54,558 bases of DNA from Candidatus Aenigmatarchaeota archaeon (GTDB lineage Archaea; Aenigmatarchaeota; Aenigmatarchaeia; Aenigmatarchaeales; DAIDAN01). The DNA lies in assembly GCA_049303335.1 (NCBI GenBank), contig JBAQNA010000004.1:1-54558 (forward strand), read 5' to 3'. Positions 1 to 54,558 of this stretch are shown one piece after another (the first letter of the stretch is position 1; every line of letters begins with the position of its first letter). Made by a program: the position numbers and the translations under genes. A model generated the notes under the pieces. It did not search any database. It saw only the letters and a list, made by a program, of their open reading frames with translations, and had not been told where the DNA came from.

Positions 1-126
1 GGTTCTGCCGTCAACGGCAGAACATTTGCAACGCAGAAGAATGAATTGATGTTTCGTGTTTTGGCTTACAACTTCAGCAGGATTGCATCATTTATTTTGC
101 TTTTGACTGAGGAATTCTACTGAGCC
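1..126 (+). mobile_element. 3' end of an IS5-like insertion sequence truncated by the window edge (transposase C-terminal fragment, stop TGA at 121-123)
   Basis: Frame-1 translation is GSAVNGRTFATQKNELMFRVLAYNFSRIASFILLLTEEFY*. The terminal 17 nt aggaattctactgagcc (110-126) matches the right end agggtttctacagagcc of the IS at 15920-16823 in 14/17 positions. Confidence 0.55.
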
Positions 127-199
127 ATATTTTGCAAAAGATATAATAAAAGAGGAACCTAATCCTTCTTTTTACCCATTTGATAGTTATATTATTAAT

Positions 200-811
200 A
201 TGTCATGGGATATCGACGAATATCCGATACTTTATGCAGTTAAGGCAACCCTTCCAGAAAATACTTATCCTAATTTGAACATGACTTATATATCCGGACC
301 ATTTATGGATGTGAAAGGATTATTTATGAGTTATGGTCCTAATGGAAAAAGAGAGCATATAGGAGATTTTTCAGTATTTGGGAACTTAAGAAGACCGGGA
401 GAAGTTGCTTTGTTTAATAATAGATATGCCTTAATTTTTCCTCAGTTACCATTACCTTCCAAAAGTCTATATATTGAGACATTTCCTACAGAAGTTAATG
501 TATCAATTGGATGGGAAAGACCTGCTCTAATCAAGTTTTTATGGATTGTTTCATTCTTTGCTATCATAGCATTTACATTACTTATGTTTTCTAGAAAGAT
601 TGATGTAAAAAATTACATAATATATTCTTTTACTATTTGGGGTTTTCAAGAAGGAATAAATCAGTTCATACCATCTGCAAGACCTTTATACTTTACAGTT
701 TTTGAAATTCCTATTCTTATTCCTTTAATTGTTGTCTCTCTATATGCAATTTATAAAATTCTTTTGCAAATATCGAACTATTACAAGTATAAGAATTATA
801 AAATAAGTTAA
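200..811 (+). CDS. hypothetical membrane protein (C-terminal hydrophobic helices), AT-rich ORFan
   Basis: Intact 203-aa ORF with hydrophobic stretches (WIVSFFAIIAFTLLMF, IPILIPLIVVSLYAIY). No recognisable family. It lies directly next to the IS fragment. Confidence 0.5.
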   Translation: MSWDIDEYPILYAVKATLPENTYPNLNMTYISGPFMDVKGLFMSYGPNGKREHIGDFSVFGNLRRPGEVALFNNRYALIFPQLPLPSKSLYIETFPTEVNVSIGWERPALIKFLWIVSFFAIIAFTLLMFSRKIDVKNYIIYSFTIWGFQEGINQFIPSARPLYFTVFEIPILIPLIVVSLYAIYKILLQISNYYKYKNYKIS

Positions 812-866
812 AAGACTTAGAAAGGTTGATTAGTTTTTTAGAACGGAAATATTGATTTAAAACGCT

Positions 867-3800
867 TTACAACTTCTGTATCACATTGTGCTTCGGCTCG
901 AACAGCATGCCCTCGCTCTTCATCTTCTGAATCATATCGTCAACGCCTTTCAGGCCGTGGTCCTCCGCCTCTGCGATTATGTCCTCCTTCGGAATCTGCT
1001 TGCCGATCCTTTTTTCGAGCGCCTCGATGACGTCAAGCAATATCCTTATCTTGCTCCTCTGCGAGGACGAGGTCCCCTCGGTGCGGTCAACGTCAATCTT
1101 GCCGGTCTCGTAATCGTAGCCGAACTGCTGCAGCGAGACTTTCATTATCCTTATCGCGCGCTCCGCGTCCTGCATCTCGGCTACCGGGCTGAGCCTGACT
1201 TTCGCGGAAGCTTCCGTCATTCTCAACAGCGCCTCGTTCTGCCTTAACGTTATCGCCACGGTATCCTCGCCCTTGTACATTCCCCTCATCGTGACGTAGA
1301 AATTCTTTATCCTCTCGAGCGCCTCCTTTGTCATTTTCGGATGGCAGTTCTGCCTCATGTACGCTATGAACTTCCTCAGGAAATCCTGCGAAATTTCCGG
1401 CTTTCTTATTTCCGGGTTGAGCCTGCTCTCGAGAATGTGCGAAGCTATCTTCTCGTCATTGTCCTTGTCCGGGACGTCGCGCAGCGCAAACTTCAAATCG
1501 AACCTGCTTAACAAAGTGTCGGGTATGTCGGTCTGCTCCATAAGCGGGCGGTAAACGTCGAACCTCGAGAACTTCGGGTTCGCGCCTGCGAGCACGGAAA
1601 CCTGCGCCGGCAAAGTTGCGATTATCGAAGCCTTCGCTATCGAGATGGTCTGCTGCTCGAGCGCCTCGTGCATCGCAATCTGGTCGTCCTTTCCCATCTT
1701 GTCAAACTCGTCTATGGCTATCACGCCCTTGTGACAGAGCACCATCGCGCCCGCCTCAAGAACCCAGCCGCCCATCAACTCCTCGTCGCGAAAAACTGTT
1801 GCAGTCAAGCCCGCTCCGGTATTGTGGCATAAAATACCGCCAAAACCGCTCACAAAGTTTTCCCCTTCCACCGAAAAATCATAAACATAATTCACATCAG
1901 GCTTTTCTTTCAATATTGATTTTATTCTGGCAAATCCCATATCGCTTTCGCAAAGCCTCTTGAACTGCTCATATTCTTTTAGAATATTTCTTCCCTCGTC
2001 GGAAAGCGATACAAACCAGCCATTTCCCGTTCTCTCGGTTTTGAAGAGTTGCTTCTTTGAAGTCATGTATGGGCTTATTTTATCTCCGAACTTCTTCTTC
2101 ATTTCCTTTGTTTGTATTTTATTATTCCCTAAAAACATAAGCCTTTCAAGAAGCATCTTGTTGCTGAGCCTTCCAAGATTTGCGCGCGAATACTTGCTGT
2201 TTATTATTTTTTTGAAGAAATATTTCCTCAAAAGCGGCGGGCATGCTTCTATCGGCACCTTTCTGTAAAGGTTTGAAAATGCTTTGTCAGGATGCGGCGA
2301 TTTCAAATCATATCTCTTTCCTGATGCAGTTATGATTCTGCCTTCTATCCTTCTGATGCCGCTATCTTCCCTTTTGTTGCAAGAGCCTATAACGCCGTCT
2401 CCAAGAAGGAGGTATAAGAATCCCGACATTAGGCCTTTTGACTTTGTCACTCCCTTGTCTCCTTTCATATAAGCGTCTGCAAAAGCTTTCCTGCAGCTCT
2501 CGGAAGAATTGAATATAATATTCGGAATTGTCTTTTCCTTAGCCTTTTTGCCGAAGGCATTTCCAAGAAGATCCTTAAATTTCAAGAAAGGTTCCTTCCC
2601 GTTTATCGTTATTCTTACTGCGTTCTTGCCATGAATGATATAGGAAGCATCTTTTCCAAAAACTTTTCTGGATATTGTCTTGATATCTTGTATTATTTCC
2701 GTTTCATTTTTTCCGAGAGTAAATTCTATTTTATAATAATCTTTTCCATAATGCAAATGCCCTTCAGCTATAAAGTAACCCAACAATCTTGCTGTATCAT
2801 CCCCTATATCTATTGGATTTTCAACAGGCATTATCGCGGGCACAATTGCGAAATCTCCCTCTTTCAAGAGCGATGCCTTTTTGCATGTTATTTTTCCATT
2901 CTCCAATGTAAAGATGCTGTGGTCGTCCGTAACAGTTATTTCCCTTCCCGTATCAAGCTCGAATTTTATCAAGTCATTTTCAATTTTGTGCCTGTAAAAG
3001 CTTTTTATCGGCTTCCATTCGAACTTTAGCGTGGAAAGATTCAGCGATAATGCCTCTATCTTTCTGTCCGGAGGAGAGAATCCATCTTCGCCTTTCTTGT
3101 AAAATTTGTCTGCGAATTCGCCAAACGGGACCATTTTTATTTCATGGCTATTTCTTATTATGACGGGCTCGTCAGCCTTTACAGAAGCGCCTTTCCCGCT
3201 TACATATCTTCCTCTCGGAATAAGTTGCGAAACCATTTTGAGCAATTGCGATTTCGCAACAGCAGGGTCTCCCAAAAGAAGAATATGAATGTCTCCCCTG
3301 ACCCTTGTGCCGTCAAGAAGCTTTTGCTGGACTCCGCCCATCATCTGCAGAAGTATCGCCTCTTTCACTTCTGCCATTCCGTAAATCGAGGGCGCGATTG
3401 AACCGACAATCCTGTTGTAAACGTTCGGGTCCGCAGCCAGCGCCTTTATCGCCTCCACGTCCTTGTTGCTTATGTCCACTTCATCCCATTCTATCTCCGC
3501 GGGCTCCACGTGGTTCGCCTCGACGAAAATGTCGGACTGGACTTTTCTTGCGCCGCCCTTCGTCTTGAGCGTCATCTCTTTTATGATTCCCGTGACCTTT
3601 ATCCTGTTTCCCGGGTCGCACTTCCTCTGCAGCTCCGGAGCCGTGAGGTCTTCCCTCAAATATACGGAAACCTGCCCCGGCTTTTCACCGGACGTAACTT
3701 CGAAAGGCTCCTCGATGACAACCCATCTCGCGTCGAAAAGCTTCTTGTCAATCATCTTGAAGCCGCGCTTGCTCCCGCACATGTCGCATCCGGACGGGTA

Positions 3801-4238
3801 GCGCAGCAATTCTTCAGTCTGCTTCACGGAAATCTTGTTCCCGCACTCGCACTCGAATTCCGCTACGTCGATTTTCGGCTTTACCTCACCGGCTCGCTTA
3901 ACGATGCCGTCAACGCACACAAACTTCCCAATGTGCTCGCTCCGCAGCGAGCGGATTCTTATCATCTGGTGATCCGGAAGATTTTTGAACCTCACGCGAA
4001 AGCTCGCCGCGCCCTCAATCTCCGGAAGCACGATCGCGTCGGAAGCCGCCTTCTCTATCTCGGGCAGCATCGACTCCGGGTCGTTCAAAAGTTTTTCCGC
4101 TATCAGCCTGCAATGGCTGTCAAAAGCGTCAAAATCAACGGTTATGGACTTCTTTCCCAGTTTCGCGGCCGCAAGAATTTCCTTCTCGTAAAACTCCCGG
4201 AAGAACTCCTCGATTTTTTCGCTGTCCATAGAAACCAA
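867..4238 (-). CDS. mcm: MCM replicative helicase, interrupted by an intein
   Basis: N-terminal Zn motif CECGN...CDMCG. Walker A GDPAVAKS. The extein junction GKGA|...|TGAGLTATV restores the conserved MCM GKG-x-x-AGLTA segment. Walker B IDEFDKM and arginine finger SRFDL are present. Confidence 0.95.
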   Translation of the reverse strand: MVSMDSEKIEEFFREFYEKEILAAAKLGKKSITVDFDAFDSHCRLIAEKLLNDPESMLPEIEKAASDAIVLPEIEGAASFRVRFKNLPDHQMIRIRSLRSEHIGKFVCVDGIVKRAGEVKPKIDVAEFECECGNKISVKQTEELLRYPSGCDMCGSKRGFKMIDKKLFDARWVVIEEPFEVTSGEKPGQVSVYLREDLTAPELQRKCDPGNRIKVTGIIKEMTLKTKGGARKVQSDIFVEANHVEPAEIEWDEVDISNKDVEAIKALAADPNVYNRIVGSIAPSIYGMAEVKEAILLQMMGGVQQKLLDGTRVRGDIHILLLGDPAVAKSQLLKMVSQLIPRGRYVSGKGASVKADEPVIIRNSHEIKMVPFGEFADKFYKKGEDGFSPPDRKIEALSLNLSTLKFEWKPIKSFYRHKIENDLIKFELDTGREITVTDDHSIFTLENGKITCKKASLLKEGDFAIVPAIMPVENPIDIGDDTARLLGYFIAEGHLHYGKDYYKIEFTLGKNETEIIQDIKTISRKVFGKDASYIIHGKNAVRITINGKEPFLKFKDLLGNAFGKKAKEKTIPNIIFNSSESCRKAFADAYMKGDKGVTKSKGLMSGFLYLLLGDGVIGSCNKREDSGIRRIEGRIITASGKRYDLKSPHPDKAFSNLYRKVPIEACPPLLRKYFFKKIINSKYSRANLGRLSNKMLLERLMFLGNNKIQTKEMKKKFGDKISPYMTSKKQLFKTERTGNGWFVSLSDEGRNILKEYEQFKRLCESDMGFARIKSILKEKPDVNYVYDFSVEGENFVSGFGGILCHNTGAGLTATVFRDEELMGGWVLEAGAMVLCHKGVIAIDEFDKMGKDDQIAMHEALEQQTISIAKASIIATLPAQVSVLAGANPKFSRFDVYRPLMEQTDIPDTLLSRFDLKFALRDVPDKDNDEKIASHILESRLNPEIRKPEISQDFLRKFIAYMRQNCHPKMTKEALERIKNFYVTMRGMYKGEDTVAITLRQNEALLRMTEASAKVRLSPVAEMQDAERAIRIMKVSLQQFGYDYETGKIDVDRTEGTSSSQRSKIRILLDVIEALEKRIGKQIPKEDIIAEAEDHGLKGVDDMIQKMKSEGMLFEPKHNVIQKL
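1821..3185 (-). other. Intein (455 aa) with LAGLIDADG homing-endonuclease domain inside mcm
   Basis: Starts with Ser (SVKADEPVII, codon at 3183-3185). Block B is TVTDDHS. LAGLIDADG-like motifs are LLGYFIAEGHL and FADAYMKGDKG. Block F/G is VYDFSVEGENFVSGFGGILCHN, followed by +1 Thr (codon 1818-1820). Lengths 351+455+317 = 1123 aa. Confidence 0.85.
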
Positions 4239-4373
4239 GATTAATTATGCAGGCAAAACTATTAAAGGTTTGCGGGGAATCGATTTGTAAAACTTATATA
4301 TTTCTTTGCCAATTTATTTGGAAACCGAAAGTTTCTGCCAAATGATTTAAGCGTAAAACTCGCATATAACACT

Positions 4374-5084
4374 ATGAGAAAGGTTGCAGTTTGCCTGCTG
4401 AGCGGAGGACTGGATTCTTGCGTGGCTGCAACATATGCCAAGACCCAAGGATATAATATTTACACCCTTTCTATTGATTACGGACAGACTTTGAAAAAAG
4501 AGCTGGTTAATGCAAGAAAGATTGCCTGCATTCTGGACGCAGTTGAACACAAAACAATCGAAATCAAGGGATTTAACGAAATCTGTCAATGTGCCATAAC
4601 CGCGCACGCTTCCATTCCCGAAGACCGCGATATTGCAAGAAAGTCCGTTGAAATACCCGCAACTTATCCGCCGTGCCGCGATCCTGCCTTCTTGCTCTTG
4701 GCATGCGCCTGGGCGGAAAGTCTTTTGCTGAAAAACCTGCAAGAAATAAGCGATGCAAAGGTAATCATAGGCACGAACAGATATGACAGCGAAACATACC
4801 CCGACTGCAAGCCGGAAACATACAAAAGATTAAACGAGCTGCTGGAAACTTCTACAAAATCAGGGATTCAGCATAGGAAGTATGTGCAAATAATCGCGCC
4901 TCTTATAGACAAGACCAAAAGCGAAGTTGTAAAATTTGGAATGATGATTGGAGCACCTCTTAACCTGACTTGGTCCTGTTACAAGGGTAAAGAAAAGGCG
5001 TGCGGAAATTGCGACGCATGCAAACTGCGGTTACAGGCTTTCGAAGACGCTGGGCTAAGCGATCCTGTTGAATACGAGTTGTAA
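4374..5084 (+). CDS. queC: 7-cyano-7-deazaguanine synthase (QueC), archaeosine/queuosine precursor pathway
   Basis: PP-loop SGGLDS near the N-terminus. YPDCK motif present. C-terminal Zn motif CYKGKEKACGNCDACKLR. Confidence 0.85.
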   Translation: MRKVAVCLLSGGLDSCVAATYAKTQGYNIYTLSIDYGQTLKKELVNARKIACILDAVEHKTIEIKGFNEICQCAITAHASIPEDRDIARKSVEIPATYPPCRDPAFLLLACAWAESLLLKNLQEISDAKVIIGTNRYDSETYPDCKPETYKRLNELLETSTKSGIQHRKYVQIIAPLIDKTKSEVVKFGMMIGAPLNLTWSCYKGKEKACGNCDACKLRLQAFEDAGLSDPVEYEL

Positions 5085-5181
5085 CAAGCATATGAATACG
5101 AATTTAGCACCGATAATGTTTCCGCGTTCTTTTTTCCAGCATCTATAAATTTCCGCGGCGCCATACTATTTTATAATTGCG

Positions 5182-6180
5182 GTGATTCTTATGGTTGATT
5201 TCTGTCCAAGGTGCAAGAACGAATACCTGCGCATATCGTCGGACGCGGGCATCGAGTGGCTGCTGTGCCCCGGCTGCGGAACGAGAAAGATTGTTTCCAG
5301 AAGCGAGAAGCCGGAAAGCCGGCGCCAGACTGAAGGCAGGCGGGACGCGCCGCTCAAGAATTTTGAGAAGATGATAGGCTTCGCAACAATAGAGGCCGTG
5401 AAGCACTCGAACCCGAACTGCGTGGTGATGCTCAACAGGCCAGGGGAATCCGAGAAGGGAAATTCCGTAATAAGCCTGAAAATAGTCCGCGAGATTGAAA
5501 AGGAAACTTTCATGGACAACAAGACAATAGAAATGGAGCCGATGCCGCTCGGCACGATAGCGCAGATAAGGATGATAATAAGGAAGGCCGTGGACGAGGG
5601 AATGCTGATAAAAGACGACAACATAATCGTCCTTGCGGACGAAACTTTGGGAATCGGCTTTGACGGGCTTTTCCTTTTTTTCAAGATAGACGAGAAGTTC
5701 ATGGAATTGACAACGCGCGAGCTGAAAAAAGAGCTGAAAAAATCCGTGTTCGATTCCGTGATGGAGATTGCGCGCGAGCTCGGCCGCGAGGGAAGGGAAG
5801 GAAGGAAGATCGGAACGGCTTTCATTGTCGGGGACTACGAGAAAGTTCTCGCGAACAGCAGGCAGATGATTCTCAACCCGCTGGAAGGGCATCCGATAGA
5901 AAAGAGGAACATAACGGACGTCGGGCTGAAGGAAACGATAAAGGCGCTCGCGCAGCTTGACGGCGCGTTCGTGGTGGACAACGAGGGATACATCCACGCC
6001 GCGGGAAGATACCTTTCTGCGGACACGGACGGTATTAATTTGCAGGGCTTGGGCTGCCGCCACACTGCCTGCGCCGCGATAACAAAAATATCAGACGCGG
6101 TAGCGGTCGCGGTGAGCGAGTCCGGCGGAATCGTGCGCGTGTTCAAGGGCGGCAACCTGATAAGCGAGGAGAAAGGGTAA
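5182..6180 (+). CDS. diadenylate cyclase (DAC/DisA_N domain, DacZ-like) with N-terminal zinc ribbon
   Basis: C-terminal DGAFVVDNEGYIHAAGRYL...LGCRHTACAAITKISDAVAVAVSESGGIVRVF matches the DGA / (G)xRH(R)A / SE-x-G DAC signature. N-terminus has CPRCKN...CPGCG. An alternative ATG start lies at 5191. Confidence 0.75.
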   Translation: MILMVDFCPRCKNEYLRISSDAGIEWLLCPGCGTRKIVSRSEKPESRRQTEGRRDAPLKNFEKMIGFATIEAVKHSNPNCVVMLNRPGESEKGNSVISLKIVREIEKETFMDNKTIEMEPMPLGTIAQIRMIIRKAVDEGMLIKDDNIIVLADETLGIGFDGLFLFFKIDEKFMELTTRELKKELKKSVFDSVMEIARELGREGREGRKIGTAFIVGDYEKVLANSRQMILNPLEGHPIEKRNITDVGLKETIKALAQLDGAFVVDNEGYIHAAGRYLSADTDGINLQGLGCRHTACAAITKISDAVAVAVSESGGIVRVFKGGNLISEEKG

Positions 6181-6215
6181 TATGCTTTTTATATCCGCCA
6201 TTTCCATTTTAGCAA

Positions 6216-6914
6216 ATGGAAGAGCAAACAAAAGATCCAGAAACAGACAATATCAGGATAAAAGACATTCCCTTGTCGGAAAGACCAAGAGAAAGGCTAA
6301 CGCAGCTTGGTGCCGAGGCTCTCAGTGCACCGGAACTTCTGGCTATCATTCTGAGAACAGGCACAGAAAAAGAGAATGTTATAGAGCTGGCTAACAGGGT
6401 GCTGAAAGAACATGGTTTGAAAACGCTATCCCAAGCAAGCGTGGAAGAATTAAAGAAGATATTCGGGATTGGTGAAGCAAAAGCCTGCCAGATTGTTGCA
6501 TGCTTTGAATTGAATAAGCGTTTGAGCTCTTATCAAGATTCAAAACAGTATATCAAAACCTCCGAAGATGTTGCAAAGCTTTTCATGGAAAGATTCAAAG
6601 ACCTCAAGAAAGAATATTTCAGCATAATCAACCTTACTTCAAAGAACAAAATGATAAACCATCAGACTATTTCCATCGGTGATTTGAACGAGAGCCTTGC
6701 GCATCCCCGCGAAATATTCCACTCGGCAATAAAAAGCTCAGCCTCCCGCGTTATTCTTATCCATAACCATCCTTCCGGCGACCCTTCCCCATCGGAAGCA
6801 GACTTGCAATTAACAGAAAGACTTATGGAAGCAGGCGAGCTTTTGGGAATAACGGTTCTCGATCACGTGATTATCGGCAACGGCAAATGGTGGAGCTGGC
6901 GCGAAAAGAAATGA
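6216..6914 (+). CDS. radC: RadC-like JAB/MPN domain protein (UPF0758)
   Basis: N-terminal LSERPRERL...ELLAIILRTG (HhH part) and the JAMM motif HNHPSGDPSPSEAD. Confidence 0.9.
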   Translation: MEEQTKDPETDNIRIKDIPLSERPRERLTQLGAEALSAPELLAIILRTGTEKENVIELANRVLKEHGLKTLSQASVEELKKIFGIGEAKACQIVACFELNKRLSSYQDSKQYIKTSEDVAKLFMERFKDLKKEYFSIINLTSKNKMINHQTISIGDLNESLAHPREIFHSAIKSSASRVILIHNHPSGDPSPSEADLQLTERLMEAGELLGITVLDHVIIGNGKWWSWREKK

Positions 6915-9900
6915 TTAATTTTCACTCAAATCCTTGCACAATACCTTTGCCTGCTCCAATACGGTTTCAGTTGCTTTTTTCTGCTTGTCCGGTGGATAAC
7001 CGTATTTTCTCAATATTCTTCTTACCATTATCCTCATTTTTGCCTGAACACTTTCCTTTATCGTCCAATCAATGGTCGCGTTTTCATGTATGGTTTTCAC
7101 AAGCTCTTTGGCAATTTTCCTTAAAGCTTCATCCCCTAAAATCTTGACTGCGCTGTCATTTATTTCGAGCGCATCATAAAAGGCGATTTCCTCTTCTGAT
7201 AGGTTTAACTTCTCCCCTCTTTTTTCTTCTTCGCGCATACTATTTGCCAGTTCTATCAGCTCTTCCAAGACCTGCGCGGCTTCTATGTTTCTGTTGGTAT
7301 ACTCCCTGATTGTCTTTTCCAATTTTTCCATGAAAGATTTTCCCTGAATTATGTTTTTCTTAATCTTTATTTTTATTTCATCATTGAGGAGTTTCTTGAG
7401 CATCTCGAAAGCAAGGTTTTTCTGCGGCATTTCCTTTACTTCTTTCAAGAATTCTTCCGAGAGCAGGGAAAGATTAGGTTTCCTGAGCCCGGCTGCCGAG
7501 AATATGTCAACTACCCTGTCAGATACTATTGCTTTGGATAAAATCTGTTTTATTGCAGAATCCAAATCCTCGCGCTCTTTCTCCCCTGCAGTTAAAGTAT
7601 TTTTTGCGATAGCGGACCTTACTGCTTGGAAGAAACCAACATCATCTTTTATCTTCAATGCCTCTTCATGCGGGACCGCAAGCGCGAAAGCCTTTGATAG
7701 TTCAGATACGCGCTTCAGATACCTCTCCTTTCCATCTTTCTGTTTCAGGATATATTCCATGGCTTGCGGAATGATTGCCATCCTTTCTTTTGGCTTCTCT
7801 TTAAAGAATCTTTTATAATCAAAGCCGTGGAAAATTTCAGTTACTATTTCATATTTCTCCTGCATCAGCGCGACAGCTTCCTCTTGCGGAATGCCTGTTT
7901 CTTTCTTGTCAGCTTTCGTGTATTCGGAAAGCGCCTTTTCCAGTTCGTAGCCGATGCCAATGTAATCAACTACCAACCCTCCGGGCTTGTCCTTGAATAC
8001 CCTGTTAACCCTTGCGATTGCTTGCATCAATCCGTGGCTTCTCATCGGCTTGTCAATATACATTGTGTGCAGGCAGGGAGCATCAAATCCCGTGAGCCAC
8101 ATATCTCTGACAATAACCAGCTTAAGAGGGTCGTTCTCGTCTTTCAATCTGTCTCCAATATCTCTCCTTCTTGCTTTGTTTCTTATGTGTTCCTGCCAAT
8201 TTACCGGGTCTGTTGCCGAACCAGTCATGATGACTTTGATAATTCCTTTGTCATCATCCTTGTTATGCCAATCAGGCTTTAATTTTATTATCTCGTTATA
8301 AAGTTCAACGCAAATTCTCCTGCTCATGCAGACAATCATTCCTTTTCCTTCAAGTGTTTCAGTTCGCTTTTCAAAATGCTGGACAATATCATTCGCTATC
8401 CTTCTTATTCTTCCCTCGCTTCCGACAACCTTTTCCAGCCTCGCCCATTTGCTCTTTAGTTTTTCCTTGCTTTTGGATTCTTCCCCTTCAGTTACGTCTT
8501 CAAATTCCTTGTCGATTTTTGGCCTTTCTTCCGGTTTCAGCTCAAGCTTTGCCAATCTGCTTTCATAGTAAATCCTTACGGTTACATTATCTTCCACAGC
8601 CTGCTCGATATCATAGACATCAACATATTTTCCAAATACCGCAGGAGTGCTTCTGTCAGCTTTTTCTATTGGCGTTCCTGTAAAGCCGATGAATGAGGCG
8701 TTTGGCAAAGCATCCCTCATGTGCCTTGCAAAGCCGTCTATGAAATCATACTGGCTTCTGTGCGCCTCATCCGCTATCACTACGATATTTTTTCTTTCAG
8801 AAAGCAAAGGATACTTTTCCCCTTTTTCTTCCGGCAGGAATTTCTGGATTGTTGTAAATATTACCCCTCCGGATGCAACCTTTAGAAGATTTTTCAATTC
8901 GCTTCTTGCAGTTGCCTGCACTGGTTTTTGCCTTAACAATTCATGGCATTTGCTGAACGTATCAAACAGCTGGTCATCCAAATCATTCCTGTCCGTTAGA
9001 ACCACAATAGTCGGGTTGTCAAGTTCCAGAACAATCTTTCCCGTGTAGAAAGCCATTGTAAGGCTTTTTCCCGAGCCTTGCGTATGCCAGACAACTCCCG
9101 CTCGTTTGTCTGATTTTGTGGCTTTGATTGTTGACTGGACCGTGTTGTTTACCGCGTTGTATTGATGGTATGCGGCTATCTTCTTTATCAGTTCCTTGTC
9201 CTGTTCGAAAACAACAAAGTGCCTTGCCAAGTCCAGCAGAGTCTCTTTTGCAAACATGCCCCTTATGATAACTTCCAGCTGTGTCATATTTTTTGCAGGC
9301 TTTTTTCCATTGATTGTTTTCCAAGGCGTGAACCTTTCCCATTTCGAGGAGATTGTTCCCGCCCTTGCTTCCGTTCCATCGCTTATAACCAAAATCTCAT
9401 TATAATTGAACAAGGAAGGTATCTGGAGCTTGTAGGTTTCAAACTGGTTGAATGCTGTTTTTATTGTTGCGCTCTCGTCAGCAGGATTCTTCAATTCTAT
9501 TACTGCCAAAGGCAGTCCATTGATAAAAAGAATTATATCGGGCCTTCTGTTAATCCTGTTTTCTTCAATAGTGAACTGGTTTATTGCAAGAAACTCGTTG
9601 TTTTTCGGATTATCAAAATCAAAAAGCTTTACCGCATCATTCTTTATGCTTCCGTCCTTTCTTTTGTATTCAACATCAACCCCGCTAACAAGCATTTTGT
9701 GAAAGTTATGATTGTTAACAACAAGCTTCTGGCTTTCTATCCTCATAACTTTCTTGACAGCTTCCTCCCTTCCCTCTTTCGGCATATCAGGATTCAGCTT
9801 ATCAATGGCATCTTTCAATCTCTCAACCAAAACAACATCAGAATAGCTATCCCTCTCGGGATTCTTCCCATCAGGCGCGGGCGCAATATCAGGCCCGTAA

Positions 9901-9977
9901 ATTATCTTGTATCCGAGCTCTGTCAGAATATCCAACGCCACCTGTTCAACCTGCGACTCTGTTATTATGTGGGGCAT
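6915..9977 (-). CDS. hsdR: type I restriction enzyme R subunit (HsdR)
   Basis: 1020 aa. Helicase motif [11 protein letters not shown] and motif II (DEAH) ADEAHRSQ. Typical HsdR N-terminal nuclease region ([18 protein letters not shown]). Confidence 0.95.
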
Positions 9978-9978
9978 A

Positions 9979-10950
9979 CTAATTGCCTATTAGTTCTTTA
10001 AAAGAATTTTCAATTTTTTTGTAAAGCATTTCATAAGTTATTATATTTAGATTGTGATATGCATGTCTTTCTAGATTGAGTTTATCTTGAACTATTTCGT
10101 TTTTAAGTTCATCATCAGATCCTATGATTACAACCAATTTAGAATTATAGATATGGTTTTTTAGATTGTGTTCTTTCTTATCATCACAATGATCAATTAG
10201 CCATTTCTTATAAACAAGAATCTGTTCTATAGCCTTAGTTAAAGTAGATGTTTTAACGAAGCTTTTTAACTGATCATAATATTTATTTTTTGTATTTATT
10301 TTTCCAGAAAATAATTTTGCTCTTGGACTCTTCAATTCCCATAATTCATATTCACCATACTCATTCAGAATTAAGAAGTCAAGTCTGTTTTGTGAACCAG
10401 CTTTAAATTCGTTATGATAATCTAAATATGGTAAAAGTCCTTTTTCTTTGATATATTTGTGTATTATTCTTTCCTTTTCTTTATTGCTTATTTTCTTCTT
10501 TAATTCTCCTAATGTTAGTTTTATCTCTTCTTTCCTCTTTTCTAATTTTGATTTAATTTCTACAAACTGAGGTTGTCTAAACAATTGAGGTTGTCTAAAC
10601 TTATCTGCAATCTCATCTACTTTTGATTTTAGCCTAGAATAATTAATCATATAATTATTGCCAAGAACTACAGAGTGAAAAGAATATCCTATTGGTGTTG
10701 AAAAACCTAACATGCCAGAAAAGCCTCCTCCACTGAGCACACCTTCTGATTCTAGTTCTTTTAATATTTTGCTTATTTCTGATTCTGTAAGCTTATCAAG
10801 AAAAGTTTTATTTTTATTTAGTTCATTCAATATTTCTTGCGTACTTATTACTTCATTAATTTTGAAATGATTCTCTTCAAGTTTGTTAAGCAAAATAGCT
10901 AATATTTTCAATAAAAGTTCTTTCTGCTTATCTTCAGGATAGTATATCAT
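9979..10950 (-). CDS. Shedu-like (DUF4263-type) PD-(D/E)xK nuclease-domain protein embedded between hsdS and hsdR
   Basis: C-terminal half has [22 protein letters not shown] (D...ExK), [24 protein letters not shown] and [10 protein letters not shown]. These follow the same order as in the ORF at 13045-14031. It is strongly AT-rich. It overlaps hsdS by 4 nt and ends 1 nt before the hsdR start. Confidence 0.6.
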
Positions 10951-12212
10951 ACTCTTACCTCTCCAGACATCAGTTTCGGAAGGAGCGCATCACGTATTTT
11001 TGATAAATTACTATTCTGTATCAAATTATTATAAGTTTTGTCTATAATACTCTTGATAATTTTGTTAAATTCATTTAGAGTTTCATCTAAAGGCAAAACA
11101 AATTTCATATTTTTTAAAGTCTCTTGATTAACACTCTGCAATGTTGTTCCAACTGCAAAATTTGATAAATTTTCTTTTAGTCTTTGTATAATTAGAAAGA
11201 AATACAAATAATTATCGGTATTATTTAGCCTGTAACGAATACTAAATCCAGAATAAATTACTTTATCTAAATTTCCAAGAACCAGAGAAGTCTCACCAGG
11301 ACTTGCACTTCTCGCAATTAAGATATCTTTATCATTCAATAAATAATCTTCTGCTTTCTTTAAGTTAATCTTTATTCTACTTAAAGAACCCTTTAAGAGA
11401 AGTTTATTATTTGCAATATCTCGAACATTTGCAATAAAAAACTCAGTATCGCCGTTTTCATCTCTCAAATAATTTATTCCATTTTTGAACGTGCCATAAT
11501 CACCCAGCGTTCCAACCATCCACCCCTTCGGCACCTCCCCAAGCTCCGTCTCCACCATCTCCCCGCCGTTCGACCTGTACGGCTTGCCCTTCCCATTCGG
11601 GAACTCAAAATCAACGAACCAATGCTTGAAAAGTGCCTGCCCGATGGCTTCAAAGGTGGAGTTCATGGCGCGGTTGAGGGCGATTTTGTCGTCCAAAGAG
11701 TTGAGAATGGAGGCGATGGCGCGCTGTTCTTGTATTGGAGGAATATTTACTTCATAACTCATAATTGCATTTTTGTCGCCTCTTGGCATTTTGGTGCCTT
11801 TTGAAGTTAAAACAGTAAATTCAAAGAATCGATCTTGAGAAAGAAAATAATAGAGATATTTATTATTTAATGATGATTTGGTTCTGATAACTAATACATC
11901 ATTTGAGCACCCGCCTTCAAATTTAGATAGCCATAATTTTTTGAAATAAGTTCGAATATTCGAAAACAAAATATCTCCTTCTTTGAAGCATGATACTTTT
12001 CCCGTTTGAGGTAATGATGAAGCGATAGTAATACCGCCTTTATCGGGGAGCATATTTTCAGTAGAAATAAAGTTGTTTAAATTGACTTCATCAATATTTA
12101 TCTTTTCAGAAATGTATGAAGCAACATCTCTAAGTTTTACAACTTCCCAATCTTCAGGAATCTTTCCTATTTCAGTTTGCTTGAATTTATTGCTTTTTAT
12201 CATAATAATCAT
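10947..12212 (-). CDS. hsdS: type I restriction-modification specificity subunit (HsdS)
   Basis: Two TRDs are each preceded by a P(E/K)xW motif (IPEDWEVVKL, VPKGWMVGTL). Central conserved region is PPIQEQRAIASILNSLDDKIALN. The C-terminal conserved helix ends LLPKLMSGEV. Confidence 0.9.
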   Translation of the reverse strand: MIIMIKSNKFKQTEIGKIPEDWEVVKLRDVASYISEKINIDEVNLNNFISTENMLPDKGGITIASSLPQTGKVSCFKEGDILFSNIRTYFKKLWLSKFEGGCSNDVLVIRTKSSLNNKYLYYFLSQDRFFEFTVLTSKGTKMPRGDKNAIMSYEVNIPPIQEQRAIASILNSLDDKIALNRAMNSTFEAIGQALFKHWFVDFEFPNGKGKPYRSNGGEMVETELGEVPKGWMVGTLGDYGTFKNGINYLRDENGDTEFFIANVRDIANNKLLLKGSLSRIKINLKKAEDYLLNDKDILIARSASPGETSLVLGNLDKVIYSGFSIRYRLNNTDNYLYFFLIIQRLKENLSNFAVGTTLQSVNQETLKNMKFVLPLDETLNEFNKIIKSIIDKTYNNLIQNSNLSKIRDALLPKLMSGEVRV

Positions 12213-13020
12213 TCAAAGATTTTTTCTTTACTTCTTCATAAGATAAGATTCTTATTTTTTCTATTCTGTCAAGTTTAATATACACTTTGGCTTGTACTTT
12301 AACTCTTTTTCCCAGAAGTTCCTTTATGTCTTCTAAACTAAAATTAAGAATTGCTGGAGCAGAAGTGTTTATTGTTTCAATATGAAACCTAAACTTGTTA
12401 GTATCAATATTTACTGCGGATAAATAGCCTATCAATTCTTGGTCAAGCTCTTCTATTTCTATTTTGTCTTCTTCTTCCTGTATCCGTTTATCTATCTTAT
12501 CTTTATCCTCGAAGCTGATTCTCAATAATTCTTTCTCATCATATAGAAATTTTGCAATGTCTCCTTCTTGTCTTAACGGTTTATGAATATACTTTATTTT
12601 TCTGTGGGCAAGTTTCTTAACAAGCTCTGTGATTATCTCTCCTTGTTTTTCTATTTTCTTAATGAGATTTTCTTCAGTTTTTTTAGATTGAAAGTAGCTA
12701 ATAAAAAACAAAATAAACGTTATTAGATAGCTTCTAAACTCTTCATTTGTAAAAATAATAGATATATATTGCTCAAAACTACCTTTTTTCACAGAAACAT
12801 AAATATCTTGTATATTGTCACTATTGTAAGCAGTTATTCTTCTTTTTGCCAATTCATTAATCACAGTTCTTATCAAGGAATCTATTGCCTCTAATTCATC
12901 GGCTAAGTCGTTAATTTCTATTTTTCCTTCAAAAGAAGGCCCTTCATAAACTATCTTTAATTGTTCTTCTCTGGTCACTTCTTTACCATATAAATTTTTA
13001 TCATGCAACATTTTAATCAT
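12187..13020 (-). CDS. hypothetical protein with one hydrophobic helix and a charged coiled-coil region, embedded in the type I R-M operon
   Basis: 277-aa AT-rich ORF. Hydrophobic segment is YLITFILFFISYF. An acidic or Lys-rich segment is DKIDKRIQEEEDKIEIEELDQE. Its 3' end overlaps the hsdS start by 26 nt. No family recognised. Confidence 0.5.
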   Translation of the reverse strand: MIKMLHDKNLYGKEVTREEQLKIVYEGPSFEGKIEINDLADELEAIDSLIRTVINELAKRRITAYNSDNIQDIYVSVKKGSFEQYISIIFTNEEFRSYLITFILFFISYFQSKKTEENLIKKIEKQGEIITELVKKLAHRKIKYIHKPLRQEGDIAKFLYDEKELLRISFEDKDKIDKRIQEEEDKIEIEELDQELIGYLSAVNIDTNKFRFHIETINTSAPAILNFSLEDIKELLGKRVKVQAKVYIKLDRIEKIRILSYEEVKKKSLNDYYDKKQ

Positions 13021-13044
13021 CTAAATATTGATTAATCTTTTGTT

Positions 13045-14031
13045 CTAAACAACTTTCTTTTCCTCAATATGCTTAAGCAATGCTTCCGACTTATCCAAAA
13101 TATCTTTATATGTGTAGATTTGTATGTGAGAAAATTGATAATTCCATTTATGCAACTTTTTCTTGGCTTCAGGAGAGTTATCTTTGCCAATAATAACAAT
13201 CCCTCTTGGTCTTAACTCTTTAATTCCTTCTTCTTCAGATATTGTAGTGCTATGTGCAGCTCCAATAGATTTTTCTATATAATCGATTAACTGATCAACT
13301 GCCTGTATGACTTTTGCACTTACAGATCCATCTTGATTTATAATCTTATCTGAAAGCAGCTTAATTTCTACAATATCATTTGTTTTATTAAATCTCTCTA
13401 AATAGAAGTCAAATCTGTTTTTAGCGCCTCTCATCTTTTGTGGTTCAGAACTTATGTATTCCGTTCCAAACATCCATGAATTCCTATACAAAAAATCTTG
13501 GAGTTCACTTTCTAATATTTTTCTTTTTTCTACATCTTCTATTTTGTTTTTCAACTCTTGTATGGCTTGACAGAATTCAGAAGAACGATTAATAATCTCC
13601 TTTTCTTCTTGTTCTTTATATCTTTTCAATAAAGTCTCATAGTCAGTTCTTGCTTCTTTATTTGCAGTTTGTAGATTTGAAATCATCTCTTGTTGTCCTC
13701 TTATAGCTTCCTTTAGATTCTTGAAGTCGATTTCAATATCTTTAAATTTCCAACCTAGTTTTTTTGCTATTTTTCTCAATGCAAAAGTCAATTTATCTAA
13801 GTGAAAAGAATCAAATAAGTCGAAACCGGAATTTCTTCGCCAACCATACGGCCTTTTAGATTCCGATATTGCTCTAATAAACTTCTGATTATTAGTTTTA
13901 TTCTTAACACCAAAAACCTTCCCAAGTCTTTTCCCGTCTGAATAAACTTCTTCAGAATCTAATTCTTTATAATATTTCGGATTGAGTAAAGGTTTTCTTT
14001 CATCCTTGTTTATTTCCTTCTTTTCAACCAT
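13045..14031 (-). CDS. Shedu-like (DUF4263 / SduA-type) nuclease-domain protein embedded between hsdM and hsdS
   Basis: Contains LQDFLYRNSWMFGTEY, NRFDFYLERFNKTNDIVEIKLL (D...ExK), QAVDQLIDY, RGIVIIGKD and IQIYTYKDIL. This is the characteristic order of the Shedu nuclease domain. The N-terminal ~180 aa is basic with a coiled-coil. It starts 9 nt after the hsdM stop. Confidence 0.7.
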   Translation of the reverse strand: MVEKKEINKDERKPLLNPKYYKELDSEEVYSDGKRLGKVFGVKNKTNNQKFIRAISESKRPYGWRRNSGFDLFDSFHLDKLTFALRKIAKKLGWKFKDIEIDFKNLKEAIRGQQEMISNLQTANKEARTDYETLLKRYKEQEEKEIINRSSEFCQAIQELKNKIEDVEKRKILESELQDFLYRNSWMFGTEYISSEPQKMRGAKNRFDFYLERFNKTNDIVEIKLLSDKIINQDGSVSAKVIQAVDQLIDYIEKSIGAAHSTTISEEEGIKELRPRGIVIIGKDNSPEAKKKLHKWNYQFSHIQIYTYKDILDKSEALLKHIEEKKVV

Positions 14032-14040
14032 AATAACACC

Positions 14041-15573
14041 TCATATCCCTTTCAGATTCTTTTTTATCTGCACTTCGAGCTCTGCGGATTTTTTGAATTG
14101 TTCCGCAAGTTCATTAGTAAGTTTTTTCATTTTCTCGTCAAACGGCTCGCTATCTTCTGCGGCTTCTTCTGCGCCGACATAGCGGCCAGGGGTAAGGATA
14201 AAACCCTGTTTTATTATCTCCTCCAGCTTCACAACTTTGCAGAATCCCGGAACATCCTTGTATTTGCCGCCTTCGCCGCGCCAAGCGTGGTAAGCGGAAG
14301 ATATCTTTCCAACCTCTTCGTCCGTGAGCTCCCTGTGCCTTCTGTCCACAAGAACTCCCATCTTGCGCGCATCAATAAAGAGAACTTCTCCTCTTCTATC
14401 CCTGAACTTGTGATTCTTCTTATCTCGGGCAACAAACCATAGGCAAGCTGGAATCATTGTGTTGTAAAACAGCTGTGAAGGCAGCGCAACCATGCAATCA
14501 ATCAAATCAGCATCGATAATTTTCTTCCTAATCTCGCCCTCGCCTGAAGTGTTGGAACTCATGGAACCGTTAGCCAAAACAAAACCGGCAATACCGACAG
14601 GAGAAAGATGATGAATGAAATGCTGGACCCAAGCAAAATTAGCGTTTCCGGCAGGAGGAACCCCGAACTTCCATCTTACATCCTCGCGCAAAAGCTCGCC
14701 TTTCCAGTCGCTATCATTGAAGGGAGGATTCGCAAGAATAAAGTCCGCTTTCAAATCCTTGTGCTCGTCATTCAGGAAACTGCCCTCATTATTCCACTTA
14801 ACCATATTGGATTCAATCCCGCGAATAGCAAGATTCATTTTGCAAAGCCTCCATGTTGTCTGGTTTGATTCCTGCCCGTAGATGGAAATGCTTCCAATCC
14901 TTCCACCATGCGCCTGAACGAATTTTTCGCTCTGCACGAACATCCCGCCGGAACCGCAGCAGGGGTCAAAAACCCTTCCCTTGTATGGTTCAAGCATCTC
15001 AGTAAGAACCTTTACGATAGAACGCGGCGTATAAAACTGCCCGCCGCTTTTGCCCTCGGCATCCGCAAACCTGCCGATGAAATATTCATAAACCCTTCCA
15101 AGAATATCCTTTGATTTGCTTTCATAATCCCCGAGGCTGATTGTTCCAATAAGGTCAATCAACTCTCCAAGCCTTTGCTTGTCAAGCGCGGGACGCGCAT
15201 AATTCTTTGGAAGAACCCCTTTCAGAGAAGCATTATCCTTCTCGATTGCATCCATTGCATCGTCAATAAGCTTGCCTATAATTGATTGTTTAGCATTCTT
15301 TTGGAGATAGCTCCATCGCGCGGCTTTCGGAACATAGAAAACATTCTCAGCCAGATATTCATCAGGCTCTTCCGGCTCCGCGGCCGGTTCCTTGACAAGA
15401 AATTTATGTCTCTCCTCGAAAGCGTCTGAAATGTATTTTAGAAAAATCAGTCCAAGGACAACATGCTTGTACTCGGCGGCATCCATATTATTTCTCATCT
15501 TGTCCGCCGCCTGCCAGAGTTTTTGCTCAAACCCGAGATTCGCCCCGTTTCCGTTAGCTTCGTGCTTTTGCAT
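14041..15573 (-). CDS. hsdM: type I restriction-modification N6-adenine DNA methyltransferase subunit (HsdM)
   Basis: [13 protein letters not shown] motif [10 protein letters not shown] and catalytic motif IV ANPPFN. N-terminal HsdM_N-like helix ([10 protein letters not shown]). Confidence 0.95.
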
Positions 15574-15594
15574 GATGATAGATATTATCGCAAC

Positions 15595-15603
15595 TTTATA
15601 AAA
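15595..15603. promoter_or_regulatory. single near-palindromic TATA element (tttataaaa), apparently shared by divergent genes
   Basis: The centre (15599) lies 26 nt from the hsdM ATG (15573, minus strand) and 26 nt from the ATG at 15625 (plus strand). Confidence 0.5.
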
Positions 15604-15624
15604 TCCTGTTCTTTATAGTAAAGT

Positions 15625-15918
15625 ATGTTAGAACAAGAGTTAACGATGGACTGCCCTTTCTGCGAGAAGGCAAAGATTAAGGTCAGGCACAAGCCTTCTG
15701 TAATATCAACGAAAACAACACGCACCGCAACTATGGGTGCGGTTCGCGGCTATCATCAATCAAAAGAGGTTTATGAAGTTCTGGATGACTGCTCGAACTG
15801 TGGAAAGACGAAAGAAGAAATAAAGAAACGATTGATAGAAGGAAAGCCTATGGATAGAGAAGCTGTGCTGAAGCGAATGCGAGATATGGGCTTAGACCCT
15901 GCCAAAATTAGATTATAA
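15625..15918 (+). CDS. small zinc-ribbon protein, function unknown
   Basis: CPFC...CSNC pairs in a 97-aa ORF. The stop codon lies inside the IS target-site duplication. Confidence 0.5.
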   Translation: MLEQELTMDCPFCEKAKIKVRHKPSVISTKTTRTATMGAVRGYHQSKEVYEVLDDCSNCGKTKEEIKKRLIEGKPMDREAVLKRMRDMGLDPAKIRL

Positions 15919-16750
15919 CAGCTTTGTAGAAACCCTCGACAACAATCACCAAACTTCTGTCAATGTTGTGAACAAAGCACATCAATCTTATTTCCTTGAA
16001 CTGGTTCCACCAGTTCTTTGAAGAAACATAATCCGCATATTTTCTTTTCAGCATTGAATTGACAGTCTCGCTGAACGCTCTTTTGTTGTATTCATCTTTG
16101 TCAAGCCTTGCATTATTGGCTTTGTCAATATTCTTGAATTCCCTATGAGGAATCAACGGTCTTATTCCTCTGTCTCTGAGAATATCCCTGACTTTCCTGT
16201 CGTCATAACCTTTGTCAGCTCTCAATGAATCAATGTCATATTTCTCTGTCAACGGAAGTATTATCTTGGAATCATGTTTCCTTGTTGTTGTGGCATGCAC
16301 ATCAACAATCCTGAGATTTTCCACATTGACAAGCAATGTGACCTTCAGCGAGCGCAATGTCATCTTTGCGCGCTTTACATAGTGTTTTGAGGCATATCTC
16401 CTGTCAAAGCCCGTCGCGTCAATGGAGCAGTCCTTTGCTTCCCCTGCGCTAAGGTATAGCAATATCATGAAAATAGAATTTCTCATCCTGAGAAATGCCT
16501 TGTCCAGCGTTGTGAAATGCGGAAGCTTTTCTAATCCCAATAACTTGCATATCTCGGTCATTTCAGAAAGCAAATCACAAAAATCCCTGAACTTCTGCTT
16601 TGTCCTTACCTTGAGGCAAAGCATTGCGCAATGCTGGTGCAGTGTGAAATCCTTCCTTGAGAACTTGCTTGAATATTCAGGCATCGATTTCTTTGCTATT
16701 CCAAGAACGGCAGAAGTAAACTTTTTAAGTCTGGACTCGGAATTCATCAT
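15908..16750 (-). CDS. DDE transposase (IS4/IS5 superfamily)
   Basis: 280 aa. ADKGYDD motif typical of IS5-type DDE transposases. The ORF reads through the left IR and stops 12 nt outside the element. Confidence 0.8.
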   Translation of the reverse strand: MMNSESRLKKFTSAVLGIAKKSMPEYSSKFSRKDFTLHQHCAMLCLKVRTKQKFRDFCDLLSEMTEICKLLGLEKLPHFTTLDKAFLRMRNSIFMILLYLSAGEAKDCSIDATGFDRRYASKHYVKRAKMTLRSLKVTLLVNVENLRIVDVHATTTRKHDSKIILPLTEKYDIDSLRADKGYDDRKVRDILRDRGIRPLIPHREFKNIDKANNARLDKDEYNKRAFSETVNSMLKRKYADYVSSKNWWNQFKEIRLMCFVHNIDRSLVIVVEGFYKAVII

Positions 16751-16823
16751 AGAGCATCACCTTACTTGTATTCGTCATACAGTAAAGTGGTGTTCTACTA
16801 AATTATAGGGTTTCTACAGAGCC
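15920..16823 (-). mobile_element. IS5-family-like insertion sequence (904 bp) with imperfect terminal inverted repeats and 8-bp target-site duplication
   Basis: Left end is agctttgtagaaaccct (15920-15936). The reverse complement of the right end (16807-16823) is ggctctgtagaaaccct, a 15/17 match. Direct repeat attataac sits at 15912-15919 and 16824-16831. Confidence 0.8.
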
Positions 16824-16861
16824 ATTATAACTTATATTTTTCTCACTACATTTCGCAAGAA

Positions 16862-17044
16862 ATCGCCTCGTTCTGCGTGATTGCTCGGCTCGCTCATGCA
16901 CGGAAACTTCGTTTCCGGCATGCCAAAAATGCGCAGCATTTTTGTGCATAATGGTGTTTCTGTTATATTACACGCTCGTTCCTCGCTAAGGAACAGAAAA
17001 CCTTATGGCTCGCCTGCGCCTCTGGAAGGGAAAAACGAGGCGAT
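16862..17044. repeat. structured intergenic element bounded by an 11-bp perfect inverted repeat, containing two tandem perfect hairpins
   Basis: atcgcctcgtt (16862-16872) pairs with aacgaggcgat (17034-17044). Hairpin 1 is 16895-16922 (12-bp stem with one bulged A, loop ttc). Hairpin 2 is 16924-16944 (9-bp perfect stem caaaaatgc/gcatttttg, loop gca). Confidence 0.45.
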
Positions 17045-17047
17045 AAC

Positions 17048-17221
17048 ATGATGCGAAATGAAAGCGAAAAGACGATATGGAATGAATTTGAGGAACGGCT
17101 TTTGGATTCGGAAGAGTTGTCGGATAAAGAGGTTTGGGAAAGAATTTACGGCAGGAACGCAAAGCCTTTTGATTGGAGAAAATCAAATATTGAGATAGAA
17201 AGCCCGTTAAGAGGTTTTTGA
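17048..17221 (+). CDS. possible small acidic protein (57 aa), translationally coupled to the next gene
   Basis: ATG at 17048 and TGA at 17219-17221, 1 nt before the ATG at 17223. Translation is MMRNESEKTIWNEFEERLLDSEELSDKEVWERIYGRNAKPFDWRKSNIEIESPLRGF. It falls below the ORF-track length cut-off. Confidence 0.3.
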   Translation: MMRNESEKTIWNEFEERLLDSEELSDKEVWERIYGRNAKPFDWRKSNIEIESPLRGF

Positions 17222-17222
17222 T

Positions 17223-18560
17223 ATGGAAAAAGAAACATACGATTTTGACCTCTTTGCGCTTCATGATGAAAGCAGAGATAATACTTCCAGAAAGTTCATC
17301 ATGTGCACAGGAAAGAATGTGAAATCAGAACTCAGAAAACACATAACAAAAATAGTCGGCAACGGAATATCCAGATACAAGCTGCATCTTATGCTGCAAA
17401 AGAAACTAAAAATCTCATCTGCAAACGCGCAAAGGCTTGTTTATTTGAGAAGAGATTGGTATCCGTTGGTTTTCGTTAAAGAAATATTGAATATGGCAAG
17501 TGCATCTGAAAAAGAATTTCAAGAGCATATAGAATTCTTGAAGTGCAATCAGCCTCCAGTAAGGGTTGTCAAGGCTGTAAAGAAATTATCAGAAAACTTA
17601 TGCAAAGTAGCTGGCGCTCATGCGGCAGATGGAACAATGCTTGATTCGTATATATGCATCACAGACGAGCATAAAGCTAATATAGAATCATTTAAAAATT
17701 GGATAGAGAACGAGTTTCAAATAAAACTGTCTCCTGTTATAAAAGTAAAGAATAGTAACGAGTGGAAATTACCTTTCCACAATAAAATAATAACAAGGTA
17801 TTTTAACAGATTTTTCGGTTTTCCTTCCGGAAAAAAGGTATACGCAGTCAAAGAGCCTGAAATAATAAAGAACAGTACTCTAAATTTCAGAAAAGCTTTT
17901 GTATTGGGGGCTTTGACATTTGAAGCAGGTGTAGGAATAAAACATCAAGTTGAGTTTTGCGTATCCAGCAAAGCATTCAGAGATTCCATGACTGAAATAC
18001 TGAACCTATCTGGCGTAAAGATAAAAGTTATGGACAGAATTAGCGGTACTTACTGGAGATTTTGGAGCAATAGTTTAACAAAAGAAGATGCTGAGAAATG
18101 GCTACAATTCTTCGAGCCATATACGGAAAAATGGTTTAAGTTATACGAATATGTAAATGGGTTTCAAGGAAAGATAACGCAAACAAATGACGCCATAAAA
18201 TCATTAGATTATGTTTTTGGAACAAAATCTTCCAGCAAAGTATGCATCAAGGACATCATAAACATTTTATTGAATCTAAAGGAGTCATACAGATATGATT
18301 TGGTTGAACGCCTCGCAAAATTAAATAGTCTGGACAGCTATGGCGGAAAATGGGCGCATTCTATATCTCATTACATAAATATCTTGGAAAGGAGCAACAT
18401 AATAAGAAAAGAGAAAAGAAGGTTTGATAAAAAGAAATCATTCGGAACCATTGTCCGAGATGTTTACATCTTGAATGAAGATATAGAATCTTGGAGAGTG
18501 CCATATAGGTCATGTTTGGAAAGCGAAATAAAATACAGCAATCTACAAGAAATCAAATAG
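17223..18560 (+). CDS. free-standing LAGLIDADG-like (double-motif) protein with N- and C-terminal helical/HTH-like regions
   Basis: Two LAGLIDADG-like motifs about 100 aa apart: LCKVAGAHAADGTM and RKAFVLGALTFEAGVG. The spacing and surrounding pattern (ITRYFNRFFGFPSGKK...) resemble homing-endonuclease folds. Confidence 0.45.
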   Translation: MEKETYDFDLFALHDESRDNTSRKFIMCTGKNVKSELRKHITKIVGNGISRYKLHLMLQKKLKISSANAQRLVYLRRDWYPLVFVKEILNMASASEKEFQEHIEFLKCNQPPVRVVKAVKKLSENLCKVAGAHAADGTMLDSYICITDEHKANIESFKNWIENEFQIKLSPVIKVKNSNEWKLPFHNKIITRYFNRFFGFPSGKKVYAVKEPEIIKNSTLNFRKAFVLGALTFEAGVGIKHQVEFCVSSKAFRDSMTEILNLSGVKIKVMDRISGTYWRFWSNSLTKEDAEKWLQFFEPYTEKWFKLYEYVNGFQGKITQTNDAIKSLDYVFGTKSSSKVCIKDIINILLNLKESYRYDLVERLAKLNSLDSYGGKWAHSISHYINILERSNIIRKEKRRFDKKKSFGTIVRDVYILNEDIESWRVPYRSCLESEIKYSNLQEIK

Positions 18561-19853
18561 CTTCCTTTGCCTTAAGAATTTGCTCTTGTCAATAAACTCT
18601 TTTATCGGTAGCTTTAAAGTGGAAGCTATATGATTCAAAGCTTCGCTAAGCGTTGAAAATCTCATTGGAGGGTTCATGAAAGCGTGCCTTAAGTTTTCCC
18701 TTATTTCCCAACTGCCAACTGGAATTACATAAGTGTCGTATATTTCCCTGAAAACAACAACTGTTGCCTGTCTTCTCATTTGCTCCAGCTTTTCACAGCA
18801 GGCAAATCTTCCAGCATAATAACCACCGCCTTCTGTTATTGCGTAATCAGACCTTCCATGAAAGCCTTCAGATTCAGCAGCTATAACAGAACTGTCGGAT
18901 GATAATGTCCATATTGTTTTCGGCGCCCATGCTTCAAATTGCTCAAACCCCCACGAGCCTGGAATCATTAAAACCTCAAAATGGTTTTCCAAGTAAGTAT
19001 TGGAAAAAACTAGGAATTCATTTACTTGCGGATAGGTTCTTATCTGTTTCAACATCTCGTTAGCTAATATTGTATCTGTTGTCGTTATAGACCATTTTGT
19101 GGGGACTAATTTTCTATTTTTCTCAAGCCCGAGAATTCCCGCGGACAAAACTTTTGAAATATAGTAAACGTCAAAGCCTTTCTGGTAAAGAAGATTTGAT
19201 GATTCAACAGCTTTCAGTTTGTCGCTTATAATGCTGTCAACAGCCTGTGGGATTTTCGTGTTTTCGGCTATCCTAAATTTCTCGAGAACTGCGGAAGGCC
19301 CCATCGGCTGCGAAATCGGAGAGAAGCTCATGGAATAGTGCGGCTTGCTCTTGAACTGCATTTCAATGTCAGTCGCTCTTGTGGAAAGCGTGAGCTCCTG
19401 CATATCTGCCAGCAGTTTCGTCTTCTCCCTGACGCCCTGCTCCTTCTTGCTCCTTATCAGCATCGAGCGCATCCTGATTATGTCGTTGAAGTCGAGTCCG
19501 TACCACTGCGCGGGATTGTCAAGAACTTGCGAATTTATTTTGGAAGAATCGTCCAAGCTTTCTGAGATATTCTCAATCCCTACCGTCCCCATCGGGCCCG
19601 CGAAAACGTTCGGGTAGTTTTTCCAGCCTACAAAAATGGAGGGCGGGCTCGGCCCGAAAAGCGTTTCCTTGAGCTTGTCCTGAATCGGGTTCTGTATTTG
19701 CAGCTTCTGCAGGAGCGGGCAGCTCGAGCGTCCGCAAAGCAGGCGCCCGCCCTTGCATGTCAGGCACAGCGACTTTCCCATAGGCTTGAGCTTTGCAATC
19801 GTCTTCAGAATCTCGCAGCGCGGATTTTCCCAGCTCTGGTGTTTGATAAGCAT
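18543..19853 (-). CDS. nreA: NreA-like archaeal DNA-repair protein (DUF650/DUF651 family) with C-terminal PIP box
   Basis: N-terminal Cys motif LCLTCKGGRLLCGRSSCPLL. The C-terminus is QRKLFDFL, which fits the PCNA-interacting QxxLxxF(F/L) pattern. Confidence 0.6.
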   Translation of the reverse strand: MLIKHQSWENPRCEILKTIAKLKPMGKSLCLTCKGGRLLCGRSSCPLLQKLQIQNPIQDKLKETLFGPSPPSIFVGWKNYPNVFAGPMGTVGIENISESLDDSSKINSQVLDNPAQWYGLDFNDIIRMRSMLIRSKKEQGVREKTKLLADMQELTLSTRATDIEMQFKSKPHYSMSFSPISQPMGPSAVLEKFRIAENTKIPQAVDSIISDKLKAVESSNLLYQKGFDVYYISKVLSAGILGLEKNRKLVPTKWSITTTDTILANEMLKQIRTYPQVNEFLVFSNTYLENHFEVLMIPGSWGFEQFEAWAPKTIWTLSSDSSVIAAESEGFHGRSDYAITEGGGYYAGRFACCEKLEQMRRQATVVVFREIYDTYVIPVGSWEIRENLRHAFMNPPMRFSTLSEALNHIASTLKLPIKEFIDKSKFLRQRKLFDFL

Positions 19854-19892
19854 GGCAAATATTTGGCGCGAAAGTAGAAATAGATTTATTAT

Positions 19893-20306
19893 TTATTCCA
19901 ATCCAATCTCTTTAAGATTTGTTTTATATTTCTTCTCCAATATGCTGCTTATCGCTCCTTCGCCCTTATGTAATATAGAAGAATCGTATATGTTTCCTTG
20001 ATATGCGGGCTCGGCATCCGAAGCAGAATCAATTTTTCCTTTTTCAAATGTAAGAATCTTGCACCTTCCGTGTTCAAAATCTACAGGTATGCTGACATAA
20101 TTTTGCATACTAGAACATAGACCGACAACCCGTCCAACATATCCCAAATAACTAAGCCCGTTTCCGGCAGCATTATTGTTTTTTATAAAAACAAGGTCGC
20201 CTTCTCCAATAGTTTCTATGAAAGACTTCTTCTTTCTTAAACTACCAAGTGTTTTGTCTAATCTATCAAAACCTTCATTTAATAGTTGTTTTTCCCAGTC
20301 TTTCAT
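19893..20306 (-). CDS. hypothetical protein (AT-rich ORFan)
   Basis: Intact 137-aa ORF, preceded by a copy of the conserved TATA-proximal motif (20330-20347). Confidence 0.45.
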   Translation of the reverse strand: MKDWEKQLLNEGFDRLDKTLGSLRKKKSFIETIGEGDLVFIKNNNAAGNGLSYLGYVGRVVGLCSSMQNYVSIPVDFEHGRCKILTFEKGKIDSASDAEPAYQGNIYDSSILHKGEGAISSILEKKYKTNLKEIGLE

Positions 20307-20329
20307 TTTCTCGCCTATCAGAATATATG

Positions 20330-20347
20330 CATCGAAAAGGATTTAAG
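20330..20347 (-). promoter_or_regulatory. copy (16/18) of conserved TATA-proximal motif TTTAAATCCTTTTCGGTG
   Basis: Minus-strand sequence is cttaaatccttttcgatg, 23 nt upstream of the ATG at 20306. Confidence 0.45.
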
Positions 20348-20400
20348 CCTGTCCAAATTTCGCAAGAAACCTTTATCAATCGGTCAAACGATAAAATATT

Positions 20401-20886
20401 ATGTCAATTCTCAATTCAAAAGATATTCTCAAGCTTGCGGCAAGCATAGGAATCTGCCTGCTCGCGGGAGTTGTCGGCTCGATATTCACGGTTTCAGCAA
20501 TCCCTTCTTGGTACGCGACTCTGGCAAAGCCGTTCTTCGCGCCACCCAACTGGGTTTTTGCGCCGGTATGGACAACCTTGTACGTTCTTATGGGAATTTC
20601 ATTGTTCCTCGTCTGGCGCAAAGGTTTCAGCAAGAAAACGAAAGGCGCGATTGGTATTTTCGGGATTCAGCTGGCTCTGAATGTCTTGTGGTCGCTGGCG
20701 TTTTTCGGATTGAAATCGCCGATAGCCGGCCTTGTTGTAATCGTTGCACTTTGGGCTGCGATAGCCGCCACGATAATGAAGTTTATGAAAATATCAAGAA
20801 ATGCTGATTTGCTTCTCATTCCGTACATCGTTTGGGTAAGCATTGCAGCTTTGTTGAACTTTTCGATTGTTTTGCTTAATCTGTAA
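20401..20886 (+). CDS. tspO: TspO/MBR family tryptophan-rich sensory membrane protein
   Basis: WYATLAKPFFAPPNWVFAPVWTTLYVLMG signature, with five hydrophobic helices. Confidence 0.85.
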   Translation: MSILNSKDILKLAASIGICLLAGVVGSIFTVSAIPSWYATLAKPFFAPPNWVFAPVWTTLYVLMGISLFLVWRKGFSKKTKGAIGIFGIQLALNVLWSLAFFGLKSPIAGLVVIVALWAAIAATIMKFMKISRNADLLLIPYIVWVSIAALLNFSIVLLNL

Positions 20887-20888
20887 TT

Positions 20889-21857
20889 CTATTCCAGTTT
20901 TTTCCACTGTCCCAGTTTTTTCGTCAGCAATCTTAGAATAAGCTTTCTCAACTCGTCCCTGTTTTTCCTTTTGCCGTTCGCGCTGCCCGCGAGCGGATGG
21001 CCGCCGCCGCTTCCTTCGAGGAATTTCCCGACTTCTTGAAACAGTTCCGACAAGTCCAAGTTCTTTTCCGTTATCTTTTCCTTTGCGCGCGAGGATATCC
21101 TCGTTTCACTTTCCTTTTCCGCGACAACTATCGCGATGTCAGCGCCGAGTTTCAGCAGCCCGCGGCACGCCGCCGCCTCGTGCGAGACAACATTTGAAAG
21201 CGCGACAAGAATCTCGCCGAATTTGTAAATGTCCATCCTGCTCGCGGCCTTGAGCGCGGCAACCCTTCCCGAAGGGTCTGCGTCTTCAGAAGTTATCATC
21301 TGAAGCACATCGGAAAACTTTATTTTCCGCGTCAGTTCGGACATTATCAAGAAGACCTCGCTGTCAGCGTGCCTGAAGTGTGCTGTATCAGCCACGATTC
21401 CCGCGGAAATTATTCTTGCAAGGTTTTCATCAATTTCAATCTTCAGTTCTTTTAACACAGCGTAAACAAGCTGTGCGGAAGATTTTGCGTTCTCAACAAT
21501 ATATGAAACGACTTTCTCGGCAAGCTTTCCTTCGGGATGGTGGTCTATGATAAAATCCGCGCGGACGTTTTTCACGCTTGTCAATTGCTCGGGCACGGAA
21601 GTGTCAACAAGAATCACATAATCAAAACTTTTGCAGTCTGGGTCAATTATGATTTTGAAACCTTCGGCAAGTTTCTGCGCTGCCCTTGAGACGGATTCAG
21701 CCACACCTATTTTTGCGTCCGCCTCGATATGTTTCAAGCCTTCAGCCAGCGCTATCGCAGAAGCAGCCGCGTCAATGTCCGCATTATGGTGCGTGAGCAC
21801 AAGAACTTTTTTGCCTTTCACAACTTTCAGCGTCTCGGCGAATTCTCGGATTTGCAT
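20889..21857 (-). CDS. DHH/DHHA1 family phosphoesterase (NrnA/RecJ-like)
   Basis: Motifs HHNADIDAAAS, LVDTS, IIDHH and GGGHPLAGS. Confidence 0.85.
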   Translation of the reverse strand: MQIREFAETLKVVKGKKVLVLTHHNADIDAAASAIALAEGLKHIEADAKIGVAESVSRAAQKLAEGFKIIIDPDCKSFDYVILVDTSVPEQLTSVKNVRADFIIDHHPEGKLAEKVVSYIVENAKSSAQLVYAVLKELKIEIDENLARIISAGIVADTAHFRHADSEVFLIMSELTRKIKFSDVLQMITSEDADPSGRVAALKAASRMDIYKFGEILVALSNVVSHEAAACRGLLKLGADIAIVVAEKESETRISSRAKEKITEKNLDLSELFQEVGKFLEGSGGGHPLAGSANGKRKNRDELRKLILRLLTKKLGQWKKLE

Positions 21858-21898
21858 AAAAATAGCTGCCTTTGAAAGAATAAGAAGATTATGTTCAC

Positions 21899-22429
21899 TT
21901 AAATTGGTTTATTGAAAAGTCTATAGAAACAAATTACTAAAGAAACAACAAGAATGAAAGAGACAAATCCAAGAATGAAAGAATACCCTGATAGAAATGT
22001 TATTATAGGAAATAATGATGAAAATAGAAATAATACTATTAAAACCCTTAAATGATTCTTTTTAAAATCAAGGTATCTGTTCATATCATCAATATGTTTG
22101 TAACATTCTTCCACAAGTTGTTTATGGACTAATTCAGTATTTTTATATTTCTTAAATTCTTCTTTGCTAACCCATGGCACTGTAATACTTCTTGGAAGTA
22201 CATTGTATAACGCTAGTAAAAATATAATAAGATACAATATCAAAGGAAAATAATTAAGAAAATTTTTATATAATTCAAGTTGAAAGAAAGTTGCAACAAC
22301 TATACCTACTAAAATCAATAGAATTTCAAACTTATGTTCAATTCTTTCTCTGCTGCTTGTTAGAAAGAGATATTGATTCCAAATAGCGTTATATGTTCTT
22401 TCATACAAGTATTTTTCATTCTTTGTCAT
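21899..22429 (-). CDS. hypothetical 4-TM membrane protein (AT-rich ORFan)
   Basis: Two pairs of hydrophobic helices are separated by a charged helical segment. No family recognised. Confidence 0.45.
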   Translation of the reverse strand: MTKNEKYLYERTYNAIWNQYLFLTSSRERIEHKFEILLILVGIVVATFFQLELYKNFLNYFPLILYLIIFLLALYNVLPRSITVPWVSKEEFKKYKNTELVHKQLVEECYKHIDDMNRYLDFKKNHLRVLIVLFLFSSLFPIITFLSGYSFILGFVSFILVVSLVICFYRLFNKPI

Positions 22430-22478
22430 AATGTAAAACCATAAATTAACTGTATATTAAATGAATATAAAATAACAT

Positions 22479-23600
22479 TTATTTCAGCATCCTGACAATC
22501 CGTTCATATCCCGCGTCGGTCTTTACGGCAGTCGGGCAGAAGTGCGTTCTTCCCGCCTTGAATCCCTGTTTTTTTAGCTCTGCGATAAATCCGTCCATCT
22601 TCGGCAGCCTTATTTTCGCAACCCTTGCCAGACAGTGCAAGTCATAGTAAAACGGCGGCAGCCCGGATTCTGAAGCAAGCTGCTTTGCAAAAGCTTCTTC
22701 ATCGATAAACTTTCTTTTTTTGCATTCTTTTGCGACGTTCAAGCAAAATTTTTTGTCGGAGATGTTTCCCAAAAAAATAGGGCCGCAAAACTCGAACTTG
22801 TTTCCGCAGGGGCAATTTAGCTCAAGTTCTCCTGTCTTGCGGTTGCCGCACTTGAAGCAGTGCATAACATAGCCGAATTGTTTCAGCAATTTTCCTATCT
22901 CTCCAGCGTGTTCTATCCTGCCGAAGGCGCGGAAGTAATGCTCCCTTGAAAACGACAACACCGGGAAGAAAGCCCTTTCCCTTCTTGCGAGCGCGAGAAT
23001 CGTGTAAGACACCAGAATCCTGACGCCGAGCTCGCCATAATAGTCGGTTTTCATCGAGCGGATGCTGTATTTCCTGAAGCACGTCTCGGGATAGCTTCCG
23101 GAGAGCGGCGCAGTGTCCGTTGCCGTCACGGCGAGAAATCCTTTGTGGTATATCGAGCGCGCCGCGGCATCAAGAAAAATGTTCGGCGAGCCGAAAGGGT
23201 CAATGTCAATCGCGTCAAATACTTCTTGGTGCATCAGGACGTTCGCATCGCCTTTCGAGGCAATGCACTTTTTGTGAAGCTTGTTCAGGACAATATTCTT
23301 TTTTATCAGCCTTGCCGCAACCGGGTTGTTGTCGTTCAAAAATATTTTTTCTATTCCGGAAATCTCTTTCGCATAACGAAGTCCGCGAATGCCCGAGGCC
23401 GAGAGCGCGTCCAACACGGATATTTTTCTGTCCGCGTCTTTTTGAAATACCTGAACCGCAGCCACGGAAATATTCCTGTTGAATGCCATTTTCGGATTGT
23501 AGAAAACGGATGCTTCATACAGGCTTTCTTTTGGCGCAAACAATTCTATTTTTCCTTCTTTAATTTGATGGGTTTTCATACTGCATTTATATGTTTGCAC
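22479..23600 (-). CDS. trm1: tRNA (guanine26-N2)-dimethyltransferase Trm1
   Basis: FYNPKMAFNRNISV, LDALSASGIRGLRYA, IDPFGSP, and the Zn motif CFKCGN...CPCGN. Confidence 0.9.
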   Translation of the reverse strand: MQTYKCSMKTHQIKEGKIELFAPKESLYEASVFYNPKMAFNRNISVAAVQVFQKDADRKISVLDALSASGIRGLRYAKEISGIEKIFLNDNNPVAARLIKKNIVLNKLHKKCIASKGDANVLMHQEVFDAIDIDPFGSPNIFLDAAARSIYHKGFLAVTATDTAPLSGSYPETCFRKYSIRSMKTDYYGELGVRILVSYTILALARRERAFFPVLSFSREHYFRAFGRIEHAGEIGKLLKQFGYVMHCFKCGNRKTGELELNCPCGNKFEFCGPIFLGNISDKKFCLNVAKECKKRKFIDEEAFAKQLASESGLPPFYYDLHCLARVAKIRLPKMDGFIAELKKQGFKAGRTHFCPTAVKTDAGYERIVRMLK

Positions 23601-23623
23601 ACAATTAAAACCGTAGTGGTATT

Positions 23624-23887
23624 ATGAAAATAGAAACGAATGAAAAAATCATAATTGAAATCGATGAGGAAGTGAAAGAATACATCAGGAAGCAGAAGAA
23701 GGATTTTCGCGTCTGCACGTCCTGCTCGGGAGCGTCCCTTGTGCCTGTGGAATGGTCGCGTCCGAAGGACACCGACTTGAAAATGAAGATAGGAAGCCGG
23801 ACGCTTTACATTTCCGCGGTTCAGGCGCGCTGGCTTCGCAGGATAGATATGAAAATGCTCGACACGGGCTCGTGCAACATGTTCTAA
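23624..23887 (+). CDS. hypothetical small protein
   Basis: 87-aa ORF in backbone-like composition. No family confidently recognised. Confidence 0.4.
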   Translation: MKIETNEKIIIEIDEEVKEYIRKQKKDFRVCTSCSGASLVPVEWSRPKDTDLKMKIGSRTLYISAVQARWLRRIDMKMLDTGSCNMF

Positions 23888-23899
23888 TAATTCCCTTTC

Positions 23900-24844
23900 T
23901 CACTCCTTTATCTCAACGGAATCCACGACGCCGTCAGAATCGGAATCGATGCCTTCCACAACCTTTGCGGTTATCATCGGGTTTCGGGCGTTTCCCGCGC
24001 ACACATCATCAAATTTGTGCATAAACGCCAGTATCGAAGCCTTTGTGCCCTGACTTCTTTTCCCAGCGACAATCAATACATGTTTATCCGCGGCAAACGG
24101 GCTTCTCATTTTCACGATTATGCCGTTCTCGTCCTCGGCGTATGTTTTTCTTGAGACTGTCGAGAATATGTCGGTGTAAAAATATTTTCTTTTTTTGTCC
24201 TCCTTGAACCTGATCGGAAGCTTTCCGTTTATTTGCGCGGTCAGACTGTTAACGCCGGGGCCACCAACTATAATGAGATTGCTTTTCAAATCATCTTTTG
24301 TTATTTCGGTGTCAAGCTTTACAGAAACCGGCGGCGCATAATTCAGGAAGCTTCCCAGAAAAAATCCCAGATTGATTGCATACGGCGCGTCCGTTGCCCT
24401 GGCTTTCGCGGGGCCGTGCGGATCCAGCGAGCCGACAACTATAGTTGCGTTCAAATTTCCGTTCTCAATGAAAGGGCGAAGGAATCTTTCATGTTCCGCC
24501 TTGAGGGATGATATCTTTTGCGACTCTTCCATATCACGCAGCACGAGCGCAAATGCGGGCTCGGTTATATCATATATTTTTGCGGTCATGCCGTATACAT
24601 TTTCCGTTTTTATAACCCTTACCAATCCTGCCCTTTCCAGATTTCTTATGTGATAATAGACTTTCTGCTCGTGTACATTCAGCCTTTTTCCAAGGTCCCT
24701 CGGATACGAGGGCTTTTCCGAAATCGCGAGCATTATTCTCCATGCGAGCGGCGAAAGCGCGGCCTTTGCCTGGCGCGGCTCGATAATTCTCACGGGAAGA
24801 CTCATCACTCTGCCGTTTTTTTGCTCAACAATCCATGTCGTCAT
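23900..24844 (-). CDS. ArsR-family winged-helix transcriptional regulator with a large C-terminal domain of unknown function
   Basis: N-terminal LAWRIMLAISEKPSYPRDLGKRLNVHEQKVYYHIRNLERAGLV. Confidence 0.7.
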   Translation of the reverse strand: MTTWIVEQKNGRVMSLPVRIIEPRQAKAALSPLAWRIMLAISEKPSYPRDLGKRLNVHEQKVYYHIRNLERAGLVRVIKTENVYGMTAKIYDITEPAFALVLRDMEESQKISSLKAEHERFLRPFIENGNLNATIVVGSLDPHGPAKARATDAPYAINLGFFLGSFLNYAPPVSVKLDTEITKDDLKSNLIIVGGPGVNSLTAQINGKLPIRFKEDKKRKYFYTDIFSTVSRKTYAEDENGIIVKMRSPFAADKHVLIVAGKRSQGTKASILAFMHKFDDVCAGNARNPMITAKVVEGIDSDSDGVVDSVEIKE

Positions 24845-24968
24845 ATTTTCACCTTGAAACCTTATTATGGCTTAAGTTTATAAATATTATTATAATACTA
24901 TTAAGTTTTCTTTAATAACTATTTATATATTCCTTTGCATCACTTGTGTCTGAGTAATGGTGAAAATT

Positions 24969-26735
24969 ATGTGTGGCATCATAGGTTATGCGGGAAAGAT
25001 GGAAGCTACACCTATCATTCTTGCGGGGCTGAAAAACCTTGAGTATAGGGGGTATGATTCCTGCGGAATCGCAACCGCGGACGGCGGAAGGATTCTTATG
25101 AAAAAAGACATCGGCAAAATAGACGAGGTCAACAAAAAACAGAAGCTTGATTCACTTCCCGGCAAAGCGGGCATCGCGCACACAAGATGGGCAACGCACG
25201 GCGGGGTCACGAAAGAAAACGCGCATCCTCATCTTTCAAACAACGAAAAGATTGCAGTGGTGCACAACGGCATAATAGAGAATTTTCAGGAACAGAAAAA
25301 GTTTCTCGAATCGCAGGGTTTTGTCTTTCATTCCGGAACGGATACGGAGGTGATACCGAACAACATAGAGTATCATATGAAAAAGGGGTATGATTTCATC
25401 GAGGCTGCAAAGCGCTCGCTAAAACATCTGGAAGGGCAGTATGCGATAGTTGCTATGAACGACGAGGGCAAGATTGTTGCTGTAAGAAAGGAAGCGCCGC
25501 TTGTCGCGGGCATCGGAGACGGCGAGTATTTTATCGCATCGGATGTCACGGCATTTCTTGACCAAACGAGAAACGCGGTTTTTCTTGAAGAAAACGATAT
25601 GGTTACTTTTGACGGCGGGCTTAAGATATTTAATCTGGAAAAAAACATGCCTGTCGAAAGGCCGGTGACAAAAATAGAATGGAACGCGGAGCAGGCGAAA
25701 AAAGGGAACTTCGACCATTTTTTCATGAAAGAGGTTCTTGAGCAGGCTGACATGATAGAGAAAATAGCGAACATGGACAAGACTGTCATAAAGGAAATTG
25801 CAAGCAACATAAGAAGCGCAAAAGGCATATTCATAGTCGCGTGCGGCACCGCTTCCTACGCGTGCATGACAGGCATTTATTTGTTCTCGAAAATAGCCGG
25901 GACGCATATAAATTTCTGCATAGCATCCGAGTTCCAAAACTTCAACCACATCCTTAACGATAAGAGCCTTGTTATCGCCGTATCGCAGAGCGGGGAGACC
26001 GCGGACACGCTGTTCGCCATACGCGCCGCCAAGGCAAAAGGAGCGAAGGTCATATCCATAACGAACGCGGAGGGTTCGTCCCTCATGAGGGAATCGCACA
26101 CGTCGATACTTCAGAAAGCGGGCCCGGAGATATGTGTCTTGTCGACAAAGTCATACACATCTCAGCTTGCGATTCTTGCATTGCTAGCATACGAGCTTGA
26201 CGGCAGGATCGACGAAGGCGTTGAAAAGCTGAGAGAGGTTTCGCGATACGTCTATTACCTGACTTCCGAGAATGCAAAAAGGTATCTAAAACAGCTGGCC
26301 GAGAAACTGAAGGACAGCGACCATATCTACCTATTGGGAAGGGGGTTGCAATATCCGACCGCGCTCGAAGCAGCGCTCAAGGTAAAGGAATCTTCCTACA
26401 TCCACGCGGAGGCGTTTGCGGGAGGCGAGCTGAAACACGGAAACATCGCGCTCATAACAAAAGGCACACACTGCATAATTTTTTCCTCCGACGCGACCGA
26501 GAACGAGATAACAAGCAACGCCATGGAAGTCAGGGCAAGGGGGGCTTATGTGGTGGGAGTCGGACCGAAAAACAGCGATGCTTTTGATTTTTTCATAAAG
26601 GTACGCGATGCGGGCGACTTCAATCCCATAGTCCAGATAATACCTATGCAGATCCTCGCATACCAGCTTGCGCTCCTGCGCGGCTGCGACCCCGACTTCC
26701 CGAGAAACCTCGCGAAAAGCGTGACCGTAAAGTGA
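24969..26735 (+). CDS. glmS: glutamine--fructose-6-phosphate aminotransferase (GlmS)
   Basis: MCGIIGY N-terminus (catalytic Cys2) requires the ATG at 24969, not the track start 24957. Two SIS domains are present, and the C-terminus is KSVTVK. Confidence 0.93.
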   Translation: MCGIIGYAGKMEATPIILAGLKNLEYRGYDSCGIATADGGRILMKKDIGKIDEVNKKQKLDSLPGKAGIAHTRWATHGGVTKENAHPHLSNNEKIAVVHNGIIENFQEQKKFLESQGFVFHSGTDTEVIPNNIEYHMKKGYDFIEAAKRSLKHLEGQYAIVAMNDEGKIVAVRKEAPLVAGIGDGEYFIASDVTAFLDQTRNAVFLEENDMVTFDGGLKIFNLEKNMPVERPVTKIEWNAEQAKKGNFDHFFMKEVLEQADMIEKIANMDKTVIKEIASNIRSAKGIFIVACGTASYACMTGIYLFSKIAGTHINFCIASEFQNFNHILNDKSLVIAVSQSGETADTLFAIRAAKAKGAKVISITNAEGSSLMRESHTSILQKAGPEICVLSTKSYTSQLAILALLAYELDGRIDEGVEKLREVSRYVYYLTSENAKRYLKQLAEKLKDSDHIYLLGRGLQYPTALEAALKVKESSYIHAEAFAGGELKHGNIALITKGTHCIIFSSDATENEITSNAMEVRARGAYVVGVGPKNSDAFDFFIKVRDAGDFNPIVQIIPMQILAYQLALLRGCDPDFPRNLAKSVTVK

Positions 26736-26740
26736 TTTAT

Positions 26741-27343
26741 ATGAAAACTGTAAAAAGGCCAGATTTTGCAAACTATTTTGAGGAGCCGCTTGAGGCTTTT
26801 AAGAAAGCAAGAAAATTTCTTGATGATATTGGAAAAAATCATATTGATGATTCTGCCAAAATTCTTGAATATTCCGTGATAGAACCGCCGTGCTATATCG
26901 GAAAAAATACTACTATCGGACCGTTCGTGCATATATTGCCTTACAGTTTTATCGGAGATGAATGTGCTGTCTGGACTTTTTCTGTGGTAAATGCGTCCAT
27001 TATTCTGGAAGGAACGCACATACCGCATTTGAATTATGTCGGCTATTCTATTATAGGAAAGAACTGCAATCTTGGCGCGGGAACAAAGACAGCAAACCTG
27101 CGTTTTGATGAAAAAGACGTAAAAATAAATTATCACGGAAAAAGGATTGGTTCCGGGAGAAAGAGGCTTGGCACAATAACCGGCGACAATGTCAAGACTG
27201 GCATAAACGTTTCGATATTGCCTGGAGTGAAAATAGGTTCAGGGTGCAGGATAGGGCCTGCCGTTCTTGTTGACAGGGATCTGGGAGAAAATGTTTTCTA
27301 CGGATATAGAAATGGAATATTGAAAAAAGAAAGGCTGATTTGA
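26741..27343 (+). CDS. left-handed beta-helix (hexapeptide-repeat) acetyltransferase, GlmU C-terminal-domain-like, stand-alone
   Basis: Hexapeptide repeats IGKNCNLGAGTKTANL...ITGDNVKTGINVSILPGVKIGSGCRIGPAV. The ATG at 26741 is 5 nt after the glmS stop. Confidence 0.75.
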   Translation: MKTVKRPDFANYFEEPLEAFKKARKFLDDIGKNHIDDSAKILEYSVIEPPCYIGKNTTIGPFVHILPYSFIGDECAVWTFSVVNASIILEGTHIPHLNYVGYSIIGKNCNLGAGTKTANLRFDEKDVKINYHGKRIGSGRKRLGTITGDNVKTGINVSILPGVKIGSGCRIGPAVLVDRDLGENVFYGYRNGILKKERLI

Positions 27344-29421
27344 TGCAAGCCGTGATTCTAGCCGCCGGTTTGGGAGAGCGGATGCGGCCGCTCACGGATA
27401 AAATGCCAAAACCGCTCATACCGGTGAATGGAAAGCCTTTTCTTTTTTATTTGATGAAAAATCTGCAGAAAGCCGACTTCAATGACTTTGTTATTGTCGC
27501 AAACTACAAGATAGAAATGATAAGAGAATTCCTGAAGCAATACGAATTTAGCGCAACCGTAGTCGACCAGAAGGAGCCGCTCGGAACCGCGCACGCGATT
27601 GCTTCCGCGGAAAGCCTGATTAAGGGAAATTTTGTTGTTGTCATGTCTGACAGCCTTTATTCTCCTGAAGACTTGAGGAAATTCAGAATAAATGACGGCA
27701 TAAATTATGTCGGTGGACACGTTCACAAGAATCCTGAGAAGTATGGAAACCTTCTGATAAACGGGGATTTTCTTGAAAGGATTGTTGAAAAGCCTGCGCA
27801 AAAGGTGAGCGATTTCGTAAACACGGGGCTTTACAAATTCACTCCTGATATATTTTCCGCAATAAGAAAAATAGGAAAGTCGGAAAGAGGCGAATATACG
27901 ATAACAGATGCGATATCCCTGCTTTGCAGGGAAAGAAATGTAAAGGCCATAGGGCTGAAAAATTATTGGTTTAATATGGGAAAGCCCGAAGACATTCCCG
28001 TTATCGAGGAATTTCTAAAAAGCCAGAGCGGAATTCCTGAAAAAACAGGGATAGACAAAAACATTTTCAGGGCTTATGATATTAGGGGAATATATGGAAA
28101 AAATCTGACGGAAAACATAATGGAAAGAATAGGGTTTGGAGTGGGGAAGGATAATCCAGGAAAAGATTTTCTGGTTGGAAACGACATCAGGGAGTCCGGG
28201 AAGGAGCTTGCATATGCGCTCATCAAAGGGCTCGATGCGGCGGGCGCGGATGTTTCATATTCCGGAACAACATCATTCGGCCAGACGCTGTTTGCGGGCT
28301 GGCGCCTGAAGAAATACGCCACGCTGTTTGTGACAGCTTCCCATTTGCCGCCAGAATGGAACGGGCTGAAGCTTTACTACGGGGACGGCGAGCCTTTCTC
28401 GGAAGGGCAGATAATGGGAATAAGGGACATGGTTGCTGAAAATAATGAGAAAACAGGATATAAAACAAAAAACGATTTTAAAGAGATTGACATAACGGAA
28501 GATTATTCCCTTTTCATAATCGATAAGTTCTCGAAGCTAAAGGGTAACGGGCTGAAAGTCGTCCTGGACTGCGGGAACGGGAGCATGTGCTTGGCAGCCC
28601 CAGAGATTTTCAGGAGTCTGGATTTTGATGTTGTCGATATGTATTGTAATGTTGACTCAAACTTCCCAAACAGGGAAAGCGAACTGACAGTCAAGAGCAC
28701 GGAAGCCTTGAGAAAAAAGGTTGTTGAAGAAAAAGCCGATTTCGGGGTTGCGTTTGACGGAGACGGCGATAGGTGCATCATAATAGACGATGAAGGAAGG
28801 TTTCTCACGGGAAACGAGATTGGAATAATAATCGGCAGGGATATTTTTGGAAAGACAAAAGGACATGGAAGAAAAGCCGTTATAACAGTAGCCTGTTCAA
28901 GAGGTGTGAAAAAGGAGTTGAAAGATCTCGGCGCGGATATCGTGGAAACTCCCGTCGGCCACACTCATGTAATATCAAACTGCAAAAAACATAATGCGCT
29001 TTTTGGAATTGAAGAGAGCGGACATATTGTCATGCCGCAGTATTTCTGGTTTGATGACGCAATCCTGATTCCGCTTAAGATAGCGGAGATAATCTTTGAA
29101 AGAGGCAGGAAACTTTCTCAGGCAGCAAACGATATCAAGACATGCCCTTTTGACGAAGTTGTTTTCCCGTGCGATGACAATCTGAAGTTCGGGGTTATGA
29201 AGAATCTGAAAGAAAAACTGAGGAAGAAATACAAGAATGCAATCATGATTGACGGCATCAAGCTGGAATTTGATGATTCATGGATATTGATAAGGGTTTC
29301 AAACACATCACCCAAAATAAGGTTGTACGTCGAGGCGGAGAACGGAAGAATGCTCAAGAAGCTGAAAGACGAATTCTCCGGCATATTGGCGGAAGAAATA
29401 GACAGGTGCAATAACGCTTAA
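27343..29421 (+). CDS. fusion protein: sugar-1-phosphate nucleotidyltransferase (GlmU N-terminal-like) + phosphoglucosamine/phosphohexose mutase (GlmM/PMM-like)
   Basis: N-terminus AVILAAGLGERMRPLTDKMPKPLIPV. The mutase part has active-site loop TASHLPPEWNGLK, metal loop FDGDGDRC and sugar loop GIEESGH. TGATG stop/start overlap with the upstream gene. Confidence 0.85.
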   Translation: MQAVILAAGLGERMRPLTDKMPKPLIPVNGKPFLFYLMKNLQKADFNDFVIVANYKIEMIREFLKQYEFSATVVDQKEPLGTAHAIASAESLIKGNFVVVMSDSLYSPEDLRKFRINDGINYVGGHVHKNPEKYGNLLINGDFLERIVEKPAQKVSDFVNTGLYKFTPDIFSAIRKIGKSERGEYTITDAISLLCRERNVKAIGLKNYWFNMGKPEDIPVIEEFLKSQSGIPEKTGIDKNIFRAYDIRGIYGKNLTENIMERIGFGVGKDNPGKDFLVGNDIRESGKELAYALIKGLDAAGADVSYSGTTSFGQTLFAGWRLKKYATLFVTASHLPPEWNGLKLYYGDGEPFSEGQIMGIRDMVAENNEKTGYKTKNDFKEIDITEDYSLFIIDKFSKLKGNGLKVVLDCGNGSMCLAAPEIFRSLDFDVVDMYCNVDSNFPNRESELTVKSTEALRKKVVEEKADFGVAFDGDGDRCIIIDDEGRFLTGNEIGIIIGRDIFGKTKGHGRKAVITVACSRGVKKELKDLGADIVETPVGHTHVISNCKKHNALFGIEESGHIVMPQYFWFDDAILIPLKIAEIIFERGRKLSQAANDIKTCPFDEVVFPCDDNLKFGVMKNLKEKLRKKYKNAIMIDGIKLEFDDSWILIRVSNTSPKIRLYVEAENGRMLKKLKDEFSGILAEEIDRCNNA

Positions 29422-29669
29422 TCGTAAATCTCCACAGCCCTCGCGAGCGACTCCGGAGGCAGCGGAATCCTGAACTTCGCCTTTATCGCTCCTGACGAGC
29501 CGTGCAGCCCCGTAACCTTGCCGTAATGCTTCACTTTCTTTCCGTTCTTCCACATCACTTTTTTCCCGACGAGCTTCGCTGCCTGCTTCTTGTCCAGAAT
29601 CTCGGGAATCCTGATTATGGCTTCCTTCGTGTACGGAATCCTGTAATTTATTATCACGCCCACAAGCAT
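29418..29669 (-). CDS. rpl35ae: ribosomal protein L35Ae (eL33)
   Basis: 83 aa. GKVTGLHGSSGAIKAKFRIPLPPESLARAVEIY matches the L35Ae C-terminal signature. Confidence 0.85.
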   Translation of the reverse strand: MLVGVIINYRIPYTKEAIIRIPEILDKKQAAKLVGKKVMWKNGKKVKHYGKVTGLHGSSGAIKAKFRIPLPPESLARAVEIYD

Positions 29670-29790
29670 TATTCAGCACCCTTGATGTTTCGTATAAAAA
29701 TATGGAAAAGAGCAAATTTAATGTTATCGGTGGCGCGGCAGGGAATCCGCAAAAATACCCCGCAAAACAAACCGCCTTGTCGGCAATCTA

Positions 29791-29798
29791 TTTAAAAG
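29791..29798 (+). promoter_or_regulatory. TATA box for the tRNA-Asp gene
   Basis: tttaaaag is centred about 28 nt upstream of the tRNA 5' end (29823). Confidence 0.55.
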
Positions 29799-29822
29799 TA
29801 TAATTCCACATCTTAATATGAT

Positions 29823-30009
29823 GCTCGGGTAGTATAGTGGTCCAGTAACCGGCGCATGCGAAGTATGCGTCCAGCTGGTTTAGCGGCCTGTCGAGTCGCT
29901 GACTCGGGAAAGCCCTTTTCTTTTGGCGCGAACTTGAAAAAGAAAAGCGCTTGCGGAAAAGAAAACAAAGAAAAAGGCGTCGAGAATTCAAATCCCGGCC
30001 CGGGCGCCA
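29823..30009 (+). tRNA. tRNA-Asp (anticodon GTC at 29890-29892) with two non-canonical introns and encoded CCA
   Basis: Exons are 29823-29847, 29881-29908 and 29987-30009. They assemble into a 76-nt cloverleaf. The acceptor stem is GCTCGGG/CCCGGGC. The anticodon arm is GCGGC-CTGTCGA-GTCGC. The T-arm is TCGGG-TTCAAAT-CCCGG, followed by discriminator G and CCA. Introns are 29848-29880 (33 nt) and 29909-29986 (78 nt). Each is flanked by a 4-bp helix with 3-nt bulges. Confidence 0.8.
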
Positions 30010-30032
30010 ATAATCCGAAAAAATGAGAGATT

Positions 30033-30446
30033 ATGACGGACGAAGATGACGATGGCGACATAAAAATAATGCGCGCGCGAGACTTTCTGAAAGAATACAA
30101 GGAAAAGTACGGCTGCATAAAATTCGGTTATGTTCTCGGAAATAACGGCTCGAAAAGATTTTTCGAAGACGGAGTTTCTCCCTGCGAAATAATGCGCAAA
30201 GGCGGGAAAATAGCCTACATCGGCGGCGGCAACGGCGTTCCCGTCAAGGCAGCGCTCGTGCTGGACAAAAACAAGAACCCTTTCTGGTATTTTGAGGCAA
30301 GATCATACGGCGGCGCCGGAATATTCTTCACCGCGGACGGCGACGGAAGCGTTGCCATGGAAGGCGACAAATATCTGGGAAGGCTGCGCGCATTTCTCGA
30401 AAAGAAAAAGATCTGGAAGGCAAAAAGCGGCGGGAAGCGCGATTGA
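30033..30446 (+). CDS. hypothetical protein
   Basis: 137-aa ORF with backbone composition. No family recognised. Confidence 0.45.
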   Translation: MTDEDDDGDIKIMRARDFLKEYKEKYGCIKFGYVLGNNGSKRFFEDGVSPCEIMRKGGKIAYIGGGNGVPVKAALVLDKNKNPFWYFEARSYGGAGIFFTADGDGSVAMEGDKYLGRLRAFLEKKKIWKAKSGGKRD

Positions 30447-30481
30447 GCAGATGATTGGATAATATGTCGCGTAAATATTTC

Positions 30482-32131
30482 TTACTTCATTTGCCGGAGC
30501 CTTTTCGCAACCTCTTCCTGGCCGATTGCAAGCACGAACGAAGACAGCCTTGGCCCCGCGGGCTTTCCGAGCAGTGTAAGATATACTGCCGAAAAAAACT
30601 CCTTGCTGGTTATCCCGCTCTTTTTGGCTGCATCAAAAAAGATATTGTGCAACTCATCCTCTGAAAGGTCTTTTTTCTGGAGTTCTTTTGCCAAAAGTCC
30701 CAGTGATTGCCTTTGTCCGTCGCTCATTTTTTTCACGGCCTCTTCGGGAGCCTTGTCCAGAACCCTTATCTTGTATTCTTCCGCCGCATAATTCTCTGCC
30801 CAGTATTTTGAAAGCTTCAGCCTTGCGCCAATCCTTTTTTCATCCTCGTCCGAGAGCTCTCCCTTGACGTGACCGGATGACCTGAGCAATCCTATGGCCT
30901 TTTCCAGCATTTTTTCCGCGGGGACAATCTGGGCAACCATCGAGGCGTAAGCGTAAGGAATTCGCAAAGGCTGTTTGTCCGAAACTTTTATCACGGAAAG
31001 TTTGTATGCAGCCTTTATATTTTCCATATCCTTCTCATCCTTGACCGGGTTAAAATATTTTTTCTCAAGCTCGTCGAACTCGTCCGCCATCAATTGGATG
31101 TTCTTCAGCGACAAGTCCCGCTGTTTTCCCGGCCTTTTCGTGTAGAAATACGCCAGCACTTCGGGCTCGATTATTTTCAGCATATCCTGGACTATGAAAA
31201 CGTTCCCGACAGAGGCCGACATTTTCTGGCCGTCAACCAGAAAGAACTCGTACACGTAAGGTATGGGCGGCTCTATTCCGTAAATTTTTCTCGCGATAAT
31301 CTGCCCGGATTTCCACGAGCCCTCGTAGTGGTCTTTCCCGAACGGCTCGAAAGTAGCCTGCTCTATTCCCCACTGCGCGGGCCATTCGAAACGCCACTGC
31401 AGCTTTCCTTCCCTTATTGAAACGTCGCCCTCAAACCCGCAGCCTTCCGTGTGCTTTTTCTTTATCGCCTTTCCGCCGCACGTGAAATGCACTGTCCTTT
31501 TTTCCAGGTCAAAGGAGGAAATGTTCGAGAGCATTCCGCATTTCGGGCAGATGGCGTCAAACGGTATATATTTTTCACCCTTCGTTTCCTGGAACGTTGA
31601 AATGATTTTTCCGACCTCTTCTATATTTTCAAAGACCTTGATTATGTAAGGGTCGAACTTTCCCTCCTTGTAGTACCGGTCTTCAGAGACTATTTCGGGA
31701 AACATCCCGAGCGCGTTCAACCCCTTCTCCCAGACTTTCGTGAAATGCTCGCTCCAGCTTCCGCAGCAGCCGAATGGGTCGGGCACCCTGCACAGCGGCC
31801 TGCCGAGAAAATTTTTCATTTCCGGGAATTTTTCGGAATCGTGCCAGTTGCCGTCAAGGTCTGCGAGCCTTTTCGGCACGTCTTTCAGCGGGTCCCTGTC
31901 ATCGGAAGAATGGCTGAATCTCGCGCCGCACCCCTTTTCATTGACAAGCTTGTATACAAAATATGCGCGTATCACGTCGTTCAAATTTCCGATATGCTTC
32001 CCTCCCGAAGGAGTCTGCCCGCATTTTATCACGGCAGTCTTCCCTTCCCTTTTCGCGCGCTCGATAACCTGCCTCGCAAGCTGCTCGGCCCAAAACATTG
32101 ATTCCTTTTCAGCGTTGTTTTGCATAAACAT
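30482..32131 (-). CDS. lysK: class I lysyl-tRNA synthetase
   Basis: HIGH-type motif GGKHIGNLND, KMSKS-type motif KMSASVGN, and the class-I LysRS Cys-rich insertion (CPKCG...). Confidence 0.9.
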   Translation of the reverse strand: MFMQNNAEKESMFWAEQLARQVIERAKREGKTAVIKCGQTPSGGKHIGNLNDVIRAYFVYKLVNEKGCGARFSHSSDDRDPLKDVPKRLADLDGNWHDSEKFPEMKNFLGRPLCRVPDPFGCCGSWSEHFTKVWEKGLNALGMFPEIVSEDRYYKEGKFDPYIIKVFENIEEVGKIISTFQETKGEKYIPFDAICPKCGMLSNISSFDLEKRTVHFTCGGKAIKKKHTEGCGFEGDVSIREGKLQWRFEWPAQWGIEQATFEPFGKDHYEGSWKSGQIIARKIYGIEPPIPYVYEFFLVDGQKMSASVGNVFIVQDMLKIIEPEVLAYFYTKRPGKQRDLSLKNIQLMADEFDELEKKYFNPVKDEKDMENIKAAYKLSVIKVSDKQPLRIPYAYASMVAQIVPAEKMLEKAIGLLRSSGHVKGELSDEDEKRIGARLKLSKYWAENYAAEEYKIRVLDKAPEEAVKKMSDGQRQSLGLLAKELQKKDLSEDELHNIFFDAAKKSGITSKEFFSAVYLTLLGKPAGPRLSSFVLAIGQEEVAKRLRQMK

Positions 32132-32193
32132 CCGTTAGAAAATCTGTTTTCAAGAAATATATATTCGCGCCGGGAACCGGTTTGCCTGCGCAT

Positions 32194-33051
32194 TTACAGC
32201 ATTTTTATCAGGAAACCTATTCCGAAAGTTATCGCCGTTATTCCGAGGCTTATCAGCGCCATCTCGAAAAATCTTTTCCTGAATGAAAATCCCTTGGCAA
32301 CGGAGATGTAGAACGTGAAGAAGAAAATCACGATTATCGCGTTCAGGATTGTGATTCCGAGCGACAGGTACAAGTCGTTCAAAAGCAGGTATGGGGATAT
32401 CAGAAACAGGACGGTGAGAATGTAGGCCGCGCCCGTGTAAGACGACGCCTTTATGAAATCCTTCCTGCCTTCGGCGCGAACGGACAAGTATTCTGCGGCA
32501 GCCATCGACATTGCCGCGGCGATTCCTGTAATCAGTCCCGCCATGGCAATCAGGCGCGCGTTCTGGAACGCAAGCGTGAATCCCGCGAGCGCGCCCGTCA
32601 GTTCCACAAGCGCGTCGTTCAGGCCAAGCACGATAGCGCTCGCATATCTCAAGCGCTCCTCGTCTATCATCCCGATAAGCAGCTTTTCGTGCCTGTCCTC
32701 GTCCTTCAGGATTCTTTTGGCTTCCGGCACACCAGAAAGCTTTTCGTAACTTTTTTGCGCGCGCCTCTCCCCGTTCTCCATGAGCTTTATCCCGAAAGTT
32801 ATCCCGAATATGATTGAAATCAGGAAGTATTTCCAAACCTTCAGGATGTCAGGCTTCGCATCCCGATTGGTATATTTTTTCCAAAGATTGTAGTGTCTCA
32901 ACTCGTCATCGGAAATGTTTTTGAGAATCTTTATGTTTTTCGCATCCTTTACGGAGCCGGCCAGCTTCGCATAAATAAGATGCTCGGTTATCTCGTTCTT
33001 CTGCGCCTTCAACAGCATTCTCATTGTCCGCCCGTCCGGAACTTTGGCCAT
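32194..33051 (-). CDS. VIT1/CCC1-family iron/manganese transporter with N-terminal ferritin-like (rubrerythrin-type) domain
   Basis: EITEHLIYAKLA...DELRHYNLW (ER-like metal motifs), then LGLNDALVELTGALAG and hydrophobic C-terminal helices. Confidence 0.8.
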   Translation of the reverse strand: MAKVPDGRTMRMLLKAQKNEITEHLIYAKLAGSVKDAKNIKILKNISDDELRHYNLWKKYTNRDAKPDILKVWKYFLISIIFGITFGIKLMENGERRAQKSYEKLSGVPEAKRILKDEDRHEKLLIGMIDEERLRYASAIVLGLNDALVELTGALAGFTLAFQNARLIAMAGLITGIAAAMSMAAAEYLSVRAEGRKDFIKASSYTGAAYILTVLFLISPYLLLNDLYLSLGITILNAIIVIFFFTFYISVAKGFSFRKRFFEMALISLGITAITFGIGFLIKML

Positions 33052-33137
33052 AAATAAAAATGCAACTGCGCGCCTATAAACGTTGCTTTGTCGTTTTCCG
33101 CATTTGAATATTTATTCGCAGCTTTCTCATAAATCAT

Positions 33138-33980
33138 ATGAAGCGCAAGATTGACCTGCATACGCACACCAACCGCTCCGACGGATCGCTGTCCCCGAAA
33201 GAGCTGGTTATGCTGGCAAAGGAAAAAGGGTTGGAAGCAATAGCAGTCACGGACCACGACACTGTCTCCGCGCTAAAGGAATGTATCTCGTGCGGCAGCG
33301 GCCTTGGCGTTGATGTCATTCCCGGCGTGGAAGTAGGGATAAAAAACGAGGAGAAAAGAAAGCTGGCGGAGATTCATATTCTCGGATATTTCATCGATTG
33401 CAAGAACAAGAAACTTCTCTCAATTTTGGAAAAACTAAACGAAGCAAAAAGAGTATGGCTTACCAAGCATATAAAAAAGCTAAACGAAATCGGGCTGGAA
33501 GTCAGCGCAGAAGAGGTAAAAATCATGGCAGGTTTGGCTGTGCCGAGCAGACCGCACGTATGGAAAGTTGTGGAGAAGCACAATGGAAATAAAATATCCA
33601 GAGACGATTTTTTCAGCAGGACAAAAGCGGGAGGCGACCTTTTTGTCAGGAAGGATTTCGAGCTTCCGCTGGAGGATTGCATAAAGATTATACATGAAGC
33701 CGGCGGGCTCGCGGTTTTTGCGCACCCCGGCTTTCACGACTTTGAGAATGTTGTCAAGGCGTGCGCTGGCGCGGGAATAGACGGGCTGGAAGTTGAATAC
33801 TGTTACGGGTTCGGAAAGGAAGAAGACGCGAAAGTTGTCAGGCGCATAAACGAGTTGGCTAATAAACACAAGCTGCTAAAAACCGGCGGCTCCGACTTCC
33901 ACGACAAAAACCACGGCGCGGACTTGGGAAGCGTTTCCGTGCCGTACGAATGGCTGGAGAAGATGAAAAAGAAACTGTGA
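33138..33980 (+). CDS. PHP-domain metal-dependent phosphoesterase (TrpH/YciV-like)
   Basis: IDLHTHTNRSDGS, AVTDHDT, FAHPG and GGSDFH motifs. Confidence 0.85.
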   Translation: MKRKIDLHTHTNRSDGSLSPKELVMLAKEKGLEAIAVTDHDTVSALKECISCGSGLGVDVIPGVEVGIKNEEKRKLAEIHILGYFIDCKNKKLLSILEKLNEAKRVWLTKHIKKLNEIGLEVSAEEVKIMAGLAVPSRPHVWKVVEKHNGNKISRDDFFSRTKAGGDLFVRKDFELPLEDCIKIIHEAGGLAVFAHPGFHDFENVVKACAGAGIDGLEVEYCYGFGKEEDAKVVRRINELANKHKLLKTGGSDFHDKNHGADLGSVSVPYEWLEKMKKKL

Positions 33981-34057
33981 TGAAAAGAAGAAATAACTGA
34001 TAAAAATTTATGTATATAATTTGAATAAACTACAAGTTATAATATCTAACTATAAAT

Positions 34058-34807
34058 TTATTGTTGTGGTTTTAATATTTTTCTTAATTCATATAAGTTC
34101 TTAAATAGTTTTGATATATATTTAACTTCAATACGTAGAAATTCTCTGAGACCATCTAATTTCTTTCCAGAATTAGCTAAAGTTTTAGCGAAGTTTGAAC
34201 GTCCTCTAAGTTCTTCTCTCACTAAAATTATATGTTTCAAAATTTCAGGCGGAATGTTATGTGGATAATCGACTAATAATTTATTAATTTCTTTATAAAA
34301 ATCGTCTAGAACGTTACTGAATATTCTAAATTTTTCATGATTCCATGTTTTTATACTTTCTAGAAAAACGCTTTCTGATTCTTCACTCAATTCTTTTAGT
34401 ACTTTTTCATATTTACCTAAAGATTCATTAAAGAAGTTTGGGTTAAAATATTCAATTCCGAGTCTTTTTATTTTAGGTTGTTGATTAAATTTAATTTCAA
34501 TATTTAAAATTTCAATTAATTCTTCGATAAATACGTATATCTTTGAAAAAAGAAAATTATACACATATGTGTTTATAGTCATCCACCTTTCATTATCTCT
34601 TATAATTAAGATTTTTTGGACAACCAATATAGTGAAAATACTTCCGAAAGATTGTATTATTAATCCAGCGATTAATGTTTCGGTTTTAATATATCCCAAA
34701 TAATTAGCTAAAAAGAAAAATATAAAGGATAATAGTAGAACGCAAAAAATTAACGTATAAAAACCAAAATGTATTTGATTTATCTTCTTCATTATGCTGT
34801 TTATCAT
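34058..34807 (-). CDS. hypothetical membrane protein (2-3 N-terminal TM helices + helical soluble domain), AT-rich ORFan
   Basis: Start is moved to the ATG at 34807 (MINSIMKK...). The track start 34882 would overlap the pheT 3' end in GC-rich sequence. Confidence 0.45.
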   Translation of the reverse strand: MINSIMKKINQIHFGFYTLIFCVLLLSFIFFFLANYLGYIKTETLIAGLIIQSFGSIFTILVVQKILIIRDNERWMTINTYVYNFLFSKIYVFIEELIEILNIEIKFNQQPKIKRLGIEYFNPNFFNESLGKYEKVLKELSEESESVFLESIKTWNHEKFRIFSNVLDDFYKEINKLLVDYPHNIPPEILKHIILVREELRGRSNFAKTLANSGKKLDGLREFLRIEVKYISKLFKNLYELRKILKPQQ

Positions 34808-34808
34808 A

Positions 34809-36497
34809 TCATTCTCTCTTTTTATTGTATTTCCCGACCAGCCAGTCAATCCCGCACTCGAAGCCGGCGGCGGGCATCTCAAGCTTGAAGTTCGCCAGCA
34901 CCTGCGGGTGGATTTCGCCCATTATCCCGATTTGCTTTCCGTCTGCAAGGACCGCGGCGCACCTGCCGCTGATGAAAGAATTGTGCTTCGCCTCCCTGAA
35001 CGAGACCTTCTCGCCGATGCTTGAGAACAGCGCCTCAATCAGCGATTTCATTTCCGTGAACTCCGCGCGGCCGTGGCACGAAACGATGGAAAGGCTGTTC
35101 CTCTCAACGGGCTCGCCTTTTTCCTCGTCGTAAATCTCGCCCATCTCAAACAGCTTTTGCGGATACTCGTTGTGCGTGTTCTCGGACAGCGTCTTGAGAA
35201 GCATTGGCAAAAGCGAGTTCCTCACGATGTCATACTCTATATTTACGGCATTGATGGTTTTCACAAAATTCTTGTTCTTTAGAAGCATGTTGTCGTTCAG
35301 TATTCTTTCGTTCGAAAGGTGGAGCGTGCAGCACTCAAGCAGGCCGAGCCCGGAGCAAACTTCCGCAATCTTCCTGAAAACCAGGGACCTTGGCGCCTCC
35401 TCCCCTATAGTGCTCACGCGCGGAATCTCGTGTTTGAAATTCTCGTAGCCGTAGGCGATTGCAATGTCCTCGACAAGGTCGAACGGGTGCAGCACGTCAG
35501 TCCTGTATGCGGGAACCTCGACTTCTATCCTGTCTTTCTTGGCGACGGCGCCGTATCTCATCCTTTCCAAAAGCTTCGCGGCTTCCGCCGCCTTCAGGTT
35601 CAGGCCGAGAAGCTTGTTCGCATAATTGACATCAAGCTCCATCTTCGCGGTTTTCAGAATCGGGCAGACAACATTTTTGCCTTCCGGAGTTTCAAAAGGA
35701 TATTTTATTTTCGCCTCGTACAATTCCGCGCCGCGGCCGCTCCAGTTCGTGACAAGTATGTTCATTATTTGCTGGACTGCGCGCCAGTCGGTTCCGGTAA
35801 CTTCAATCATCACGTCCTTCGTCTTTTCCGTGACCTTCGTGAAGTCAGCCTGCGTTATCGGGATGACGCAAAGTATCTTCCCGTCAGCGTCCTTGTACGC
35901 GGGGAAATCTTTCCAGCCTTCTATCAGGTGCGAATACTCTTTCCCGCGTTTGTGCTCTTCCGCAAGTTCGCTTACCTTTATCTCCCTGTCATGCCCCATC
36001 GGGATGAACTTCTCGTTTTCGCCAACCATCGTGTAAGCCAGCGGGAATTTTATTTTGTCCAAATCGTAAACGCCCATCGCGACTTTCTTTCTTCTCCTTC
36101 CCTGCGTGGTCGCGAGCTTGTCCTGCAGCTGCATCGACGAGATTATGAATTCGTTGTCAAACTTCAAACCTTTCATCACGGCGATTCCGATATATTTCCT
36201 GTCAATCTTTGCGATTCTCGCGTCAACGGTCACGGCGTAATCCGATTTCTTGACCGCGAATTTTTCAAGCCCCGTCTTTACCCCGAGGAATCCGGAAATC
36301 GCGCGCGCGAACCCCTCTTCGGAAAGCATGTCGGGCCTGTTCGGGAATATCTCGACGTTTATCTTGTCCTCGGTTATACCCTCAAGAAAGAGCCCGTGCA
36401 TCGGCAGCCGCTCCGCAAGCTCGCTGTCGCCGAGTTTCTTCCCAATCATCTTCAGCACTGTTTCTTTGTCTAATGATACTGACGGCATAAAAATCAC
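34809..36497 (-). CDS. pheT: phenylalanyl-tRNA synthetase beta subunit (archaeal type)
   Basis: 562 aa with B3/B4 and B5 regions typical of archaeal PheT. It overlaps the upstream SDR gene by 4 nt. Confidence 0.9.
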   Translation of the reverse strand: MIFMPSVSLDKETVLKMIGKKLGDSELAERLPMHGLFLEGITEDKINVEIFPNRPDMLSEEGFARAISGFLGVKTGLEKFAVKKSDYAVTVDARIAKIDRKYIGIAVMKGLKFDNEFIISSMQLQDKLATTQGRRRKKVAMGVYDLDKIKFPLAYTMVGENEKFIPMGHDREIKVSELAEEHKRGKEYSHLIEGWKDFPAYKDADGKILCVIPITQADFTKVTEKTKDVMIEVTGTDWRAVQQIMNILVTNWSGRGAELYEAKIKYPFETPEGKNVVCPILKTAKMELDVNYANKLLGLNLKAAEAAKLLERMRYGAVAKKDRIEVEVPAYRTDVLHPFDLVEDIAIAYGYENFKHEIPRVSTIGEEAPRSLVFRKIAEVCSGLGLLECCTLHLSNERILNDNMLLKNKNFVKTINAVNIEYDIVRNSLLPMLLKTLSENTHNEYPQKLFEMGEIYDEEKGEPVERNSLSIVSCHGRAEFTEMKSLIEALFSSIGEKVSFREAKHNSFISGRCAAVLADGKQIGIMGEIHPQVLANFKLEMPAAGFECGIDWLVGKYNKKRE

Positions 36498-37240
36498 TCG
36501 TGCAAATTATATCCTCCGTCTGCGATTATCACTTCTCCCGTTATGTAGCTCGAATCGTCGGACGCCAGAAATAGCGCTATTTTCGCGATTTCTTCCGGCT
36601 TTCCTATTCTTTTTAATGCAGCTTCTTTTGAACAGCTTTCAATGCCTTTCGGGTCGCCTGCTGTCATATCAGTATCAATCATTCCGGGAGCTATTGCGTT
36701 TACGCGAATATTCGGACCGAATTCTTTCGCAAATCTTTTTGTAAGATAAATCACGCCCGCTTTCGAAGCGCCATATACTGGAGCGCCGGCAAAGTTTGTT
36801 GCGCCGTATATCGAAGATATGTTCACTATTGCTCCTGATTTATGGTTTTGCATATTTGCCGTCGCCTCTTTCGTGCAAAGCATTACGCTTTTCAGATTCG
36901 TGTTTAGTGTATCGTTCCAATTTTTTTCGTTAAATTCTGTCGCTTCATTATGTATATACACGCCCGCGTTGTTCACAAGAATGTCTATCCTGCCGAATTT
37001 CTTTACGGCTTCTTCAAACAGTTTCTTGACCTGCCTCTCATCGGAAACGTCGGCCATTACGGCAATCGCATCCGCCCCGGTTTTCTTTATCTCAGCAACT
37101 ACATTTTCCGCCTCTTCTTTTGACTTGAAATAATTGACAACAACCTTTGCGCCGTTTCTCGCGAACTCCAAGGCTATCGCCTTTCCGATGCCGCGGCTTG
37201 AGCCCGTGACAATCGCAACTTTTCCGTCGAGTTTTTTCAT
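36494..37240 (-). CDS. short-chain dehydrogenase/reductase (FabG-like)
   Basis: TGSSRGIGKAIA cofactor motif, NNAG, and catalytic YGASKAG. Confidence 0.9.
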   Translation of the reverse strand: MKKLDGKVAIVTGSSRGIGKAIALEFARNGAKVVVNYFKSKEEAENVVAEIKKTGADAIAVMADVSDERQVKKLFEEAVKKFGRIDILVNNAGVYIHNEATEFNEKNWNDTLNTNLKSVMLCTKEATANMQNHKSGAIVNISSIYGATNFAGAPVYGASKAGVIYLTKRFAKEFGPNIRVNAIAPGMIDTDMTAGDPKGIESCSKEAALKRIGKPEEIAKIALFLASDDSSYITGEVIIADGGYNLHE

Positions 37241-37246
37241 AATAAT

Positions 37247-38512
37247 TCACATCATCCATTGCTTTATTTCGCGCAGCTTTTTTATGTCGTTCGCATAAAG
37301 CTCGCCGATCCTTTCGAACTTGTAATAGTCCATCACGAGCCTGTCAAAACCGGGGCCCCAGGCAAGAACGGGCACGAACTTTCCGAGTATAGGCTCCACG
37401 ACTTCAGGCCTGAAAATTCCGGCGCCGCCGAGCTCAACCCATTTTTGGTGAACTGGATGAAAAATCTCTATGCCTATGCTCATCTCAGTGTAAGGAAAAT
37501 AAGACGGCCTGAACCTCGCCTTCTCGAATCCCATCTTCTTGTAAAACTCTTTCAAGTATCCGAGAAGATGACGGAAGTTAACGTTCTCGTCAATCACAAT
37601 TCCTTCCGTCTGGTTGAACTCGAAGCCGTGCTTCCAGTCCATTGTCTCGTTCCTGAAGCACCTTCCAACCGCGAAATATTTCGCCGGCAGACCGTCTTTC
37701 TTTATCTGGGAAATTGTTTTCAGGCTCAGGCAGGTCGTGTGCGTCCTCAAAACGTATTTTCTTGCGACTTCCGGGTCCCACTTTCCTCCCCAACCGATTG
37801 AGCCTTCCGTGCCTTTTTCGTGCGCTTCCCTGATTTTTTGCACAAGCTTCTCGTCCGGCAGCTTTCCCTTTCCGGGCTCCATGAAAAAAGTGTCGTGCAT
37901 CTCCCGGACCGGATGATCCTGCGCGGTGAACAGCGCGTCAAAGTTCCAGAACGAAAGTTGGACGAGCGGCCCTTCCATCTCCTTGAATCCCATTTCCGTC
38001 CAGACTTTTCTTGCGTAATCGACTGCCTGCATCACTGGATGCCTTCTTCCGGGAGAAATTCTTGGCGCAGGCGCGCTGATGTCGTATTTCCTGAACGGCA
38101 CGTTCTTCCAGACTTCCGACTTTATTATTTCCGGAGTTAGCTGCGAGATTTCCTTTTCCCTGAACTCGAATTTTTCCCTTGCCTCCTCGATAAGCTTTCG
38201 CGACAGAAGAATTTTTTCTGAATTGGTATCAATCGGTTTTCCATTCTTCGCGCTTTCAAGAGCGGCCTCCAATTCGGATCTTCCAGAAGAGACTTTTTTT
38301 CCGTTTATTGTAATCTCAAGGTCGCCCCCTTTTATCTCAATCCAATCATTCTTCTTTGCCCACATGAATCCGATTGAGAAGTAGGGAAGTTTTTGCAAAT
38401 CCTTCATCGACTTGCTACCGCGCGAAATTTCCTTCAGCAGTCGCAGCTCCGGCAATCCTTCCTTCAGGTATTCCTCGCCTTCTTTTGTAAGATGGTATGG
38501 CATAAAATTCAC
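37247..38512 (-). CDS. pheS: phenylalanyl-tRNA synthetase alpha subunit (archaeal type)
   Basis: Class II motifs FRNE (motif 2 region) and GAGIFRPEV (motif 3). HPVREMHDTFF is present. Confidence 0.92.
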   Translation of the reverse strand: MNFMPYHLTKEGEEYLKEGLPELRLLKEISRGSKSMKDLQKLPYFSIGFMWAKKNDWIEIKGGDLEITINGKKVSSGRSELEAALESAKNGKPIDTNSEKILLSRKLIEEAREKFEFREKEISQLTPEIIKSEVWKNVPFRKYDISAPAPRISPGRRHPVMQAVDYARKVWTEMGFKEMEGPLVQLSFWNFDALFTAQDHPVREMHDTFFMEPGKGKLPDEKLVQKIREAHEKGTEGSIGWGGKWDPEVARKYVLRTHTTCLSLKTISQIKKDGLPAKYFAVGRCFRNETMDWKHGFEFNQTEGIVIDENVNFRHLLGYLKEFYKKMGFEKARFRPSYFPYTEMSIGIEIFHPVHQKWVELGGAGIFRPEVVEPILGKFVPVLAWGPGFDRLVMDYYKFERIGELYANDIKKLREIKQWMM

Positions 38513-38513
38513 T

Positions 38514-38918
38514 TTATTTTAGTATCTCATTTCTATGTTTCAATAAAAAAATCTTTTCCTCTCTTGATATCAGTTTATTAACAGCATCTTCAAACGCAAT
38601 CCATAACGGAATATGACCTTTTTCCTTTTCAATAATCTTTTCCGAATTTGCCCTAAACAAAAACAAATGAACTTTCCTGATAACATTTTGCTTTGCTGAC
38701 GAAGGGCGCACAACAACACCAAGTTTTTTTATCGGTTTCAGCTTCAATCCGGTATCTTCAAAGATTTCTCTTTCCGCGGCATTTTCTATTGTCTCATCAT
38801 CCACGCTTCCGCCGGGAAGCTGGTATCTGCCGTGTTCCAAAATCAGGCAAATCTGTTTCTTTTCATTTACAACGACTCCTGCTGCGCGAGCGCTAAATTC
38901 TTTCATATTATTTTTCAC
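38514..38918 (-). CDS. Nudix hydrolase
   Basis: Nudix box GGSVDDETIENAAEREIFEDTGL. Confidence 0.85.
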   Translation of the reverse strand: MKNNMKEFSARAAGVVVNEKKQICLILEHGRYQLPGGSVDDETIENAAEREIFEDTGLKLKPIKKLGVVVRPSSAKQNVIRKVHLFLFRANSEKIIEKEKGHIPLWIAFEDAVNKLISREEKIFLLKHRNEILK

Positions 38919-39742
38919 TTAAGATTTTTTTCTTTCGGATAGCTTCCGAAAACACTTATCTTTTTTGTCCTCTGCTCTAATTCTTGCAAAGCATCGTTTA
39001 TTAGTTTATCCTTCCTGTGACCTTCCACATCGATGAAAAAGACATATTCCCCGAGCTTTTTCTTGCTCGGCCTCGATTCCAGCTTGGTGAGGTTTATTTT
39101 TCTTTTTGAAAAGATTTCGAGCATCTCGTAAAGAAGCCCTGGCTTGTCGTTCTGTGGGAACACGACGAACGAAGTCTTGTCGCTGCCCGAAGGCTCCGCG
39201 TCAGCGTGGTTTATCGCGAAAAACCTTGTCATATTGTTTTTCTCGTCGTGCACGTCCTCCCTTATTATTTTCAGCCCGTACAATTCCGCCGCGAGCTTCG
39301 AGCAAAGGCACGCTTTCTTCACGTCTTTCATCTTTGCAATCTCCTCGGCTGCCGCGGCTGTCGAGCTCGTCTGGAAAGTCTTTACGGGCGTTTCCCTGTT
39401 CAGCGAATGCAGAAAGTTCCTGCATTGACCGAGGGCCTGCGTGTGCGAGTGCACTTCCGTTATTTCTTCAATCTCGCCGAATCCGCAAAGGCAGTGCCTT
39501 ATCGGAATTATTATCTCCCTTTTTATTTTTTCGTCCGTCTCGATGAGCGCGTCAAACGTGATTCCGACGCCGCCCTCTATCGAGTTCTCAACGGGCACGA
39601 TTCCGCTGTCGGCTTTTCTCTGCTCCACGAGATCGAAAACGTCCCAGATGGAGTTCACGAAAATCATCTCCGCGTTCCTGTCATACTTCAAAGCAGCCTC
39701 GTGGCTGAAAGTTCCATCAGGCCCCAAAACCGCCAGTTTCAT
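38915..39742 (-). CDS. pheA: prephenate dehydratase (PDT + ACT domains)
   Basis: LGPDGTFSHEAA near the N-terminus. TRF and ESRPS motifs (LTKLESRPSKKKLGEYVFFIDVEGH). Confidence 0.9.
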   Translation of the reverse strand: MKLAVLGPDGTFSHEAALKYDRNAEMIFVNSIWDVFDLVEQRKADSGIVPVENSIEGGVGITFDALIETDEKIKREIIIPIRHCLCGFGEIEEITEVHSHTQALGQCRNFLHSLNRETPVKTFQTSSTAAAAEEIAKMKDVKKACLCSKLAAELYGLKIIREDVHDEKNNMTRFFAINHADAEPSGSDKTSFVVFPQNDKPGLLYEMLEIFSKRKINLTKLESRPSKKKLGEYVFFIDVEGHRKDKLINDALQELEQRTKKISVFGSYPKEKNLK

Positions 39743-39751
39743 TCATAACAC

Positions 39752-40030
39752 CTATTGTTTCTCCATTCGCTTCTCTTCGCTTTTTCTCGTATGCTCGATT
39801 ATCTTCCAAAAAACGTCCTCCGCCATTTTTTCGTCAAGCCCTTTTTCTTTCGCCAGAATTTTCACGCTCTCTATCACCGCTTTCTCGCGCTCGGGCGCGC
39901 GAACGGGCAGTCCGCGCCGCTTTTTGTATTCCGCAATCTCGCCCGCGACTTCCATCCTTTTCGAGAGCAGTTCGACTATTTCCGTGTTCAGCTTGTCTAT
40001 CTCCACGCGCAGTTCTTCGATGGTTTTCAT
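39752..40030 (-). CDS. chorismate mutase (AroQ class, monofunctional)
   Basis: 92 aa. ELRVEIDKLNTEIVELLSKRMEVAGEIAEYKKRRGLPVRAPEREKAV is the typical AroQ helix pattern. Confidence 0.85.
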   Translation of the reverse strand: MKTIEELRVEIDKLNTEIVELLSKRMEVAGEIAEYKKRRGLPVRAPEREKAVIESVKILAKEKGLDEKMAEDVFWKIIEHTRKSEEKRMEKQ

Positions 40031-40036
40031 TTATTT

Positions 40037-40243
40037 TCACCTGCAGTATATCCTGCAAACTATTGGAAGAACTGAACCTTTTCTTTTTGCAATGCCTTCA
40101 GAAACCCTGTACGTGCATCCGTCGCCGAGATTGGTGCAACCGTATCGATATCCGGTACAATTCTTTACGTCTTCAACAGGATCTTGAGAAATGCATTTTA
40201 TCTCCTGCAAAAGATTCTCATCCGAACCGTTTTTACCAGCCAT
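40037..40243 (-). CDS. small Cys-rich protein (68 aa from the ATG at 40243)
   Basis: SD-like gaggtga lies 5 nt upstream of the ATG at 40243. It has six Cys (KCIS, KNCTGYRYGCTNLGDGCTY, IVCRIYC). It ends 6 nt before the chorismate mutase start. Confidence 0.4.
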   Translation of the reverse strand: MAGKNGSDENLLQEIKCISQDPVEDVKNCTGYRYGCTNLGDGCTYRVSEGIAKRKGSVLPIVCRIYCR

Positions 40244-40260
40244 ATTGCTCACCTCATTTT

Positions 40261-40516
40261 TTATCTGCCTAAAGCGCTTAAAAAACCCCGCGCCGCTTTT
40301 TCATCCCCTTCGACAATCTTCAGCTCCCCTACTCTTGTCACATACCCTCCCGCGTACCCGCCGTTGTTTACCCACACATAATACGGCGATGAATGCATCC
40401 CTGTGATAGTATATTCCATTAACATCTCTTTTAAGAACAGCCAAAGCGGATTCGCTATCTTTTCCGATATTTATTATCGCAGAAACAGGACTGTCGGAAT
40501 CCGTGCACTTCCCCAC
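40261..40516 (-). pseudogene. possible frameshifted or degraded small gene
   Basis: Protein-like translation switches frame near 40385. Frame A gives GKCTDSDSPVSAIINIGKDSESALAVLKRDVNGIYYHRDAFIAV, followed by an Arg-rich tail. Frame B gives ...YYVWVNNGGYAGGYVTRVGELKIVEGDEKAARGFLSALGR* (stop 40261-40263). Confidence 0.3.
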
Positions 40517-40578
40517 TGCGTTGCAAATTGGTACGGCATCGCCATCACTTTAAGAATAGCAAATGTTTGAAGCGCGTA

Positions 40579-40596
40579 TTTAAATCCTTTTCGGTG
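40579..40596 (+). promoter_or_regulatory. conserved TATA-proximal motif TTTAAATCCTTTTCGGTG (copy 1)
   Basis: Identical 18-mer at 51300-51317. In both copies exactly 12 nt separate the motif from the ATG (40609 and 51330). Confidence 0.55.
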
Positions 40597-40608
40597 CAAT
40601 AAAAAAGT

Positions 40609-40929
40609 ATGAGCGAGATAAAAGACGGGAATATTATAATAGGCGTTCCTGAAAGAATAGAAAAAAGACTTAAGACGAAAAAGAATTATTTGTGTTGTAA
40701 GTGCGAAACAAAAGAAACGATAATATATCGAACTGATGAAGAGTTTTCCTTTAATTCTGTAACAAAAAAGACTCAACCTCTGGTGAAGGTCACAAAAGAC
40801 AAAGATGATGTTTATCATATTAAACTATTCAATAAGGGTGAAGACTTGAAAACAGAGATTGAATATTTTATTAATTACCCGCCAATTGCCGACTCATTAA
40901 CAGGATTTCCAGAACTGAATTATTTCTAA
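40609..40929 (+). CDS. hypothetical protein (AT-rich ORFan)
   Basis: 106-aa ORF preceded by the conserved promoter motif. No family recognised. Confidence 0.45.
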   Translation: MSEIKDGNIIIGVPERIEKRLKTKKNYLCCKCETKETIIYRTDEEFSFNSVTKKTQPLVKVTKDKDDVYHIKLFNKGEDLKTEIEYFINYPPIADSLTGFPELNYF

Positions 40930-42062
40930 ATCATCCTTCCCCACATTTCTTTCGCAAGCTTTCCGGAATATTTCATCCTGTCAACGGCTTTGTCCGCTTT
41001 CTCCTTTCTCCTGTTGTGCTCCTTCAGGAATGCGTTGATTTTCTCAATCAGTATCTGCTTCAATTCGCCGGTCAAAAGTTTTCCGCTCTTATATTCTTCC
41101 CTAATCTTCTCAATTTTCCTGTCGTCATCCTCGAACAAAATGTAAAGCCACTGGAACGCGACATCGATGTCGGGATTGCCGCCGAGCCTGCGGTGCTCCT
41201 CTATCGTGGATTGCCCGCCGGAGAAAGCGTATTTGTTTATCTTGTTCGCAACGGTTTTTTCGTCGTCGGATAAAAAGATGGCAGATTCCGCCACACTCGA
41301 GCTCATTTTGCCTTCCGGGCCGGTCAGCGGCGGGAAGAAGGTACTGTGTATTGCTGCGGTCTTGCAAAAGCCCAGGCTCTCGGCTATGTCGCGCTGCGGC
41401 CTCCAATAATTATCCTGGTCTATGCCGCAGGGTATCAGGCATCTTTTCTCTTCAAAAAAAGTCGGAATTATCTGCAGAGCGGGATAGAACATCATCCCGA
41501 TATTGGATTGCTCGTTGAATCCGAAAATCGCCTTTGCGTTGGAGAAGTTTATCTTTTTTGCGGTTTTCATCAGGACGGGATAGAAGTTTTTCACGTATTC
41601 GCTGTTCTGGAACAGGAACGTCCTGTTCTCGTCAAAGCCGAGCGCGGCTATGTGCGCTATGTCCTCCTTTGCCCTTTCCTGCACTTCTTCCCAGGAAAGT
41701 TTCTGCTTGAACAGGAATTTTTCCTCGTCAGGTATCTGAAGGTATGCGTTGACCTTGAATTTTTCCTGCAGCCATTTTGTGAATAAGAATGAAATCAAAT
41801 GCGCCAGCGTCATTGCACCGCCTGGGCTCCTGCCAGTATACAGGAAAAACCCCTTTCCGCTTTCGCAGTCCTTCAGCACCAAATCCAGGTCGCGGTGCGA
41901 GAAGAAAAAATCCCTGCGCAAGAAAACGTGCGAGCCTCCGGCGAGCTTTTCCATCCTCGCTTTCAGCTGCGCGTCTATCGGCTTCGTCCCGAACTCCTTT
42001 ATCAGCTTATCGTAGTCGATCTTTCCCTCCACTTCCCACGGGGTCACCTTGAAATCCGCCAT
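40926..42062 (-). CDS. trpS: tryptophanyl-tRNA synthetase (archaeal/eukaryotic type)
   Basis: VTPWEVEGKIDYDKLIKEFG. HIGH-region variant GAMTLAHL. KWLQEKF...IPDEEKF. KMSKS-type motif GKMSSS. Start is placed at MADFKV (42062) to avoid overlap with the upstream ORF. Confidence 0.88.
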   Translation of the reverse strand: MADFKVTPWEVEGKIDYDKLIKEFGTKPIDAQLKARMEKLAGGSHVFLRRDFFFSHRDLDLVLKDCESGKGFFLYTGRSPGGAMTLAHLISFLFTKWLQEKFKVNAYLQIPDEEKFLFKQKLSWEEVQERAKEDIAHIAALGFDENRTFLFQNSEYVKNFYPVLMKTAKKINFSNAKAIFGFNEQSNIGMMFYPALQIIPTFFEEKRCLIPCGIDQDNYWRPQRDIAESLGFCKTAAIHSTFFPPLTGPEGKMSSSVAESAIFLSDDEKTVANKINKYAFSGGQSTIEEHRRLGGNPDIDVAFQWLYILFEDDDRKIEKIREEYKSGKLLTGELKQILIEKINAFLKEHNRRKEKADKAVDRMKYSGKLAKEMWGRMI

Positions 42063-42067
42063 AAAAA

Positions 42068-42418
42068 TCACCGCTTGCGCGCGCAGCCGTTTCTGCATGT
42101 AAAAATTGGTTCGTCTTCTATATAATCTTTTTCGCCTTCAAAGACTTTCTTCATATCCAATACGCGATGCCTGTCCATTACGCTATAGCACTTCAGGCAT
42201 ACCAGCGTTTCTTCTTTGTTCTTCAACATCAAGGGCTTTAACGGAAACTTCTCCTTTTTTGTGTTGTCGGCGAGTTCTGAAATCCCGAGAAAACATTCCG
42301 TTGCCTCGTATTCTGATTTTCCGATATAGAGAGTTACATGGCTCTCTTTTCTGTTCGAACCTTCAAATCTTGCGCCGCCCAGCCTTACTTCATACAAATC
42401 TCCAAAGTCCTTCACCAT
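42068..42418 (-). CDS. hypothetical protein with a possible zinc ribbon
   Basis: 116-aa ORF with CLKC...CRNGC. It lies directly upstream of trpS. Confidence 0.4.
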   Translation of the reverse strand: MVKDFGDLYEVRLGGARFEGSNRKESHVTLYIGKSEYEATECFLGISELADNTKKEKFPLKPLMLKNKEETLVCLKCYSVMDRHRVLDMKKVFEGEKDYIEDEPIFTCRNGCARKR

Positions 42419-42622
42419 TGTTTTTTACAGCCATATTTTTCACCTCTTTTTGTTTTCGTAAAATCAGTTAAAAAAATAAAAACTCATAGATGCTTTTTTC
42501 TTCATCTCCATTATTTTCATGACGATGATAATTGCTATCAATTAGAAATTCATAAGCAACTTTTTCATCGTCATTGTTTTCTTTACCCATATTTTTCATC
42601 TCTTTTTCTTTTTAGAATTTTT

Positions 42623-42925
42623 TCAGAACTTCCAGAACGCTTTTTGTGGCCACCGGCTGTCAAGAACCACTAATATTTTTCTTCCGAACTCCGTCAGAAC
42701 AAGCGGAACGTTCGTATTGCTTTTGTCGCCGCATTCTATCAGCTGCTTTGCCTTCAGCCTCCTGACAACGGCTTTCGCGGAGCTTTCCGAGTAAGGAAGC
42801 TGTTTCACGGCGCAAGAAAAAGTCATTCCCTCAAGAGTGGCGAGATTCAGGAATATTTCCCTTTCAAGATTGGACAGCGATGTCTCTAACAAAACTTTCA
42901 ATTCCCGTTTTCCAAAGTTCAACAC
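42623..42925 (-). CDS. small winged-helix (MarR/ArsR-like) DNA-binding protein
   Basis: FSCAVKQLPYSESSAKAVVRRLKAKQLIECGD...VPLVLTEFGRKIL fits a wHTH recognition helix plus wing. Confidence 0.5.
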   Translation of the reverse strand: MLNFGKRELKVLLETSLSNLEREIFLNLATLEGMTFSCAVKQLPYSESSAKAVVRRLKAKQLIECGDKSNTNVPLVLTEFGRKILVVLDSRWPQKAFWKF

Positions 42926-43038
42926 CGCTCATTTGTTTCACCAGCGTTTTGTTGCAGACGAACCTATTTAAGACTTCCGGGCAAAAAATCCGCCCTGCGG
43001 CTTCGTGTTTATTAAGTTCAACCGCAATTTTTATCTTC

Positions 43039-44889
43039 ATGCCGGATTTTTCATTCTTTCCTTCGGAATTCAGGGACGGGCAAAAGGAGCTCATCGAGTT
43101 CATACAGAAGGCGTCCGGAAAAAACATATGCATACAGGCGTCGTCCGGTTTTGGAAAGACCGTTTCGATACTTTCCGCGCTCCTGCCGATAGCGATAAAA
43201 GAAAACAAAAAAATCATATGGACTGTGAAGACCGGCAACGAGACCGACAGGCCGATAGAGGAATTGAAGCAGATAAACGAAAAGACAAAAAACAGCATAT
43301 TCGGCTTTTCGTACCGCGGAAAAAAAGATATGTGTCTTCTTCTTGACGCGTTCCGCGACAGGGGCGGGTTCGACTATGCGGACGTATCGTTTCTCTGCAA
43401 GCACAGCCTCAAGGAATGCAGGTATTTCAAGAACTTCGAGGCCATCGACAAAGGAATGCTCGCGGATTTTCTTTCAAGCCCGATGTTGTTTTCGGAAATT
43501 CGCGAATTCTGCGAAAGAAGGGAAATATGTCCGTATATGCTGCAAAAGGAGATGCTGAAGCACGCGAGGCTGGTCTCGATAAATTACAATTATATTTTAA
43601 GCGAGAAAATCGGCGAGGGCATTTCCAAGAAAATCGATTTTGCAGATTCCATTCTCGTGGTTGACGAGGCGCACAACATACAGCAGGCAGCTTCCAACAT
43701 AAATTCCTCGAAAATATTTTTTCACGCGCTCGACAGGGTCCTGAACGAGGCAGAGCTGTTCAGGCGCGAGGAAGCGCATCAGGAAATAAAAAAGCTTGTA
43801 AAAAACCTGGAGAAGTTTCTTGCAAAAAAGGAAAAGAGCATGAAGGAAGACGAGGAAATAGTTGAAGCGCAGGAATTCATAGAGTCCGCGGGCTCCGGAA
43901 TAAGCGACATTGCCTCGCTCTTGAACTCGATGAAGGAATTCGGAAACGCGATAAAGGAAAGACAGATGAGCGACGGGAAGGCGCCGCGCTCCAGCATGGG
44001 GCACTTGTCGGACTTCATATCGCACGTGATGAAGGACGCGGAAGAGGAAGGCGTGATACTTGTCGCGACAAAAAGCACCGGCTTCGCGCTGGAAAAATTC
44101 GACATGAGGTGCGCGCAGCTCCTGCGGGAAAGGTGGAGCCTTTTCAGCTCCTGCGTTTTCTGCTCCGGCACGCTGAATCCGATAGAGGGATTTTGCGAGG
44201 TCGCGGGTGTGGAGGATTACGCTGAAAAAACGCTGCCATCTCCTTACAGCGGGGAAAACGCGGAGGTTTTCATAACGAGGGGACTCACCACAAAATGGGA
44301 CAGCTTCAACAGCGGTATGGCGAAAAAATACGTGTCCGCGATAAAAACTTTTCTGAAGGCGCACAGCAAAAATCTCGCGGTCTTCTCTTCAAGCTACCGG
44401 ATACAGAACGAACTAATGCAAGGCGGACTGAAAGAAACCATAGAAGGACTGGGCAGAAAGGCTTTCATCGAATCGCAGGACTCGCGCGGGAGCGACGCAA
44501 AAAAATTGATGGAAGATTTCAAGCGCTCCGGCGGAAAGGGCGTTCTTGTGGCGACCGCCGGCGGCAGGTTTGCGGAGGGTGCGGATTTTCCGGGAAAGGA
44601 ACTCGAAGGTATTTTTCTCGTAGGAATTCCCTTTGACAGGATTTCCGCAAAAACGAAAGCGTGCATCGATTATTACAAGAAACTTTACGGCAGCGAGAAA
44701 GGCCAGCACTACGCCTATGTCGTGCCCGCATTCCGCAGGGTTTCGCAGACGCTCGGAAGGGCGCTGCGCTCGAAAGACGACAGGGCGATTTTCGTTCTCG
44801 GCGACGAACGGTATTCGCATCCGAGGTTCCTGCGCCTGCTGCCCGACTACATAAGGGAGAACGCGAAGCTGGTCGAGTTTCTGGGTTGA
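43039..44889 (+). CDS. xpd: XPD/Rad3-family Fe-S DNA helicase
   Basis: FRDGQKE, Walker A SSGFGKT, and DEAH box VVDEAHNI. Four Cys lie between motifs Ia and II (DMC, FLC, ECRYF, EICPY). Start is moved to MPDFSFFPSEF at 43039, with TATA-like tttattaa about 27 nt upstream. Confidence 0.9.
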   Translation: MPDFSFFPSEFRDGQKELIEFIQKASGKNICIQASSGFGKTVSILSALLPIAIKENKKIIWTVKTGNETDRPIEELKQINEKTKNSIFGFSYRGKKDMCLLLDAFRDRGGFDYADVSFLCKHSLKECRYFKNFEAIDKGMLADFLSSPMLFSEIREFCERREICPYMLQKEMLKHARLVSINYNYILSEKIGEGISKKIDFADSILVVDEAHNIQQAASNINSSKIFFHALDRVLNEAELFRREEAHQEIKKLVKNLEKFLAKKEKSMKEDEEIVEAQEFIESAGSGISDIASLLNSMKEFGNAIKERQMSDGKAPRSSMGHLSDFISHVMKDAEEEGVILVATKSTGFALEKFDMRCAQLLRERWSLFSSCVFCSGTLNPIEGFCEVAGVEDYAEKTLPSPYSGENAEVFITRGLTTKWDSFNSGMAKKYVSAIKTFLKAHSKNLAVFSSSYRIQNELMQGGLKETIEGLGRKAFIESQDSRGSDAKKLMEDFKRSGGKGVLVATAGGRFAEGADFPGKELEGIFLVGIPFDRISAKTKACIDYYKKLYGSEKGQHYAYVVPAFRRVSQTLGRALRSKDDRAIFVLGDERYSHPRFLRLLPDYIRENAKLVEFLG

Positions 44890-44957
44890 AAAAGATTAAT
44901 AAGCTTATTGAATAATGATTAATAGAAGTTTCTATAAAATTCAGAAGGTGAAGAAAA

Positions 44958-45944
44958 ATGATATTTAGATTAAACAAAAACGGGTATAATATCACGAGGA
45001 TTAAAAGAAATAACCTATCTGAAATAGGATGGAAAGAAGCAGATTTCCAGAAGTTATTATTTGATAATCTGGAAAAAGTAATGCAAGATGAAGATTTAAT
45101 GTTGATAGCACAATCCAGAAAATGGCAAGAAGAACCTGACTTGATGGCAATTGATAGCAAAGGAGACTTATACATTTTTGAATTGAAGGCATGGGAATCC
45201 AAAGATTACAATCTTCTTCAAGCTCTACGATATGGACAAATTTACGGGCAATATTCATATGAATCTCTAAATGAACTTTTTTTAAAGTTTCCAGAACAGG
45301 ATAAAAAAAGTCTTTTAGACGCTTTAAATAGCAAGTTTGAGGTGAATCTTACTTCAGATAAAATAAATAAGAAACAACATTTTATAATAATAACTAACGG
45401 GATGGATTTTAAAACCCGTCAAGCTGCTTTGTATTGGGCTGATAAAGGAATCGATATAAAGAATTGGATATACCGAATATATAAAATAAATGAAGATATT
45501 CTCATTGAATTCGATACGTTTAGTATTGTTGAGAATCCTTTTGAAGATATTGAAGAAGGCTTTTGGATTTTGAATACTAATTATAGAAATAATATTTCTG
45601 ACGATAAGGATATGTTAGACAATCAAAAGGCTTCGGCTTTTTTTGACCCTTGGAAAAGGAATATTGAAAAGCTCCAAAAAGGCGATAGAGTTTTCTTATA
45701 TCGTTCTGGTGAAGGTATTGTTGCTAATGGAATTGTTTCTGGAAAATTGGAGAAGAAATCTCATGATGGAGAAGAAAATGAAGAATATTTTATGAAGTTA
45801 GACAAATTCAATAAATTAGAAAATCCAATACCAGCATCAGATGTAAAGAAGATTACTGGAATAAATTATAGATTTATGTCTACAATGTTTGCTATAGATA
45901 AAGAATCAGGTAATAAACTTTTGGAAAATATTAATAAAGCATAA
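44958..45944 (+). CDS. PD-(D/E)xK (NucS/DUF91-like) nuclease domain fused to an EVE/PUA-like domain; candidate modification-dependent nuclease
   Basis: N-terminus has PDLMAIDSKGDLYIFELKAWE...LLQALRY (D...ExK...Q). C-terminus has GFWILNTNY...LQKGDRVFLYRSGEGIVANGIVSG...MKLDKFNKLENPIPASDVKKI, an EVE-like beta-barrel pattern. AT-rich islet. Confidence 0.55.
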   Translation: MIFRLNKNGYNITRIKRNNLSEIGWKEADFQKLLFDNLEKVMQDEDLMLIAQSRKWQEEPDLMAIDSKGDLYIFELKAWESKDYNLLQALRYGQIYGQYSYESLNELFLKFPEQDKKSLLDALNSKFEVNLTSDKINKKQHFIIITNGMDFKTRQAALYWADKGIDIKNWIYRIYKINEDILIEFDTFSIVENPFEDIEEGFWILNTNYRNNISDDKDMLDNQKASAFFDPWKRNIEKLQKGDRVFLYRSGEGIVANGIVSGKLEKKSHDGEENEEYFMKLDKFNKLENPIPASDVKKITGINYRFMSTMFAIDKESGNKLLENINKA

Positions 45945-45957
45945 TCTTGTTATTTGT

Positions 45958-47445
45958 GTGGTCTTTATGCCGGAGAAAAAAGAAAGCAGATTGGAGCTGA
46001 TAGAATCGATAGCGAAGCGCAGGGGATTTTTCTGGCCTGCTGCGGAAATTTACGGGGGAATAGCAGGATTCTGGAATTACGGGCCGCTCGGCACGGCTTT
46101 GAAAAACAAACTCGTGCAGCAGTGGAGAAAGGAGTTTGTGAAAAACGAAGGGGCTCATGAAATTGAAACAACTGACATTCTTCCTGAAATCGTATGGGTC
46201 GCATCAGGGCATGCCGAAGGGTTCAATGACAAGCAAACCGTCTGCAAGAAATGCAAGAACAGGTTTCGCGCGGACCATCTGATAGAGGATATTGTAAAAG
46301 ACATAGAAAAACTTGAGGGAAAGTCCTGCGAGGAGCTCACTGAAATAATAAAAAACAAGAATATCAAGTGCCCGAAGTGCGGCGGGCAACTTGATGATGT
46401 GGCGATATTCAACCTTATGTTTGATATAAATCTCGGTCCGAAAGGGGAGATAAAATGCTATCTCAAGCCTGAGACAACGCAGTCTTCGGTTATAGATTTT
46501 CCGAACGTTTACAGGAGCCAGCGCGGAAAGCTGCCGATAAAAATAGCGCAAATCGGCAGGTCATTCAGAAATGAGATTTCCCCGCGACAGATTTTCATCA
46601 GGATGCGCGAGTTCAATATGGCCGAGCTGCAAATATTCTTCAATCCTGAAGAGACAAAATGGGACAGCTACAAGAGCATAAAGGACTTTAAAGTAAGAAT
46701 TCTGCCAGCATCAATGAGGGGAAAAGATGAGAAGGAAGCGGATGTAAAAATAGAAGAAGCTTTGAAAAAAGGCTGGATTCCGAACGAGCTGATAGCATAT
46801 TATATTGCAAAAGTTTTCATGTTCTTTGAAAATGTTTTGAAAATAGACAGGAAGTTTTTGCGCTTTAAAGAATTGCTGCCCGAGGAAAGGGCACACTACG
46901 CAAAAGTCCATTGGGATTTTGAAGTGTTCACGGAAGAGTTCGGGTGGAAGGAAAACGTCAACAACGCATGGAGAAGCGATTATGACTTGAAAAGACACCA
47001 GCAGTATTCAAAACAGAGCCTTGAGGTTTTCGAGAACGAGAAGCACGTCCTTCCGAATATGTACGAGCCTTCATTCGGGATAGACAGGATGATTCTGCAC
47101 CTGCTTCTGCACTCCTACAAGTCTGATGAAAAAAGGGTTTGGATGTCTTTGCCGAAAGAGCTTGCGCCTTTTTCCGCTGCAATCTTCCCGCTTGTGAACA
47201 AGGACGGGATTGACAAAAAAGCCGAGGAGATTTATGAAAGCCTGAAGAATGATTCTGATATTTTCTACGACGAGTCGGGCTCCATAGGCAGGCGGTACGC
47301 GCGCGCAGACGAGATTGGAATTCCTTTCTGCGTCACGATAGACCACCAGACTCTTGAGGACGGCACCGTAACAATCCGCGAGCGCGACACGACAAAGCAG
47401 GAAAGAGTTAAGATAGAAAAACTCAAGGAAATACTAAATGTGTGA
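45958..47445 (+). CDS. glyS: glycyl-tRNA synthetase (archaeal/eukaryotic alpha2 type)
   Basis: RRGFFWPAAEIYGGIAGFWNYGPLG, FRNEISPR (motif 2), and the C-terminal anticodon-binding domain. Confidence 0.92.
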   Translation: MVFMPEKKESRLELIESIAKRRGFFWPAAEIYGGIAGFWNYGPLGTALKNKLVQQWRKEFVKNEGAHEIETTDILPEIVWVASGHAEGFNDKQTVCKKCKNRFRADHLIEDIVKDIEKLEGKSCEELTEIIKNKNIKCPKCGGQLDDVAIFNLMFDINLGPKGEIKCYLKPETTQSSVIDFPNVYRSQRGKLPIKIAQIGRSFRNEISPRQIFIRMREFNMAELQIFFNPEETKWDSYKSIKDFKVRILPASMRGKDEKEADVKIEEALKKGWIPNELIAYYIAKVFMFFENVLKIDRKFLRFKELLPEERAHYAKVHWDFEVFTEEFGWKENVNNAWRSDYDLKRHQQYSKQSLEVFENEKHVLPNMYEPSFGIDRMILHLLLHSYKSDEKRVWMSLPKELAPFSAAIFPLVNKDGIDKKAEEIYESLKNDSDIFYDESGSIGRRYARADEIGIPFCVTIDHQTLEDGTVTIRERDTTKQERVKIEKLKEILNV

Positions 47446-47556
47446 TAAAATGGAAAATGTGGAAGTCGAATCGTTATGATGGCGACAGACTGACAATTGT
47501 TTATAAGAGCGTGAAATTAAAATTGGAATTCTATCCCACATATAGGAAATATTAAC

Positions 47557-48057
47557 TTATTCATAAAATATCTTGGAGTAAACCGGCAATCCGTCCTTTT
47601 CTGCCAGCGCTATAAAATAGCGTTCGTAAGCAGTAGCTCTAGGGTTGTCAAACTTTTTTGTAAAAGAATATGTAGAACCATGGTTTCCCCACAACTTCAA
47701 GTCAGGGAATTTGTTTTCAATATATTCCGGCAGCTTCCAGCCATTGCACTTTTCTTGCTGCCCAAAAACCTGCAATATCTCTACGGAAGATGGATTAATT
47801 ATCATTTTCTTTTTCAAAAGATTATTTATATTTACTTCCATCGTAGGGCGGGAAATTGTAATATTCTCGGACTTTCTCATACTTTTATATGTTGGTGCAT
47901 TACCGTTCTTATTTCTTTCTGCAATATATGAGAAGATTATTTCTATCGCTCCTGATAAAGAATTAAGCGCTTTGCCTATTTCCCATAACTGTAAACTACT
48001 AGATTTGTTCTTTATTTCTTCCAACACGACTGTCGTATAAGGTTTGCATGATTCCAT
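47557..48057 (-). CDS. hypothetical protein with a possible winged-helix region (AT-rich ORFan)
   Basis: Start is moved to MESCKPYTT (48057), and TATA-like aatttaaatt (48078-48087) lies about 26 nt upstream. The longer track ORF would overlap the divergent gene. Confidence 0.4.
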   Translation of the reverse strand: MESCKPYTTVVLEEIKNKSSSLQLWEIGKALNSLSGAIEIIFSYIAERNKNGNAPTYKSMRKSENITISRPTMEVNINNLLKKKMIINPSSVEILQVFGQQEKCNGWKLPEYIENKFPDLKLWGNHGSTYSFTKKFDNPRATAYERYFIALAEKDGLPVYSKIFYE

Positions 48058-48163
48058 AAAGAATTTTATAATACTCAAATTTAAATTCTTTTCGTTTAGG
48101 CAAATAGTATTTATCTTCTTCGCCCGCGAAATACTTTTATTTGCAAGAAACGGTTTCTTTGAA

Positions 48164-48958
48164 ATGATATTCTCACATTCCCGCCTTTCCTGCTTCGAGC
48201 AGTGCCCGCTGAAGTTCAGGTACAAATACATCGACAAAGTAAAGACCGAAACCGAGGAGACTATAGAAGCGTTTCTCGGAAAGCGCGTGCACGAGTCGCT
48301 GGAAAAGCTTTACCACGACTTGAAGCTGGAAAATATGAGAAGCCTGAACGAGATACTGGAATTTTTCAACTCAAGTTGGGAGAAGAATTGGGACGATAAC
48401 AAGGTTATCATAAACGGAAATATCGGGATTGAAGAGCGCAGAAACATGGGAGCGAAATTCCTGTCCGGCTACTACAACAGGCACAGCCCTTTCAACCATT
48501 CGCGTACGGTAGGACTTGAAATGCCAATCAAGGTTGACCTGAACGGGGACGGCAAATTCAGGATAAGGGGGTTTGTTGATCGGCTTTCGCTTTCAGGAAA
48601 CACAATAGAAATTCACGATTACAAAACAGGCTCGCGCCTGCCGTCCGCGGAGCATCTCGCGCAGGACAGGCAGCTTGCGCTTTACGCGATGGCAGCCAGA
48701 AAAATGCTGCCATTTGCAAATGAAATAAATCTTGTCTGGCATTTTCTCGCGTTCGACAGGGAAATCAGGACAATTCCGGATGAAAAGCATCTGGAGCAAG
48801 TCAAGTGCGACACAATAAGCCTCATAGAAAAAATAAATTCCGAAAAGGAGTTTCCCGCGAAAGAGTCCGCGCTGTGCGCTTGGTGCGAGTTCCAGCAGGT
48901 TTGCAGAAAACCGAAAGGCAGGAATCTGCAAGAGTATATTAAACTTCCAGCACAATAA
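48164..48958 (+). CDS. Cas4/RecB-like PD-(D/E)xK exonuclease with 4Fe-4S Cys motif (stand-alone)
   Basis: N-terminal FSHSRLSCFEQCPLKFRYKYI. GFVDRL...IEIHDYKTG (D...DxK). QLALY. C-terminal CAWCEFQQVC. Start at 48164, with ttttattt about 26 nt upstream. Confidence 0.8.
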   Translation: MIFSHSRLSCFEQCPLKFRYKYIDKVKTETEETIEAFLGKRVHESLEKLYHDLKLENMRSLNEILEFFNSSWEKNWDDNKVIINGNIGIEERRNMGAKFLSGYYNRHSPFNHSRTVGLEMPIKVDLNGDGKFRIRGFVDRLSLSGNTIEIHDYKTGSRLPSAEHLAQDRQLALYAMAARKMLPFANEINLVWHFLAFDREIRTIPDEKHLEQVKCDTISLIEKINSEKEFPAKESALCAWCEFQQVCRKPKGRNLQEYIKLPAQ

Positions 48959-48966
48959 TTAATCCT

Positions 48967-49575
48967 ATGCGCTATTATTCGCTTTATCTGGTCGGCATAT
49001 GCGTAATTGTTTTCGCACTGCAAAACATTTTTCCCGCGATTACGGACAATTTCTCGCTTGTTTCCGCAAGAGCGCTTAGCGAGCCTTGGATGTTTTTCAC
49101 CGCGATTTTCCTGCACGCGGACATAATGCACCTGCTTTACAACATGTTCGCGCTCGCGCTTTTCGGCTCTATGCTTGAGAAAATTGTCGGAGGCAGAAAC
49201 TTTTTGGCGATATTTATAATTTCAGGACTGATTGCATCGGCGGCCGCATTTTTCTTTTACGGCGCGTCGCTTGGCGCGAGCGGCGCGATTTTCGGGATTT
49301 TGGGAGCGCTCGCGGTATTGCGCCCGAGAATGACAATATGGCTTTACGTGCCTATGCCCATGTTTGTCGCAATCTTCGTCTGGGCTGCGCTGGATTTGAC
49401 GGGATTTCTCTATCCGAGCGGAATCGCGAACGCCGCGCACCTGGCTGGGCTTGGCGCGGGGCTGCTTTTCGGACTTGCGCTGAGAAAAAAGTTCGGAGAG
49501 CGTGCTCCAAAAAGAAGGCAGTATGAAATCGGCAGCGAGGAGTTCCGCAGATGGGAGGATGAATGGGTGAAGTAA
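48967..49575 (+). CDS. rhomboid-family intramembrane serine protease
   Basis: HADIMHLLYNM, catalytic GASGAIFG, and AHLAG (His) in the later TM helix. Confidence 0.88.
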   Translation: MRYYSLYLVGICVIVFALQNIFPAITDNFSLVSARALSEPWMFFTAIFLHADIMHLLYNMFALALFGSMLEKIVGGRNFLAIFIISGLIASAAAFFFYGASLGASGAIFGILGALAVLRPRMTIWLYVPMPMFVAIFVWAALDLTGFLYPSGIANAAHLAGLGAGLLFGLALRKKFGERAPKRRQYEIGSEEFRRWEDEWVK

Positions 49576-49576
49576 A

Positions 49577-50029
49577 CTATTTTTTTCTGAACAGCAGCCA
49601 GCTGTTTTTCGCGAACTTGGTTTTTATCAAAACATACTTTCCTTTCAGTTTCTTGCCGCGAAGTTCGAACACGATTTTGTCCTTGTGAACGCTTTCCGGA
49701 ACAAATTTTCCGCTGTCCCATATCTTCACAACTCCCGCGCCGTAAAGCCCTTCCGGTATCGTTCCGTGAAATTTTGCATATTCTATCGGATGGTCTTCCG
49801 TCTGGATCGCCAGCCTTTTTTCCCCGGAAAGCGGGACGCCTTTCGGCACTGCCCAGGATTTCAGGACGCCGCCAATCTCCAACCGGAAATCGTAATGCAA
49901 GTGCGAGGCATGATGTTCCTGAACCACGAAAATCGGGCTGCGGCTTGTATTTTCCTTTATCGCCGCGTTGCTTTTCGGCTCTGGCGATTTTGAGAAATTT
50001 CGTCTTTTTCTGTACTGTCCGAGTGTCAT
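49577..50029 (-). CDS. stand-alone DNA ligase D 3'-phosphoesterase (LigD-PE) domain protein
   Basis: FVVQEHHASHLHYDFRLE...SWAVPKG...EDHPIEY...G.G.VKIWDSG signature. Confidence 0.85.
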   Translation of the reverse strand: MTLGQYRKRRNFSKSPEPKSNAAIKENTSRSPIFVVQEHHASHLHYDFRLEIGGVLKSWAVPKGVPLSGEKRLAIQTEDHPIEYAKFHGTIPEGLYGAGVVKIWDSGKFVPESVHKDKIVFELRGKKLKGKYVLIKTKFAKNSWLLFRKK

Positions 50030-50097
50030 ACGGATTATTCGCAGAGAATAAAGATAAAGCTTGCTGCCCGATTCAAAATAAAGCTAAGTAAATAAAC

Positions 50098-50403
50098 TTA
50101 GAATAATCGCGGATAAGGCATATCAGAAAAATATTTCTCCCTGACATATTCCTTAAAATAAGGGGATATTATAAATTTTACCGTATCCACAAATTCTTTT
50201 ACTATTGGACGCATATTTCCAGGCAGACTGACAATCCTGTTTTTTTCTATATAATTCAACACATTATCGGCATATTCAATGCCATAATGCTTTTTCTGCC
50301 ACTCAATCTCATTATAGAATTTCATAAAGGCGCATTTTTCCAATAGTAAGAAAGCATACTCCGACGCTATGAAAGGAACACCAAATTTTTCTTGCCGTGT
50401 CAT
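50098..50403 (-). CDS. hypothetical protein (AT-rich ORFan)
   Basis: 101-aa intact ORF. No family recognised. Confidence 0.4.
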   Translation of the reverse strand: MTRQEKFGVPFIASEYAFLLLEKCAFMKFYNEIEWQKKHYGIEYADNVLNYIEKNRIVSLPGNMRPIVKEFVDTVKFIISPYFKEYVREKYFSDMPYPRLF

Positions 50404-50433
50404 AATCCATAATGGTGTTTTAAGTTTAAATGC

Positions 50434-51180
50434 TTATTTCTTCTCGTCCTTTCTCAGCTTCTCCACGATGTCGGAAATAGTGCGCACGTTGTCCGTCAGC
50501 TCCGGCAGGAAATCCTTGAACACTTTTTCTATGGAGCCGATTCTCGCCTCTATTCCGCCGATATGGCCGCCGTACTCGTCAAGCTTTCCAATAAACGTCT
50601 GCTCCGACTTGCTGACAAGCGCGCGCGCATCGTCAACCTGCTTTCTCAAGTCCTCTATCCTCTGGTCAAGCTGCTGGTCGCGCTGGTCGATTCCCGCTAT
50701 TCTTTTTTCAAACGACGTCCACCTTTCCGCAATCACGCCTTCTATCACTTCCTCCAAAGTTATTTCCGGTCCGCTTACCTGCTGCGGAACCTCGGGCTTT
50801 TCCGCGAACTGCTGCTGGTTTTCCTCGAACGTGAATTCCTGCGGCATATTCTGCTGCGGCGAGAAATCAAAGGACGGGGATTCCGAAAGCATCATAGGCT
50901 CTATGGCGGTCCTTACCTGCGGCCCCGGCACAACCCTCTCCGGCGGAGACGCGCGTGCTTGATTGTACTGCGGAAGCGTCACCGCGGACTTGATGGCCTG
51001 GGAAAGCGCCTTGTCTATCTGCATCGGCGAGAACCCCTGCGCCCTCAACTGCGAGATTATCTGCGGCTCGGGCATCCCCTGCGAGGCCATCTTCTGCACG
51101 ATGTCAACGGGAATGTATTCCTGCGGCGGCATCGAAGGCTGGAACCTTTGCGCAGGCTTTTTCTGGAAGAACAAAACCAT
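50434..51180 (-). CDS. coiled-coil protein with Pro/Gln-rich linker, function unknown
   Basis: 248 aa. The N-terminus has a small helical module (IVQKMASQGMPEPQIISQLRAQGFSPMQIDKAL). The C-terminus is a long heptad-like region. Confidence 0.5.
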   Translation of the reverse strand: MVLFFQKKPAQRFQPSMPPQEYIPVDIVQKMASQGMPEPQIISQLRAQGFSPMQIDKALSQAIKSAVTLPQYNQARASPPERVVPGPQVRTAIEPMMLSESPSFDFSPQQNMPQEFTFEENQQQFAEKPEVPQQVSGPEITLEEVIEGVIAERWTSFEKRIAGIDQRDQQLDQRIEDLRKQVDDARALVSKSEQTFIGKLDEYGGHIGGIEARIGSIEKVFKDFLPELTDNVRTISDIVEKLRKDEKK

Positions 51181-51299
51181 TGATAAAACCCCTTGAAATA
51201 TCGTCAGTCGCTGTTTTTATATAATTTCCTTGGTTAATAAATGTTTATATGGAATATCGCCGTCGTCCAAATTAGGAATTTTGTTTGCGGGATTATGCC

Positions 51300-51317
51300 T
51301 TTAAATCCTTTTCGGTG
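51300..51317 (+). promoter_or_regulatory. conserved TATA-proximal motif TTTAAATCCTTTTCGGTG (copy 2)
   Basis: Identical to 40579-40596. The ATG at 51330 follows after 12 nt. Confidence 0.55.
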
Positions 51318-51329
51318 TATAAGATAAAT

Positions 51330-51851
51330 ATGAGAGAAGAACAAAAAGAGAAAAAGTTTGCATTGCCGAATACCGACACAATTATAAAGATTCTGGAAAA
51401 GTCTAAGACTTCTCCTTTTAACGAGATAGGCGGGACTTTAACTAATCCTGAATATTCTTTATACGAAAGATTAAGAAAGTTTGCCACCGTTCTCGAAGTA
51501 AAAGACACGGAAATTAAAAAATATTATAAAAGCAAAGACAGAGATTTTTATAAAAAAGGTATTCCTCTTGGCGAGCCTGATGAAATTCTAATTAGCAAAG
51601 CAGGGGAGATTTGTGGTGGACACGACAGACAGGTGTTCAAAGATTCCATAGATTTGATAAGTCAGTACCTCAAAAAAGGCTATGAACTTTCTTACATTTA
51701 TTTAGAAGCGGAAAAAAGCGTGTTTGAAATGGACAGCCTTGCGCATATTTCTTTCGACAAAAGAGCCACAGAAATAAGATATAATGCAGAATTTGAAGAG
51801 AAGATAGCGCCTGTTTTAGAATTAATAGAAGCTTCAGTTCCGCTTTTGTAA
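51330..51851 (+). CDS. hypothetical protein (AT-rich ORFan)
   Basis: Start is placed at the ATG at 51330 (MREEQKEKK), because the track start at 51285 would lie upstream of the TATA motif. Confidence 0.45.
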   Translation: MREEQKEKKFALPNTDTIIKILEKSKTSPFNEIGGTLTNPEYSLYERLRKFATVLEVKDTEIKKYYKSKDRDFYKKGIPLGEPDEILISKAGEICGGHDRQVFKDSIDLISQYLKKGYELSYIYLEAEKSVFEMDSLAHISFDKRATEIRYNAEFEEKIAPVLELIEASVPLL

Positions 51852-51871
51852 TAGTTTAAGAATATAAAACA

Positions 51872-52255
51872 TTACTGCTCTTTCTTCTCCCTCATCATTC
51901 TCTCGACATCATCCTTTGTCACGAAGGAGCTTCTCATCGGATTGTAAAGGCTTAAAATGTTTTCAAGCTCGAGCACCTCGTTCTTCTTCACGGTCTTCCC
52001 CATGTCGCGCGCGATCTTGCTCACGTCGTTCTCGATTTTCATAACCCTTGCGTCCATTTCCCTTATTGCCGCCAGGACTTCCTCCGTTTTCAGCCTCGCG
52101 TTTTCCGCGTTCCGCAGAATCATGTCCTCCGCGGAGCCGATTTTCGTCTCGATTGCGCGGTTCCTCTCCTCCAGCACGCGAACCCTCCTGCCGTGCTCGT
52201 TCAGCCGCCGGACTATCTCGTCAAGCATCGTCTGCAGGTCTTTTGGCGTTGGCAT
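51872..52255 (-). CDS. coiled-coil protein, function unknown
   Basis: About 127 aa from the ATG at 52255 (MPTPKDLQ...). Helical, charged, heptad-like sequence. Confidence 0.45.
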   Translation of the reverse strand: MPTPKDLQTMLDEIVRRLNEHGRRVRVLEERNRAIETKIGSAEDMILRNAENARLKTEEVLAAIREMDARVMKIENDVSKIARDMGKTVKKNEVLELENILSLYNPMRSSFVTKDDVERMMREKKEQ

Positions 52256-52353
52256 GAAAGTCAACCTTTATCAGAAAGCTGTTTTCCTTATTTATTTATT
52301 CCACCACTAATATATGTTTACCGGCTATTAAGCGTTATTAAAAGGTATTTGCC

Positions 52354-54558
52354 ATGGTCTTTGAAATCGAAATTCAGGAGGGCGGGATTCTGCGGATAAA
52401 CTGCCTCGGCTCGATATACGGGTGCAGCCTCGAGGATTCCGACGTGGTGCTGTCAAAGGTCATAGACGCGATGATAGCTGAAAGGAAGATAACGAGCATA
52501 ATCCTTGCGGAGTCGCGCGAGTACGAGTACGACTTCCAGCAGACGAAGCTCCTGCTTGAGATAGCGAACGCGTTCACCACAATCATGCGCGAGAGAAAAA
52601 TTGTTTCCCTGAAAAATTTCGGCGCGGCGGGAAGCGCGTGCGAGAGGCTTTTTCCGGTCTGGTATTCCTGGGCGAACGACCTCGTGGCAAGCCAGCTCCG
52701 CTCCGACCCCGTGGGCGCGTACGTGAACCTCACAAGGGAGCTGCGGCACGCGAAGGTGAAAGCCGCGACTGTCGGCTGCTACGGGCATTATGTCGCAAAC
52801 GTTCTCGAGCCCCTGAAAGAAATTTTGGAAGGCTGCCAGCTGATCCAGATGGCGAAGCCGTATCTCGAAGGATACCACATAGGGGACCGCGCGATATACA
52901 GGGAAATTTTCCACCCGTCCGTGCGCCCGAACTTCATGTACACGAAATACATGATGCAGCCGCCGGAGGGCGAGGCGATAGAAAAATACAAGGTCGGGGA
53001 TGTTGAAATAGAGATTTACAAGGTGCCGGGAAAAGTCAGGTACGTCTATTACACGGTCCCGCCGGAGTTCACGCTTTCCGAGGACGAGTACGTGCTGCTT
53101 GACGAGGCGAAAAGAATTCTGGAGGAGCGCAGGCCGAAGGAATTCGAGATGAAGGACCAGGAAAAAATGCGCGAAGTTTTCTACAACATAGGCATCGAAC
53201 TGCTGCGGGATCTGGCCGACCAAGGCGGAAAGTCGGTGAGCCAGCAGCAGCTTGAAAGATTGTCTTCAATACTGACGCGCTACACCGCGGGACTTGGAAT
53301 TTTGGAAGTGCTTCTCGCTGACGAGAACGTGCAGGATATTTTCATCAACTCCCCGCTCGGGACAGTGCCGACATACATATACCATTCGAAGTACGAGGAG
53401 TGCGAAACCAATTTGATTCCGACGAGAACGGACGGGGAAAGATGGGCGACGAGATTCAAGCTCATTTCCGGAAGGCCGCTTGACGAGGCAAACCCCGTGC
53501 TTGACACGGAAACATACGCGTCCGGGGGCCGCGCGAGAGTCGCGGCGATTTATCCGAAGCTCTCGCCGGACGGAATGGCAATGGCGCTCCGCAGGCACCG
53601 CGAGCGGCCATGGACCCTGCCGCTTTTTCTTGACGTGAAATTCGTGAACCCGCTGTTCGCAGGACTGATGAGTTTTGCGACAGACTACGGAAGAACTTAT
53701 CTTATCGCGGGAACGCGCTCCGCGGGAAAAAGCTCGCTGCTCGGCTCGCTAATGCTCGAGATACAGCCGCGGTATCGCGTCATTACAGTGGAAGACACTC
53801 TTGAGTTGCCTGTCGAACAATTGCGCGCGCTCGGCTACAACATCGAGAGGATGAAGTCGCGCTCCGTCATCACGCACGTTGAAACCGAACTGCCCGCGGA
53901 CGAGGCGATAAGAACCGCTTTGAGACTGGGCGATTCGAGCCTGATAATCGGCGAAGTCCGCTCGCTGGAGGCGAAGGCGCTTTACGAGGCAATGAGAATC
54001 GGCGCGCTCGCAAACGTTGTAGCGGGGACAATACACGGCGATTCAGCCTACGGTGTTTTCGACAGGGTTGTCAACGACTTGCAGGTTCCGCCGACGAGCT
54101 TCAAGGCAACCGACCTCGTGGTGATTTGCAACCGATTGCGCTCCGCGGACGGAATGCATTCTTTCCGCCGCGTTACAGGCGTTACGGAAGTCAGGAAACA
54201 CTGGCAGAAAGATCCCGCGGAAGAGGGCGGATTCGTGAACCTGCTGGATTATTCATCCAAATCCGATACGCTGAAAGCTTCTGGCACATTGCTGAACGGC
54301 GAGAGCACCATACTGAACGACATCGCGAGAAGCGTGAAGGAGTGGTCCGGCAACTGGGCGGCGGTCTGGGACAACATAAACCTGCGCGGCAAAATCGCGC
54401 AAACGATTGTGGAGATTGCGAACCATACGGACAGGAACCTGATGGAGGCGGAGACCGTGGTGGACAGCAACCAGATGTTCCACATTCTTTCGGAGCGCTC
54501 CAAGAACGAGAACGGCTTCATCGACACGGAGCGGGTTTACAACGACTGGCTGGAATGG
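52354..54558 (+). CDS. type II/IV secretion-system ATPase (FlaI/PilB/VirB11 superfamily), 3'-partial, with long N-terminal extension
   Basis: Open frame from the ATG at 52354 to the window end (735 codons, no stop, so absent from the ORF track). Walker A is AGTRSAGKSS. The Asp box is ITVEDTLEL. Walker B is LIIGEVR. The His box is AGTIHG. Confidence 0.85.
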   Translation, partial: MVFEIEIQEGGILRINCLGSIYGCSLEDSDVVLSKVIDAMIAERKITSIILAESREYEYDFQQTKLLLEIANAFTTIMRERKIVSLKNFGAAGSACERLFPVWYSWANDLVASQLRSDPVGAYVNLTRELRHAKVKAATVGCYGHYVANVLEPLKEILEGCQLIQMAKPYLEGYHIGDRAIYREIFHPSVRPNFMYTKYMMQPPEGEAIEKYKVGDVEIEIYKVPGKVRYVYYTVPPEFTLSEDEYVLLDEAKRILEERRPKEFEMKDQEKMREVFYNIGIELLRDLADQGGKSVSQQQLERLSSILTRYTAGLGILEVLLADENVQDIFINSPLGTVPTYIYHSKYEECETNLIPTRTDGERWATRFKLISGRPLDEANPVLDTETYASGGRARVAAIYPKLSPDGMAMALRRHRERPWTLPLFLDVKFVNPLFAGLMSFATDYGRTYLIAGTRSAGKSSLLGSLMLEIQPRYRVITVEDTLELPVEQLRALGYNIERMKSRSVITHVETELPADEAIRTALRLGDSSLIIGEVRSLEAKALYEAMRIGALANVVAGTIHGDSAYGVFDRVVNDLQVPPTSFKATDLVVICNRLRSADGMHSFRRVTGVTEVRKHWQKDPAEEGGFVNLLDYSSKSDTLKASGTLLNGESTILNDIARSVKEWSGNWAAVWDNINLRGKIAQTIVEIANHTDRNLMEAETVVDSNQMFHILSERSKNENGFIDTERVYNDWLEW

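Follow-up and report, generated by a model that had tools for sequence, protein, structure and literature searches.

Defence genes lodged in restriction operons are an already known pattern. Gu et al. (bioRxiv 10.1101/2023.08.10.552793; Mol Cell 2025) place Shedu genes within restriction-modification (R-M) loci, type I included, in 602/5,499 cases and find archaeal Shedus to be rare (47/7,687); the embedded examples they describe are single-gene Type-1 systems, with an N-terminal sensor and a DUF4263 core, located inside an R-M cluster. Extra same-strand genes between hsd genes are likewise found among the rlo genes (C. jejuni RloF) and in the TgvAB pair of V. cholerae VPI-2, and TgvAB is reported to be an autonomous defence system that resides in a type I operon and protects without the R-M genes (bioRxiv 10.1101/2024.04.04.588119). 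The anticodon nucleases PrrC and RloC, embedded in type IC hsd loci, form a second line of defence: PrrC, which combines ABC-ATPase and anticodon-nuclease domains, is held physically by its EcoprrI partner and senses EcoprrI inhibition. KELShedu, in turn, pairs a DUF4263 nuclease with an adjacent small partner, so that some Shedus are not single-gene systems (bioRxiv 10.1101/2025.09.13.674623).

The window analysed here, a 54,558-nt stretch of archaeal DNA, contains a type I operon that resembles each of these arrangements and departs from all of them. Compared with the single-gene cases that Gu et al. describe, it harbours two Shedus, from unrelated subfamilies, one at each internal junction. 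The cargo of the rlo and TgvAB loci is GmrSD-like type IV restriction rather than Shedu, the hosts there are bacterial, and the text consulted reports no compositional mosaic of hsdS such as the one found in the archaeal operon. PrrC/RloC-type domains are absent from all three embedded genes as judged by Pfam and PADLOC, and relatives of these genes occur without hsd genes. Whereas KELA, whose gene precedes that of its nuclease, is a WYL-like dsDNA binder of 12.6 kDa, the third embedded gene, ORF277, specifies a 277-aa protein with a predicted OB fold and lies downstream. The preliminary description of this DNA had implied that the layout was new, but Shedus in R-M loci were already in print. 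We favour, with a probability of about 0.72, the view that this HindI-like type I operon of an archaeal chromosome carries, or is a hotspot for, defence genes that are independent and were acquired horizontally.

Layout and composition of the operon

The operon and its neighbour comprise the following features:

15595..15602, minus strand: candidate archaeal TATA box TTTATAAA, read by eye from the upstream sequence
14041..15573, minus strand: hsdM, type I N6-adenine methyltransferase subunit, 510 aa (Pfam, PADLOC)
13045..14031, minus strand: ORF328, Type-1 Shedu nuclease (Pfam SduA_C, PADLOC SduA)
12187..13020, minus strand: ORF277, small uncharacterised family (relatives search, AF2, Foldseek, hydropathy)
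10947..12212, minus strand: hsdS, specificity subunit with two target-recognition domains, 421 aa (Pfam, PADLOC)
9979..10950, minus strand: ORF323, Type-1 Shedu nuclease, subfamily distinct from that of ORF328 (Pfam SduA_C, PADLOC SduA)
6915..9977, minus strand: hsdR, restriction/translocase subunit of the HindI-like family, 1020 aa (Pfam, PADLOC)
6216..6914, plus strand: RadC-like JAB gene, outside the operon (Pfam RadC 1.3e-43, UPF0758_N)

The type I backbone recognised previously is borne out by profile matches for all three subunits: hsdM (Pfam N6_Mtase 1.4e-110 and HsdM_N 4.3e-29; PADLOC MTase_I 3.5e-225), hsdS (Pfam Methylase_S 3.4e-31, in two stretches; PADLOC Specificity_I 3.3e-87) and hsdR (Pfam HSDR_N 7.3e-53, SWI2_SNF2 9.5e-84, T1R_D3-like and T1RH-like_C 8.5e-133; PADLOC REase_I, 1160 bits). 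The six minus-strand genes run in the order hsdM, ORF328, ORF277, hsdS, ORF323, hsdR. Gaps of 9 and 24 nt separate the genes at the first two junctions, overlaps of 26 and 4 nt join them at the next two, and 1 nt is left before hsdR; both the coordinates and the spacings of the preliminary description agree exactly with this layout, as do the peptide motifs it quoted, all of which are present in the translations. The overlap between ORF277 and hsdS shortens to 17 nt if the second ATG is taken as the hsdS start. The RadC-like gene, which had been noted to abut the hsdR stop, does so in convergent orientation, with the two stop codons side by side (TGA, TTA); a convergent RadC gene is also present downstream of hsdR in L003, L016, L019, L020, L025, L094, L104 and L105, and the gene recurs beside archaeal hsd operons. 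An IS transposase also adjoins the locus.

The genes are packed too tightly for separate promoters to fit between them, so co-transcription of all six is plausible. The candidate TATA box precedes the hsdM ATG by about 21-28 nt and, if real, is likely to be the operon promoter, giving a leaderless or near-leaderless mRNA. Internal archaeal promoters could hide within the AT-rich embedded genes, a point that counts against a single promoter.

The base composition divides the operon sharply. The GC3 values of hsdM (0.50) and hsdR (0.46) are host-like, as opposed to 0.26 for ORF328, 0.23 for ORF277 and 0.20 for ORF323, while sliding GC3 resolves hsdS into a three-part mosaic (0.13-0.30 / 0.5-0.8 / 0.13-0.30). 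GC rises no more than about 200 nt from the hsdM stop and, at the other end, from the hsdR start, and three segments lie in between:

11763..14031, minus strand: low-GC block A, with ORF328, ORF277 and the first hsdS target-recognition domain (GC 0.27-0.32, GC3 0.13-0.30)
11493..11762, minus strand: central conserved region of hsdS, aa ~151-240 (GC3 0.5-0.8)
9979..11492, minus strand: low-GC block B, with the second target-recognition domain, the C-terminal part of hsdS and ORF323 (GC 0.23-0.33)

The embedded genes and both variable halves of hsdS are therefore foreign by composition (GC3 0.20-0.30 versus 0.46-0.50), and the GC-rich core of hsdS between the two low-GC blocks is a likely recombination anchor.

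The three embedded genes

The earlier assignment of ORF328 and ORF323 as two distinct Shedu-like (DUF4263) nucleases is upheld: both pass the Pfam threshold for SduA_C, their motifs are intact and their N-terminal halves are unrelated. ORF328 (SduA_C/DUF4263 48.9 bits against a gathering threshold of 27; PADLOC SduA 1.3e-21) consists of an N-terminal domain, a helical linker and a PD-(D/E)xK core at aa 174-311. Its motifs I (E174), II (D208), III (E222-x-K224) and IV (Q247), together with W64, G69 and W94 of the N-terminal domain, are invariant among 74 full-length homologues (47-80% identity), most of them from DPANN archaea. ORF323 (SduA_C 54.0 bits, aa 158-310; PADLOC SduA 6e-11) displays the same four motifs (E160, D191, E205-x-K207 and Q243), invariant in its subfamily of 7 homologues, and its N-terminal region yields weak winged-helix-like matches and nothing stronger. 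Its family profile matches B. cereus SduA (8ti9) at E 7.5e-4, and a single-sequence alignment to 8ti9 was made in addition. When the two subfamilies were compared by profile-profile alignment (hhalign), the C-terminal halves alone aligned (E 2.2e-5), in a register that pairs E174 with E160, D208 with D191, E222xK224 with E205xK207 and Q247 with Q243; the N-terminal halves gave no alignment, and pairwise BLASTP between the two proteins was not significant.

Neither Pfam nor PADLOC gave a match for ORF277 itself, and a search of 1.84 billion representative proteins returned 83 relatives. Its AF2 model, built with 48 sequences, has a pLDDT of 89.9 and a pTM of 0.79, and comprises an N-terminal alpha/beta domain carrying a Y-x-GPSF motif and a C-terminal OB-fold barrel (aa ~190-263). 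A hydrophobic helix at aa 93-111 is conserved in position, though not in sequence, in 45/48 members by hydropathy. The preliminary description had proposed a transmembrane and coiled-coil protein; the hydrophobic helix supports the first part, whereas the coiled coil gives way to short helices and the OB fold of the high-confidence model. Foldseek found OB folds as the sole matches in the PDB and three full-length matches in BFVD, all of them uncharacterised phage proteins. Ten of the 48 relatives match the PADLOC candidate PDC-S42 (best 8.1e-9) and three match Pfam DUF7946; both families are distant relatives of ORF277. They resemble it in size and in being single-gene, although ORF277 matches neither model, and we found no publication under either name in the literature searched.

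Passengers in sibling operons and other contexts

We compared the operon with 58 siblings of the same hsdR family (44-75% identical; one genome per species), counting as a passenger any same-strand ORF of >=100 aa within the hsd operon. Passengers are present in 47 of the 58: at both junctions in 21, between hsdS and hsdR only in 20 and between hsdM and hsdS only in 6, with none in the other 11. The 136 passengers matched 103 Pfam families and are a heterogeneous set of defence and toxin-antitoxin-type genes, including YhcG/DUF1016, FRG, PIN, Fic, AbiEii-type AAA_21, SLFN_AlbA_2, NTP_transf_2/HepT, DUF4145 and Abi_C. SduA_C is absent from their 25 commonest Pfam families, and no member of the ORF328, ORF323 or ORF277 families occurs within the 58 operons. 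The hsdR gene is fragmented in some sibling loci, L003 for example.

Outside this operon, every one of the passengers is also found in the absence of its two companions. ORF323-type Shedus are solitary, outside any hsd locus, in L107 and L109. ORF328-type Shedus are found outside hsd loci (L110-L114) and in hsd operons with other partners, namely HEPN (L104) or a CBASS CD-NTase plus Cap15 (L105). ORF277 relatives appear in an hsdM-277-hsdS-hsdR operon that has no Shedu (L005) and beside NYN or PIN neighbours (L003, L089, L094), and, among the contexts compared, accompany an ORF328-type Shedu in two only, the operon studied here and L006.

These distributions bear directly on the composite, functionally coupled system proposed in the preliminary description, in which the type I enzyme is functionally linked to one Shedu or both, to ORF277, or to a combination of these, and which might operate through guardians that fire on R-M inhibition, as PrrC does with EcoprrI, or that act on DNA ends cleaved by HsdR. 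The junctions are of the translational-coupling type and PrrC offers a precedent. Moreover, the gene immediately following hsdM is an ORF328-type Shedu in four distinct operons (this one, L006, L104 and L105/106) spanning at least two hsdM/hsdR families, a slot more regular than expected of a random passenger, which also counts against the carrier view. Free DNA ends are reported as the cue sensed by E. coli SduA (10.1101/2023.08.10.552762), and type I cleavage would make such ends; Gu et al. suggest that Shedu may complement R-M or BREX (10.1101/2023.08.10.552793). Against this, sibling operons carry unrelated passengers or none, the same Shedu subfamilies exist in contexts devoid of hsd genes, PrrC/RloC-like domains are missing, TgvAB is reported to act independently of its type I host, and the foreign composition argues for recent, separate acquisition. 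Across the 58 siblings surveyed, this combination of embedded genes is largely random rather than recurrent. A composite of this kind is thus not supported, and we consider it unlikely.

ORF277 shows a different pattern. Its closer relatives lie inside or beside R-M genes in 15 of 17 distinct contexts, a small sample obtained with a single pattern scan whose seeds were hsd-embedded sequences. The relatives share the strand of these R-M genes and in most cases overlap the gene next to them. Four R-M types are represented: type I, with at least three families; type IIG, MmeI/Eco57I-like; type III, where the relative lies between mod and res; and type II, with NgoPII and a C5 methyltransferase. 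In type I loci the relatives are always upstream of hsdS. Such regularity could reflect functional dependence instead of hitch-hiking, and thereby counts against the carrier reading: ORF277 would be a membrane-associated OB-fold accessory or guardian of R-M systems of any type, which might, for example, detect anti-restriction proteins or the products of restriction and respond by damaging the membrane, with the Shedus as ordinary passengers. The OB fold and the retained position of the hydrophobic helix fit this role. The R-M enzymes concerned are, however, structurally unrelated, making direct binding to a common partner a hard explanation; a more distant family member occupies a non-R-M neighbourhood (L115), and the related PDC-S42 is a single-gene candidate in PADLOC. 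Since many unrelated genes accumulate in R-M operons in general, carriage alone may account for the association, and we regard dependence on R-M partners as quite unlikely.

It is highly improbable, finally, that the passengers are inert cargo, that is, decaying or selfish DNA or addiction modules tolerated in the operon with no role in defence. Their foreign composition, the adjacent transposase and the broken hsdR of loci such as L003 would suit that idea, but ORF328, ORF277 and ORF323 are uninterrupted and reach the full length typical of their families, their catalytic and signature residues are invariant, the junction geometry keeps hsdS and hsdR translated, and the families matched by the two Shedu domains have been shown by experiment to act against phages.

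A probable carrier operon for defence genes

In the carrier reading that we prefer, three passengers occupy two internal junctions, ORF328 after hsdM, ORF277 before hsdS and ORF323 before hsdR. To judge from composition, they probably arrived by homologous recombination along with the adjacent target-recognition domains of hsdS, the conserved 3' end of hsdM, the central region of hsdS and the 5' end of hsdR acting as anchors. A single promoter upstream of hsdM would read all six genes, and the downstream ones would be translated via coupling or reinitiation, so that the passengers would borrow the expression of the operon. By analogy with published Shedus, each nuclease would work alone, as a tetramer kept inactive by its N-terminal sensor domain until an infection cue, for example free DNA ends, releases it; the two different sensor domains of ORF328 and ORF323 would broaden the range of cues. 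ORF277 may constitute a third autonomous module, whose OB domain would sense nucleic acid or a phage protein and which would be tethered to the membrane, or inserted into it, by its hydrophobic helix. The outcome would be a layered defence achieved through co-location and co-expression, not through one enzyme complex. The new lead to emerge from the locus is ORF277, close relatives of which are lodged in R-M operons of several types (I, IIG, III and II).

Layout and expression of the hsd operon

The six minus-strand ORFs of the preliminary description were recovered with exactly the same coordinates and junctions (from hsdM to hsdR, gaps of 9 and 24 nt, overlaps of 26 and 4 nt, and a last gap of 1 nt), as was the RadC-like JAB gene said to abut the hsdR stop, which lies on the plus strand, convergent with hsdR and without a gap.

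Genes of the hsd operon and its convergent neighbour
14041-15573, minus: hsdM; N6_Mtase 1.4e-110 and HsdM_N 4.3e-29 (Pfam)
13045-14031, minus: ORF328; SduA_C, 48.9 bits
12187-13020, minus: ORF277; no Pfam or PADLOC match at E≤1
10947-12212, minus: hsdS; Methylase_S in two stretches (Pfam), Specificity_I 3.3e-87 (PADLOC)
9979-10950, minus: ORF323; SduA_C, 54.0 bits
6915-9977, minus: hsdR, HindI-like family; HSDR_N 7.3e-53, SWI2_SNF2 9.5e-84 and T1RH-like_C 8.5e-133 (Pfam)
6216-6914, plus: RadC-like gene; stop codon abutting that of hsdR

Judged by its Pfam and PADLOC domain content, hsdMSR is a complete type I restriction-modification (R-M) system: HsdM carries both the N6-adenine methyltransferase domain and the HsdM N-terminal domain, HsdS has two target-recognition domains with conserved regions between them (the central region is visible in the GC3 profile), and the N-terminal nuclease, SF2 translocase motor and C-terminal assembly domain were all found in HsdR. 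The gaps of the operon leave no intergenic space for promoters. At 21-28 nt 5' of the hsdM ATG there is a TTTATAAA element, and the Shine-Dalgarno-like sequences GAGGTG and GGAGAGGT stand ahead of ORF328 and ORF323, respectively. A single predicted transcript with coupled translation across the operon is plausible, and internal archaeal promoters could be present within the AT-rich passengers, ORF328, ORF277 and ORF323.

The window represents an archaeal chromosome, since the operon is flanked by genes for an intein-containing MCM, the archaeal Nre, QueC and a DAC-domain protein. An intein bearing a LAGLIDADG homing-endonuclease region (Intein_splicing 1.7e-20) splits the MCM helicase gene (867-4238, minus) and explains the low GC seen around 2-3 kb. 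Immediately 5' of the hsd operon, 15625-16750 holds a 97-aa ORF in divergent orientation, which has two CxxC pairs and no Pfam match and is overlapped by 11 nt by an IS transposase gene (DDE_Tnp_1, 280 aa, minus). At the other end, hsdR faces a convergent RadC-like JAB gene in the window and in eight or more related, mostly archaeal, hsd loci (L003, L016, L019, L020, L025, L094, L104 and L105), with a YgjP-like gene between the two in some loci and two RadC copies in L104; it may be an integration-site marker or part of a mobile island. Elsewhere in the window, a 53-nt direct repeat (40579-40631 and 51300-51352, 74% identical, 10.7 kb apart), starting TTTAAATCC...ATGAG, resembles a promoter or 5' region common to two genes.

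Two Shedu-type nucleases

The assignment of ORF328 and ORF323 to the DUF4263/SduA nucleases held in profile searches, with scores of 48.9 and 54.0 bits, respectively, against a Pfam threshold for SduA_C of 27 bits. Several PADLOC SduA models were also matched (1.3e-21 for ORF328 and 6e-11 for ORF323), and neither protein reached the stringent PADLOC single-gene cut-off of 1e-25. ORF328 has 74 full-length homologues (47-80% identity, mostly from DPANN archaea), some of which already bear the NCBI name Shedu; ORF323 has only seven. In the subfamily alignments the four PD-(D/E)xK motifs are invariant inside each subfamily, and they can be set beside the reference motifs of the Bacillus cereus Shedu, the assignment of motif I coming from the alignment between the two subfamilies only.

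Nuclease motifs of ORF328, ORF323 and the B. cereus Shedu
Motif I: E174; E160; E204
Motif II: D208; D191; D249
Motif III: E222-x-K224; E205-x-K207; E264/K266
Motif IV: Q247; Q243; Q295

Motifs II-IV of ORF323 align with the solved B. cereus SduA structure (8ti9). A PDB sequence search with the ORF328 family profile gave no match, and a DnaA match obtained with the single ORF328 sequence (E 0.048) was judged spurious.

In both proteins ~150-170 residues precede the nuclease core, at the place where Type 1 Shedus carry a regulatory or sensor domain. The N-terminal region of ORF323 gave only weak winged-helix-like matches in Pfam (EAP30, 0.017; Cdc6_C, 0.084), and that of ORF328 no such match. 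When the two were compared profile to profile, the C-terminal halves alone aligned, with the motifs in register (E 2.2e-5), and a pairwise comparison found no significant similarity. As the N-terminal halves are unrelated and the pairwise similarity is non-significant, a tandem duplication was ruled out, and ORF328 and ORF323 represent separate acquisitions. An example of N-terminal domain swapping in the ORF323 subfamily is provided by P0093, a 377-aa homologue in which an NYN ribonuclease domain, fused to the Shedu core, replaces the ORF323 N-terminus; an NYN protein is also a passenger after hsdM in locus L003.

Passengers of related hsd operons and their possible exchange

To the preliminary description, the locus was a composite system in which the passengers are co-expressed with, and possibly functionally coupled to, the R-M complex. 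One known precedent for such coupling is PrrC, encoded within a type I operon, which senses inhibition of its R-M partner. Pfam and PADLOC searches found no ATPase or anticodon-nuclease domain in the three passengers, and while PrrC and RloC feature obligate type I linkage, relatives of the passengers occur without hsd genes. KELShedu (bioRxiv 10.1101/2025.09.13.674623) shows that certain Shedus depend on a partner, there a WYL-like protein of 12.6 kDa whose gene lies upstream. ORF328 and ORF277 could by analogy form an obligate two-gene Shedu; we rejected this pairing because, among the contexts surveyed, it occurs only in the window and in locus L006, relatives of ORF277 are found in the absence of a Shedu and those of ORF328 in the absence of ORF277, and ORF277 is, unlike the WYL-like, upstream-encoded KELA, a different kind of protein.

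A scan for hsdR relatives, limited to one genome per species, returned 80 loci, mostly from archaeal MAGs, cyanobacteria and Pasteurellaceae, in 58 of which the hsdM-hsdS-hsdR order and the hsdS gene could be resolved. Any ORF of 100 aa or more that lay within the operon and on its strand was counted as a passenger.

Position of passengers in the 58 resolvable loci
Both junctions: 21
Between hsdS and hsdR only: 20
Between hsdM and hsdS only: 6
None: 11

With passengers at both junctions in 21 of the 58 loci, a passenger ahead of each of hsdS and hsdR is the most frequent arrangement in this operon family, which leaves the architectural novelty implied at first unsupported. The 136 passengers match 103 Pfam families, including YhcG/DUF1016, FRG, PIN, Fic, AbiEii-type ATPases, Schlafen/AlbA_2, nucleotidyltransferase/HepT pairs, DUF4145, DUF4365 and Abi_C. 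SduA_C is absent from the 25 most frequent of these families, and the synteny survey with HMMs of the ORF328, ORF323 and ORF277 families found no member of any of them in the sibling hsd loci.

Relatives of the three passengers in other genomes and metagenomes keep varied company. Those of ORF328 that lie within hsd operons sit directly after hsdM with different companions (a HEPN protein in L104, a CBASS CD-NTase and Cap15 pair in L105), and those outside reside in ordinary defence islands. Relatives of ORF323 are solitary, beside metabolic genes or integrase fragments (two contexts). An ORF277 relative is the sole passenger in L005 (hsdM-277-hsdS-hsdR), and others have NYN or PIN neighbours. 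The exact ORF323 and ORF277 sequences were matched only on contigs shorter than 2 kb, which carry no neighbouring genes. Because the passengers are mixed and each is found without the other two, a model in which the hsd operon is a carrier, or hotspot, for independent defence modules fits these data and an obligate multi-component system does not; functional coupling is thus unsupported. In L105 (7980-9441) and L106, a minimal CBASS pair, consisting of a CD-NTase_C protein and the transmembrane effector Cap15, lies between an ORF328-type Shedu and hsdS, so that one type I operon holds three defence systems.

Comparable nesting has been described. Gu et al. (bioRxiv 10.1101/2023.08.10.552793) count 602 of 5,499 Shedu genes inside R-M systems, those of type I among them, and 87 inside BREX; the rlo genes of Campylobacter jejuni are interspersed between hsd genes, and the Vibrio cholerae TgvAB study (bioRxiv 10.1101/2024.04.04.588119) reports that this system protects alone, without the R-M genes. 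The locus is one more case of defence genes nested in an R-M operon, and as a further example it leaves the understanding of nested defence systems unchanged. It does document in an archaeal chromosome the Shedu nucleases, which are rare in archaea (only 47 of 7,687 in Gu et al.).

The base composition of the operon points to how its cargo may be exchanged. GC3 is host-like in hsdM (0.50) and hsdR (0.46) and low in ORF328 (0.26), ORF277 (0.23) and ORF323 (0.20), with the shift falling no more than ~200 nt from the stop of hsdM and from the start of hsdR. Within hsdS the profile has three parts.

GC3 along hsdS
aa 1-150: 0.13-0.30
aa ~151-240, central conserved region (11493-11762): 0.5-0.8
aa 241-421: 0.13-0.30

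The centre, peaking at 0.7-0.8, exceeds hsdM and hsdR (~0.5), which suggests at least three sources for the mosaic. This pattern delimits two blocks of low GC, in each of which a target-recognition domain of hsdS is joined to the passenger or passengers beside it. From the composition only, we infer that the passengers may have been swapped in jointly with the specificity domains by recombination, for which the conserved hsdM end, hsdS centre and hsdR start would serve as anchors. As the Shedu subfamilies are common largely to DPANN archaea, defence genes would have flowed from low-GC donors. Further low-GC (~30-35%) islands of the window (34058-34882, 44958-45944 and 17223-18560), whose proteins have no or weak Pfam matches (one, of 328 aa, has a sub-threshold EVE-domain match, E 3.4e-4), may be additional foreign or defence cargo.

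ORF277 and its association with R-M genes

A word-indexed search found three homologues of ORF277, and an exhaustive profile search among 1.84 billion representative proteins found 83, nearly all of 260-290 aa. Among 48 family members, 10 match PDC-S42 (PADLOC, best 8.1e-9) and three match DUF7946 (Pfam, best 4.7e-5); a literature search for these two names found no papers. Four aligned sequences were too few for a usable AlphaFold2 model (pLDDT 56.8), whereas 48 gave a confident one (pLDDT 89.9, pTM 0.79). It comprises an N-terminal alpha/beta domain with a Y-x-GPSF signature, a helix at aa 93-111, short helices and a C-terminal beta-barrel, with pLDDT of 94-98 across aa 190-260. The barrel alone was matched by Foldseek in the PDB, to IF1, RPA, Stn1/CST and the mitochondrial SSB Rim1 (probability 0.99-1.0, target TM 0.5-0.6, E 2e-3 to 5e-2), and the modelled C-terminal domain is an OB fold, a closed five-stranded beta-barrel that superposes on the OB domains of such nucleic-acid-binding proteins and may itself bind nucleic acid. 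Against BFVD, three uncharacterised phage proteins match ORF277 over its full length (E 6e-11 to 4e-9); scans of viral contigs with two family alignments found no relatives.

Of the membrane/coiled-coil partner originally proposed for ORF277, the coiled coil was dropped in favour of the short helices and OB barrel of the model, and the membrane part is kept as a candidate helix. The 19-mer of highest hydrophobicity maps to one shared alignment position in 45 of 48 family members (reference aa 85-115), with an unconserved sequence and Kyte-Doolittle means of 1.2-2.3 (membrane helices were taken as ~19 residues with a mean of at least 1.6); that of ORF277 itself reaches 1.11, with a short 14-residue core, SYLITFILFFISYF. 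The family segment behaves like a membrane helix, a call we make with caution because the 90 aa ahead of it form an N-terminal domain that has no signal peptide.

The affinity of close ORF277 relatives for R-M operons is the most interesting finding. In 15 of 17 distinct contexts (a small sample, from a metagenome scan seeded with a 4-sequence alignment of hsd-embedded sequences), close relatives lie beside or inside R-M genes, which belong to four types, on the same strand and usually overlapping the neighbour.

R-M contexts of ORF277 and its close relatives
Type I (three or more hsd families), in every case upstream of hsdS: window, L003, L005, L006, L087/88, L089, L092, L093, L094
Type IIG, directly after an MmeI/Eco57I-like enzyme: L090, L091
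Type III, between mod and res: L097/98, L101
Type II, following paired genes for an NgoPII endonuclease and a C5 methyltransferase: L096
Lone methyltransferase, with an IS in between: L099

A more distant family member has a non-R-M neighbourhood. In L089 (7418-9811) and L094 (7415-9811) a conserved unannotated protein of ~190 aa is encoded upstream of the relative and a PIN_12 protein downstream of it, all three genes overlapping, which may represent a three-gene module variant.

We read ORF277 as a probable third autonomous module with a strong habit of residing in R-M operons, a true functional dependence on R-M being the less likely alternative. A bolder reading, to which we assign roughly one chance in eight, is that its clade is an undescribed accessory of R-M generally: a small OB-fold protein associated with the membrane, whose gene is embedded in operons of types I, IIG, III and II with coupled translation, and which would sense a product or failure of restriction (for example ssDNA, DNA fragments or an anti-restriction protein) and trigger a membrane-based abortive response. 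With ~80 clusters, a confident structural model and the R-M preference of its close relatives, the family is an inexpensive and clearly delimited candidate for experiment.

Two leads deserve pursuit, the affinity of close ORF277 relatives for R-M operons and the package-swap signature in hsdS. A weaker companion to the accessory reading is the claim that passengers may be exchanged as packages with the target-recognition domains, for which the three-part mosaic offers a concrete, testable route; if true, a single recombination event would alter restriction specificity and accessory defence together.
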